Shown: one piece after another, positions 1 through 64,000 of the stretch
How the letters are laid out: every line of letters begins with the position of its first letter
Numbering within the stretch: position 1 is the stretch's first letter
Assembly (NCBI GenBank): GCA_951406725.2
Contig: OX597820.1
Location: 127,348,001-127,412,000, forward strand
DNA: 64,000 nucleotides
Reading direction: 5' to 3'
DNA from: Octopus vulgaris
Taxonomy: Eukaryota
The notes under the pieces: generated by a model
What the model saw: only the letters and a program-made list of their open reading frames with translations
Databases searched by the model: none
Told to the model about the DNA's origin: nothing
Program-made: the position numbers and the translations under genes

Positions 1-1147
1 ATCCAGCCCACCCCAGCATGGAAAATGAACACTAAATGATATAATGGATGTATGTGTTTGTGTTAATTTGTGTCTTGACATCACATGATGGTTGTAAACA
101 AGCATCACTGTCATACAAGCAGTGTGATTCATTTTCAGTCCTCCATGAACAACATGTATGGTCATGGTCAATATTATCTTGCTTGGAAACAGATGAGGAC
201 TGATGACAAGAAGGGCATTTGGCTCTTGAATATTATTTGCTTTGCTAAATTCCATCTAATCCATGCAAGCATAGAAAATTGGGCATTAACCCTTTAGCAT
301 TTAAACCAGCCGTATACAACCAGAATATTGTACCTATTTCATGTTCAAACTGGCCAGATCTGGCCTCTCACACTACCCTTACAATATCATTCTAAAATTA
401 ATTTATCCCATTAAAATCTCTAAGCCATGAAATAATGAATGATTGACTGACAAAATAATGTGAACCCTAAAAGCTTAAATGATAATATATTTGCTGTTGT
501 GCCCTTTTGTTTTTTTGGGGGTTTTGTTACGCTTGTATTCAGGTCAGTCTAACTGTAACTCTTGAAATCTCTGGTATCAAGTAATGTTTATTCTACTTTG
601 GTTTGTGAAGAAATATAGACTGATCTTCAGAAATTCTCTGTCAATTCTTCCATTGCTATCCAAAGGTTTTCTTTTAGCAAAAGTTCTGTATCAACATTCT
701 GGCTTCAAACATGTAAACTTTTGCTGAATGTATATACTTTAACGGTAGACTAATGAACCAGGGATGGTAGCAGTATTTTTGTAGTTCTCTCGTCATTTAC
801 TTTATAATTAGTTTAACATTCTGTTTTCTATTTTAACTTGAGTTCTAGTGCCTGCAGGATAGTATATTTCTTGTATAAGTGTCTGTTATATTTATAGTGT
901 AAATATCTTTTTTCTAGATGCCACTTCTACAAAGGAGAACTTTTTAAACATAATAAAGAGGAAATATACTTTAAAAATTCAGTCTTAGTTTATTTGTGAA
1001 ACCGGCAATACTTTAGCTTTTCCCTTTTGCTTAAAATAACTGCTTCCAGTCATAAAAAATAAATGCCGATCGTTTGTTCATTTAACAATTTTTTTCTTTT
1101 GTCATAGTCGTGTCTCAATTTGTCCCTTTTTTTCCTTTGTTATTCAG

Positions 1148-1264
1148 AAAGCCATAAAAAATGCATCTGGTGTTCCAGCATTGACCCGACTTTTACGGAA
1201 ATCTTCAGATGAAGAAGTTAAAGAAATGGTTACTGGTGTCTTATGGAATCTGTCTTCATGTGAA
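1148..1264 (+). CDS. CTNND2: p120/delta-catenin-family gene, internal exon (ARM repeat), phase 0-0
   Basis: Pyrimidine tract + ttattcAG acceptor, GTAAGA donor. Translates [39 protein letters not shown], matching the p120-family AIKNxxGxPALxRLLRK...[10 protein letters not shown] repeat. The symbol indicates family only; invertebrate genes are co-orthologous to CTNND1/CTNND2/ARVCF/PKP4. Confidence 0.93.
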
Positions 1265-2759
1265 GTAAGAACTTTATTCTTTCTCCATCATTTTCCTTCT
1301 TGCCAACACTAGAACCACTTTAATATGTGGAATATTTATGCATAATTATTGATATTGGGTTGTTAAGCGTAACCCTTTGCTGTCCTTCCCACCCACCCAC
1401 CCGTACTCGACTCAAAATTCAAATTTTGCAAGGAATCAGTTGTCATTTTTCTGAAACAATGAAATAACAATATCCATAACAGATGTTCTTAGCTTTGTAT
1501 TTCTCTGTTTGGAAACTTTATTCCTCCATTTGAGAATCGTTTACTGATGATGTCATAAAAGTTTAGAAACTTCGAGAGAATGTGAAATAATTCGTTTTTG
1601 GAACAGTAAAACTAGAAGCAACTAAAGCCATTTTTTATCTAAAGAGATTTTTAACTTAATATTTACCTGCTATTATTTATAGTTTTATCTGCTTTGAGTG
1701 TCACTATTCCAGAAAAGAATTATTTGATGTTCTCTCAGTCAAAATTTCTTAAGTCTTAAACCACAACATAAATATTTTACTAATGACAATTTAATCTGCT
1801 GCACAACTTCTCTACAAAATTTAGCTAGTGGCCTAGAGCCTTTTTTAAAGGAATCATTGTTTGCAAAACTAGTGGATATTTGGTAAATTATTCCTGCTGC
1901 AACCCGAAAAAATTCAATGATGTGAATTTCAATGCAAGGCTGCTTTATTTTTGTTTTCGTTTTTCCTAATTCCTGTACCAATACCATTTTAAATTATGAA
2001 ATTTGCCCAGGATATTTACAATAAATAACACTAAAAATCACATTTCAATTTTTTTTTCTTTAAAAATTAGAGTTTTAGTTTTAATTTCAGATTATCATAT
2101 TTTTATAAAAAGGTTTTATCAATTTGAAATTAAATTCTGAAAAAATAAATAAATAAAATGATTTGTAAAAGAAAATAGCAACACTTTTTTTTTTCATTTA
2201 GAAAATTTTAAACAAAAAATATGACATTACAAATAATTACCTGTTAAAACAGTTTAAATTCTTTTGATACCAAAGCACCTGACACTGTCCCTGGTTCTAT
2301 GATGTAAACTTTCTGTTTTAAAACCTTCCATCCAAATTTCATGAATTTATGCTCCAGACACCAACTCAATAATAAGTTATTATATTGAATTCTTCATTTT
2401 TCCCAAAATTAATTAAAAGAAACAGAATTATGATGACTAAAGGGTTAAACTCTTAGTATAATTTCTACTTCGAAACAGAAATATTTATGTTTTAATTAGC
2501 TTTCATAAGTTTATCATGTTTGTTGCCAATAATGAATAAGCTAAGAAAGCAGGAATTGCATCTTGGTTATTTGTTATGACCAACTTAAGGCTTGGCTGTT
2601 AGTATTTGTTTTATTTCGTTGCCCCTGGATATAACTCAATGATCTACTCCTCCCCACCGCCACATTAGAAGAAGCACTACTTACCTCTACTCGCAGCAAA
2701 AGGCACTAAAATTATTGAAAGCAGAGTTTAACCTTTCCAGTACCAATCTCTCTCGAGTC

Positions 2760-2809
2760 TGTCCTCTGCCATTGCTTCTATGTTTGTCCTCTGCCATTGC
2801 TTCTATGTT
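2760..2809 (+). repeat. 26-bp tandem duplication
   Basis: tgtcctctgccattgcttctatgtt occurs twice in succession. Confidence 0.9.
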
Positions 2810-3039
2810 ATAAAAACCTTTCTCTGTAAGTGTTCATATTTATATTTAAACCTTTCCTCAGGATTTTGCTTGAAGAACTTTTGCTATGTTCTAAACACCA
2901 GCAGGAATAATGAGAAGAAAAAAGTTGTTTACTAAATAAATTCTTCCAGATTTTTATCATTATTTCCAAAATCAGCAGTGTGTGCCATTAGGAAAAAATA
3001 TCCTTGTGATATCAACCCACCTGAAATACCCTTACTTCT

Positions 3040-3245
3040 ATGATGCAAGCATGGCACCAGTGTCGGTGGCATGTAAAAAGCACCCACTACACTTACAGAG
3101 TGGTTGGCATTAGGAAGGGCATCCAGCTGTAGAAACACTGCCAGATCAGACTGGAGCCTGGTGCAGACCCTGGCTTCCCAGACCCCGGTCGAACTGTCCA
3201 ACCCATGCTAGCATGGAGAACAGACGTTAAACGATGATGATGATG
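3040..3245 (+). mobile_element. retroposon 3' module (family C) ending in (GAT)n
   Basis: aaaaagcacccactacac...ggttggcattaggaagggcatccagctgtagaaac...acccatgctagcatgga...acgttaaacgatgatgatg. Other copies at 4350-4556, 5745-5913, 54640-54785 and 1-45. Confidence 0.85.
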
Positions 3246-4572
3246 TAACATTAAATCTTCCCAGCAATGTTTCTTGCAAAGTCGTGTTCCAAGTACCAAT
3301 TTAATAATGACTAAGTTACTTAACTAAATACTTCGAAATTAGTCGAAACAAAGGCAGTGTGTGTTTCCAACACAAATCTAGAACAAAAAGGCTAAGAGGA
3401 TTACCATACACTTCATTCTCCCAAATGGAAATTGCTCCAAAACCCAGCCCATTTGAGACCCCCTCTGGTTCCATGATACAAAGTGAACTCAATAAAAACC
3501 TCCTTAAAAAAATCCATACTAATTTGTGTTCCAAACACCAGCATTATTCATGGCTTTACTAAATTCTTCATTATTTTCAAACTTAATTGAAACAAAAGCA
3601 AGTAACAAAAAGGTTAAATAACACTTTGAGTGTTGCATACGCAACAAAAAGCCACTGCTTCTTTTAAAGACAAGGTGAAGTTGAGGAAGTTTTTAGTGAT
3701 GGCCCAGTGATCAATTTGCTTCTAGAGCATTAACTGCCTTTCACAGTGACTGCTATATGTTAAATTGTAATGATATTGCTTCTGTTGGCTTATAGATCTG
3801 TTTGCTTTTCTATTATTTGGCTGCTTCAAGTTTTCTCCACATCAAATAAACCTCTCCATGCATGGCCTCCAAATTTATTATTGCATTTGTATTTGACAAT
3901 AATATGTTTGATTCAAAAGTTGATGAATAAATTGCTCAAGTGTTTATACACACTTTACAACAAGTCCACAAGCTTTATTCCAAAATACACTGTGTGTGTG
4001 TGTGTGTTATAACTCCTGTGCATAGCTGACTGGAACTAAATCCATACTCAGTTTTTATTAAAATTCTGTTTATCACAATTTAATTTAACAAGAGACAATC
4101 TCAACCATATCACATTTATTTACACATTAGTATTTCTTTTCTTTATTAGTACTTATAAAATGCAGACATGTCTGTGTGTTTGAGAAGCTTGCTTCCCATC
4201 TATGTGGTTTCAGGTTCAGGCCCACTGCACAGTACTTTGGGCAAGTGTCTTCTATTGTAGTGCCAAGCTGAGCAAAACCTTGTGAGTGGGTTAGGTAGAT
4301 GGAAACTGGAAGAAACCCATCATGAGTGTCTGTGTGTATAATAAAGATCCGAGCATGGTCGTTGCCAGTACTGCCTGACTGGTATGTAAAAGCACCCACT
4401 ACAATCTCGGAGTGGTTGACGTTAGGAAGGGCATCCAGCTGTAGAAACTCTGCCAGATCAAGATTGGAGCCTGGTGCAGCCATCTGGTTCACCAGCCCTC
4501 AGTCATTCATCCAACCCATGCTAGCATGGAAAGTGGACGTTAAACAATGATGATGATATATATATATATATA

Positions 4573-4603
<31 letters not shown>

Positions 4604-4783
4604 AAAGGTCCTGGGAGATTAGAAAGATAGAGTATTTCCAATGCAGCACTGAATCTGAGCTTTAGGCTGTCTCTACTTTCAGATTATAGTCTCAAGTAAG
4701 ATCAGAATTCTTCAGGTGTAGAAAACCAAAGTGTCACAACAGTAAAACCATTGTGTGTTAGTTTAGCAAGGAATGAAATATAA

Positions 4784-5163
4784 TCCAAATATGAAGACAG
4801 AGAAAGAGCTTATCACATCTTTAATGGGTTGGTTACAATTGTTTCTGTACCAATTGTTTTCAACACTCGTACAAGCAATAGTTCCAAGTGAGAATTTTTG
4901 AAATATTGACAGTTTTAGACATTATAGTTCTTCAGACTTACATCAAAGGTGCACTCTTACATTATACCCAATTGTGGCACAATGTAAGAAAACGTCTTTG
5001 ATGCAGGCCTGAAGAAATGTCACTCTGATGTTTAGAACTGCAAATATTATGTAAATGTTCACTTGGAAGTGTTGCATGAACTGGCATTGAAAGCAGAGTT
5101 GGCACAGAAACAATTGTAACTGATCATTAAAGATGTGATAAAATCCTGGTCTTCTTATTTGGA
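4784..5163. repeat. older diverged fold-back with decayed hammerhead-like motifs
   Basis: Arms 4784-4948 and 4996-5163 are imperfect reverse complements (ttcttcagacttacatcaaag vs ctttgatgcaggcctgaagaa; ttacaattgtttctgt vs acagaaacaattgtaa). Confidence 0.65.
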
Positions 5164-5184
5164 TGCTATATATATATATATGAG

Positions 5185-5415
5185 GTGGCAAGCTGGCAGA
5201 AACGTTAGCGCGCTGGGCGAAATGCTTAGTGGTATTTCGTCTGTCGTTACATTCTGAGTTCAAATTCCGCCGAGGTCAACTTTGCCTTCCATCCTTTCGG
5301 GGTCGATAAATAAAATACCAGTTTCACACTGGGGTCGATGTAATCAACTTAATCCCTTTGTCTGTCCTTGTTTGTCCCCTCTATGTTTAGCCCCTTGTGG
5401 GTAGTGAAGAAATAT
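5185..5415 (+). mobile_element. tRNA-derived SINE, family A (Nin/Deu-like central domain)
   Basis: ggcaagctggcagaaacgttagc...gagttcaaattcc (B box-like)...ctttgccttccatcctttcggggtcgataaa...gccccttgtggg. Many copies in the window. Confidence 0.85.
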
Positions 5416-6711
5416 ATATATAAAGTGGGTTATAAATGAGCATCGCTGTAATACAAGTGTTGTGATTCCAGTCTTCTATGAAAAAACCTCTGGCCATGTG
5501 GGAATATTATCTTTGCTGGAAACAGGTGAGGGTTGGGGACAGGAAGGGTACCCAGCCATACAAAATCTGTCTCAATGAATTCCATCTGACCCATGCAAGT
5601 ATGGAAACCTGGACATTTTTAAAAGCTTCATGAATAAATTAGTCAAGTGTTTAAGACTCATTGAAACAAAGCTTTATTCTAAAATATGTTGTTCAATTTA
5701 TGTGTGTGTGTGTGTGTGTTATCTTTATTTCTATACAATTTACCAATGCCACATAAAAAGCACCCAGCACACTCTGTAAAGTGGTTGATGTTAGGAAAAG
5801 CATCCAGTCATAGAAACCATGCCAAATCAGACTGGAATCTGGTGCAGCTAACCTGCTTGCTAACCCATGCCAGCATGGAAAATGGTCGTTAAATAATGAG
5901 GATGATGATGATGAATTTCTATATATGGCTGAGTGGATCTAAACCCATACTAAATTTTTTTTATTAAAATTCAATTTATCACATTAATTTAACAAAAGTG
6001 ATCATCTCAACCATACCACATTTGTTTATCACATGCCAGCATTTCTTTTCTTTATTAGAATTGACAAATCTGAGATATTTGGAAAATCTTATTAAAAAAT
6101 TTTGAAATTTTATTCTAACTTCAATTCAAAACACACAAACACATACAAGTACCCCAAAAAATGTTTTCCAAAACTGATTTCTTCTGTATTATTTGCTATG
6201 GATTCCTCTAGAATCTCTATCCTTTTCAGATAAGGCTTCTCTGACGCCTGTGCTGTTTTGCCATCAGATACAAACACATGAAATCGAGTACTTTAGCTTT
6301 TACACTTCATAGATTTCAAATTGATTCAGCTGAAATATCTAATTCTTGCCTTCACTCTCCAAAAACTTAATCATCATCAAATCAGATTTTTCTCTGCTTG
6401 TTGTGGTTAGACAAGTATTCCCATTTAGTATCTCAATCATGCACATTAATCTTGTGTGGTTTCATTTATGAAGATTAATGTTTCGGAACCTGACCCCCTT
6501 GCCACCCGCTTTCCCTACCCTTTGTTACAGACCTGTACAACGTAGCACCCCCCACCACCACCTCCAGTATGAATCGTTCATTTCTGTTACATGTCCAAAC
6601 CAGAGTTGTTTGTCTCTGTGCATACATCTATGTCAGTCAATGCTTTTTATTTTGTACTCATAGAAACACACACACACATATATGGGTATATGTATATATA
6701 CACACACATAT

Positions 6712-6975
6712 ATGTATAGATGCATTTGTAGGTATATGTATAGATGCATGCATAGGTGTATATATAGATGCATGCAGAAGTGTATGTATAGGTGCATGCA
6801 TAGGTGTGTGTACAGGTGCACACATAGGTGTGTGTATAGGTGCATGCATAGCTGTGTGTACAAATGCATGCATAGGTGTATGTACAGATGCATGCATAGG
6901 TGTGTGTACAGATGCATGCATAGCTGTGTTTATAGGTGCACGCAGGTGTATGTATAGATGCATGCATAGGTGTAT
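6712..6975 (+). repeat. 24-bp minisatellite, about 11 copies
   Basis: Unit approximately GATGCATGCATAGGTGTGTGTACA; explains the overlapping repetitive ORFs at 6569-7027. Confidence 0.92.
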
Positions 6976-7890
6976 ATGTATACACACTCAGGTGTATGAA
7001 CACGGGTATATATGTATACACACATAAGTATGTATGTCTTTATATATATACACACACACACACATAATTGTGTATACATACACATATAAACATGCACACA
7101 CACACACACACACACACATGCACACACACATGAGCATGAAAGATGATAGCTGTCTCAATCAATCTACTTCATCCTGATAATCTCCTCCTATGTCTGTGTG
7201 TTCTGATATGATTCTTAAGACCAGCAGTTGACCTGCAAGGCTTTGAATGTCTATGACAGATAAGATTGAAAACTTTTGCAGGATTTATATAGCATATTTG
7301 TAGTATGATAGATAATCTTATGCTCTCTCATGTACCTTTTCAAACCTGTGTTACTCTTGACAATTTTTCCTTATGCTACACAGGTGTTGTTGCCATTAAA
7401 TCTTTGTTATATGCATCATTATTTCATAAATATTGTGCAATTTCATGTGGCTTATGTAGCCAGCTGTTTTTTTTTTGTTGTTTTTTTCTGTGTGTGTGTT
7501 AGTGTTTATATCACTATTGGCCAGGCTAACAAATGTTGCATATTGTTTGTCACAATGTGCTTCCTCCCATCATTATAGCTTTCGTCTTTCTAGCTAAGTG
7601 GAAAGACCAACTCAACATTCTCCTTCAACAGAATGCCAGACTATTGTGGAGCAGCGTGAAATAATGTTTTGGCTCAAGTACCCAATGCACTACCAGTGTG
7701 AGAATTGAAACCACACTCTTGTGATCGTGAGTGCAACACCCTAACCATTAAGCCATGTGCCTTCGCATATTTGTACACAAACACTCACACAGAAATGGAT
7801 TATAGGATGGTGGGGGTTTTTTGGGGGTTTTTTTGTTTTTTTAAATGAAATAATTTACTGTTTTCTGAGTTGCAACTTTTTATTTTTCAG

Positions 7891-8048
7891 GATCTTAAAA
7901 AAGCCATCATTGATGATAGTTTGACTGTCTTGGTTATGATTGTAATGATTCCACATTCTGGTTGGGGTCGGCAAGGAACTGCTCAACCTCAGCCACCACC
8001 TGGGCAGCTATGGACTACAGTTTTTAGAAATGCTAGTGGTGTTATAAG
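7891..8048 (+). CDS. CTNND2: delta-catenin-like internal exon, phase 0-2
   Basis: tttttcAG / GTAAAA. DLKKAIIDDSLTVLVMIVMIPHSGW...WTTVFRNASGVIR contains the family IPHSGW and VxRNAxG motifs; in frame with the previous exon. Confidence 0.95.
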
Positions 8049-8093
8049 GTAAAAATCAGATCTTTATTATTACTACTACTACTACTACTAATA

Positions 8094-8310
8094 AGGCAGT
8101 GAGCTGGCAGTATCGTTAGCATGCCAGGCAAAATGCTTAGCGGCATTTTGACCATCCTTACGTTCTGAGTTCAAATTCCACTGAGGTCAGCTTTGTCTTG
8201 CATCCTTTTGGGGTCAGTAAATTATCAGTGAATCACTGGGGTCAATGTAATCGACTAGTCCCCTCCCCCAAACTTTCAGGCCTTGTGCCTTTAGTAGAAA
8301 TGATTATTAT
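8094..8310 (+). mobile_element. SINE family A copy
   Basis: Same head and central domain as 5185-5415, with a different tail ending in (ATT)n. Confidence 0.8.
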
Positions 8311-8790
8311 GAGGGAGAGTCAAAAATTATATGCACACTTGGTTGTTTTCAATATATTTACACAAAAGCAACGGATAAACAAGTGCAGGATTTCTCTACA
8401 GAGTCTCCTTCCTTTTCAGTCTCCTTCCTTTTCAGTCTCCTTCCTTTTCAGTCTCCTTCCTTTTCAGTCTCCTTCCTTTTCGGTGCACTTGGGTCCAGCT
8501 GTCCACAACTTGCATATTTCCTCCAAAAAGGTTTTTGGTTGGTCGTGCAACCATTTATGCATAACTTCCTTCACATCCTCATCCTGTAGGAAATCGACAA
8601 CCTCATAAACCATCTTTGGGCAGTCCAAAAATATGATGGTCAGATGGCCCGAGATTTGGGCTGCAGGTAGGGTGTTCCAGCACCTCAGAACCCAGTTGGT
8701 TAATGGTTTCGATGGTTGGCTGGTTGTGTGTAGGTGTGCATTGTCATTCAACAGCAAAACTTTCTTCAATAATGGCCTTCAGTGTGACAA
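8311..8790 (-). mobile_element. mariner (Tc1/mariner) transposon remnant, transposase C-terminus
   Basis: Minus strand VLLLNDNAHLH (cf. LLHDNARPH), a frameshifted HPPYSPDLAPSD-like segment, and DEDVKEVMHKWLHDQPKTF...KCTEKEGD (cf. RWxKCxxxxGDY). TIR-like gagggagagtcaaaaattat near 8311. Frameshifted, so inactive. Confidence 0.88.
8401..8480 (+). repeat. 16-bp tandem repeat (CAGTCTCCTTCCTTTT) x5
   Basis: Five consecutive units read directly; the first starts with G. Confidence 0.95.
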
Positions 8791-8841
8791 TAATAAAGAT
8801 ATGTTATAGCCAAAGTGCAGATAATATTTGACTTCCCTTCA

Positions 8842-9425
8842 TCTCTATATATTTAAACTGCAAAATGTCTGTCTGTGTGTGTGTCCTTTATACAAAGCCA
8901 CAATTTTTCAGTTAGAGGGCTTGCACTTTCTATGGTCATTCAAAACCATCCAATGGTGGTCGTGCACATCTTTACATTTCCCCAGTCACCCCGCAAAGCC
9001 CTTAAAAAATCAATAGAAGTGACTTTTTTGTGAATTTTCTATCCAAAACCCAATCAAAATGCCCGAAACTTGATACGCCAATTGAATGCCAGCTAGCTGT
9101 ATGTGATTTGTCGGATATTTGGGCAGTATTGGCAGAAACATTAGCGTGCCGGGCGAAATGCTTAGCGGTATTTCGTCTGGCGCAACGTTGTGAGTTCAAA
9201 TTCCGCTGAGGTCGACTTTGCCTTTCATCCTTTCGGGGTCGATAAATTAAGTACCAGTTACGCACTGGGGTCGATGTAATCGACTTAATATCTATGTCTG
9301 TCCTTGTTTGTCCCCTCTATGTTTAGCCCCTTGTGGGTAATAAAGAAATAGGTATGTGCGCATGCACGCAGCTGTATATGCATGCACTAGCACTATGACT
9401 CGGTGTTGCCGGGTCATAGTGGTAG
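8842..9425 (+). mobile_element. non-autonomous Helitron-like element with a nested SINE
   Basis: Starts a|TCtctatatatttaaa...gtctgtctgt. Ends in a hairpin ctagcactatgactcgg-tgttg-ccgggtcatagtggtag|t (CTAG-like end). Sits between A and T with no TSD. Confidence 0.55.
9125..9350 (+). mobile_element. SINE family A copy
   Basis: Near-consensus copy (gtcgactttgcctttcatcctttcggggtcgataaattaagtaccag). Confidence 0.85.
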
Positions 9426-10077
9426 TATTATTAATATTTTGTTGTTGTTTAGCCCCTCCCCCCTGTTAACACTGATTATTCCTATGGTCATAGGCATCCC
9501 ATCCATCTCGCCTCCCTTCTGTTGCAGACATAATGCTTGTTTGTTTCAGCATCCATTTCTTATGGTAGCATGTGTTAGACAAAAATGTTTTGAAACCTTA
9601 TGTCCTTTCTGTTGCTAACCTTTACCAGTTCATCCTGAGATCTTTTATATTCCTCACTGCTTTGATGGTACAATGTCAATGTGGACACGGACACACCCAC
9701 CCACTAGTCTTTCAGTTTTCATCTGCCAAATTCATTCTCAAAGCTTTGGCCAACCCAAGGCTGTTGTAGAAGACGCAGTTCAAGGCTGCAGGTAATGGAA
9801 CTGAACCCAAAACCATGTGGTTAAGAAGTGAATTTCTTTACTACTAGGCCATGTCTACATCTGTAGCACTATGTAAGTGGTAGAGCACTTCACTAAATAC
9901 TTTACTTTAATTTTTAAGATGAGGGATTGACAGAAAGAATCATGAGTGTTGGATTAAGCAACTTATGGGACTTACTCCATCACTTAGCACTCCGAGTTCA
10001 AATCCTACTAAGGCCTTCTATGGACCTGGGCTGATCAAAATCTTCTGAGTGGATTTGGTAGACAGAAACTGATAGTA

Positions 10078-10305
10078 AGGCAGCAAGCTGGCAGAAACGT
10101 TAGCACACCAGGCGAAATGCTCAGCGGTATTTCGTCTGCCCTTACGTTCTGAGTTCAAATTCCATCGAGGTCAACTTTGCCTTTCATCCTTTCAGGGTCA
10201 ATAAATTAAGTACCAGTTACACACTGGGATCGTTATAATCGACTCAATCCATTTGTCCTTGTTTGTCCCCTCTGTGTGTAGCCCCTTGTGGGCAGTAAAG
10301 AAATA
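10078..10305 (+). mobile_element. SINE family A copy, inserted in a family B fragment
   Basis: Similar to 5185-5415; flanked by agaaactgatagt at about 10064 and about 10307. Confidence 0.85.
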
Positions 10306-10636
10306 AGAAACTGATAGTTCATTGTATGTGTGTGTATGTGTATATATGTGTGCATGTGTTTGTATATGCATGTATATGTGAGTGTGTGTATATGTATATA
10401 TAAATATATATGCAAGCACAAATGTGTGTGTGGGATGGGGTATATGATTGTCTCTTTGTCTTGTGATTGTCGTAAATGACTGTCATTTATTTCCAATAGT
10501 TTGCATAAACCTATCTGTCCATGAGGAGGAAATATTTCTTTGTTTTGGAGCAGTTAAATGTTGGCAATGGGAAGAAAATCTGCTTCAATAAATTTCGTCC
10601 AACTCCTGCGAACATGGAATAGTGAACATCAAAACA

Positions 10637-10667
<31 letters not shown>

Positions 10668-10686
10668 CTTTGTTTCTTCTTTGCAG

Positions 10687-10922
10687 AAATATTAGCTCTG
10701 CTGGTTATCAAAGTAGGAAAAGATTACGAGAGTGTGACGGCCTTGTAGAATCACTTATACATACAGTAAAAACAGCAATTGGTCAAAGTGACATCGATAA
10801 CAAGCCTGTAGAAAATTGTGTCTGTATTCTTCGGAATTTGTCATATCGTATCCAAGAAGTGGACGATCCAGATTTTTTCAAAAAACGAACGCAACAACGA
10901 CAACAGAAGATGTTAGAAAAGG
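10687..10922 (+). CDS. CTNND2: delta-catenin-like internal exon, phase 2-1
   Basis: ttgcAG / [29 protein letters not shown]...[19 protein letters not shown] is the hallmark p120-family sequence. Confidence 0.97.
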
Positions 10923-12113
10923 GTAAAAATGAAATTTTGGTTTTGACTTTTAGTGTTTTTTTAGTATGTTAAGTACCTAGGCTGCTACAATAGTAAATTA
11001 TTTTCATGGGGTGGCTGAAGGGCAACAGGGGATGATGTGAACATTACTATTAAAGTAATGGAAGTTTAATTGAAAGATAAAATGTTATTTATATTGCAAT
11101 AATTTTTTTTTTTCCTGTTTTAGCATAAATATTTTGATGAATCCTTCCTTCTCAGTATTACACACGGCTGCCATTTACACTCCCCACCACTTACTTTGTT
11201 CATCACTCACTTTATCCACCCCCATGTTCCTCTCTCTCATAGTACCTCCCCCCCCCCCCATTCACACTTCACATCATCCCCTGTTGCCCTTCAGCCACCC
11301 CCTTTTTATATTGTCACTTGTCACCTCTGCCTCCTTGACCCACTCCTATTTCCTTCACCTTCTACCTCTCCCCCAAACTGATATCCACCATGGACCACAC
11401 CTCCACCCTTATTCACCATTCACTAAATTCGCCTCTTTTCCCACCCCCAATCATCTGCTACTTCCTCATCCACTTTCTTCCTCATCCAATTTCTTTCTCT
11501 CTTACACTCACCTTCTTATACCTTGAGGATACACTCTGAAACCTCATCATCATCACTTCTTTCTTTCCAACTTGGGTACCTGTATATCCATCTCCTCTAC
11601 AGCTTCACCTGTTTCTCTCCCTCTCATACTTTATTTAATCTTTCATCACCTGGCACAAAGCCATCTCCCTCAATACTAAACCCCCATTCAGTCTAGGGGT
11701 TTTGTCTTGAGACTTACTTGGTGATTTCATTAGTGCTGGTGCTGCAAAGGGAAGCACCCAGTACAATGCAAATTGGTTGGTGTTAGGAAGGGCATCTAGC
11801 CATAGAAGCTTATACCTTGCTTGATAGCATATATCTTCTATAACATCTAATACAAATAAACTTTGAAACACCTTAAAAAATTTGGGAATATTATTTGCTG
11901 GAAGTTTAACCATTTTGGTTAAGCATTTTCTATGTTGCAGTTAGTTTTGAAAATAATCTACAATTTGGAGGATTTAATAAAATAAATCTTACTCATTTTA
12001 CTTTGGTTAATTATTTGGAACATAACAGAAGTGAAGATTCTGAAGTAAAATTATGATGGGTGCTTTTAAATTTAGATGTGGACCTTTAAAACGAGAGGTT
12101 TTTATATCGTAGA

Positions 12114-12180
12114 TATGCCATATGTCTTTCAATAACCAGTTTATCTTAGATAAGCTGGTTATTGAAAGAGGTATGGCATA
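12114..12180. repeat. 67-nt hairpin
   Basis: tatgccatatgtctttcaataaccagtttatct-t-agataagctggttattgaaagaggtatggcata. Confidence 0.85.
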
Positions 12181-12447
12181 CATGTATGTTAATATGATTA
12201 TTATTTAAACTATTGCATTCAAACTGATCAAGTTCAGTTACCACAAAGGCAATGCCCTTTTTTCAAGCCAACCATATTTGGTCTTTGGCATAGAAACCTG
12301 TTTTCCTTTGTTTCAATATTTCAAAATTTTATTTGAACACATCACCAGATGCTAGTATTTATAAATGACTGCTAGAAAAGATATAGTGTTAATGAATGCT
12401 AAAGGGTGATATAATGTAACATTTGAAATGTGTTTATTTTAATATAG

Positions 12448-12529
12448 GAGAAAACACAGGTTGTTTTGGTGGAGCTGGGAAGAAGAAAAATTCTCAAAAA
12501 ACTGAAATGAAAGCAAAGCCAGACCCCAG
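12448..12529 (+). CDS. CTNND2: delta-catenin-like exon encoding the basic insert loop of the ARM domain, phase 1-2
   Basis: aatatAG / GTAATG. (G)ENTGCFGGAGKKKNSQKTEMKAKPDP resembles the GCFG..KKKK insert of p120-family catenins; phases fit both neighbours. Not in the ORF track. Confidence 0.92.
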
Positions 12530-12665
12530 GTAATGTTTTGGTTGAATTTCTACTTTTTATGAGGTTTTAGTGAGAAATTGAATTCAGTCTTCATTTTAGT
12601 TTCTATCAAATCTTGTTACTATCTTATCTTTGCTTATATGATTTCCTTTGATATTTTTGCTGCAG

Positions 12666-12819
12666 CTCTCATAAATTAACACCTCCAAAAGGCCAAGAAA
12701 TACTTTGGCATCCAGATATCGTTCATATATATCTTCCCTTGTTGGCTGATTGCTCTAACCCAGTAACTTTAGAGGCTGCTGTTGGTGCAATTCAAAACTT
12801 AGCTGCTTGTGATTGGCAG
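12666..12819 (+). CDS. CTNND2: delta-catenin-like internal exon, phase 2-0
   Basis: ctgcAG / [57 protein letters not shown] has the family LWHP..V..YL.LL..CSNP.TLE.A.GA.QNL.A motif. Confidence 0.96.
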
Positions 12820-13181
12820 GTAAGAAATGATATTTCTTTTTTTAATTTTATTTCTTCACACAAATCAGAAAGGATTAAGGGAGTGGGGATATATACCCAT
12901 TTAGGGAAGCTCTTAAAGTATCAGCCATGTACTGGGGTTGACGTCATCAACTAGCGCCCTCCACCAGAATTTCAGACTAATAGAAAAAAAATCTTTCATG
13001 CAAAGTATGTTGGGCTATGGAAAAATGTTAGCTTGATTGGAAACAGGTGAGGATTGATATCAGGAAGTGTACCTGGCTGTTAAAAAATTCCTTTTCTACT
13101 ACTATAAGAATCTCCATGACGGTAAACATACTTTTTTACGAAAGCAAAGAGAAAAACAATGAATGAACACGACCAGGATTA

Positions 13182-13239
13182 ATTATAAACGCGTTTCGAG
13201 ATTAAAGTAATTAAGATTTACTTCTCTCTTCAGTGTAAT
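13182..13239 (-). ncRNA. minimal type I hammerhead ribozyme motif
   Basis: Minus strand: attaca-CTGAAGA-gag aagtaa..ttactt..ctc-GAAAC-GC-GTT-tataat. G-C closed stem II, palindromic AACGCGTT stem III, one mismatch in helix I. Confidence 0.7.
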
Positions 13240-13603
13240 ATTTCCAATTTTTATAAAATTTGAAAGTGCTATGACCGAATATGCACACAATCGAGCATCA
13301 TCAAGTAACAGATATCCAACCAACACTTCCAAAATTTACAGAGCCGAATGTGAATACACCATTCAAGCTCTATACCCACGTGTATGCTACGAGCAATACT
13401 GCATGGTAATTCTTATAGTAGTAGAAAAGGAATTTTTTAACTCCTCTTTATAATTTCGGTGTGTGGTGAAGCAGTTAGCTGGACCCTAATTATAATTATG
13501 TGGATAATTTTACCTATAAAGGTTATTTTAACGTACCGATCTACTTGGTAAAATTGTTAATTAATTAATTAATTTGATTAATTAATTTAACCCTTCTATT
13601 ATT

Positions 13604-13635
<32 letters not shown>

Positions 13636-13637
<2 letters not shown>

Positions 13638-13813
13638 TTATATTAAGGGCATTACTATACATAAATGCCTCACGCTAGGAGGGACTCTTAAAGTCAAAAC
13701 CACCATAATAAATAAACACATTGTACCAGTACAGTGTGTTTATTGTGGTAGTTTTGACTTTGAGTCCCTCCTAGTGTGAGGCATTTATGTATAGTAATGC
13801 CCTTAATATAAGT
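13636..13813. mobile_element. palindromic MITE-like hairpin element in a TA/CA microsatellite
   Basis: acttatattaagggcattactatacataaatgcctcac...gtgaggcatttatgtatagtaatgcccttaatataagt; arms about 85-90 bp with few mismatches or indels and a tiny loop. Confidence 0.75.
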
Positions 13814-14879
13814 ATATATATTTAAGAGGAATAATTGATGGATTTTTCTGTTGTGGTTTTTTTCATAAGGGAAAGAGGTTTTTCACGCTAACTACTTGAT
13901 AAATTCTTATAAAGATTTTATCCTATTTTTCAATTGTATGTATGTATATATATATATATATATGAAGAACATTCCCATTTAGAAACTTGAAATGGTAAAA
14001 GTTCAAATCTGTCATGTAATTTGTGGTGATACAAAGAAGACATTTAATTTTACATTTCCACACTTCATCTAACTACAGGAGAATTTGAGCGAGTAACTCC
14101 TGTGGGAATGTATACTGCAACAAGTGAGTGATTTATCAAAGAGAGGATTTTACCTCTTCTCTACTTAACAACAGAAATGGATATTAGATACCATCACTGA
14201 GGAACCAACCAGACTCTTGGATGTTGTTAAACACTGCCGGTCACAATGTGCTCCTCACATTGTTATAGCTTTCGAATGATGCCTCCCTGCTGGCTTTGTA
14301 AGCAGGCAGGCAGGCCCACATTGCCTATGAATGGAGCACCAGTCCATCGCAGAATTACCCATTTCTATTTGAATGGACTGAAGCAACTTGCTTTGCTCAA
14401 GAACACAATACACTGCCAGTCTGGAAATCAAAACCACAATTTGGTGATAGTGCTTGGCCACACCGCTTCATACACATGCACACACACACACCAATACATA
14501 TGTTTGTGTGTGTATGGATAGATAGATGTGTGTGTGTGTGTGTGTGTGTCACATAATTGCAGATTGTACTTCATCTGTTTCTTTATTCTCCTGTTCATTT
14601 TTTTTTATTTGTTATTTATTCCCTTGTGACAAATAAGGAAATGGTTATATTTCTAATGAAGAATTTTGGCTTGTATTATTCATCAGTGAATAGACTAACA
14701 CTGTAGAATTATGGCAAATTCCCAGCAAGCCAAGCTTGATTCCAAGCTGAGCCATTTCTCTTTACTTCCTCATGGCATCTACCATATGGTGATGGTCGAA
14801 CCAGCCATTGAGGTCTGTTATAAACATCAATGGTGTGGCTGCGTATAATAATTTCTTTGTTTTATATTCCTCTTTCCAG

Positions 14880-15030
14880 CCTGGTATAGATATCCGTGCT
14901 GCTGTTCGAAAAGAAAAAGGATTGGCTATCATAGTTGAACTGCTGGGTGTAGAATCTGACAAAGTGGTGTGTGCTGCTGCTACTGCCTTGAGAAATCTTG
15001 CCTTGGATCAAAGAAATAAAGAACTAGTTG
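14880..15030 (+). CDS. CTNND2: delta-catenin-like internal exon, phase 0-1
   Basis: tttccAG / [28 protein letters not shown]...[22 protein letters not shown] closely matches delta-catenin [18 protein letters not shown]. Confidence 0.97.
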
Positions 15031-15828
15031 GTAAGTCAAAGCTTTTTGTTTTAATATGCAGGATGTGCACAAAGCATAAAAGTACATCGGTTTTTTTTTT
15101 TTAGCCTGGGTAGAAATAGGTTTCAAAAGTTTTTTTTTTTGTTTTCTTAAGTATTTATTTTCTGAGAGTGTGACTATGTGGTTAGGAAGTTTGCTTCCAA
15201 ACCGTGTTGTTTCAGGTTCCGTCCCACTGTGTGACCCCTTGGGTGTCTTTTATTATAACCCCAGGCCAACCAAAATTTAGTGAGTGGATTTAGTAGACAA
15301 ACTAAAAGGAACCTGTCATGTAGGTGTGTGTGTTTATGTCTGCTTGTCTTTACATTGCAAGGTTGTAGTAAATGAATGTCACTGTCATATAAGCAGTGTC
15401 ATTCATTTCCAGATATTCTGTAAAGGCATTGTCCAGCTATGGGGAAATATAGGGGCCACGATCGGTTGGTGCTTTTTACATGCCACCAGCATGGAAGCCA
15501 GTTAAGGCAGTGCTGGCATCGGCCACGTTCGGATGGTGCTTCTTACGTGCCACTGGCACAGGTATCACAACTACAATTTCCATTTGATTTTTTGATGTTG
15601 ATGTACTTGACTCAATGGGTCTCCTCAAGCACAGCAGGTCGTGGATGTTAAACAATGATGATGGCTAATTGTCTCCAACAAACAGTTCTTTTCCATTCAT
15701 TGATTTTTAGTTCCATAATTTCAAAACTTGCCATCTCTTCCTCTTTCCCTCTCCCTAAGCTCTCCTTTTCTACTTTACTCTGGATCTTCCTGATGTACAT
15801 CTTAAGCTACTGTACAGTAAATACAGGT

Positions 15829-15865
15829 TTAACCCTTAACCCTTAACCCTTAACCCTTAACCCTT
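15829..15865 (+). repeat. (TTAACCC) x5 tandem repeat at a MITE terminus
   Basis: Five perfect units, equal to the TTAA target plus CCC terminus of the adjacent piggyBac-like element. Confidence 0.9.
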
Positions 15866-16425
15866 CAGATTACTGTCAAATATGCTCATTTATTCATGTT
15901 GTTTTAAATTAATTATGCATTGTCTCGTAATTTTGAGATTTTGATGATATGACTTTATTTTTAGAATGACCTTGTTAAATTGATGTAAGAAACCAGATCT
16001 GGCTGGTTTGAACAAGAAACAACCAGAATGCTTTGGCTGGCTATCACTGGTTTAAATGCTAAAGGACTAAGCATTTAAACTAGCCATATCTCATTAAAAT
16101 ATTCTACTTGGTTTATGTTCAAACTGGTTAGATTTGGCCTCTCACACCTTTTTTCCAATGTTATTCTAAAGATTAAAATATCACATCATCAAAATTTTGA
16201 AGCTATGAGATGATGCATGATTAATTCAAAGCAATTTGCATAAAGAAACATTACATTTAACAGAGTCATCTGAATGCTAAAAGGCTGAGAAAGTTATAAC
16301 GAACTGTTTTGTTGCTTTTTGGGGTTTTTTTTTCATCATTCTCTTGACATCTTTTGTTAGTGTAACATTAATTGATTTACGTATAAGTCGGTGTAAAATG
16401 ACTCTGTATCTCTTTGTATTTTTAG

Positions 16426-16561
16426 GCAAATATGCTATGAGGCAATTGGTACTGAAACTACCTTCAGACAATCGGCAATCAGAAGCAACCACAGATGATA
16501 CCATTTGTGCAGTCATTGCAACACTTTATGAAATTATAAAGAAAAACCCAGATTTTGCTCA
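16426..16561 (+). CDS. CTNND2: delta-catenin-like internal exon, phase 1-2
   Basis: tttttAG / GTTAGT. (G)KYAMRQLVLKLP...DDTICAVIATLYEIIKKNPDFA matches the family GKYAMRDLV..LP and DDT..AV..TL.E motifs. Confidence 0.95.
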
Positions 16562-16631
16562 GTTAGTTTCCACACCTACTTCACCAATTGTTTTGTTTTT
16601 TTTTTGTTGTTTTTTTTCATTATTATTATTA

Positions 16632-17265
16632 AAGCAGCAAGCTGGCAGAACCATTAGGATGCTGGGCGAAATACTTAGCAAAATTTCGCCTGTCTTTATG
16701 TTCTGTGATCAAATTCCACCCAGGTCGAATTTGCCTTTCATCCTTTCAAGGAAGATAAAATTAGTACCAGCTGAGCACTGATCAATGTAATAAGCTAGCC
16801 TTCTCCGTGCAAAATTTCAGTCCCTTTTCCTATAGTAGAGAGAATTTTTATTATTAGTAGTAGTAGTAGTAGTAATATAGAGCTGGCAGAATTGCTTGTA
16901 CACTGGGCAAAATGCTTAGTGGCATTTCGTCTATATTTATGTTCTGAGTTCAAATTCCACCAGGGTTTACTTTACCTTTCATCTTTTTGGGGTCAATAAA
17001 ATAAGTTGAGTACTGGAGTCAATGTAATCGACTATCCCCCTCCCCCCAAATTTCAGGCCTTGTCCCTATAGTAGAAAGGATTATTATTATTATTTTTAAG
17101 GCAGTAAGCTGGCTCAATCATTAGCACATCAGACAAAATGTTCCGTAATATTTCTTCTGGTCGTTTATGTTCCGAGTTCATCCCTCCAGTCAAATACTGA
17201 GGTGAACATAATCAACTAATAACTTCCCCTCAAAATTGCTGGCTTTGTGCCAAAATTTGAATTTT
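16632..17265 (+). mobile_element. three tandem SINE family A copies
   Basis: Heads at about 16632, 16880 and 17100, separated by (TAG)n or (ATT)n tails. Further decayed copies near 35360, 37710, 38410, 48750 and 55143. Confidence 0.75.
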
Positions 17266-17992
17266 TATTTTTTTCTCTACATTTCTGTGAAACTCAATTG
17301 CTTTGATGCAGCAATTATTCTGGCTAAATCAAAATTCCCAGAACAATTACAGGATTGTCAGCCTCATTTTAAAGCAATTTGTTCAAAATATATGAAATTC
17401 ATGTGATTATAAAACCAAATAAAAGTCTTGGGTGGTGCTGATTGCATTTTATGTTATGTATATATACTGTACTAGACCTCTCATCTGGCTTCTAGAAATC
17501 CAGGAGCATTGTGCAATCTGCTGTATCTTGTATTTAGTAAATAGATCCTCTATTTGAAATTCATTAATTTGCCTACAGTGTGTTAAAAATAGTTTTGTTC
17601 TTTACTTCTTTAGTTGGATTGATAAAGACTAAGCATATTCTGCTTTAGAAGTATATTAATTTGTACACATAGCTGTTAAGTAAAATCATGTTCTTTAACT
17701 TTCATCATATTAACATTATACTTTATACATGATACGGTATGATATAGTTTGCTTTAGAAGTATATTAATCTGAATCTGTTATAGCTCTTTACATTTCATG
17801 GTTTATCTTATATTTTAAATGTATATTTAGATTGTCTCCAGAAAATCTTAAAATCCAGGACACCTCTTATCAAATACTTGCCTGATAATTGATCCAGTAT
17901 TGTATTTGTATCTATAGTTAATGTATATGCCTGTCTATCTATCTGTCATCTATCTATATATATATAAATTTGTTTAATCAATCTACTTTCAG

Positions 17993-18086
17993 TTCACTAT
18001 TAGCAGAAGGTGGAGTCAGCCGTTTAGTATCGATAACCCAATCCGAGGGAGCTTTTCTAGAAAAAACAGTCAGATATTCAGCCATG
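17993..18086 (+). CDS. CTNND2: delta-catenin-like internal exon, phase 2-0
   Basis: ctttcAG / GTAAGT. (H)SLLAEGGVSRLVSITQSEGAFLEKTVRYSAM resembles the last ARM repeat (GG..KLV.I...S.K.V.AA); phases fit. Not in the ORF track. Confidence 0.9.
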
Positions 18087-18996
18087 GTAAGTTTGTGTCT
18101 TGATTCAACAAATGTCAATGTGATAAAATAACTCAAATGAAGCATGTTAATGTGTTATAATAAATAGCTTACATTTCAGGTAGAGTTATTCTAATTAGTT
18201 CCTTAAATATTGTGAACTGTGGTTCCTCTAATATTGCTTTGGCCACTATTGTTAGGAAGTTTACTTCCCAATCAGCTGAGTTTTTTTCTCTCATTCTCAC
18301 TGTTTGGCCCCTTGGGCAAGTGTCTTCTTGTGTATCTCTGGGCTAGCCAAACCATAGTGAGTGGATGTGGTGTACAGAAACTAAAAGAAGCCCTAGTGTG
18401 TGTGTGTTTATGCTTTCTTGACATCATGTAATAGCTGTAAATGAGTCACCATCATACAAGTGGTATCATTCATTTGCAATCTTCCATTAAAACATGTTTG
18501 TTCATGTTACTTCACTTGGAAACTGGTGAGGATTGATAACAGGAAGGCCATCCAGCCACAGAAAAATCTGCCTCAATCAATTCTGTCTTACTGGCAAGCA
18601 TTGAAAAGGAGGTGTTACAATAACAATAACAACAATAATGATGATGATGATTGCCAGCTGGTCTCCCTCCAGAAAATTTGATGTTTTAGTCATGGCTTAT
18701 GTTTTTTGCTTTTTACCACTCCTTGTTTTATACTGATAAGCACCAAAGATCAGTATGCTTTCAGTTAATCAATCTGGTTTCTATTCCAAATTTGGTATTA
18801 TCTTCAAAAGATACGAACATCTCTTATCACCATTTACTATACTTTTAATTATTTTTCTTCCTATTATCCTCGGTATAGTTCTTAAAAAAGATTGTTATAA
18901 TAAGAATAAATTGTCGACAAAATAATAGTGAATTTATTCTGCTTTAATATGCTTTGTTAAGTTTGACTGTGAATGTAATTTACTGTTGTAAAAGGA

Positions 18997-19045
18997 CTTT
19001 GAAACATCAATGTTTCGACTTCACTGTATGTCTCATCAGTGAAAG
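18997..19045 (-). ncRNA. minimal type I hammerhead ribozyme motif
   Basis: Minus strand: ctttca-CTGATGA-gac-atacagtgaa-gtc-GAAAca-ttga-tGTT-tcaaag. Intact core, stems II and III present, one mismatch in helix I. Confidence 0.68.
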
Positions 19046-19336
19046 CTTCCCTGCCCAGACTAATGAATCTGACAACAGCCTGAGCTCTTTATAGGAATCT
19101 ACAAACAAATTATTTGTTGATGTCTGCTGATGTCTACCAAACTGATAATAATTCATGGGATGCATACAGAAAACAGAAATCTAAACAATAATGTATCTAC
19201 TAAACCCACATATATTTATCTTTCATGTAATCGAAATGTTATTGCAATAGATATCTTAATTATTTGTCCAAACCAGCGTAGCTGCTTTGGAAGACAAATA
19301 GCTATGTTTAAGGTTGTCAAATTTCTACTATTTTAA

Positions 19337-19560
19337 CCCTTTAGCATTCGGATTACTTTGTCAAGTGTAATGCTTATTGATATACATAGTTTTGAATTAA
19401 TCATTCATTATCTTGTGGTTTCAAGATTTCAATGATGTGATTGTTTATTTTTACGATTATATTGTAGAGTAGGTGTGAGATGTTGGATCTGGCCAGTTTG
19501 AACTTAAAAGAGGCAGAATATTTTGGCTGGATATGGCCAGTTTAAATGCTAATTAATGGG
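19337..19560. mobile_element. piggyBac-like MITE (TTAA-flanked)
   Basis: TTAA|ccctttagcatt...aatgctaattaatggg|TTAA. Relatives at about 290-465, 15865-16280 and 29845-30050. Confidence 0.7.
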
Positions 19561-19721
19561 TTAAATGCTTAACAACTTAAACATGAATGGACAGATCTAA
19601 CTTATATAAAGGAAGATTGAAAGCAAGCATTCAGTGTTCTTCAATTTTGTTTTACTTTTTGTTAACTGTTTTCCTTCGTTGTTAACTTTATATTTTTTTT
19701 TCTTTTTTATTCTTTTTTTAG

Positions 19722-19819
19722 GTGCTTCACACTATGTGGCAGTTTAAAGAGCTTAGCGGAGAATATAGAAAACAGGGCTACACAGAAACTGATTTCAATA
19801 CAAAAACTTCGACTTTCAG
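19722..19819 (+). CDS. CTNND2: delta-catenin-like internal exon (end of ARM domain), phase 0-2
   Basis: Long T tract + AG. VLHTMWQFKELSGEYRKQGYTETDF matches the family VL..MW...LR..YKK.GW...F pattern. Donor CAG|GTCTCT is weak but gives the correct phase for the next exon. Confidence 0.9.
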
Positions 19820-20251
19820 GTCTCTCCACTTGAATTTTTGCTATTTTATGTGTGTGTGTGTGTGTGCATATACACAGTTGAATGTGCATGTATGTGATTT
19901 AATTTCAAAATAAGTTAATTTGATCTGAGATTAAATTCTATGTTATAACAACTATAAGCTAATTTGGATATCTTTATGCTGCTATTGCCATTCAAGAAAG
20001 AACTAATACCAAATCTCACAGTCTCATTCTTCTTTCCCTATTAAAAGTATGGTTGATGCAAATATGTTTCAGAAAAGACATAAGCAACTCTATTAGAAAG
20101 CATAAGTTTAGCAGTTGGGTGACAAAACATATAAGAGGATTAGAATGCATTGGTCTTCAGATTAAACTACAGATAGTGTAATCTACGTTTTTTTCTCTCC
20201 AATGCCAACCAACATTGGAAAATATTGCTTCATCAAGTAAAAAATATTTTT

Positions 20252-20512
20252 CATCATCATCGTTTAACATCCATTCTCCATGCTAGCATGGGTTGGACGG
20301 TTCGACCAGGGATCTGGGAGGCCAGAAGGCTGCACCAAGCTCCAGTCTGATCTAGCAGTGTTTCTACAGCTGGATGCCCTTCCTAACGCCAACCACTCTG
20401 AGAGTGTAGTGGGTGCTTTTATGTGCCACCGGCACAGGTGCCAGGCGAGGCTGGGAACGGCCACGATCGGATTGGTGCTTTTTATGTGCCACCGGCATGG
20501 AAGCCAGTCAAG
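20252..20512 (-). mobile_element. family C retroposon copy, minus strand
   Basis: Reverse complement of the 3040-3245 module, beginning with (CAT)n. Confidence 0.85.
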
Positions 20513-20539
20513 GTGGGCCTTTTAATTATTGCAATGGAT

Positions 20540-21140
20540 TAAGCTATGTGCATTATTGAGGCATGAGCAAGGTATGTGATTACTAGGTTGTCGGTAAATG
20601 TCTGATGACATTTCCCATGCTTGTTAGTGTCATGCTGTGGATCCTAAAGCACAAGTTTTGATGCTTTGCTTTCCTGGTCCCTCATGCAAAGATGTCATTC
20701 TCTGATCTTATTGGTCACTTTTGAAAAGTTTCCGTAGAGATCCTTGTGTATAGTAGCTATCTAAATTTTCCTTTGTTCAGTAAGTGTCCATGTTTCATGA
20801 CCAAACTAAATCCCTGACTCCACATTTGCAAGGAACAGTCTGATTTTTGTTCCCCTTGGTAGTCTTGACTTTCATATTTTCTTGAGTTTTTGACACATTG
20901 TCCAAGCTTGTGCTTTTCTGACTTTGATGTCAGCATTGGAACTGTTTGCCTATCTACCAAGATACTTGAAACGCTCAAGTGAATTCATCTTTGATCCATT
21001 CATTGCTTCCAGACCAAAATCTTTGGTTTGGTTGAAGGACATCTACACTGTTTTCTTCACATTTGTGTGAAGATCAAGTGTATGTCCATATTAGAAGTGA
21101 ACCCAGGTCAATTTCTCTACAATATAACTGACTGCTGTGT
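20540..21140 (-). mobile_element. degenerate RTE-clade LINE remnant
   Basis: Minus-strand motifs ERFKYLG (about 20955-20975) and GHETWTLT (about 20780-20803) match RTE FKYLGS and YGxETWTL; many stops and frameshifts. Boundaries approximate. Confidence 0.7.
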
Positions 21141-21179
21141 ATATGAGATTTTAACAAATATCATTTATCCATTCTGTAG

Positions 21180-21427
21180 GACCAGAAAAATGGAGAAAAC
21201 CAATTCAAATAACAAAATTGTGAACAACACTCCAACAAGTACGCTGAATCGTCCAGTTTCTGGTCAAGGTTATGATGACAGCACATTGTCCCCAACACGG
21301 CCATTAACAAAGAACAGCGTTCCTGGCACTTACCCTCCCCGAGATAACCAAGATGCCAACATGGGCTGGCTGCCAAAAGGCAGTATCTGTGAAAATGGCA
21401 GTGGTGGTGGTGGCAGTGCTGGATCAG
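21180..21427 (+). CDS. CTNND2: delta-catenin-like exon, start of low-complexity C-terminal tail, phase 2-1
   Basis: ttctgtAG / CAG|GTAATG. A 248-nt open frame (R)TRKMEKTNSNNKIVNNTPTSTLNRPVSGQGYDDSTLSP...GSGGGGSAGS with coding-like GC content, in phase with the previous exon. Confidence 0.85.
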
Positions 21428-21774
21428 GTAATGCATGGCATTAATTTGGCCCTTTTTTTTGTTGTAGTGTTTTTGCTTTGTAGTTTATCAGTTCATCTTA
21501 AAAGTTTTTCTTGTTTTTTTTATACCTTCTCGTCCTATCCATTTTTATGCACTATTTCAATGTTGTCTCTTTATCAAACTGTCTTCCTCTAAGTATATGT
21601 GTGTGTGTGAACCTATATATATATGTATGTATATATATGTATATATATGTATATATATATGTACGTTTATATATTTTATTGGCTAAACTGGCAAAATGAC
21701 CATTCCGAAATATAACTATATATATATATATGTATATATATATGTGTATATATATATATATGTATGTATGTATA

Positions 21775-22229
21775 AAGCTAAAACTTTATTCTCTCCAACG
21801 TCGCCGTGAGCGCTACATCATCTGCATGATGTGGAAAATATTCCATCAGCATTGCCCAAATGATGTTGGCATCACCTTTAAGGTACATCCAAGGCTTGGG
21901 CCCCGTGCCATCCGCCCACAACAAAAATCGCACTCTCGTCTCATAACAACAATACAGCACACTTATTTCACCTCAATTGGCCCCGCTCTCTTTAACATTA
22001 CACCAAAACACATTAAAACAGAAACAGACCCTATAGGGTTCAAGAAGTCTGTGGACAGATTCCTTCAAGAAATCCCGGATAAACCCCCTACACCCAGATA
22101 TGTCTCTGTAAACAATAACTCTCTACTTGAGTGGGATATAGTGCCCAAATTCTGACTTGAAAGACTTCACCAGGTGGTGCTATTAAGTTAGACATGGCCT
22201 GTGCCTATAATGGCCGAAACCTATCAAAG

Positions 22230-22230
<1 letters not shown>
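21775..22230 (+). mobile_element. 5'-truncated CR1/L2-group LINE: ORF2 C-terminus plus 3' UTR
   Basis: Uninterrupted KLKLYSLQRRRERYII...GPALFN..P..IK....FKKSVDRFLQEIPDKP...NNSL to a stop at 22155, typical of the post-RT region of CR1/L2-type ORF2. Embedded in a TA microsatellite. Confidence 0.85.
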
Positions 22231-23030
<800 letters not shown>

Positions 23031-23265
23031 CGTATTTAAATGGCGGTGCCCCAGCATGGCCACAGCTCATAAGCTGAAACTAGAATCAATCAATCAATCA
23101 TATGTATGTATGTATATGTATGTATATATATGTATGTATATGTATGTATATATATGTATGTATGTATATATATATAATATAATTCGAGACAAAACCACTA
23201 TTTTAAAATCAAACAAGGAAAGACTTAATAAATACATAAAATTTTAATATAAATTAAATAAACTG

Positions 23266-23309
23266 CCACTACAATTGTTTCCTGTCTGCTACTGACATTC
23301 TTCAGGTGG
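23266..23309 (-). ncRNA. minimal hammerhead motif, exact inverted copy of 23338-23381
   Basis: Reverse complement of the + strand motif, in the opposite arm of the same palindrome. Confidence 0.7.
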
Positions 23310-23337
23310 ATTTGATACTGATTAGAAGATCGAAAAT

Positions 23338-23381
23338 CCACCTGAAGAATGTCAGTAGCAGACAGGAAACAATTGTAGTGG
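23338..23381 (+). ncRNA. minimal type I hammerhead ribozyme motif (Penelope-type)
   Basis: ccac-CTGAAGA-atgtc-agtagca-gacag-GAAAC-aatt-GTA-gtgg: helix I ccac/gtgg, conserved core, stem II tgtc/gaca, palindromic stem III ACAATTGT, GUA cleavage triplet. The stem II closing pair is an A.G mismatch. Confidence 0.7.
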
Positions 23382-23556
23382 CAGTTTATTTAATTTATAT
23401 TAAAATTTTATGTATTGATTAAGTCTTTCCTTGTTTGATTTTAAAATAGTGGTTTTGTCTCGAATTATATTATATAATATTTTACTATAAAATTGGATTT
23501 AACCCTAAATCTGATTTTTCCCTGTAATTTTGGATTCATTCCCTAATATTTATTAT

Positions 23557-23610
<54 letters not shown>

Positions 23611-24269
23611 TATGTATGTATGTATGTATATATGTATGTATATATATATATGTATGTATATATACACACACACATACACACGTAAAGTGAGAAAAAATAT
23701 GAAAATTAATCATAGACAACATGTAGTACACAAGATCCAATCAAGGCCACTGTAATTGACTGAGGGTCAAGGCAAATTTGGTGTCTTAATGAACAGAATT
23801 CTGCACTTGCCCTCAGCATGCCTAATAACAAGTATACAAAATTAAATTAACTCATTAAAGTAAAACAAAGGAAATCTAGGACAAAGTTAAAGAAAGATTA
23901 AAATTTTATTATATATATTTATGTATTTAAAGTTTTAATTAGAAAAAAAAACTAGATCTCTACCTTCTTGGAATGCTTGCACTCAATGTGGAAAAGAGGT
24001 CAATGGTAGGAAGTTTGTATTATTATTTATGTAAACTGAGGGTGTACAAAAGATACAGTGTAATTATGTGTAGGTTGGCAATAGGACTTTACATGCAACA
24101 GGTGCACAGGAATATTTAGTCGTAAAAATGATATACAATCTTTCAGCTGCTCAGAAGGTTTGATAGAACATGACTTAATCAGTTGAGGAAGTGGGTGGGT
24201 GTCGCAAGAGCATGGTAACCTGAGTAAGGACTGGGTGGGAAAAGCTTAGAAAACTTTTGTCTCTGTTCG

Positions 24270-24730
24270 GTACAACATAGGGTATCTCTTTCTAAATGAA
24301 AGCTATTTGCATACAAAAACTGATATTGCATTGTAGTGAAACATGAGCCTTAAATATAGAGGATATGGGAAGGCAGGAATAAATGAAGTGGACATGCTCT
24401 GCTGGATGTGTAAGATGACTGCGCTTGATTGACAAAACACACATGAGCTGAAAGAGAAAATAGATATTAGAAGAATCAGTTGAAATGTTCAGGAAAGAAG
24501 CCTGCACCAGTACAAATATGCAAGGCATTGTGAGGGTGATAACTAGGTGAGAATGTGCATGACACACAATCCATGAAGGAGCCTGTAGAAGAGGAAGAAA
24601 GATGAATTCCAATCTCAAAGTGCTGGACCTCATGAAAGAGGAGATAATGATGGATTGTAAGGTGAGATGCTGTGTTGGAATAGGCCCAGGCAACCATGCC
24701 AATGTGAGAAATATTGATGAAAATGATAAC
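24270..24730 (+). mobile_element. degenerate RTE-clade LINE 3' remnant
   Basis: LHCSET*AL...NEVDMLCWMC resembles RTE LYGSETW...EMxMLRWM; ends in a GAT-rich tail. Confidence 0.6.
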
Positions 24731-26494
24731 GATGATTTATTTCAGAGGTGTCCTTGCTTGGTGCATGACTTGGTTGGAAACGAATCAAGTACATGGAAGA
24801 ATAGTCATGTTGGCCATTTTAAAAAAACACACACGCATCTACTGTTATAGTCAGCTCTTGTTTTATTTCTTAATAGTATTGTACTTAATAGTATTGTAGT
24901 CTGTAAAATGTCAAAACAATGTGTCGTACATCTACAACCTGATCACTGTGTCACACAGCTGAATAGTGACAGTAATCTGGTCACAGATGTGTCACAAAAT
25001 TATTTTTGTCACTTTATAAAGAAATATGAGTTAATGTAAGAGTATAGCTGTGTTTTTAAATGATTAACATAACTTTTCTTCAAAATAATATCTATAGATG
25101 TGTGTGTTTGAGTACATATATATCTTAAATGTTTTTATATTTTATTCAATTCCATCTCAGATGTTTAAGTTTGAGTGGACAAAAGAATTACAAATTCTCA
25201 TGTTTCCTGCAAGGTCTTTCTTTGTAGTGACCCTGCTTGAAATGTTTGAATTTTTGTTTCAGCTCACCATACAAAGTTTTTTTTTTTATAATTGCAACCT
25301 CCTTTTGCTGTTCAATGACAGTTCCTGAAGAACTGCGAGGTTTTGTTCTCAGTTTTTGATTAGCTTTGATTGCAAGGAAACTATGGAACTCAATAAATGA
25401 AATAAAATAGCTAGCATGCAAAAGCACTGTTGAATGCCAAATAAATTTTCTTCTAAATTCATTTGGTCCTGTTGCATTACACTCTTGGGTGAAGATATTT
25501 AGTTCTGTATCCTGTAATCCTAGTTTACTGAAAATCAATCAAAAATCCATATTTCTCTGAACATTTTATACTTTCTGTGTGGATGTTGTTTATTACGGGT
25601 TGAATACCTTAAAAAGTTTTAATTTTATCTTTAAGACCTTTTGCTCTTATTTTGCCAAGAGAAATATTTCGTTAATCTCACCATCATGTGAATAATTTTA
25701 AAATATTTTCAAAGTGTGTGTGTGTTCAGTGTGTATAAAGCTTTTTTTTTTTGTTTTATACATAAAAATATAAACAAATGCAGTGAGTGTGCAGCTATTG
25801 TTTATCCAAGGTCTGCGTTGACCAAACAGATTGATAGTCAATAAATGTTCCAGCTGACCATCCCAGCTCTACGTATATCAGGGATGAGAATGTCCAATGT
25901 ATCTTCTTTCGTTACTTAAGAGAATAGATTGTAAATTGAGAGGAGATTGGCTTCTGTGTCTAGCAAATCAAATGACCATTTACAGGCTCCCCTCTTTGTA
26001 CAAACATATTGTTCTTCATGCTAGTGTGCCTGACAACTCATTGGACTTTTTGAAACACTCAATAAAGAATTTAAATATCCAATGGCTATGTTCTTTGTTA
26101 TACACCCATCATATTTGTTAGGTTATTAGCTTTCTGCTGAAGACCACTCCTCATTGAAATATTCTATACATTTTAAAAAAGCAGAGTAAATATTTATTTT
26201 ATGATTGACCTCACAATGGACTCTGGGTCATGTTTGCGCAACACATCTTCAGGTACTGATTCTAACCTTTGACGATGTGTTTGTGAACACGAAACACTGT
26301 GCTCCTTGCAAGGTGGATAGATATTTGTCATTTCAATTTAATTATTTTTCAGTTTGTAAATAAATATATATATAAATATATATTTCTAAACTCTGTCTTG
26401 AGTGGATGTTTATTAAGGTAAAAGAACTTGTGAGCTTTATTTAGTTACAGTGTAGATCTATTTTTTCCTTTGCATTTTATCTTTTGTCTTCTAG

Positions 26495-26530
26495 TGACAA
26501 GGGGAAGCATATCTCGTAGATATTTCAACG
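26495..26530 (+). CDS. candidate 36-nt cassette exon of the catenin tail, phase 1-1
   Basis: Long pyrimidine tract containing TGC, ending ctAG; consensus donor G|GTGAGT. Stop-free (V)TRGSISRRYFN in the incoming phase. Confidence 0.72.
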
Positions 26531-28089
26531 GTGAGTCTTTTGCCAAAAGAATGTTTGCTTACTGTGTGCCATCAATAATTTTTTTAAAAATCATATAATT
26601 ACAATAAAATAAAGCCCATGGTTGTCTCATTCAACTTTTGCTTTGAATCAAATTGACTGATTGCTAAAAATCCTGCCAATATCCCTACCGGGTGGTAGTT
26701 CACTGAAGTTTGTTTGGCACTTGAAATTCATTAAAATATTATTATTGATTATTATTATTATCATTATTATTATTATTATTATTATTATCATTATTGTGGG
26801 CATTATTGAAAGGTTTGAGGACAAAAGCAATTTCTCAACAATTTCAAGTACTCTTTGTTGAAAAAAAGACTGGTGGTGTTAGAGAGGCTACCGTCAAATT
26901 TTATGGAAGGATTGGTATGACTAAATGGACCTGTTATGCAACTCTCAGTTGGTAGTAGGCACTCAGAGAAGGTGTTTACCTTTGTGTATGTTTCTTAATC
27001 AATAATCCACTATTGTGTGTAGGATAACCCTTACCTCAGCCACTCTTTTTGGTCGTCTTTAATTCAGGGATCCTTTCATTTTGTTGCCATTGTTATCTAT
27101 TTATTCATGTTTGTTGTTGTTATTGTTGGTCTTGTCTTTTTTTATTCAATTTAATTCTCTTCCAACTGAATTTCTCCACAACACACACTTCTCATTTTGT
27201 TCTTGTACTGACCCCCCCCCCACACACTCCAATCACTTTTGGTTTTTGTAGCTTATAAATGAAAGAGAATGCAGAATAATGCTTTTCCTTATTACAAATT
27301 GCATTCTAAGATCAAATTCTGCCAAGGTTTATTTTCGATTTTTTAAAAAATTTATTTATTTTGTAGAAATAGCAGTAATACACTGGTGTTAGTTACTGAA
27401 ACTTTTTTGCATGCCTAGAAAAAATTATTGATGCTGTAGCTATGGCAACTGTCTTTGTTGCTCTTATTTTAAGCATCAAGTCAAATATTGTCCTTGTAAC
27501 AGCTTCTTTATTTTGCCATTTCTTGGATGTTTGGCACTCGTTTCTTTGTAGAAAATGGTCTGATAGCTATATGCTGAAACACAGACACAAGATGATAAAA
27601 TGATTTTAGTGTCCAGAAATATTTCATACACAGTTGAATCTATTTACATATATAGTTTGGTACAATCACATTGTCTTGAGGTTTATAGCCTCTTTGCAAT
27701 CCTGGCATTTCTTTCCATGATTTCACTGTCTCATATATCTCTTCTCTGATGGTACAGTGTCCTCAGTTATGCTTTTATTGATGCATTTTATAATGTTTTA
27801 GGCTCCATTGTGTGTGTATACACACACACACACACACACATAATGTGGAGTTTCACATATTCCATGTTTTTTACATATTGTTTATGTATTGATACATGCA
27901 TATAGATAGATATAATCTCAACATTCTTTTCTTATATATGCAAACGCTTATTTTGGTTAGTGTTTTTTTCTCCCCCTTTTTACACACACATTGCTTTTAT
28001 CATACAGTTCATGTCACCTTATATTGATTATCAGAGTGACTGTCTGGCAACTTTTGTGAGGTTTGGGGACTTTTTCCCTTTTTACTCAG

Positions 28090-28110
28090 AAAATCATTTT
28101 TCTTTATCAG
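28090..28110 (+). CDS. candidate 21-nt microexon, phase 1-1
   Basis: tttttccctttttactcAG acceptor, CAG|GTATGA donor; reads (E)NHFSLS. Confidence 0.45.
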
Positions 28111-29799
28111 GTATGATGTCATCTTGGCTGTCAGCTTTCTTCTTCTCAGCAGTTCAGCCTTGAAATTAATTTTCTTTCTGACTTTTTCTCAGTACATGGT
28201 TACATGTTGCCAATAGTGATACTGGAACCTATTTGTTTCTTTTACCTAACCTTCATTGTTCGTTGGTCTTAATCCTATTCTTTTTACCTTCTCTCTCACT
28301 ATCCTCTTTTTGGTAATCTTCTAATTATGATGCATTTTCACAGCAAATGGAGCCATCATGTGGTACTTCATAATTCCATTCATAAGATACGTGTGTATAC
28401 ATACACACACACACACACACCTATATGTTATGCTCATTCCTGGTCCTGGTTAGCTACATATCCATGCACACAACTAGCTCTGTCTGTTTGTCTGTCCATC
28501 TGTCTTGTTATTCTTCTCACTGCAAATCTTAAGCAAATCTTAATAGTTAGGATTCAAATCTGTTTCAGCAGAACACTACGTCTCTGTTTTCCTTCTGACT
28601 GTAGAACTGGTCTAAGGAATTCCATTCCCCACCTTATCTCCCTTCAGTCATTTTTTTTTCTTCTTCTTAACCAATTTGTCTGTTCTCAGAGGCAACCATA
28701 AGAATATTAAATTTAGGGGTTTTTTTTTTTCTCAATACAAAAAGAACATTTTTGCTCACAATTGATTTTTATTTGCCTTATGCTTTCCTTGGATTCACTT
28801 CCCAACATCTTTTTCCCTTTCTCCCCTCTGTGTGCGAGTTACAAAAATATTGTAAGCAAGGTTATGCCAGTTTGTCAACCAATTAGCTTAGCTGCCCTTT
28901 AGCTTTTAATGCAAGCTTAAAACATACATATTACAAACACACTGCTATTCATTTTAAATTTGCTCCCTTTTGTACTTCCTTTTTTTATTATTATCATTAT
29001 TATTATTAAGTCTTAAAATCTCTCATTTTTTCCTCCCTCTTTTTGCATGACTATTTTTCTTGCTTCTAACTACTTAAATTTACTGTCAATCTCTTGCTGC
29101 ACATTTTGATGCTACTTTCCCCCCCCCCCCTTCATCCCTTGCATATCCTCATCACTTTGTCTATCTTAATAACCACGTTTTCTCTGATTGTGTGTTGCTT
29201 CTTATGCTCGGGTTTCATCGAATTGATCCTTTGTTTGTCTTTCTTGACACAGATTACATATAAACTCTGTGTGTGTGTGTGTTCAATTCATTATTTTCTT
29301 ACAAATACTCTGCAAAATACGTGTGAGTGTGTGTACTTATAGAGTATTAAAAGAATGTAAGCTATTTCTGCTATTGTGAGAGAGGGAAATATGTGTGTAT
29401 ATTTCAGTATATATACACATTAAGTAACTATTATTCTTAGTGATCTTGCAGAAGCACACCTTTATCCATATTTACCTGGTTTTTGATGTTTTTCTAACCC
29501 ACCTCCACCACCACTTTAAAAACATAATAGACATCACTACAGAGCAATCCTGATGCTTCTTTCATATGGATCATACATTCTCTCCAAAATTTGGCCAACA
29601 AATGGTGTGAATTGATCTTTGTAAATAGAAACAGATTGGACTTGACCCTTTTGATACCATCCTGCCTCCTGTTCTATTATAAAACTTCCCATTTTAAAGT
29701 GACCTGAATCAAACCGCCCCTAATTCTATGTTATAAACTTCCTGTTTCAAAGCACTCTAAATTAAAACCTTCTATCAAAAATTCTTGCTAATTTATGTT

Positions 29800-29836
<37 letters not shown>

Positions 29837-31277
29837 GCTTTACATTTTAGCATTGAAACAGGCCATATCCTGCCTATTTTATTTTTCGAACGACATTGTA
29901 GGATAGGTCTGAGGGGCCAGATTTGTCCAGTTTGAAAACAAACTACCTCATCATCAGAATCTTGAAATCACAAGATAAAGTCATGATCAATTCAAAACAG
30001 TGTGAATAAATAAGCGTTCCATTTAACAGAATAACCTGAACTTTAAAGGTTTAATAATGAATGACAGTTCTTTTACTAAATTCTTCACTATTTTTCGAAA
30101 TTAATTGCAACAAAGGCACTGTACGTCCAATAGAAATCTGACAAAAAGGTCAATTACAGTATAAAGGTAGCGTCAAAAGTTGATTGTAGAGATGTGTTAC
30201 TAATTGTCAGAAAGTTGCAGCTTCTAGGAACTGTGTAGGGGTAGGATGGCCGGTGGGGTTAATTGAAGTGTGACTTCAATTTTTTTAACCAATTTTTGTT
30301 TTTTTTGTAGGGTTGTTTTTACTTATCGTTTGCAGTGTGTATTTATTGTATATGTAATGTTTATTTCTTATGCTGCTATTTGAATTTTTATCTTTTGTGT
30401 GTTTTTGTTGCTTTTGTTTTTTTAAAAGTTTCTGATTGGTATGTTGACTCGAAAATATTACCTGACAACTGCATGGTTGATTGGCTCAATACACATTGAA
30501 GCCTCTCCAATGATGCTGAAAGTGTTTGGGCCTCTCTCTCTCTCTCTTTTTTTGTTAGAGGATATTAAATGTAATTATCATCGTTGATAATGTTTGAGAG
30601 GTTATCTTAACTTAGATTTTGCTTCAGTATTTGGTCGTAAGTTATATGAGACTGGTGTATGAGATTATGATTGCACTAAACTAAACAATCTTGGTTACTT
30701 CTGTTTTACTTGTTACTGTTCTGGTTAAGTCCTCCTCTACCCAACCCGGTTTTGATGAAACAAACCTATTATCAGATATTTTCCAGCCTTGACTATCTCA
30801 TCTTTTTATTTCCAAGGAGAGATTTATGCTCAGCATTGCATGCAAAAACGGAGAGATAAAATTCTCAAGACATTGCTCCAGCAGACCAGTGACTGAAACC
30901 AATCAAAGAATAATTTATACAAAACTGCTTACAGCAATGAACTAACTCTAGACATTGGAGGAGAATTGATTGACTTGGTTCTTGTTATTGTTGTTTACAT
31001 CCAGCTCAGCCCTAGTCAAGTGGACTTCTAATCAAAGGACTTTTTATTTTATTGTCTGGTAGTTTGCAAGTAGATCCAACTTACCTGTATACCTTTCCTC
31101 TTAAGACTTTGTGGTGGGACACTCAGAGTTACAGTGACGTAGATATGTATTCTAGTTTTTTTGATCTTGTTTGTATCATTTTTGGTAGCAGCAAACACTT
31201 TGAGATCGGTGGAGTGGGGGCTTGTTCAGACATCATCTCTGAACCAATTGACAAATAGTCAGTAGGTTGCTAATTAA

Positions 31278-31497
31278 CTCTTTCATTACTGTATTTATTT
31301 TGAGATGCTCTGTGTTTCTTTCAATTATTTTAAATATAACAAAGAATTTAGTAAAATAACTTTGTTATCATTCAGCTAGTGTTAGGAACATAAATTGTGA
31401 CTAAGGTTTGGTGGAAGATTTTAATTCAAAACTTATGAAAACAAGACATTTGTACTCAGAACCAGAGCCAGTTTCAGGTGGGTTGGTAACAAAAGGG
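31278..31497. mobile_element. piggyBac-like MITE, second family
   Basis: TTAA|ctcttt...aaaaggg|TTAA. Relatives near 2255-2447, 29645-29800, 48320-48542, 60780-60935 and 63414-63635. Confidence 0.7.
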
Positions 31498-32864
31498 TTA
31501 AAGAAAAACTTGCTGATGTCCTATTTCTGTAAGTTCATGAGATACTTTGACATTAAAGTTGTATTGAACTGTTGTTAGTTAGCTGCTTTTAGTTGTTGCA
31601 TAACTTTAGTCAAGGTTGCAGAAACAGGAAACATCTGATTGAACAATATTTTATGGTTATTTCTAGTCATGGTGTGCCTTCACTGAAAGTAGATCTACCA
31701 GAAACTGATGTGTTTTATTGTTTTTTAAGTTTACTAGATACATTGATGTTAAAGCTGTATAGAGCAGCTGTCACAGTTAGCTGCATTTAGTTGCTCTGTA
31801 ACTTTGGTCAAGGCTGTAGAAACAGGAAACAGTTGATCAAGTGGTGTATTATTGATATTTCTAGTTGTGGTCATGAAGCCTTCGTTGATACAGTAGTAGA
31901 TCTACTAAAGACTGGATTGAACCAAATTATATAATGGAGCATATCTTCCAAAAATATAGCCTTTAAAATACTGATGTACATAACATTTAGAATGTGTATA
32001 CAAGCATGAAACGACACTAGCTGTAATATTTTGTTTCTGAAATTTTTCTTAGACTTGCTCCACTCCACCCTTGACATTTGACCCAACTATGTGTTTTGTA
32101 ACTTACAAGTCCCTTTGAGAAGTTTCTCTGAGACAAAATATTATAGCTAGCACCATTCTACAATTTTATATGTATTACAAATGTTACACATATTAATTTA
32201 ATTCAATTCTAGCCCAGTTAGCTTTCACACAAATCAGTGAATTGTTTTTTTGTTTTTTTTCTTTACTGATGTCATTATCAGAACTGGCATTTTTTGGTTT
32301 AGTTCTTGAGTGTTAATTACTGATGAGTGAAGACCGGATTAGTTCAAAACAATGTCTGATGATCCACTGATGACATTCTGAGTGAGCTGTGTTTTGTAAC
32401 ATGCACACACTTCTCATTGTGAACTTTCTCTGAGACGAAATATTGCAGCTAGCATTGTTCTATATTTGTACGTACATTGTTACATGCACAATTATTATAA
32501 TCAAATGCAGTGTTAAGTGTGTGTATTGATTTAATATTGTCTTTATTTCAAAGATTATCTAGAGTTTCAGAGATTTCATTTCAATTTTGAAATGTTCAAA
32601 CAACTAGCGAGTTCTGGAAAAGTTCTTTAATTTTTTTGTTTTAGTTGTTAACTGTTGCAGAGGAGAGTGTTACAAAATCTTTTATCAGTTCCTTTTTTGT
32701 TGAGTTATGCAAGATATCTGCAGTTGATACTTGGATGCAGGGCAGATCACTAGGGTCATGAATTTAAATGCCTTTGCTTGTAGAATAAGAGTACACTGGG
32801 GATGGTAAGTCTCTTCATATATATATATATATATATATATGAAACTAGAAGTGCACAAAGCAAA

Positions 32865-33184
32865 GTGTACAATTGTATTTAACAAGCTCATGCGCACTAT
32901 TATGTGAAAAGACATTTGCCATGGATTGCTTAGGGAAAGAAATTCTCCTTATAAACACCACTGGGCCATGAATGATGTCATCATACCTTAGGACATGTGT
33001 TTCTGCATTGTTACACTTCTTAAGATAGAGACATTGTATCCATCATTCACATTCCACTAAGAATTGCTGTTCTTTTATTTTCATATAGTCTATAAGGAGA
33101 ATTCTTCTCCTGAGTCATTTCTACCCATAGCAAAGCTTTTCCCATGTCCAGGTGTACATGAACATATTAAATATAATTGTACAC
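32865..33184. mobile_element. old MITE-like element with long imperfect inverted arms
   Basis: gtgtacaattgtatttaa...aattctccttata vs tataaggagaatt...ttaaatataattgtacac. Confidence 0.55.
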
Positions 33185-33326
33185 AATTATATTTCAATTT
33201 TTGCTGCTTCATGTTCGTCTAGTTAATTAATTCTAACTTGACAAAGCTTGTTGCACATCAACAAATTTTCTAATGTAAGAACAGCAGTTCTTACTGGGCT
33301 ATGACTGACAGATTTGTCTTCTATAG

Positions 33327-33356
33327 TTGATGAAGCAAAATGGTACAGAAACACGG
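33327..33356 (+). CDS. candidate 30-nt exon, phase 1-1
   Basis: CTGAC branch-like motif + tttgtcttctatAG; reads (V)DEAKWYRNT. Donor G|GTCTTG is weak. Confidence 0.3.
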
Positions 33357-33467
33357 GTCTTGTTGTCCACTGATGTCATTCATAGCCTAATTTCTATGGA
33401 GAAAATCTTTCCACATCCAAGTGGACACAAACATGTTGAATGTAATTGTATTCACTTTACATATATA

Positions 33468-33524
<57 letters not shown>

Positions 33525-34097
33525 ATATATATTATTATTATTATTATTATTACTACTACTACAAAGCAAAGAAACTCTGCTTTTGCTGATTCATAGGAAT
33601 AGCTCTTCTGAAATAATATTTCAAATTCAACAATTCTGTTTCAGAAATAGTATCTATGAATGCGTGAAAGCAGAGTTTCCTTGCTTAAACATTAAATCTG
33701 TAAATTATGCTTTATATATATAAAGTCTTCTTGGTGCCTGAAATATAGCACTTAGCAAGAACTCCAAGGAACAATGGAGTAAATCGCCAGCTTCAAACAA
33801 ATATATATTTATTTCAACTTTCTATACAAACATGGACAAGATTTTTCTGAGGTCTTTTCTTTTTATGTAGCCCGATGAGCTTCCTGTCGCCTTTTACTGT
33901 CTCTTACAACACACACCCTGTCCCTGCATACCTTGAGCCATCTGAAGAGATTGGTAATAGGTTGGGCCATAAAGCACAGTCTCAGAAAATCATCCAATCC
34001 ATGCCAATATAGAAAAGCAGATGTATAACAATGATGATGATGATGATGATGTCTGATTTTCTTTTTTCTTTTTCTTTTCTGTTTTCTTCTCTTTCAG

Positions 34098-34120
34098 AAA
34101 TCCATTGCAGTAATGAAAGG
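34098..34120 (+). CDS. candidate 23-nt microexon, phase 1-0
   Basis: About 40-nt pyrimidine tract ending ctttcAG; consensus donor G|GTGAGT; reads (E)IHCSNER. Supplies the phase 1 to 0 shift needed to join 21427 to 62003. Confidence 0.72.
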
Positions 34121-36630
34121 GTGAGTAGATTTAAAATTTAATTTTAAGGGAGGATAACAAGAAAAAATATTTCAGCTCTAATGAATTGTCGTCTAAAATG
34201 TCCATATCCATTTATGTATGTGTGTTTGTCTCTCAATATATGTGTGTGTGTGTGTGTGTGTGTCTGTGTGTATATATATATATTTAAAAACACACACACA
34301 CAAAGAATCTGAAGTGTCATTGCTCAATTCCAGTTTGTGCATGTGATACTGCCAACAGTCATGATAGCTGTGGAATTATTGTGCTGTACTACTGGCCTCA
34401 TGGTCACAATTTTCAAACTTTATACCAATATTTTACACATGGCACATAACTCTGTCTTCCATGTCATGGATCAGTTCAACTACACTGCCAGCAATGTCTG
34501 CCAACTATGTGACTAAGTTATATGTAGGCAAAACTGGTCTCAGACTAGTCAATACATTTATTGAGCAGCTTTAGGGTATCTGACTATGCAATGTTAGATG
34601 ACCTGTTACCCACCATTACCTTTCACCTAACCACACAGATTAGCATGTATTCATTTCTAGTATCACCTTACACCATGATTCTCCTTTATCCCAGTTCCAA
34701 CATAACAGTAACTCATTCTTCACCTTGGAACAGCTCAGCTAATAAAACAACTGACTTTATTTCTTGTAGCTACATACATTTGCAGAAACATGCATGTAAA
34801 TACTCACACATTGTTGGTCTGATTATAATAGTTATACACACACCTCACAGTACACCATGTTTTACTTATAACTTCCACACACTTCAAATATATAAAATAC
34901 TAACACAGTCTCACATTTATACACATGTACTCACACAGCAACAGATAAACATTTACACAGACACACATGAGTTACTCATCCCTTATGACCCTTTACTATC
35001 ACCCTTGTAGCTGTAAAACTCCTTTCCTTTTCCCTTCCAATTTTCCACTCATCACACAGCCTTTCTCTCTACTAATTCAACATACATTTTCATTTCATAG
35101 AACTTCTTTTTCTGGGGTTTTTTCTCCCCTTTTCTTTCTTCTGAAGTGGGGCAGCAGCTCCAAACTGTAGAATATTCTTTTTTTTCTTCTTTCCAGCATT
35201 TAACTAATTTTGTAAATATTGTATTTATAATATTGTTCTGTGTGTCTTTTATTTCTGAGACACTGCCTGGGACTTTCCCTCATACAGATGAAGGACTCTT
35301 ATTCACAGAATATTTCATTTGGATCCCATTGGACCCTTATTACCATTATGGGAACTGTGGGTTGGCAGGATCATTAGTGTTAGGTAAAATACCTTGTTGT
35401 ATTAGATTCAACATTTTATGTTCTGAGTTCAACTTGGCTTTTCGTCCTTTCAGAGTCAATAAAATAAAGTACCAATCAAGAATTGGTTGTTGGTTTAATC
35501 AACTATTCCCCTCCTGTTAGAAATAATTATTGGTTATTGTTCCAGCTTACCTAGTTGGCAAAAGTTAGTTTTATCCTTTCATGATTGAGTTCTTAATTAA
35601 AGTGATGAAGATATCCAGCTGCAAAATTGATAGCTCCAGTAAATAAATCATTCAACTTGTACCAGTAGATATACATTTCTCATTGTCAAAAGAACACTAC
35701 CTCAAGCTGGCAGTGAGTTAACTGTTCCAGAAAAAATTGCTATAATACTAACTTGTTTAACTTACGCTAGCATAGAGCATACACACACATATATTACAAG
35801 ATATGAAACAGGTGATCCCAAATTGGGGTGAATGTAACCCCTGAAGGGTTCATTTCTCTTTGCTTAGGAATTAAATTTGCTGGTCCTGGATCTGTACTTC
35901 TTTTTTTTTTTCAATTATATTTTTCTTTTAAATGTCAAGTTTTGAAGAAAATGAAGTGGACCTATTTTGATGAAAAATACTAATTTTATTTTCTGTCACC
36001 TGTAGCCCATACTTTTTAATTATTTTACCAAGTGGTCTTATTCAGATGTTTGAGTTTGGTTCTGGTATCCATTCATCATTATTAGATCATTGATATTAGC
36101 ATCATTTTAACTTAGAAATAAGAATGTTTTAAAACGATATTTTAAACCCCACCCTTTATTTTGGCCGAAGTGTAAACTTGAATTATTGCACAAAATAGTG
36201 CAGGAGTAAGTTTACTTTCAAACAGTTACCAAGATGTACTTTGGCTGAAAAATATCAGGAACTCCTGTTGTAAGGCTAATGGTGATGCATGATATTTTAA
36301 CCAACCAGTCTTCTTGTTAATTTGTACTATATTACATAATTTTTGATTCCCATTAAAAGATCAGATGCAAATTTGTATAGTATTGAGTCGATTGACTTGG
36401 CAACGTTATGTTGCATTTCCTTATTCTTGCACCTTAAAGTATGAAGTAGGAGTGAAACTGTTTGTGTTAACTGAGTCTGCTATGGAAAACTTGGTTAACA
36501 AAAGCATGCAAAACTTCAGAGTTATGTGCCTTGCCTGGTTATACCACACAATGGCTGTTGTAGTTATTAAGTTTGAAATCCTGTCCATGTAATTCATAGT
36601 ATAACACTTTAAATTCACAGCTGGGAAATG

Positions 36631-36664
<34 letters not shown>

Positions 36665-39114
36665 AATGAATCAATGTCATAATCTTGTGACTGAAAGAAG
36701 CTGGCTCGCCATTGAGTTATAAATATTGTTTATATTTTCAGCAAAATTGTGATTAAATATTTGAATTTATTTCTTTATTTACATTCTTTTCCTTTTCAGC
36801 TTGTATTTCTTTTTTTCTCCGTTTCAAAGAATTTACCTTTTTGTTGTTAACTAGTAAAGGTAGACCTATACTCTATATTAGAAAATTAATACAACACATA
36901 CAACTTCAGGGTACCTATAATATCAGGTTACATTGAATCTGCTGTTTCAGAAACAGTAATGTTCTGCTAATTACCCAACAGCAATTTAGTTTCATTTCTC
37001 ATGAAATTTATTTTACCATTTCTGGTTCCTTATGTAGGATCCATAGAGCTTATGGTACCAGGCTATGTCCTATTTTCCTGATGGTCAGGATAATCAATTC
37101 CTCCATGAATTTAATCTCTGACATGTATCTGAAGGCTAACTCCAATCACAGGTGCACACTCACCAGGTGTGAGACATGTTTGAGAGTCCCACAGGTAAGC
37201 TGAAATGACACAAGCCAAATTATTAAGATAACAGAGGTTCTTTGTGACAGAAAATTAATACCAGTTATATAATGAAGTTTATTCAGACTGTTACAGTCCT
37301 CTTATGAATGTGTGGCTTCATACCAATATATAAGTGGTAGGATTGATAAAGTACCAAACAAACTGATTTGCTGTATTTAGTTATCTTTTGACATTAAGTT
37401 CAAATTTTGCTAATGTCAGTTTTGTCTTCCACCTCATCAGAGTACATATTAGTATATCATACTAACTGTAAGTCTTCCCACCCAAATTTGACACCTTATG
37501 CTCATGTGAGAAATGTGTCAAAATCGGTAGAATGCCAAAGTGTTTAAAAGTAGTTATTAGTTTCCCTTCTTTGCATTCTGGTTTCAGATTTTACCAAAAT
37601 TTCTGAAGGGTCAATGTTATTTACCTCATCCCTAAAAGAAACGAGGACTAGCGCCTGTGTTATAAATAATTTTTATCATGTTAAAAATTATAATTATTAA
37701 AGTATTGAACTGGCAGAACCATTAGTTTCAGAAGAATGCTTTGTAGCATTAAGTACCAGTTGAGTACTGGGGTTGATGTAATCGACTAGTCCCTTCCCCC
37801 AAAGTTTCAGGCTTTGTGCCTATAGTAGAAAGGATTATTATTATTATTGTTATTGTTGTATTTTTATTGTTTTAATTTTTATTGTTTTAATTTTGAATCC
37901 TTCAGATTGTTTTAGCACACTTTAAATTCCCTATTTACTGCACTTCCCTCACTAAACCTTATTACTCTGGCAACTACTCTTTGCACTCTTAAGGAACAAT
38001 TGCAAGCTATGGGCATGAAAAGCCATTCTTATTTAGCTCATCATATAAAAGATAATAAAATAAACATCAAGAATGCATAGGTTTGGTTGTCTACTAAAAA
38101 TTCAAATTGCGTGTAGAAGTATCATCATTCTAGTTGAATTCTTAGGGATCACAACATTTAATATCAACTCTAACAACTCCAATAATAATTCATTTATATA
38201 AGGACCCAATTAATTTTGTGAAAAAAAGTCCCATACATGTTCTGTGTAAAACAGTCTTGCTGTAAAATAATTTTGGGTGCTAGAATTATTGGAGAATATG
38301 TGTGGGACTAATAATAATATTAAAGTTTTTGTATAATTATTAGAACACAAGAGACGCGAAGATCTGTGTTAGCAAGAGTGACCACAATAAAAAGTAACGT
38401 GTGATGTGTGGCAAAATCATTCGTATGTTGGACAAATTACTTAGTGGCATTTCTTCTGGATCTTTACATACTCAGTTCAAATTCTGCCAAGATTGACTTT
38501 GCTTTCATTCTCTCAGGGCTGATAAAATAAGTACTAGTTGAGCAGTGGGGTCGATATAATTGACTTATCTCTCCTTTAAACTTATTGGCCACATGCCAAA
38601 ATTTGAAATCATTATTGTACTATGAAGAGAGTAGTTACGTATATTTTGAGCAGAACCCTCCTACAGGGAAATTATGTAAGACTGGTTTCAGTCATGGGAC
38701 TATGGTTATGCTGTCACAACATCTTTTAAAGCATTTAAATTGATCGTATTGGCAACAGTACTTGTTTCAGCTTGATATATATATCAAATATATTAGATTC
38801 TTGACATAAAAGAACATAACTTGATGCATTGATAAAATTAACATAGACATCCAAACACACAGTTTCCATTTATAGTTACCAAATTCTACTCATGCAACGT
38901 TGGTCAACCCAAAGACGTAAGGCAAGACGCCAAAGTTAGTGTGGCATGCGATGAAATTGGAATCACATGGTTACAAAGGAAACTTCTTAATCACATGGCT
39001 GTCTCTACCTCCAAATGTTGATATATTTCATTCTCTACAATTCTACTGAACATGTTTTTTATCCTCTTGCAATTTTCACTGTTTGAACTCCCCATCTATT
39101 TTTTAGGGACTTTT

Positions 39115-39239
39115 AAATATCAAATTATTCTACAGCATAAATAAATATCTTTTATTTATATAACTTTTTTTTTATTAAAATAAAAAAAAGTTATATAAAT
39201 AAAAGATATTTATTTATGCTGTAGAATAATTTGATATTT
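39115..39239. repeat. near-perfect AT-rich palindrome (about 60-bp arms)
   Basis: aaatatcaaattattctacagcataaataaatatc... / ...gatatttatttatgctgtagaataatttgatattt. Confidence 0.9.
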
Positions 39240-39881
39240 TATGGAAATAACTTATAAGTCCCATTAGCATAATAAATCTCATTAAGAGACAGCATGCACA
39301 ATTAATTTCTCACAACTGTAGAATTAATGCGAGCAAAGTGTTACAAAGCTCATATTTTCCATGGGACAATTAACCTCATCTCCTCTGTTTCTATTCAACC
39401 TACAAACCAGTTGTCTTCAGGTCTGCTATTTCCCTTTCCTGATACGGATCCATCCATTTCTTTCTTTTTGTGTGTTATAATTTACTGGTAATTGGCATCC
39501 AGATTTTCTCCTTAAATTTTCCCCTTGCCTTCCTCTTCCACTTTGATTGTTGCCAATCAACTAATCCTAATCATTTCATTCTACATCCTTGGCTCTGACT
39601 ATTTTTTTTTTAATACATGTCATCTTTACATTGTTTATCCCATGAAAGAGATGATATTTGTTGTAGCAGTTTCTCTTACAACTGAATGTTCTTTATGCTG
39701 TCAGCCACAAGTGTAGAGAGGAGGGTGAATGATTTATCAGACTGATAAACAGGCAAACTTAACCAGGCTGTTATATATCTTATCTAAGAGAACAACATGA
39801 TAGCTGTTGCTTAAGAACTCTTGATTATGTGATAAGAAACTCAGCTCTCTTTGTCCTCAAAGCCATGTGTGTGTGTGCGTG

Positions 39882-39912
<31 letters not shown>

Positions 39913-40162
39913 ATATATATGGTGGTACTGTTTCTCAGTACCCTTATAATTATATCTATATAATTATATATCTATATTAATTCTTACCTATATGGTTTCT
40001 ATTACATGCTGGCCACTCATAAGATCATTTATTCATTTTCACACTTTCAACCTGTGCTAATGAAGTGTAAAATGATGTGGTCTTGGAGTCTTTTGACATT
40101 TATCTCTAGTATGTTGTTGTTTCTTGGTCCCCTTAATTATAATTATATATATATATATAATT

Positions 40163-40233
<71 letters not shown>

Positions 40234-40244
40234 TAAATAAATAG

Positions 40245-40467
40245 AATAATAACTCTAGAATGGAATTAATAAATATTTAATACATGCATTTCCACAAATC
40301 ACATGACTTCAACATCAGAGTCTGTATCCTTAGGACACTTACAGTATATCCCATAATATCCGTGGGTATCCCAAAGATACAGACTCTGATGTTAAAGTCC
40401 TGTGATTTGTGGGAATGCACATAGCGATGCATTGAATATTTATAAGTACCATCCTAGAATTATTATT
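40245..40467. repeat. imperfect hairpin element next to a TA microsatellite
   Basis: ccacaaatcacatgacttcaacatcagagtctgtatc vs gatacagactctgatgttaaagtcctgtgatttgtgg, with pairing extending outward on both sides. Confidence 0.8.
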
Positions 40468-40623
40468 ATTATTACTATATTTATCCTACATTATATCAGT
40501 ATAACCATGCCGCAACCCCCAACAAAACTGACTCCCTGGTCAGCATCATTAGACAGTAGCCTACATAATGAAATAGGGGCTTTATTTGCATATCATTAAC
40601 ATTACCATAAACAAATTTAAAAG

Positions 40624-40661
<38 letters not shown>

Positions 40662-41089
40662 ATATACATATATATATAAAATCCATCCTTATATTATGAT
40701 AAAATATCAATTTCAGCATAGAACAGGGCCTCATATTTTTCAAAGGCACAAACATGTAGTGTGTGAAATTACTACATGGCTACACACAAGTCCAGTCACT
40801 GAGTGCACACTCATCTTTGTATACATGTGCATGTGTGTGTGTATATATATATATATGCACACATATATGATGTGCCACTTGTGGACTGTTTATCATATAA
40901 TGCACAATATGATTCCTCTCTTTTAGTTGGTTTGAAGTATTTCTGTTGCAGACATGTTCATGCTCCACCACCACCACCACCACTGCCATAGATGCAGTGT
41001 AAATAGAAACACAAAGCTACAGAATCCAGGGGCAGACAGTTTTCAAATTCAGTTTCTTTTCTGATTTAAAAAATATAAAATTCTGTAGG

Positions 41090-41470
41090 CACAGGTGTGA
41101 TTATGTAGCAAGAAGTTTGCTTCCAACCGCATGGTTTCAACTTCTGTCCATGGTGTGCTAACAGTGCAAAACCCTGGGCTAGTGTCTTTTACCGTAGCCC
41201 TCGGCTGACCAAAGACTTGTGAGTAGATTTGACAGACAGAATCTGAAGGATTGTGTATGTGTGTGTGTGTGTGTGTGTGTTTACACACATACACAAGCAT
41301 GTGTGCCACCACCTCCACTGCTTGACACCCCATGTTTGTTTAACTTCCTGTAACAGAATGTGTACTAGGCTTAAAATGAATTAGTTTCAGGATTGATTTG
41401 TTTGACTTAAACCCTTTCAATGTGGCACCCCAGGATAGCCATAGGCCAGTGGCTGAAACAAGTAGAAGAT
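41090..41470 (+). mobile_element. SINE family B, decayed full-length copy
   Basis: Colinear with 56320-56706 from head to ctgaaacaagta tail. Confidence 0.7.
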
Positions 41471-42260
41471 AAGTTTTTCTTTATTTCTCCCCCCCCCCCC
41501 GTCCCTTTGCAGTTCCTATTATGTTTCCATTAGCCATTTCTTCAAGGTTAGCAAGAAGCACTGAAACAAATAAAAAAAAATGTATTTAAGATGCTTTTAC
41601 AAAGTGACCTTTTGATTACTATCCTTGTGTTATACCTATAGGTAATATACATTATTATTGTTGTAGATACTTAACTGGAGACAGGATGCTTTGCTCATTG
41701 CCAAGTGCAATAAATGATAGTAAGATCATTTTATGAAAACCTCTCATTGCTTCAGTATGTAAAAATCCAAAATTGCAAAAAGCAATTCATTCAGTGTGAT
41801 ATGGAAAGAAAAATGCATGTAAATTAGTTGGGGGAAAGAGAAAATGAAAAAGATCCACTACTTATATACTGAGACAAATATACTTCATGAGTTTTTTTGG
41901 AGACTGGATTACATATGATGTTACATGTAATACTTTCATTTTCATCTAATTAATCCCACAATCTGTAATCTAGATTTTGATGTTTCAACTTTTTAATTCA
42001 TCTTTACCTACACAACGGTATACACAAACAAGCTGCTTCTATTTTTCTATCTTTTTTAGAGCAGTTTTTTTTTTTTTTTGATTGCTCAATTTCCATGATT
42101 TCCCCCCCCCCCCATTGCTCTGTAAAAATGACAATGTTGCAGAAAATGAACAACTGCTATAATTTTTCCTGATTTCCTTGGATTTTTTGAAAACTTTTAT
42201 TGAAGTTTCTGTAGGATCCTCCCTTTGCACCAACTCATCTGATTGATATATTCATCATCC

Positions 42261-42452
42261 TCATTTAACGTCCGTTTTCCACACTAGCATGGCTTGGACG
42301 GTTCGACCGGGGTCTGGAAGCCATGGAGGCTGCACCAGGCTCTAGTCAGAAACACTGCCAAATCAGACTAGAGCCTGGTGCAGCCTCCATGGCTTCCAGA
42401 CCCCGGTCGAACCGTCCAACCCATGCTAGTGTGGAAAACGGACATTAAATGA
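42261..42452. repeat. fold-back duplication of a retroposon 3' segment
   Basis: 42261-42347 is a near-exact reverse complement of 42366-42452; 18-nt loop. Confidence 0.9.
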
Positions 42453-43495
42453 TGATATATATATATATATATATATATATAATGTGTGTGCACTACCCTG
42501 TGAGTATTGAGCATACATACAGAAGCATAAAATAAGTGAAATCTAGTGCTTTCTATAAGACCTGCATATTTTAGTTTCTTAAGTGGTTTAGGTACTTTAT
42601 CATCATCTTCTCCTGGTCTTCCCTATCTTTCATAAGACTCCTCTACTTTTATATCTATTTTCACAAAGCTCTCCATATCTTTCTCACTACATAGCCTCAG
42701 ACTGAACTGGTTTTAGATGACTCTGGTTCTGTTTTGTTTCTTACCATTTCTTTTGCTACCTCTACTATTAGTGATGCTACTCCAGCATGGCCAGCTTGAC
42801 GATTCAAACTAAATAGAGAACTGAAGAACCATTCATTGACAAGTTTCAATTGATGCTGTTTAATAAACGGGTTAACTTTTTTAAGTACATCAAAGGCACT
42901 GAATCCTTGACCATCCCATCTGAGGAGTATCTAATATTTTCTATCAAAGGTCCTTACTACTTTAACTATATGATTTAGGTATGACTCTTACTGCTTTCGG
43001 TAATTTTTATATAAATTCAACATAGAGGGTACTGTTTCAATTATGTATCTAAAAAGTGGAATTTGCTGTAAAGTGGGCAAAATTAGCTTCCTATTGGTTC
43101 TAGGGTTTTTAGGTTTTAACATGGCCCAGAGGTGTTCGAAAAATATCATTGTGTAAATAAGATCATTTCGCACCAAACGGTTTGAGAAACTCTAGTCAGA
43201 AGTTTTTCTGGTGAAGTTCATCAACTGCTTGCTATCGGAATGCTCGTCACTTATACATTGAAGTAACAGAAATGATCATGTCAGTGCAAATGCATTTCTC
43301 TCTATTCTGATTTCAAATCTCATATATGTCAACTTCATCTTTTTAACTCTCCAGGCAAGTGATATAAATATTTGTGATGTGCTGACATATGATTCATTTG
43401 ATTAGTCTTCATTCCTAATGAAATGTGTGGTTTTTGTACTAATCTAAGAAAAAACTATAAATTGCTACTAAGTGCAATCTGTAAGCTCTCTAGCT

Positions 43496-43610
43496 CAGGG
43501 ATGGGCAAATTGTGACCTGTGGCACTCTCTGAATGGCACTTCAACAACAAATTACCTTCGTTTTTTTTAAGTAATGCAGCCTGTTTCTCAAAAGGGGTTC
43601 CCTATGCCTG
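43496..43610. mobile_element. hAT-type MITE
   Basis: cagggatgggcaa...ttccctatgcctg with 8-bp flanks CTCTAGCT and CTCTAGGT (NTCTAGAN-type hAT target). Confidence 0.7.
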
Positions 43611-44647
43611 CTCTAGGTCCTCTACAGAGCTTATTTATTGTTGGAATGATTGAATCAATGAGTATTAAATATTTTGAGTATGGATACAGTACAGTACCAG
43701 TGTTGAGATTTTAACCAGACACCTTCCAGGAGTAATTCCATGCCATTTATAAATTCTGCAAGCCCTAACTCTCATTTTATTAGTTATACATATTGGAAGC
43801 TGAAGAACTGAGTTGAAATCCAGATCAGCTATGAAAATAGAATTCTTGAAGACTATTGAAAAATATTCCAATTAAAATTAATAACACTTATTAATCTTTA
43901 CTCTTGATACTTGATTAATCATTAAAAAAGTTAACACTTTATTGTTGTTGTCAATGTAGTCAGCTGGTGGTATTTTTAGAGCATCTGGAAAAAATGCTTT
44001 GCAGTTTTCTTTCTGTCTCTTTACATTCTAAATTCAAATCTCACCAAGATAAACTTTGCATTTTATCCTCTGGGGTTGATGGCATCAAAATCATTGATCT
44101 TCTAAATCAGAAATCCTTATTGTGCTTGTCACCATGGAAGAAGTGTTAACACTAATGGCTGAGTGGGGAACTACATATCTCTCATTTGTATTGTATCTCA
44201 TCTTTATAGCTCTTCTCATTTCTTAGATTTACAAGGTCAAATTTTTAGAGAATCTGATCTACTTTGAATTAACTCCATCCATCACAAAATTGCTCTCTTG
44301 CTTTCTTAATCATTAATATCCTTATGCTGTCACCTTAATCATCATCATCATCATCATCATCATTCAGTTTAGAAAGCGATTGACTACCATGAAAAAATTT
44401 GAAATTTAATTTTCCTACTTTGAGACTTTTAACTTTTATAGTTCAGCTTAATTTTATTTTTATTTTTTCTGCTTTTTTTCCACTCCCGTTCCACCAGCTT
44501 TAAGCATGGACTTTTTTTTCTAAAGGCCCTTAACTCTGAAAGTGTGTATATGTATGTCAGTGTGTGTGAACATTTCTCTCCTCATTCACTTTCCATTGTT
44601 GCCAGATCTAACAGTGTTGCTGTCATTCTCTGTTGATTTTCTTCTAG

Positions 44648-44664
44648 ATCAGAAAGAAAAGTCG
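44648..44664 (+). CDS. candidate 17-nt microexon
   Basis: CTAAC branch point at 44608-44612, TGC motif, ttttcttctAG, donor G|GTAAGG. Reads IRKKS(R) from phase 0 or (D)QKEKS from phase 1. Confidence 0.55.
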
Positions 44665-44800
44665 GTAAGGAAAGGCTTGAAAAATCTGATCAGTTCTCTA
44701 AAGGGCATTAGATTGTTGAATTATTTAAAATCTTCATTGATCTATTGCCTCTTATTAACAAAACATACAGTTGCTATGTTTCTTTTAGCCTCTCTCTCTC

Positions 44801-44831
<31 letters not shown>

Positions 44832-44934
44832 GTTCTTTGACTCCATTACTCCCAAATTTGCATGGTCTTTAATCTTGTTGCCGTTCTTCGTTCTCTTTCT
44901 ATGTAGAAACCGTACTGCCAGTCTTGCTTATTAA

Positions 44935-45206
44935 CCCTTTAAATGCACCAGCTGTCATGAGTTGGTTAATTTAGCCAAACAATGTTTCCGTTTCCAACAA
45001 AAGAAGTGTACACTGAAAGCTGTCACTTCTTTTTGATGAGGAAAATTCAAATAGATAGACTGTTGTTCTCTTCATTTATGCATGATATATGAAATGATGC
45101 AATTTGTTTAAGGGATAAATTCGATAATATCAACGTATTCAAGCCAAGAAAAACAAATGATTTCCATGAAATCTAAGATGTAACTAAGAAGTTACTACTT
45201 AAAGGG
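44935..45206. mobile_element. piggyBac-like MITE
   Basis: TTAA|ccctttaa...ttaaaggg|TTAA. Confidence 0.65.
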
Positions 45207-46223
45207 TTAATAGGTAGAGTTATAGTCTTTTCCTCTCCAAATTAAAGACCTCCACTCTCTGAAATTCTCCTTCCTTCTACAATACTTTCTGATCGCATGT
45301 CGGTTTTTTTTTTTTTTTTTTAAATGTCTTCCTGAATATTTAAAGAAAATTAAATGTTTAAAATCATTAATTTATTTTTATTTTCATCAATTGAATTTTA
45401 TTTATTAGTAAGTTATTTTTATTTTTTATTTTTTCACCTCCATCATCATGATAGTAAAAAAAATTACTCATCCTTTCATAGCAAAAACAAAAACTTATTT
45501 ATTTTTTATATTTAGTGAAGTTAAAAACACAAGACTTAAAAATTGATACAGAGTTAATTCAACTACAAAAATTTACTCACATTTAAAAAATTTTTTACAC
45601 AGATTATCTCACTTTCAAACTGCTTATTGAAATTAACGAAATATGTTTTATATATTTTGTCATCATATTGTCACTTTTTTTCTTCATAAAATTTGGAACC
45701 ACATAAAAAGAAAATGTACATTATTGTTTAAATGTAATGAAAAAAATTTGGTTATCATTTACACAGTTACATCTATGTTTTTTACTGAGTACCTGCGCAT
45801 CAATAATATAAACTTTCAGATCATATTTTAATTTACCTCTTTAAGTCTACCTGTCTGATAGTCCTCACACTTCACCGTTAATCTTACTCAAAAAAGAAAA
45901 CAAAATTAAATACTAAGTTAAATATACTATTTTATGTATAATAATTTCTTACTAATTTTCACTAAAATGTAAATAGCTATTAAAAACATTTACAATAATT
46001 TTTATAAATTATTTTACAAGTTTTAATTTTTAAAAATTAGTTTGTAGTAGCTAACATGTTTATATATTTTCTTAGATACTTTTTTTATTTATCCATTCAT
46101 TTATTTATTTTGTTTTCATTTTTCATAATCAATTCCAATATTTTACACACTATTTAGAATATTAAGAATGATAATTATTTTTTCCTCACTCTTACTCTGA
46201 CTCTCTCTCTCTCTCTCTCTTAG

Positions 46224-46230
46224 GAAAACT
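46224..46230 (+). CDS. candidate 7-nt microexon, phase 2-0
   Basis: CTGAC + (CT)n tract + tAG | GAAAACT | GTATGA. With the 17-nt exon it totals 24 nt and preserves frame (IRKKSRKT). Confidence 0.35.
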
Positions 46231-49200
46231 GTATGAGAGTAGCCATTCTGTTCTAGTGGCCACTCTTCAGAATCTCCTCCTCCCACTACTACTTTTTATT
46301 TACTCCTACTACCATCACTACAACAACAACAACAACCACTGTTTCTACTTCCATTACTCTACAACACATCTTGGCAACAATATGTTGCTCTATAGTGTAC
46401 GTATATATCCATATACACACTGCATCATGTCATGTGTTTGTTCTCAATGCAAACCTGAATTTTTTTGCTATTTGACTGCCATACTTTGCATGTCACGCCT
46501 GTTTCCTGCTCCCTTCCAGTTGTTGAAAAAAAAAGTTATGATTTTTTTTTTGTTTTTATTTTTTTTTTAATTTTTACCTTTTATCATTAGTGATAAATTG
46601 TTACCAAGCCTAGGTGGAAAAGGCCAGGTGAAAACATTTGTATAGTTGCACTAAACAATGGTGTTGAACAGTTGTGGTTGTGTGTTTGATTGCTGCTGTG
46701 CTCCTTCTTAATTCAAAAATCATGCATCCCAGTGCAGTATTTCAGATTAGTAATAGATCTAAGGGAGCTTTTATTAATTTATTTTTTATAATGAGGAGTA
46801 TTTTCTTGTATGTTTGTCCTATTAAGTTCTGCACCACTAGAAAACAGGTTTGTCACAAGTCATTGAGGAACCAGCTTGTTGTAGCAGCCAAACCTCTCTC
46901 TCTCTCAAAAAAGAAAAAAAAATAATAATAAAGAAACAAAGAAAAGGAATGGGGGGGACACATTTTATACTGTTTTTTAAAACAGGGACCACATGCATAT
47001 TTCTAAGTCCTTAATGTTAGAATAGCACATGCCACCATAAAAAGAAGATGGGTAAAGTTGTCTGAGGTTACTCAATAACAATATATTTGCTGTGAAATAT
47101 GTAGCCAGACATTTGCATGCTCCCCACCATATTTGTTTGAGATAGCTAGTCTTTTGCTGTGAGATAAACATTAACAATCAATTCACGACAGTTTTGATAT
47201 TGAAAAAAAATATATTTTGAGCTAGAAGTTATATGTAGTTATATCTGCTCTGTGTCTTCATTCTCAATATATTCCCTGTGTTTTTCTGTGACGAATACTG
47301 GTTTAAGGTACTTATCTTACATATGTATATTCATATTCAAAGTGGAGGAATTATTAAGGTGCTGTCGTATCAGCCATAGATGGTTCCTATGTTATCACCA
47401 TCAGTGCAATGTATCTGACAGCAGCACTTAATTAACCTTCAATGGTTTGGTCATTTTAGTACTGTTGAGAAGTAGAGTTCAGAAAACATAGTACAGTGTG
47501 AGTACCATGTGACTGAAATAACTTTTTGTTAGTTTTTATGTAGTGCCAAGTTTAAATTTACAATTTGGCTTGGAGAGAAGAGAATGGTATTTGTTCCAGA
47601 GTGTCATTTGGTGAATTATTTCCTAAAGACAAGGCATTCGGTAGTACTTCAACCATTCTACAGGTCACAGGACATTACATGTATATGAATATGCAGATTC
47701 TTGCAATCTCATTACAAAAAAATATATCCCAGATGATCCTTTGATTCAACCTTAAAGATAACTAGTTTTCTTTTTTTTTTATTTTGTACACATAAAAATA
47801 AACCAAAAAAATATTTTACTTCATAAAGGAAAAATATGTAAATCTTGTATAACTCTTTAACTGCATAATTAAATTTCATGGTCATTCCCATAATGATGTT
47901 AATTATGCATCAAAAATTAGAATTGATACTTTCTGTTACTGCGGGTTTTTATATCCACTTCTAAAAGTATTTGATTCTTGCTATGGAAAGAGATATTTGA
48001 TGAAATATGTGGGTGGTAGGGAATTTTTTTAATCTGAAAAATTGCCGTTTGTAAAGTGTCACTGAGGGTATCTCCACTTCTCACAGCTGAAGGGGAGGTT
48101 TTCACAAAGCTGTGGAGTAAAACCACTTTCTGCAGTTAAGATATAAAATTTTGAGTGGACATCTGCTTTCTCTGTTCAAAGGAATGTTAAATTAACATAT
48201 TTACTTACTTACCAGCCTACTTTGCAATGATTCATATTTTAAGTAATAATTTAAAACTCTGAATTAATTTATTGTTAGAAGTAAATATAATATTTAGGTT
48301 TGACCAAGATTCATGTTGACCCTTTTGATATTATTTCCTCTGAGATCACTTCTGGTTCTATGATATCAACTTCCTGTTGTAAAGTGATTTTAAAATCTTC
48401 CCTCAAAATTCCATTATAATTTATGTTCTAAACACCAGCTTCATAATGTCTAAGTTGTTTTGCTAAATTCTCCCTTATTCTCAAAATTAATTGAAACAAA
48501 TGTAGTGTATTTCTACAGAAATATGATTACCAAAAGGGTTAATCTGCTTTAACAAGAGTAAGTTCAACAAATGCTAAAACTGAAATATGCTGACAAGACT
48601 AAAACATATTTAATGTCAATTACAAGGTTCTTCATTCAAATATATAATCCATCTTTAATAACCCTGTCTAGAACATAAGATAATTCTTCTTCATGACCTA
48701 CCAGCTTTCCAGCTTTTGGAGCATTTTTATTCTAAATGAGTAGCAAATTGGCAGTCATTAGAATGTTGGTTACAATGTCTTGAGGTATATGTTCTGATTC
48801 TATCAGTTCTAAGTTCAAATCCTGCCAAGATCAGTTATGCTTGTCTATCTTTTCTAGGTTGATAAAAACATAGTACCAGTTTCGAGCAGTGGATTGGTCA
48901 AATTGTTAGAGCATCAGATTGGATATCATGTGGTATCTGTTCTGGCTCTTGCATTCTCAGTTCATATTCTGCCCTATCATTGGAAAATGCTCAACTGGAT
49001 TTGAAACTGACAAATTGTATAAGCAATCTGAAAACCCAGTGGTAGCATAGTTTACCTGGTCTGATTGCCACAACCACCATTGCTACAAATAATGTGATTA
49101 TAAGATTGTTCAATTCCCTAAGATCTTCCTCTCAAATTCATAATATTTGTCTGGTGCAATTCTTTAGTTTGGTCAAAAATACCTTGCCCAACACATCCAA

Positions 49201-49235
49201 CAATGGAATGCTTTTTTGGTAACCTTTATACCATG

Positions 49236-49269
<34 letters not shown>

Positions 49270-51864
49270 TTGATAAAAGAGACAGAGAGAGAGTATGTGT
49301 GCTATGTGAATAATTGAAATAATATATATGTCAATTCAGTTTTGTTGAACTAAAAACCACAAATACTACTAACTGATAGGGCTCAACCACTTTTTTTGTT
49401 TCTGAAGATAAAAACCTCCATATTTACGACTTAATATAAGTTACTCATATAAATGAACTAATATGAATTAAATATGACTGAGAAAGATGTGTGTCAGTGT
49501 GTCTACTCAACAGACAGGTAGCAATCAAAGGAAGAGTATTTTTCAATACAGTAGTTTTTAAACTCCAATAGAAAATTTTTTTAAATTTCATTTTATTTTA
49601 TTATTTTTGTGAATTAGCTCTGTTTATATCTGTAGCAAGCTTTTTTTTTTTTTTTTCCAATTATTTTCATTTTCACCTTCAATGTGGCAAATTTTTTTTT
49701 TTTAAATTTACCTCTAAAAATTACGGCCAAAATCTTTTACATCTAAAGAAATATATAAACTTTATTTAAATAATGTATTTAGGTTGTGCTTTATGGCATG
49801 TCTGCTTTACTTTTTGGTAACGAACTAATGAAAGTTAATGCTGTTCAACATCTTGATTTCACACAAGTTTCAGAAATTGGATTGATGAAACTATAACATT
49901 GCAGGCACAAGATCTTATTTATTTGTGTATTTTATTTTATAGTTCTCCCCACCAGGGAAAAATAGATTTCTAAGCTATAGATAATATATAAATAATTTGA
50001 TTTTTCCTACTCGGAAAAATATTTAATACTTTCTAGTTAGAAATAATTTCCATTTTTGTGAATTTTTCTCCAATTTTCTCAGTTTATTATAAATTTGTTT
50101 CTGAAATAAATTCAACAAAAAATTCTTTTCTTTTGAAATTTTCCATGTGGCAAATTTAAACAGGCCTTGGCAACTTGCTTTACTGTGATGGTAGAAGTAT
50201 TTGTGATGTACCTGCTGGATGAAACAAGAAAAATTTGTTAACTTCTATTTTTTAAATCCACTTGTTATTTCTTCATATGTTTTATATCTATTGTTCTAAG
50301 ATTTGTAGTAGAATTTTCTCTTAAGCCAATAACATTAATTTACTTGCTCCAAAATATTTTCTGAAAGCTTCAAGTTTTTATCTAAGGAGGCATGAGGCCA
50401 CAGATTTGTAGAAAATGATAATGGGACTGCATAATGTTTTCGTCTTCCCCTCAGGGACATCAATAATTTAAGTCACATGAACTGACAATTAAAAATCCGA
50501 GCTGATTGAACATGCAAGGAAATTATTCTCTCATGGAAATTTTTTGATGTCTTGGAAAAGCTAAAAGTTAGAATTATTATAGTGAAAAAGTTGGTTTAAC
50601 AAATTTCAACACTATTCAGGGTTTTTTGTTTCTTTTTTTCTTTTCACCTTTTTGTTAAGGTTCTAACAAGAATAACTTCTTTCATATGTTCAGAGGGGAA
50701 GTAAATTAAAATAAGTGCCTCTAATGTATTGGGGCCAATTTCATTTATGTCTCTCCTCTTCAAGAATTAACCTGTTAAAGAGAAGTGAAGGATATCATTG
50801 AGGTGACAGAAACTGTATAGTGCCAAACCAAATTCCTTACCATATTTCATTTCACTTCTTGGTTCTGAGTTCAAAAGTCAGTAATGTTGACTTTGCCATT
50901 CAACACTTTGGGATTGACTTAAAATGTTAACATGCATGCCCATGTATTTATTAAGTCACTGTACTTTTCCCTTCAAATGGATGACCATGAACCAAAGACA
51001 AAATTCATGTTTGTGGTCACCCAACTTGCTAGTAACACCAACTAAGTCCCCCTTGGATCACTCATTACCATCTTAGAAAATTTTTGAAAGAAAGTCACAT
51101 TGGATAATGTCTTCCTAAATATAATATGTCTATGAAAAAAAATGCAGAATGGCCACAGTAAGAATGTCTTTGATCATAAGTTTACTCAATCAGTTCAAGC
51201 CTTGGGCTAAACAATAGCAGCATTTTATGGCCTTTGCGTCAATGTAAGACATAATTAGGGCAGTGATAGAGTTGTATCCATCTAGTAGTGTTTCTCTTAC
51301 TACCTTCCAATGTTTAATCCCTGGTACAGATGGCTCTACCATCCATCCTCAAATCATTGAATAAAGTACCAGTAATATACTTACACAAATTCAATTCAGT
51401 ATATGTCTCCTGCAAAATATATCCCCACTGCCTTACTAAAAAAAGATCCTTATTTACAAGTTTAATGGAGAGCTGATCTAGATGCTGTCTGCTTTGTTAT
51501 GTCACTGTATCTGAGTTGTTAATCAATTCTGGTCTGCTTGTGTTAAGCCTAAAGAGGTAATCTAATCTAAAGCTAAAATTTAGCTGGAAGTTTCAGCAAA
51601 TCGCTCAAGGAGTTTTAAGATGTGTGCCATGTCAGAAGTTGAACTGTCTACTCTCAATCAATATTCTAGCCATAACCATCCCATATTTCTTGTGGGATTT
51701 GTTGCCCAAAACTTTAGGGACTTAAAGCAAAGAATGTTTGTGGAGCAAGTTTTGGCTGCTACTATGCACTGGTAGAAAGTGTGTGTGTGTGTGTGTGTGT
51801 GCGTGCATACACGTGTGTGATATGAAAGTTCATTGTATATATTTGGAGATTTGGTTTGATTCTT

Positions 51865-52070
51865 AAGTGTTGAGGAATTCTGCTGTGATGGTCTTTTTAT
51901 GGACAAAACCAACCTGCAGGAGACACAGGAGTAGACCACAGATACGGGCATCCAATCCAGCCAGATCAATTGGAGACTGTTGCTTCTGACAGGACCTGAA
52001 CAAAGCTGTGCGTGAGGACTCTGCCCCTACAATCCTCTCAGGATTAAGTGGGCTAAGATGAGATATGATA
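51865..52070 (+). mobile_element. degenerate RTE-like LINE C-terminal fragment
   Basis: WTKPTCRRHRSRPQIR and LETVASDRT resemble the R.RGRP..RW and A.DR..W end of RTE ORFs. Confidence 0.5.
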
Positions 52071-55000
52071 GAAATAAGTAGTTGTAATATATTCAAGATT
52101 AGGTTTATGAATTATAATCCCTCCCTTATAAAATCAAAAGAGATACGCATACGCAAAGAGAGAGAGGGAGTTATATTTATTATCATGGTTTACAAGTTAA
52201 TACACGTACTTTTCTCATATCTGTAATGAAAGACATACATAAACCATTTCAATGTCCACACTGAACATTATGAGATAAGTGGCCACGTAGACAATCATAT
52301 TGACTGGCTGGTTTACTGCATAAAACTCTTCAGTATACATCATAGAAAACAACCTTTTCTTTTAACAACTATTTAACCTCCATCTCTGTGTATTTTCATT
52401 TGATGTGGCAGTGTAGTTGGGTTTTGTTACTGTACTAATACTGTTGCAGATAAAATGTAAAACTGTTATTGTCTTTTAGCTTTGATATATTTTGCATTGG
52501 AAAAGGAAAAAAAATAAATGCTTCTATTTCATATATTTCAAGTTGGTGTGTGAACTAAACAAACAAAATAAAACAAAAAGAAATACATAAGAGGATTAGA
52601 GAAAAGGCCCTTATAATAAGTATTTTACACTCTTCAAGGAATTTTTTTGTTTTCCTTCCCCCCACCCCCCATTTGAAAACTGATTAAACATTGCTGTAAA
52701 TTACTTTAGTCTAATTCAGTTTCAATTATTGTTATTGCTGTTGATAAAATACAATAAGTGAATACATTAGGTGGATCAGTTTCTGAAGGCTGCTGACAAT
52801 TTTGTTTCAACAGTTCTCTCATTGTTTAATTTAGCTTCATTTATTTGTCTCAAATTATACTATGCTGATGATTGCAAAGAAGGATGAAATAGTACTGCCA
52901 ACAACTAGAAACTTTAAAACTTTTATAATGTGTTGAAGAAAAAGAAAATTAATGGATAAACTATGTACACATTCTTTACTCTTTGATGTAAATTTCTAAC
53001 TTTCAGACCTACCTCAACTTAACTTAATCTTAGAAGGGATGGTCTCCTCTAGGGTAGTTGACTACCAGCAATACACCACATGTTCTTTTATTGTCTTTTT
53101 AAACTTTTACAACTATCTTCTTTTCCATTAATATAGTGATTTTTATTTCCCCACAACCATTGACACACAAAGTGCATCTCACAAATGCAAACTCATAAGA
53201 TGGTTGTGATCTGTAAACAGTTTTTGAGTAGAAACCGGAAAGAGAAGTATGAACATGCAATGTGCATCTACTCACTGAATTCATAAAACAGAAAGGAAGA
53301 ATAAAATCATATGATGGTCTGCAAGCCACACTTGACACCACTATCATGTGGCTTTGCTGCAATTTTTTTTTTTTTTTTTTTTTTGTTAAGGTAGAAATAT
53401 CATTGGATTGTATTGAACATTTTAATGGAAGAAATAATGTGATATAGTTTGGTTGTATTTATATTTATTTTGCTCTCAATATTTGGAGTGTTTTATTTGA
53501 ATTAGAATTCTTCAACACATTGTTATGACATATTCTTATTGGTCGAGCCACTGCTCATCACACTTTGCTTTATTCATTATTACATCTTTTCATTTCTTTT
53601 CCTTCTCATTTTTCCCCCTCTACTTTTCTACCATTGCTTGCTATCTTTGTTCGAAGTTCTCTCTTTCTATTAGCCATATTCTCTTCCTCTCACTCATATT
53701 CTCTCTGGGTTTTTTTTGTCCTCTTCCCATCTTTCTTTGTTTCTCTTATTTCCTTACACCCCACCCCCATAAGTTCTCTTCATCTTGTTTTCATTCTTCT
53801 CTTCCTACCTTTTAATCATGTCTCTCATATGCTACCTTTTTTCATGCTAAATTTGTTTTTCCACCATAAACAAGATAAAAAATTCACTTGTCATTTTTAC
53901 AGTTACCAAACTGTGTGTGTGTACCGATACTTAATGTTAACAGGTTTATTCTATGATTTGTCTCTTCTCTGTAATCTCTGGAGGGGAGAAAAAAAGCCCT
54001 CGGCTGTCACTAATGGATTTTATTGATAACAAAAGGAACTCATTAGAAAAAGTTAACAATTAGCTTTGCACTAATTGTTTCTGCCCTAACTATTCATACT
54101 TAACCAAGGAAAAAAAATGGTTTTTCATGAACATTCTGGGAATCTCTTTAATTTATATATCAACAAGATATAATGTTTATAGAAATTTCCCAGTAGTGCT
54201 ACAGGTTTGGTTCTGTTTTGAAAAAAAAAACGAAATTGACTAAGTTTCGACTAAAATATCTAAAATTTTTGTTTTAGTTGAGTGAGGAAACTTCTACAAC
54301 CATAAATTGTATCATCCTTTTCTTCATGTCTCTGGTGATTTTTGCAGCTTAATCAAAAATTTGATTATTTGCTTTGCAAAGCGCTTAAACGAAATTTATT
54401 ATAATTGATGTTGCCATTGATATTGTTTGTGGCAAATAATGTAGGGAAAAGAAATAAACTGCTGGTATTCAGGGCAACAATATAGTTACGGTAGGTTTTC
54501 AGCTCTCATTGAAACTATTCTATTTCATTGATGCTCCTACAAGGCATGAATGTCACAGCATTCTGTCTGTCTTCTATCTATTAAGAAAATTTTTTATTGA
54601 AAAAGAAATAAAAATCACTGTACTTGTAATCATTGAGTACCTAGCACACACTGTCAAGTGTCTGGCAATAGGAAAGGCATCCAGCCATGGAAACCTAGCC
54701 AAATCAGACTGGAGCCTGGTGCAGCTCTAGACAAACTGTCCAACCCAGGCCAGCATGAAAAACGGACGTTAAAGCATGATAATGAGGAGGAGGAGGATAT
54801 AGAACGAATGGTAGGTTGCAATGCTTACTTGTTGCCACTTCACTGAATTCTTTCATGTAGCTTTAGCACCATTAGGTAGGTACTAATTTTCCATATTGTC
54901 GTCCATTACACCTGTATTAGTCTCTAGTTATGTCTGTAAACAAATCGGAGCTGTAGAATTCCGTAATTTGTAGAGTGTCTGGCTAAATTGTAGCCTGTGC

Positions 55001-55541
55001 GATTAAGTTGTATTCTGAACGCAAAACCTTCTATGAAATAAGTATTGCTAATATACTATGGATAATTCCTTCAGCTATACCCATGCCTCAAAAATATGTG
55101 GTGTAGTGCCAAAGAGAACGTTGTTATTAATGGTAAGCTTATGGCAGCAAGCTGGCAGAATTGTTAGCATGCCAGACAAAACTCAGCAGCTGAGATTGAC
55201 TTTGTCTTTCATTCTTGCTGAGGTGGTAAAATAAGTATCAGTTTAGCGCTGGGGTTGACATAATCAACCTCTTCCCTCCCCTAAAATTGCTGGCCTTGTG
55301 ATTTAATATCAGAGGTATTAATGAACTCTCTAGAATAGAAGTATCGGTGATCTAAGTCTGTATTGTAACTGTTTAAGCAGAGAAATTGGTGAACTAAATT
55401 TATATAATACCATTTACAGACAGTGGTGGATTGAGCCTGTATAAAACGATTATAGCATTTTAGTTTCATAAATAGAGTATAATCATTGCAATTTCGTTTT
55501 GCTCCTCAAGTAATTCAAGGTTCCATTACTAAATTAAGGAA

Positions 55542-55634
55542 GGCGGAGGTAAAGAATACGTACACCACCCGTTTTCGGCGTAACAAAAACCCTAACCCCC
55601 TAAACACCGGGGGTACATATTCTTTACTTTCGCC
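55542..55634. mobile_element. 93-bp MITE with imperfect TIRs and 8-bp TSD
   Basis: ggcggaggtaaagaatacgtac / gtacatattctttactttcgcc; flanks TTAAGGAA and TCAAGGAA. Confidence 0.75.
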
Positions 55635-56319
55635 TCAAGGAATATTGCAGAGGTGTACTTGCAAAGCATGGTCTCAGATCAAATAATTTGCTTTGCAACT
55701 AAAACGATTACAGCATGGAAGAGACGGGGTAGCCATTAAAAAACACACGAAGACTCCTAATTTCATTAAAATATTTCTAATTGGTTCCGTGGTGTCCACG
55801 TCTTCGGTGCTCGAACCGCGACCTCGTTACTCTCAACGTTTAAACTAATACGTTGGAAGTATTTGTCTCTTCTGAGTTCAAATTCTGCTTCGTTCCTCCA
55901 CCATCAATAAAATAAGTCCTAAGGGTAAACCGAGACGGATGCCAGGAATAATAATATTCCTCTGCTTCGAAATTGTCTTTGAAAGAAAAAAAAAAGAGAT
56001 AAAACCAAGAATGGTTTCGAAGTCGAATGTTTTTTTGTTATAATCTATTTTTTTCTTCGTCATTAGATTTGGGGAAATACATTAATGTAATTGTCTCTCA
56101 TTACATATACGTTGTTTTTAAGGATTTTTTTTTTTCTTTAATTGATTTGTATCCAAATTTCACGGCTAAAAAAAACGGATTCTTTTGACTGCAGCAGTTA
56201 AGGGACGTAACTTCTGTTTGACTAGCTTAATTGTAAAGTTGTCTCTCTTGACAACCTTCAGCAGGTTCGCTTCACGTCGATCTTTTTCAGATGATCTACT
56301 TTTATAAATATTATTTGTT

Positions 56320-56706
56320 GGCTGTGTGGTAAGTAGCTTGTTTACCAACCACATGGTTCTGGGTTCAGTTCCACTGCGTGGCACCTTGGGCAAGTGTCTT
56401 CTACTATAGCCTCGGGCAGACCAAAGCCCTGTGAGTGGATTTGGTAGACGGAAACTGAAAGAAGCCCGTCGTATATATGTATATATATATGAGTGTTTGT
56501 GTGTCTGTGTTTGTCCCCCTAGCATTGCTTGACAACCGATGCTGGTGTGTTTATGTCCCCGTTACTTAGCGGTTCAGCAAAAGAGACCGATAGAATAAGT
56601 ACTGGGCTTACAAAAGAATAAGTCCCGGGATCGAATTGCTCGATTAAAGGCAGTGCTCCAGCATGGCCGCAGTCAAATGACTGAAACAAGTAAAAGAGTA
56701 AAGTAA
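56320..56706 (+). mobile_element. tRNA-derived CORE-type SINE, family B, nearly full length
   Basis: ggctgtgtggtaag (A box), gggttcagttcc (B box), CORE-like accttgggcaagtg, internal TA/TG tract, tail ctccagcatggccgcag...gactgaaacaagtaaaagagtaa. Other copies near 4170, 15170, 18240, 41090 (+) and 9690, 38860 (-). Confidence 0.85.
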
Positions 56707-57067
56707 ATTCAATATAACCTGAAGAATTTACTTTACAGGCACGTATTTGAGAGTTTCGACATTGTCACGAAATAGCCGCCACTTCTCCCTCAAATCACAG
56801 CGTATCCCAATCAAAGCTCAGCGATAGTGATCAATGGGCTAATTATAAGGAAAGTCCTTTTTATGTTTAATTTTCAGCCTCCGTTGTGTTAGTTTTCACG
56901 TCCAGCATAATCCTTGAGGTAGGGTAATCTTGGCATCTGTCCCGTGTATAACGTGTCATGCAGGGCACACCTCTCTGGTTTCTATTTCACATATGATACA
57001 CATTCTCAGTTTTGTTGGGGTTTTTTAACCTCCACAGTAACATAGGACTTATGAAAGGAAAGCATTA

Positions 57068-57477
57068 GGATCTTTTCGGTTTGAACGGCAGTTTTTTTTT
57101 AGCGGTGTCATGTGAAATTGTCACCCATAATTATGACCTTAGTATCGATCTATTGCATTTCAATCTGTTTTAGGGTTAGGGTGGGGGGAAGGGTATCTTT
57201 TTTTCTTCACAAATGTAAATAAACCCAATCTGTTTCTTAAACGAGGGACATATTCATACGGCACAGAATGCTTTTTACCTTAATAGACGTAATTGATTGA
57301 TTGAAATTGCAGAAATTGAAGAAAAAAACAACAAATATCTTACAAGCTATAGAATTTTCTCAATAAAGCCAAGAGAAAATGATGTTTTATAAACACATTC
57401 TACCAGTATACGAAGTTTAAAATTTTTCAGTTACCTTGAAATTATGTTAAAAACTGCCGTTCAAACCGAAAAGATCC
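57068..57477. mobile_element. 410-bp MITE with about 29-bp perfect TIRs and 8-bp TSD (Merlin-like)
   Basis: TIR ggatcttttcggtttgaacggcagttttt / aaaaactgccgttcaaaccgaaaagatcc; perfect TSD AAGCATTA at 57060-57067 and 57478-57485. Superfamily inferred from GG termini plus 8-bp TSD. Confidence 0.9.
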
Positions 57478-57997
57478 AAGCATTATATTACTCAAATCAT
57501 ATGAAACCATGTATGGGCGTTCAGGACAAACTTCAGAAAAGCTTTGGGCAGGCAAATGGTTTGCGAAACTCAACATGAAAACTGCTGTACAATGGAATTG
57601 TAGGCGAATTTGGTAGTAACAACGTCTTGGTTTAAGATGAATTGTCTTAAACTTTTTGGAAACATTTGTGAAATTTAACTTTATTAAATTTTTTCTTTCT
57701 CTTTAATAAAGTTAAGTAATTTTTATATAAATGTTCCTTAAAATATGGAATCTGTTTTAACTTTGCCCCATCAGTGAAAAGTTTGGAAAACTCTGGTTTA
57801 AATACATTGAATGGGGAAAATGAGGTAGACTGGTCTTCAAGCGTTTCTTGAGATTACATGGTTAACGATTCCATCTTTTGAACTTTTTATATGTTGTTGT
57901 TTACTGCTCTGCTCTTTTTGGCTTCATATTGTTGATAGAACTGTCACATTTTACAGTTAGGCCCATCATGGATTTGCACTTTGAACCTAATCTTAAA

Positions 57998-58250
57998 GGC
58001 GCATAGCTTAGTGGTTGGGCTGTTGGACTCCTGGTCATAAGATTGTGATTTCAATTCCTAGACTGGGCGATGTGTTGTGTTCTTGAGCAACACACTTCCT
58101 TTCATGTTGCTCCAGTCCACTCAGCTGGCAAAAGTGAGTAATCTTGTGACAGACCAGTGTCCTGTCCAAGTTGGGAATTTATACGCCATGGAAGCCAGGA
58201 AAGCAACCCTGATGAGTCAGCATGACTCGAGAAGGTAACCTTTACCTTTA
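57998..58250 (+). mobile_element. tRNA-derived SINE, family D
   Basis: ggcgcatagcttagtggtt A box, decayed B box, gtgttcttgagcaacacactt central motif, acctttaccttta tail. Minus-strand relatives near 7560-7765 and 14260-14470. Confidence 0.7.
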
Positions 58251-61200
58251 ATCTTAAAACTACAAGAAAGGTTTATGGTGTACTTAGTTGTTAAGTTGCT
58301 TCCTAGTATTGCTTTTGTCCCTTTTTATCAGTATTCCAAGTTCTCTTCCTCTCAAACACTGAACCTGGCAAAGAATATTTATCTCTGAGATTACCAGCTT
58401 TGCAAGGAAAGAATTTGACATTCATTTATTTGCATGTACTTCAGATTTTTCTCTTTTACCCTGCAACTGGACCAGGGGTTCACCAGTCATGTCTCTAAAG
58501 TGCATATAAGTATCTCTACACGTACAATGTGAGAGCAGATTGAAATAGGAGTGCAAAGAACTATGTCTAAATCTATACATTTTGACACAAAATTTGTGAT
58601 AAGAATTTTTGTTTTGCAGAGCAAACAAGTTCTTTATTCATTAATAGAGTTTGGAGAATAAAAATCTGTGTACACACGTCTTGCTGAAACTGAAGACTTT
58701 TCTGGACACAGTGTCATGGGTAGGAATTAAACTATTTGGTACCAAAAGGTTGCAATTTGTTTTCAATCTGTTTTTTTGATATAAGAATTTATCCCCTCTT
58801 AAACATAGAATTAACTATGCCGCAGTAGTTCCCATGAGAGAAACTTTCATATTCAGTAAAGATAAATATTACCTCAGTATTAATACCGCCTCTGTTGATA
58901 ATACATGTGATATAAGAATCTTACGGTTACCTTATCAGGAAAATATAAGCTCTTAATATTATATGCAATTCTATTCAAATTTCTATCAAATATCATATTT
59001 TAAAGTCCTTGTTCTCTGCGTTCCATCAATTCTCTCCCTCAAAATAGAAATATAAGGAATTGAAAATTGCTGATATTTATGTGTGCACGTTTTTGTTATT
59101 GATAATCAACTGAAGTTACAGAGTGACTCAAGGGCTGATAGTTTCATGCATTGATAAGTGCCAGTGCACAAAACTCAGCCCCTGAGGCAAAAGTATATAT
59201 ACTCATGTTTCAAGTTCTATTTGAACTAAAGGTCTCATGTTTAGCAATGTTTTTACCAATAGGGTTCAGGTTACACAGTAGGTGTGACATGGCTTCAGCT
59301 AGGAATAAAGCAAAAAAAAAGGGGTGGGAAGAATCTGATGCACGCTTGGCTTGTTAACCTCAGTAGCAACTGAAAATAGGATTAATTAAAACCTAAACAC
59401 ACACTCATGCACACCCACCAATCAACCAAACAAAAGTTGCACTTGTTTAATTTCAAAATTCAACAGATTCCAATCTTGATGTGCTTTAAGCTTGTTTGAA
59501 ATGAGTTTTGAGAAAACAACGCATGGCTTAGGAATGGTTGTTGAATTCCTGTATTTGTGAAAATAAAAAAAATGGTGCCTGTTAATTTTCTCTTTTTCTT
59601 TGTATTATTGTTATTATTATTGTTTTTGTTATTATTATTGTTTTTGTTATTATTACTACTACAACTATTAATTTCTAATTAATTGCATGATGTTCAGTTA
59701 GGAATATTCTGAAACTACTTAATGTGAAACATGATTGTATTCTGTAATAAACCTTTATTAGAAGATAAACTGTAAATATTTTTATCGCTGTTAGCTTTTT
59801 AAACAAGAGTAAATAATTCCAGTTTCAGTAATAATTTTTTTTTGTTCTATTTATTTTTATTTTTTACCTTCAATATCACAGAAAATGTTAAAATCTGAAA
59901 ATATTAGGTCTTATACAAGTAGGATAGTACAGGACTTGGATGAATAGAATTACTGTTTATCAGGTCTAATCTAAAATGTGTCGTGATTGAAAATAGAAAC
60001 TATTAAAAGGATTATCATAAATGTAATAGTTACGTACCAAGTGAAGTAATGTTATTTTAGTAATTGTTTATTTCTGAATTTTGTTGTCATATTTTGGTTG
60101 AAATTCTTTCAATCAATCTGAAAACTTATGAAGTATTTTGTAAAGCAACTATGATTATTAATCTGGTGTTTGGAGCAAAAAATTTTTTTTTTATAAAGGA
60201 TTCAAAGTTTATTGTCCATAGAGAAAGCACAAAATTCTTAAAGTCTCTAAATTCCCTGGAATTTAGACCACCACATGGTCCCAGCAGACAATATGGGAAA
60301 TGCATTGCCCCAGATGATGGCAAGGGAGATGCACTGCAGCAGCCACTCTGATTCATGGGGCTCACAGTTGTGAAAGTGAGCTGGGCTGAGAAGGCCAGAA
60401 GTCTCCACTGTCTCAGGTTCAACCATAAACCTGTCGGGTGAAGTTTTAATTTAGATCACTTTAAAAAAAGAAGTTTTTAATCAGGTTGGTTTGTATGAAA
60501 AAGGTGAATGAAGTGACTGAAACAAAATATTAGAGCAAAATGAAGTTGGGCTGAACTGACAACTGCTCAATTCTCTTAGCTATTAGCCATAGTGTTGCTG
60601 CTTAAAATGTTTGTCTATTGCTTGGTTGGAAAAGTAAAGACAGTAATTTGGATTTATTTTTTATTTATTGCAATCCCTCCTTCCAAAAAGAAACCATCTG
60701 CTGACTTTTCCTGGCTCTGTTGGACGACTCTAGCTTTGTTTCAATTAATTTTGCAATTGATGAAGAATTTAGTCAACAAACTTTGTTATTATTAAGATGG
60801 TATTCCGATTCCGAATATAGATTAACATGGAAATAAAATTTGATAAGCAGTTGGAATTTAGATCCCTTTAAAACGGAAAGTTTGTATCATAGAACTGGGG
60901 GGGGGGGTCTCAGGTGAGTTGTTATCAAAAGAACTAATCAATTGTAATAAGACTAGACAAGGTAAATATTTAGTATTTTGAGTGATTTTGTTTCCATGCT
61001 TTATTAACATATCAGGAGTTTTATATCCGATGTGTGCTTGTAAGTGATTAGCTTAATTAATTTTAAATGTTTGTTAGAATCTTAGAAAAAGTGAAAAGCT
61101 AGTTTCAATTGCTGACTGCTGCTTTCTTCTTTGATACTTAAAAAAGAAATAAGACAGTAAATATTAATTTAGTAGTGATAATGTAGTTTTATTGTAATAT

Positions 61201-61437
61201 ATGCTTTTTTGCTGTAGGGTTGTAGCTAAAAGCTTATCTTTTTTGCATTTTTTTTTTTTTTTTTTAGGTAAGAAAGTACTTTAGCTACTGAATTAATATT
61301 TAGGAATGTATAGTGTGTGTGTGTAATTTAGAGAAGAGAACACTCACAAAGAAGCTATTTTGTCAAAAATTAAAATTTATTATTATATCTTACAAAAGTT
61401 CTTAACTAGCCTTTGTTTTTTTAAATGCAATAACTTT

Positions 61438-61853
<416 letters not shown>

Positions 61854-62002
61854 TTGTTTGTTTTTTTGTAATCTCACCTATTTAATAAAATAGTTGACTT
61901 AAATATTATGAACATCAAATTGTATTTTTTTTACGAATTCAAATGACTGACAAAATTCATAAAATCTTTCTATTGCTAATTTCATTCATCTTCTTGTCAC
62001 AG

Positions 62003-62104
62003 GATTCAATACCTTTAAATGACATGGGACCTGGCTATCAAACCCTGGGAGACCAGCGAGGTCATCCAAAATTCACAAATGCTTCTGGGCCAACATCTAG
62101 TCTT
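62003..62104 (+). CDS. CTNND2: delta-catenin-like C-terminal tail exon, phase 0-0
   Basis: CTAAT branch-like motif, cttcttgtcacAG, GTAAGT donor. 102-nt GC-richer open frame DSIPLNDMGPGYQTLGDQRGHPKFTNASGPTSSL. Assignment to the same gene is inferred from strand and position. Confidence 0.75.
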
Positions 62105-64000
62105 GTAAGTATTGAGAAAATAATTGGTTTATTTGATTTCCAATCAATTCATACCTGCTGATTTTAGATGAGGATCTTTCAGTTTTCTAGCAGCCATGTC
62201 AGTTTAATTAGTCTTTTAATTGAATGACTCCAAGTTCACTATTATTGGGAATGTTGAATCTGGAGAAATTGGGACACCAATATTTCCTCATATTTTCTGA
62301 GTTTCTGCTGGAATATATATATATATATTCCTAACAACATCTGATAGACACGCAGTGTAACAGCATGCCTTTGATGCAAGTCTGAGGAAGCCCCTCTCCA
62401 ATGTCTAAAAGCACAAATATTACATGGTTTTTCTTCTGAATTTTCATGTAAACTTGTGTTGCAAATGGAGATAGTAAGGAAACCTTTGTAACTTATAATT
62501 AAAGCTGTGTTTAAAAAATTTTCTGTCACCTTCTTTTCATTGGATATATATATATATATATATATAGCTTCCAATCTAAAACTGAATTTACTTGGGGAAC
62601 ACATCAAAATGGTTCACTGTACCCTAAATAAATTTTTTTCTGACAATTTCCAACTATGCCTGCAAGTTTTGCTATAAACAGATGAAAATAGCTTATCGGT
62701 CTTAAATAGTTGTTTTTTTCTTTTGGTTTAAGAACAGTAATCCATTTGATCTTGTGTAATAGAATATATAATGGTTTGATGCTTTTTAGTATCCACTCCA
62801 AGGAAACCTGTGTAAGATACACAATCCATTTATTTGAATTGATACTTTTTCCGATTCAAAGACAACATTTTGTTACTTGTGTCCATGGTATTAATGTTAA
62901 CAGTATGAACCCTAAACAACTAGGAGGCACTAGCTTTAAATGTAATTGCGCAATATTTAAGTGTTTGTTAGATTCCATCTTAATGTTGTTATTTGATTAT
63001 TAGAATTGTAAATCCTTTTCCTTAATTGGTGTGTTTGCAATGATAATGTAAGTCCACATATAAAAAATTTCAGCTGTTATAACTGAGTATAATTGTTAGC
63101 CAGTGTTTTCTAAGTTACACTCCTTAAAACAAGTTCAAGTCGTAAGTCGTTTTATTTACATTCTTCATTCCTGCACTAGTTTATTTAGTAGTAGAATAAG
63201 CAATTGTTTAGGGACCAAATATTGCTTGAATCACCAAAGATAACATTTCAGTCTTTTTATCTCTCTGGCTTCTCAATTTTTAAACATGATATATTTTTTA
63301 TGCAATTTATAACATATCATTTAAATTAATTTATTTTATTCATGCTAGCAAAGAAGGTTTTTGTAAGACTAATTTTATGTAGACTTGATGACCATCAGCC
63401 GTTTCTAATGCCTTAACCCTTTTTTGATACCTGTCTGAAACCACCCCTGTTTCCACAATACAAACTTCTCCTTTTTAAGTGATCTAAATTAAAAACCTTC
63501 CATCAAAATTTCACGATAATTTACATCTCAAGCACCAGCTGAATAATGACAGTTATTTTACTAAATTTTTCATTAGTTTTTAAATTAATTCAAACAAAAC
63601 CAGTGTATTTCAACAAAAACATAACAAAAGAATTAATGAGGAAAACAAGGCAGGTTTATCTTCTTAATTTTGTTGATGTTAAGTTTGAACATATAAAAAG
63701 AAAAACATTGGTGGGATTTGGAATTCCAGAAGATTGATGTTCTGATAGTAGAGATTGTGTTTATAGTGTTTATGATGCAGTATGGGTGGTGACAGGTGTA
63801 GAGACTGATATGTTGGTTCAGGTGAAGCTGGTATACACCAGGTTAGTTAAAGTTATCTAAATCTGAAATCATTTTCAAGCGCCCTGGTTTCTGCTTGAGG
63901 TTACTTTTGTCATTGTTGTTCTTTGAGGCACCAAAAGTCAACAAAATCTACTTCACAATTTCCATGCTGCTTTCACTAGTATATTGTGCCACTGTTCAGA

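Follow-up and report, generated by a model that had tools for sequence, protein, structure and literature searches.

Default and optional exons in the C-terminal tail of an octopus delta-catenin gene

The tail of a delta-catenin gene of Octopus vulgaris seems to be assembled along a default splice path that gives the full C-terminus, supplemented by an optional 36-nt insert and by an off switch that would remove the last 86 residues, provided by a 17-nt exon or by an alternative last exon at 41667. We give this reading a probability of about 0.55. A tail on/off switch, not the combinatorial array of seven units proposed in the first-pass annotation, is the likely arrangement. The gene was analysed in a window of 64,000 nucleotides (contig OX597820.1, positions 127,348,001 to 127,412,000), and all positions are counted from its first letter (Table 1). 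What is observed is the default splice path, together with the reading frame and stop of every path; use of the 36-nt, 17-nt and 41667 exons is taken from public models for two species of Octopus. In the default message, the 248-nt, 23-nt and 102-nt exons are joined into a full catenin tail ending in DSWV; the 36-nt exon would add 12 residues to it, and inclusion of the 17-nt or 41667 exon would likely switch it off.

Table 1. Exons and splice-like units of the tail region; "expected" is the mean number of equal or better units in simulated sequence
Feature	Position	Strand	Character	Support or score
248-nt exon	21180..21427	+	constitutive; tail start, ends in phase 1	
36-nt exon	26495..26530	+	optional, in frame, VTRGSISRRYFN	4/15 Octopus models; rank 2/175
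21-nt unit	28090..28110	+	AG..GT unit, unsupported, best of four doubtful	rank 5; 2.2 expected
30-nt unit	33327..33356	+	AG..GT unit	score -3.0, below scan cut; 238 expected
23-nt exon	34098..34120	+	microexon, EIHCSNER, phase 1 to 0, constitutive-like	4/4 runs; 15/15 Octopus models
41667 exon	41667..41717	+	alternative last exon, coding part, ILNWRQDALLIAKCNK-stop; AATAAA at 41709	1/15 models
17-nt exon	44648..44664	+	optional microexon	O. bimaculoides XP_014787128.1, XP_014787129.1 (2/15 models)
7-nt unit	46224..46230	+	AG..GT unit after (CT)n run	rank 77; about 80 expected
37-nt unit	46591..46627	+	AG..GT unit, unsupported	rank 14; 7.1 expected
102-nt exon	62003..62104	+	constitutive, penultimate, opens in phase 0	joins last exon, 4/4 runs

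The gene and its default splice path

The window carries an ARVCF-like p120/delta-catenin gene of Octopus, and the initial call as delta-catenin was correct. The armadillo region matches Pfam Arm (E 1e-34), the best PDB matches are p120 and plakophilin 1 and 2, and the closest solved relative is p120 (3l6x, E 1e-121); with central armadillo repeats closest to p120/plakophilin, the protein belongs to the p120/delta-catenin subfamily. The CDS spliced from the window is stop-free over 533 codons and lies inside P0007 and P0011. The N-terminal coiled coil is upstream of the window, and inspection by eye of the armadillo-loop intron (10923-12447) revealed no small exon. The last exon, 1.4 kb past the window end (L002:1378), encodes a C-terminus DSWV, a predicted PDZ ligand. 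A DSWV end together with EPLYA[QR]V occurs in 43 of 45 other lophotrochozoan proteins longer than 700 aa, so the part of the tail that would be removed is the conserved part. According to the available text of two papers, a PDZ ligand at the C-terminus is an ancient feature and determines which partners delta-catenin has in dendrites (PMC3013132, PMC9289679).

The phases of the flanking exons had been read correctly, and a frame-shifting exon is indeed required in the gap between 21427 and 62003. The 23-nt exon bridges it: contigs of all four runs, from four studies, lead from the exon ending at 21427 through the 23-nt exon and 62003-62104 to the last exon, and among eight splice paths compared only that with the 23-nt exon alone matches the loose contig ends. 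These contigs were examined over 61870-62400 in 4 of the 24 listed runs, a span outside which the optional units lie; they give the assembled path, and an optional exon missing there is not thereby absent. None of the listed runs is recorded as RNA, and the runs serve for exon joins only, not for level or tissue. All sampled words of the 248-nt exon are present in 19 of the 24 runs, and its phase-1 end recurs, as read-through, in four squid-like proteins. The counterpart of EIHCSNER is DLHCSNER in Argonauta, and an 8-residue equivalent is found in six of six squid-like transcripts. Thus the 23-nt exon, once proposed as a regulated cassette, behaves as constitutive in all four runs and all 15 Octopus models; without it, a full tail would require the 17-nt exon in its place.

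Splice sites were scored for AG..GT units of 3-60 nt across the 40.6-kb gap (175 forward candidates) with a coarse model, in which the acceptor part was trained on 11 constitutive acceptors of the same gene and the donor frequencies were assumed. Chance was gauged with 15 Markov-5 simulations, as the mean count of units scoring at least as well. The 23-nt exon ranks first of the 175, with 0.0 equal or better units in the simulations. The model is weak and underrates some real sites (donor 16561, -4.1; acceptor 21180, 0.0), so that a poorly scoring unit may still be an exon. Protein comparisons covered 22 coleoid proteins, including 15 Octopus models.

Optional exons and the predicted off switch

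All models containing the 36-nt exon are O. bimaculoides XP_0147871xx entries, where it reads VTRGSMSHRYFN; 0.33 equal or better units are expected in simulations. Both this exon and the 17-nt exon come from one RefSeq set of one species, O. bimaculoides. They are absent from three later O. bimaculoides models, from four models of the O. sinensis set, from Argonauta, from six squid-like transcripts and from the contigs of the four runs, which lose rare forms and whose tissues are unspecified. The 36-nt peptide changes fast: 2 of its 12 residues are substituted from one species to the other, compared with 26 of 1,283 in total (binomial P about 0.02-0.05), which suggests weak constraint, and the acceptor at 41667 is weak (score -0.5). 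All this would fit noise, with low-level, lineage-restricted splicing inside a 40-kb intron where only the 23-nt exon matters. However, in splice-site strength the 36-nt unit comes second within the 40 kb, two Octopus species retain both exons intact, and the 17-nt peptide is identical in them; noise appears unlikely as a full account.

In both models that contain it, the 17-nt exon follows the 23-nt exon and joins 62003 directly. The frame is shifted, the protein ends in IRKKSRIQYL-stop, and the last 86 residues are lost, including the conserved EPLYAQV and DSWV PDZ-ligand motifs; a non-triplet exon thus brings an earlier stop. The ends of the public models along the 23-nt, 36-nt, 17-nt and 41667 paths were all rebuilt from the window sequence. 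On splice score alone the 17-nt unit is at chance level (rank 13 of 175; 6.7 expected). Translated, this path would yield a stable PDZ-less catenin that keeps the armadillo repeats and loses binding to PDZ scaffolds, and inclusion of the optional exons may be higher in neurons.

Messages are prone to decay when the stop lies more than 50-55 nt before the last junction. The stop of the 17-nt path is 86 nt upstream of that junction, so this message may be decayed, not translated, and the 17-nt exon could be a poison exon, adjusting catenin levels without giving rise to a short protein. Its presence in none of the four contig sets agrees with this, and the available text of PMC13247117 divides non-triplet splicing into three classes, of which decay-sensitive events are one. 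On the other hand, the 17-nt form was abundant enough for two RefSeq models, and the 41667 last exon leads to the same protein outcome without any junction downstream. The odds of a poison exon are well below even.

The 44648 unit might instead be used mainly in frame, with DSWV kept, either replacing the 23-nt exon (DQKEKS) or as a 12-nt exon from an inner acceptor at 44653 (KEKS). The 17-nt and 23-nt exons both lead from phase 1 to 0, the path with the 17-nt exon alone ends in DSWV, and the inner acceptor scores 8.8 vs. 9.0. Yet neither form occurs in the 22 proteins, no other unit of the intron has splice sites as strong as those of the 23-nt exon, and this exon is never skipped in the runs and models compared; in-frame use is very unlikely.

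The off switch that we favour has a second form in the 41667 exon, which was not among the units first proposed. It matches the end of O. sinensis XP_036360992.1 at 100%, and its predicted outcome is as for the 17-nt path, with the tail cut off. The start of a contig in run X14 would be consistent with a fork at this exon.

The remaining units and the splicing motifs

The first-pass annotation envisaged six or seven regulated microexons, with 17 + 7 or 17 + 37 nt restoring the frame, as a combinatorial tail. Its seven AG..GT units exist with the coordinates, ends, lengths and translations claimed, and the three that it rated as well supported (26495, 34098, 44648) are each present in public Octopus models. 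Of the 128 paths that can be built, 40 terminate in DSWV, the 21-nt unit ranks fifth, and tiny exons are often overlooked by annotation. Nevertheless, the 21-, 30-, 7- and 37-nt units, four of the seven, occur in none of the 22 coleoid proteins and none of the four runs, and of the others one is constitutive and one shifts the frame. The annotated 17-nt isoforms go to 62003 unrescued, and the wrong strand offers as many frame-restoring partners by chance (19 stop-free ones, against 12 on the gene strand). The longest proposed path is seen nowhere in the same proteins and runs. Rare isoforms could escape a verdict drawn from 22 proteins and four runs, but we consider the array highly improbable, and its four doubtful units are likely chance splice-like sites. 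The donor of the 7-nt unit scores -2.1, and one frame-restoring unit equal in quality to the 37-nt unit lies on the reverse strand.

Searches of the genome around 28090, 41667 and 46591 returned self-matches only; common words were skipped, so rarity is not implied. A 37-residue insert of UniRef A0A0L8FT46, 77% identical to window positions 40738-40827, was set aside as a likely prediction artefact, being found in one model only and differing at its start. Searches for short or partial proteins (two and five matches) gave no new tail isoform. Apart from one abalone protein, they returned fragments that read through into introns, and three of the five matches were apparently unrelated or unexamined.

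All four TGCATG copies invoked for the array are present (44859, 45079, 46487, 47114), two of them one base away from where they had been placed. Over the gap, both motifs are at background level: TGCATG occurs 23 times forward vs. 20 reverse, with no strand enrichment, and UGC lies within 30 nt before 30% of all 1,997 AGs. The exception is the surroundings of the 17-nt exon, where CTAAC and UGC stand 33 and 25 nt before the AG and the exon is preceded by a 31-nt AG-free zone. It alone among eight units has CTAAY at most 40 nt from the AG, and two TGCATG follow within 500 nt downstream, as in 3% of random 500-nt windows. The 36-nt exon has UGC and an AG-free zone, with neither CUAAY nor a TGCATG within 500 nt, and the 23-nt exon has no UGC nearby. 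Such motifs also accompany constitutive acceptors: of the 11 in this gene, four show a UGC no more than 25 nt away and one a CTAAY 20 nt away.

Relation to known systems

The available text of published work describes neural microexons of up to 27 nt (PMC8378409), a limit that takes in the 17- and 23-nt exons and not the 36-nt exon, and gives UGC, CUAAY and an AG-free zone near the 3' splice site as features of eMIC exons (PMC8797185; 10.1101/2024.09.17.613571). The octopus 17- and 23-nt exons resemble SRRM3/4 (eMIC) neural microexons in size, the 17-nt exon also in its upstream CUAAY, UGC and 31-nt AG-free zone, and the genome encodes an eMIC-type SRRM_C match above the Pfam cut-off (PF15230, 32.6 bits, model positions 13-55). 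They are unlike that system in that the 23-nt exon is constitutive-like with no UGC nearby, the 36-nt exon exceeds 27 nt and the 17-nt exon shifts the frame. The event resembles non-triplet splicing, known from worm and human in the available text of PMC13247117, in which a cassette of a length not divisible by three displaces the stop codon and yields a shorter C-terminus.

The octopus protein shares its armadillo core with vertebrate CTNND2, ARVCF, p0071 and p120 (CTNND1), and has a predicted C-terminal PDZ ligand like that of delta-catenin (CTNND2), ARVCF and p0071; all core members but p120 carry one, according to the available text of PMC3013132 and PMC10112520. Vertebrates keep PDZ-bearing and PDZ-less forms on separate paralogues, whereas in octopus both would come from one gene by splicing, as an armadillo exon gave one match in the genome. 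In vertebrates the PDZ ligand separates the synaptic role of delta-catenin from the role of p120; mouse ARVCF has alternative C-termini with and without the ligand, and p120 has alternative exons A, B and C.

The 36-, 23- and 17-nt exons and the 41667 exon are all present in existing RefSeq models, XP_014787125-130 (O. bimaculoides) and XP_036360992 (O. sinensis), which are automatic predictions. A literature search found no paper that discusses them; a study of O. bimaculoides splicing in eight tissues (bioRxiv 10.64898/2026.09.05.749416) may give inclusion levels for these exons in its supplements. The value of the finding is modest as things stand, since automatic annotation already includes the supported exons and their mechanism is a known one. 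Correct annotation of the gene nonetheless requires the 23-nt exon.

More speculatively, a single octopus p120-family gene might yield two proteins, one delta-catenin-like with the PDZ ligand and one p120-like, stable and lacking it, with the frameshifting 17-nt exon as an eMIC/Rbfox-controlled microexon serving as a neuronal switch. If the 17-nt exon toggles the PDZ ligand, it would offer a one-exon test of how a one-gene invertebrate brain obtains both functions. If this is true, octopus would reach by splicing a split that vertebrates reached by gene duplication.

Default message of the catenin gene

On its plus strand, the window carries the 3′ portion of an Octopus p120/delta-catenin gene. 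Its 11 ordinary exons and the 23-nt unit make up 533 stop-free codons, found letter-for-letter within the public proteins P0007 and P0011. P0007 contains Pfam Arm repeats and has p120 catenin as its top solved-structure relative (E 1e-121), and an own-genome search with one armadillo exon gave one genomic match. The last exon ends with DSWV, 1.4 kb past the window.

The first-pass annotation held that, if the 102-nt exon and the 248-nt exon belong to one transcript, a frame-shifting exon must lie in the 40.6-kb gap between them. Contigs of region 61870-62400, presumed to be RNA, were checked in four of the 24 runs listed, from four studies (tissues not on record). A contig covers the 102-nt exon in 4/4 runs. 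One loose end carries the final 7-8 nt of the 248-nt exon followed by the 23-nt exon, and the opposite end reads into the last exon. Among eight paths compared, the 23-only path alone fits these ends. The 102-nt exon is thereby confirmed as part of the catenin transcript, with the 23-nt exon as the frame-shifter that was missing. Contigs lose rare forms, so the result is not firm evidence on optional exons.

Features of the gap and its flanking exons
Feature	Position	Strand	Remark
248-nt exon	21180-21427	+	phase-1 end
TA-rich microsatellite	22230-23030		800 nt
36-nt unit	26495	+	
21-nt unit	28090	+	
30-nt unit	33327	+	
23-nt unit	34098	+	
AG..GT unit	36800-36859		
Intronic match to insert	40738-40827		77%
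Alternative last exon	41667-41717	+	stop at 41715; O. sinensis model match
17-nt unit	44648	+	
12-nt form	44653-44664	+	inner acceptor, in frame
7-nt unit	46224	+	
37-nt unit	46591	+	
AG..GT unit	56878-56918		
AG..GT unit	61218-61314		
TA-rich microsatellite	61440-61849		410 nt
102-nt exon	62003-62104	+	penultimate

Support for the microexon units

All seven units reported earlier are present with the right positions, lengths and translations. The gap was scanned coarsely for splice sites, with an acceptor model from 11 acceptors of the gene and general donor frequencies; of 175 candidates, the 23-nt unit ranked first and the 36-nt unit second, both above chance. About 2, 7 and 7 equals are expected by chance for the 21-, 17- and 37-nt units, and the 7- and 30-nt units do not rise above background. 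Some true sites also score poorly, so an exon cannot be dismissed on a low score. On the gene strand, partners that would restore the frame after the 17-nt exon are no commoner than on the opposite one (12 vs. 19), so the proposed fit of the lengths into an array carries little weight. Of the motifs taken as regulatory marks, TGCATG has no strand bias across the gap (23 forward vs. 20 reverse), and 30% of all AGs there have UGC within the preceding 30 nt. Three unlisted AG..GT units score at least as high as the 17-nt exon, and long microsatellites lie just inside each gap end.

The Octopus cluster comprises 15 protein models, isoforms from a few annotation sets and hence not independent. The 23-nt peptide is found in 15/15, the 36-nt peptide in four and the 17-nt peptide in two, the latter two being confined to O. 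bimaculoides XP_0147871xx. The 21-, 30-, 7- and 37-nt peptides occur in 0/15. Argonauta (1/1) and squid-like transcripts (6/6) have eight residues equivalent to the 23-nt exon, and none of the remaining units' peptides was found in them; four squid-like read-through fragments have the upstream phase-1 intron at the identical point. The three units singled out as well supported (36, 23 and 17 nt) are real small exons, all in public models and already in automatic annotation, but the wider combinatorial array lacks support. Absence of the 36- and 17-nt exons from three later O. bimaculoides models and four O. sinensis-set models counts against their abundance. The 36-nt peptide differs between species at 2/12 residues vs. 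26/1,283 overall (binomial P about 0.02-0.05, on few residues), which suggests that its sequence is not strongly held. A 37-residue insert of one O. bimaculoides gene model, matched by intronic sequence, is likely a prediction artefact.

Two candidate routes to a shorter tail

Both 17-nt models join this exon straight to the 102-nt exon, shifting the frame and ending in IRKKSRIQYL, rather than using the 7- or 37-nt partner suggested to restore it. Since the stop sits 86 nt upstream of the last junction, decay instead of a short protein is a real alternative for this route; the accessible part of PMC13247117 describes both as known classes of non-triplet splicing. An inner acceptor 5 nt into the exon has a near-equal splice score. 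In-frame uses, with the 17 nt replacing the 23 nt or via the 12-nt form, are possible, but neither was found in any protein examined.

With CTAAC 33 nt and UGC 25 nt before its AG and two TGCATG downstream, the 17-nt exon has the context that looks most regulated. The CTAAC/UGC context resembles eMIC-dependent exon features, as far as excerpts of PMC8797185 and 10.1101/2024.09.17.613571 describe them. An SRRM_C (eMIC-type) match above cut-off lies in an RS-rich frame elsewhere in the genome (L005:1501-1635; G000:C25:37317492-37317626); an eMIC-type microexon regulator is probably encoded there.

The earlier unit list lacks the alternative last exon. O. sinensis XP_036360992.1 joins the 23-nt exon to it, matching 41667-41714 exactly; an AATAAA signal at 41709 overlaps its final two codons, and further signals lie at 42444 and 42862. 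In sequencing run X14, a contig starts exactly 30 nt before 62003. Assuming 31-letter words in the assembly graph, a break would fall at this point if the 23-nt donor also joined a non-G successor. Both the 41667 and 44648 exons begin with A, and no rejoining break was seen at 62003 in X14, a pattern that we infer to agree with use of the 41667 terminal exon. A coverage gap, or a variant lying one base further upstream, would leave an identical contig start.

Conservation of the lost tail and possible function

Both short ends remove 86 residues. This part is conserved: 43 of 45 other lophotrochozoan proteins >700 aa have a DSWV end and contain EPLYA[QR]V, the exceptions being a Biomphalaria isoform with a different end and a truncated model. 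According to the portions available of PMC3013132, PMC10112520, PMC9289679 and PMC7534926, the PDZ ligand is ancient, occurs in every core vertebrate member except p120 and sets delta-catenin dendritic partners. Among the Biomphalaria isoforms P0083, P0076 and P0077, the armadillo insert loop differs by a 2-residue insertion, and one isoform has no DSWV end; a PDZ-less form is thus annotated in the snail too, reached by a different route. Pomacea, Littorina and Biomphalaria have in common an optional 10-residue segment upstream of the armadillo repeats. In Octopus (proteins P0013 vs. P0001) as in squid-like transcripts (P0027 vs. P0029), a 60-residue stretch of the N-terminus is optional; it lies upstream of the window.

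The literature search found no study of these octopus exons; inclusion levels for them may be reported with bioRxiv 10.64898/2026.09.05.749416, whose data include eight tissues of O. bimaculoides. In the favoured scheme, default splicing gives the full catenin tail, the optional 36-nt exon would add a 12-residue insert, and a tail-less form could be reached in two ways, via the 17-nt exon or the 41667 last exon. Switching of the PDZ tail on and off in neurons is a possibility.
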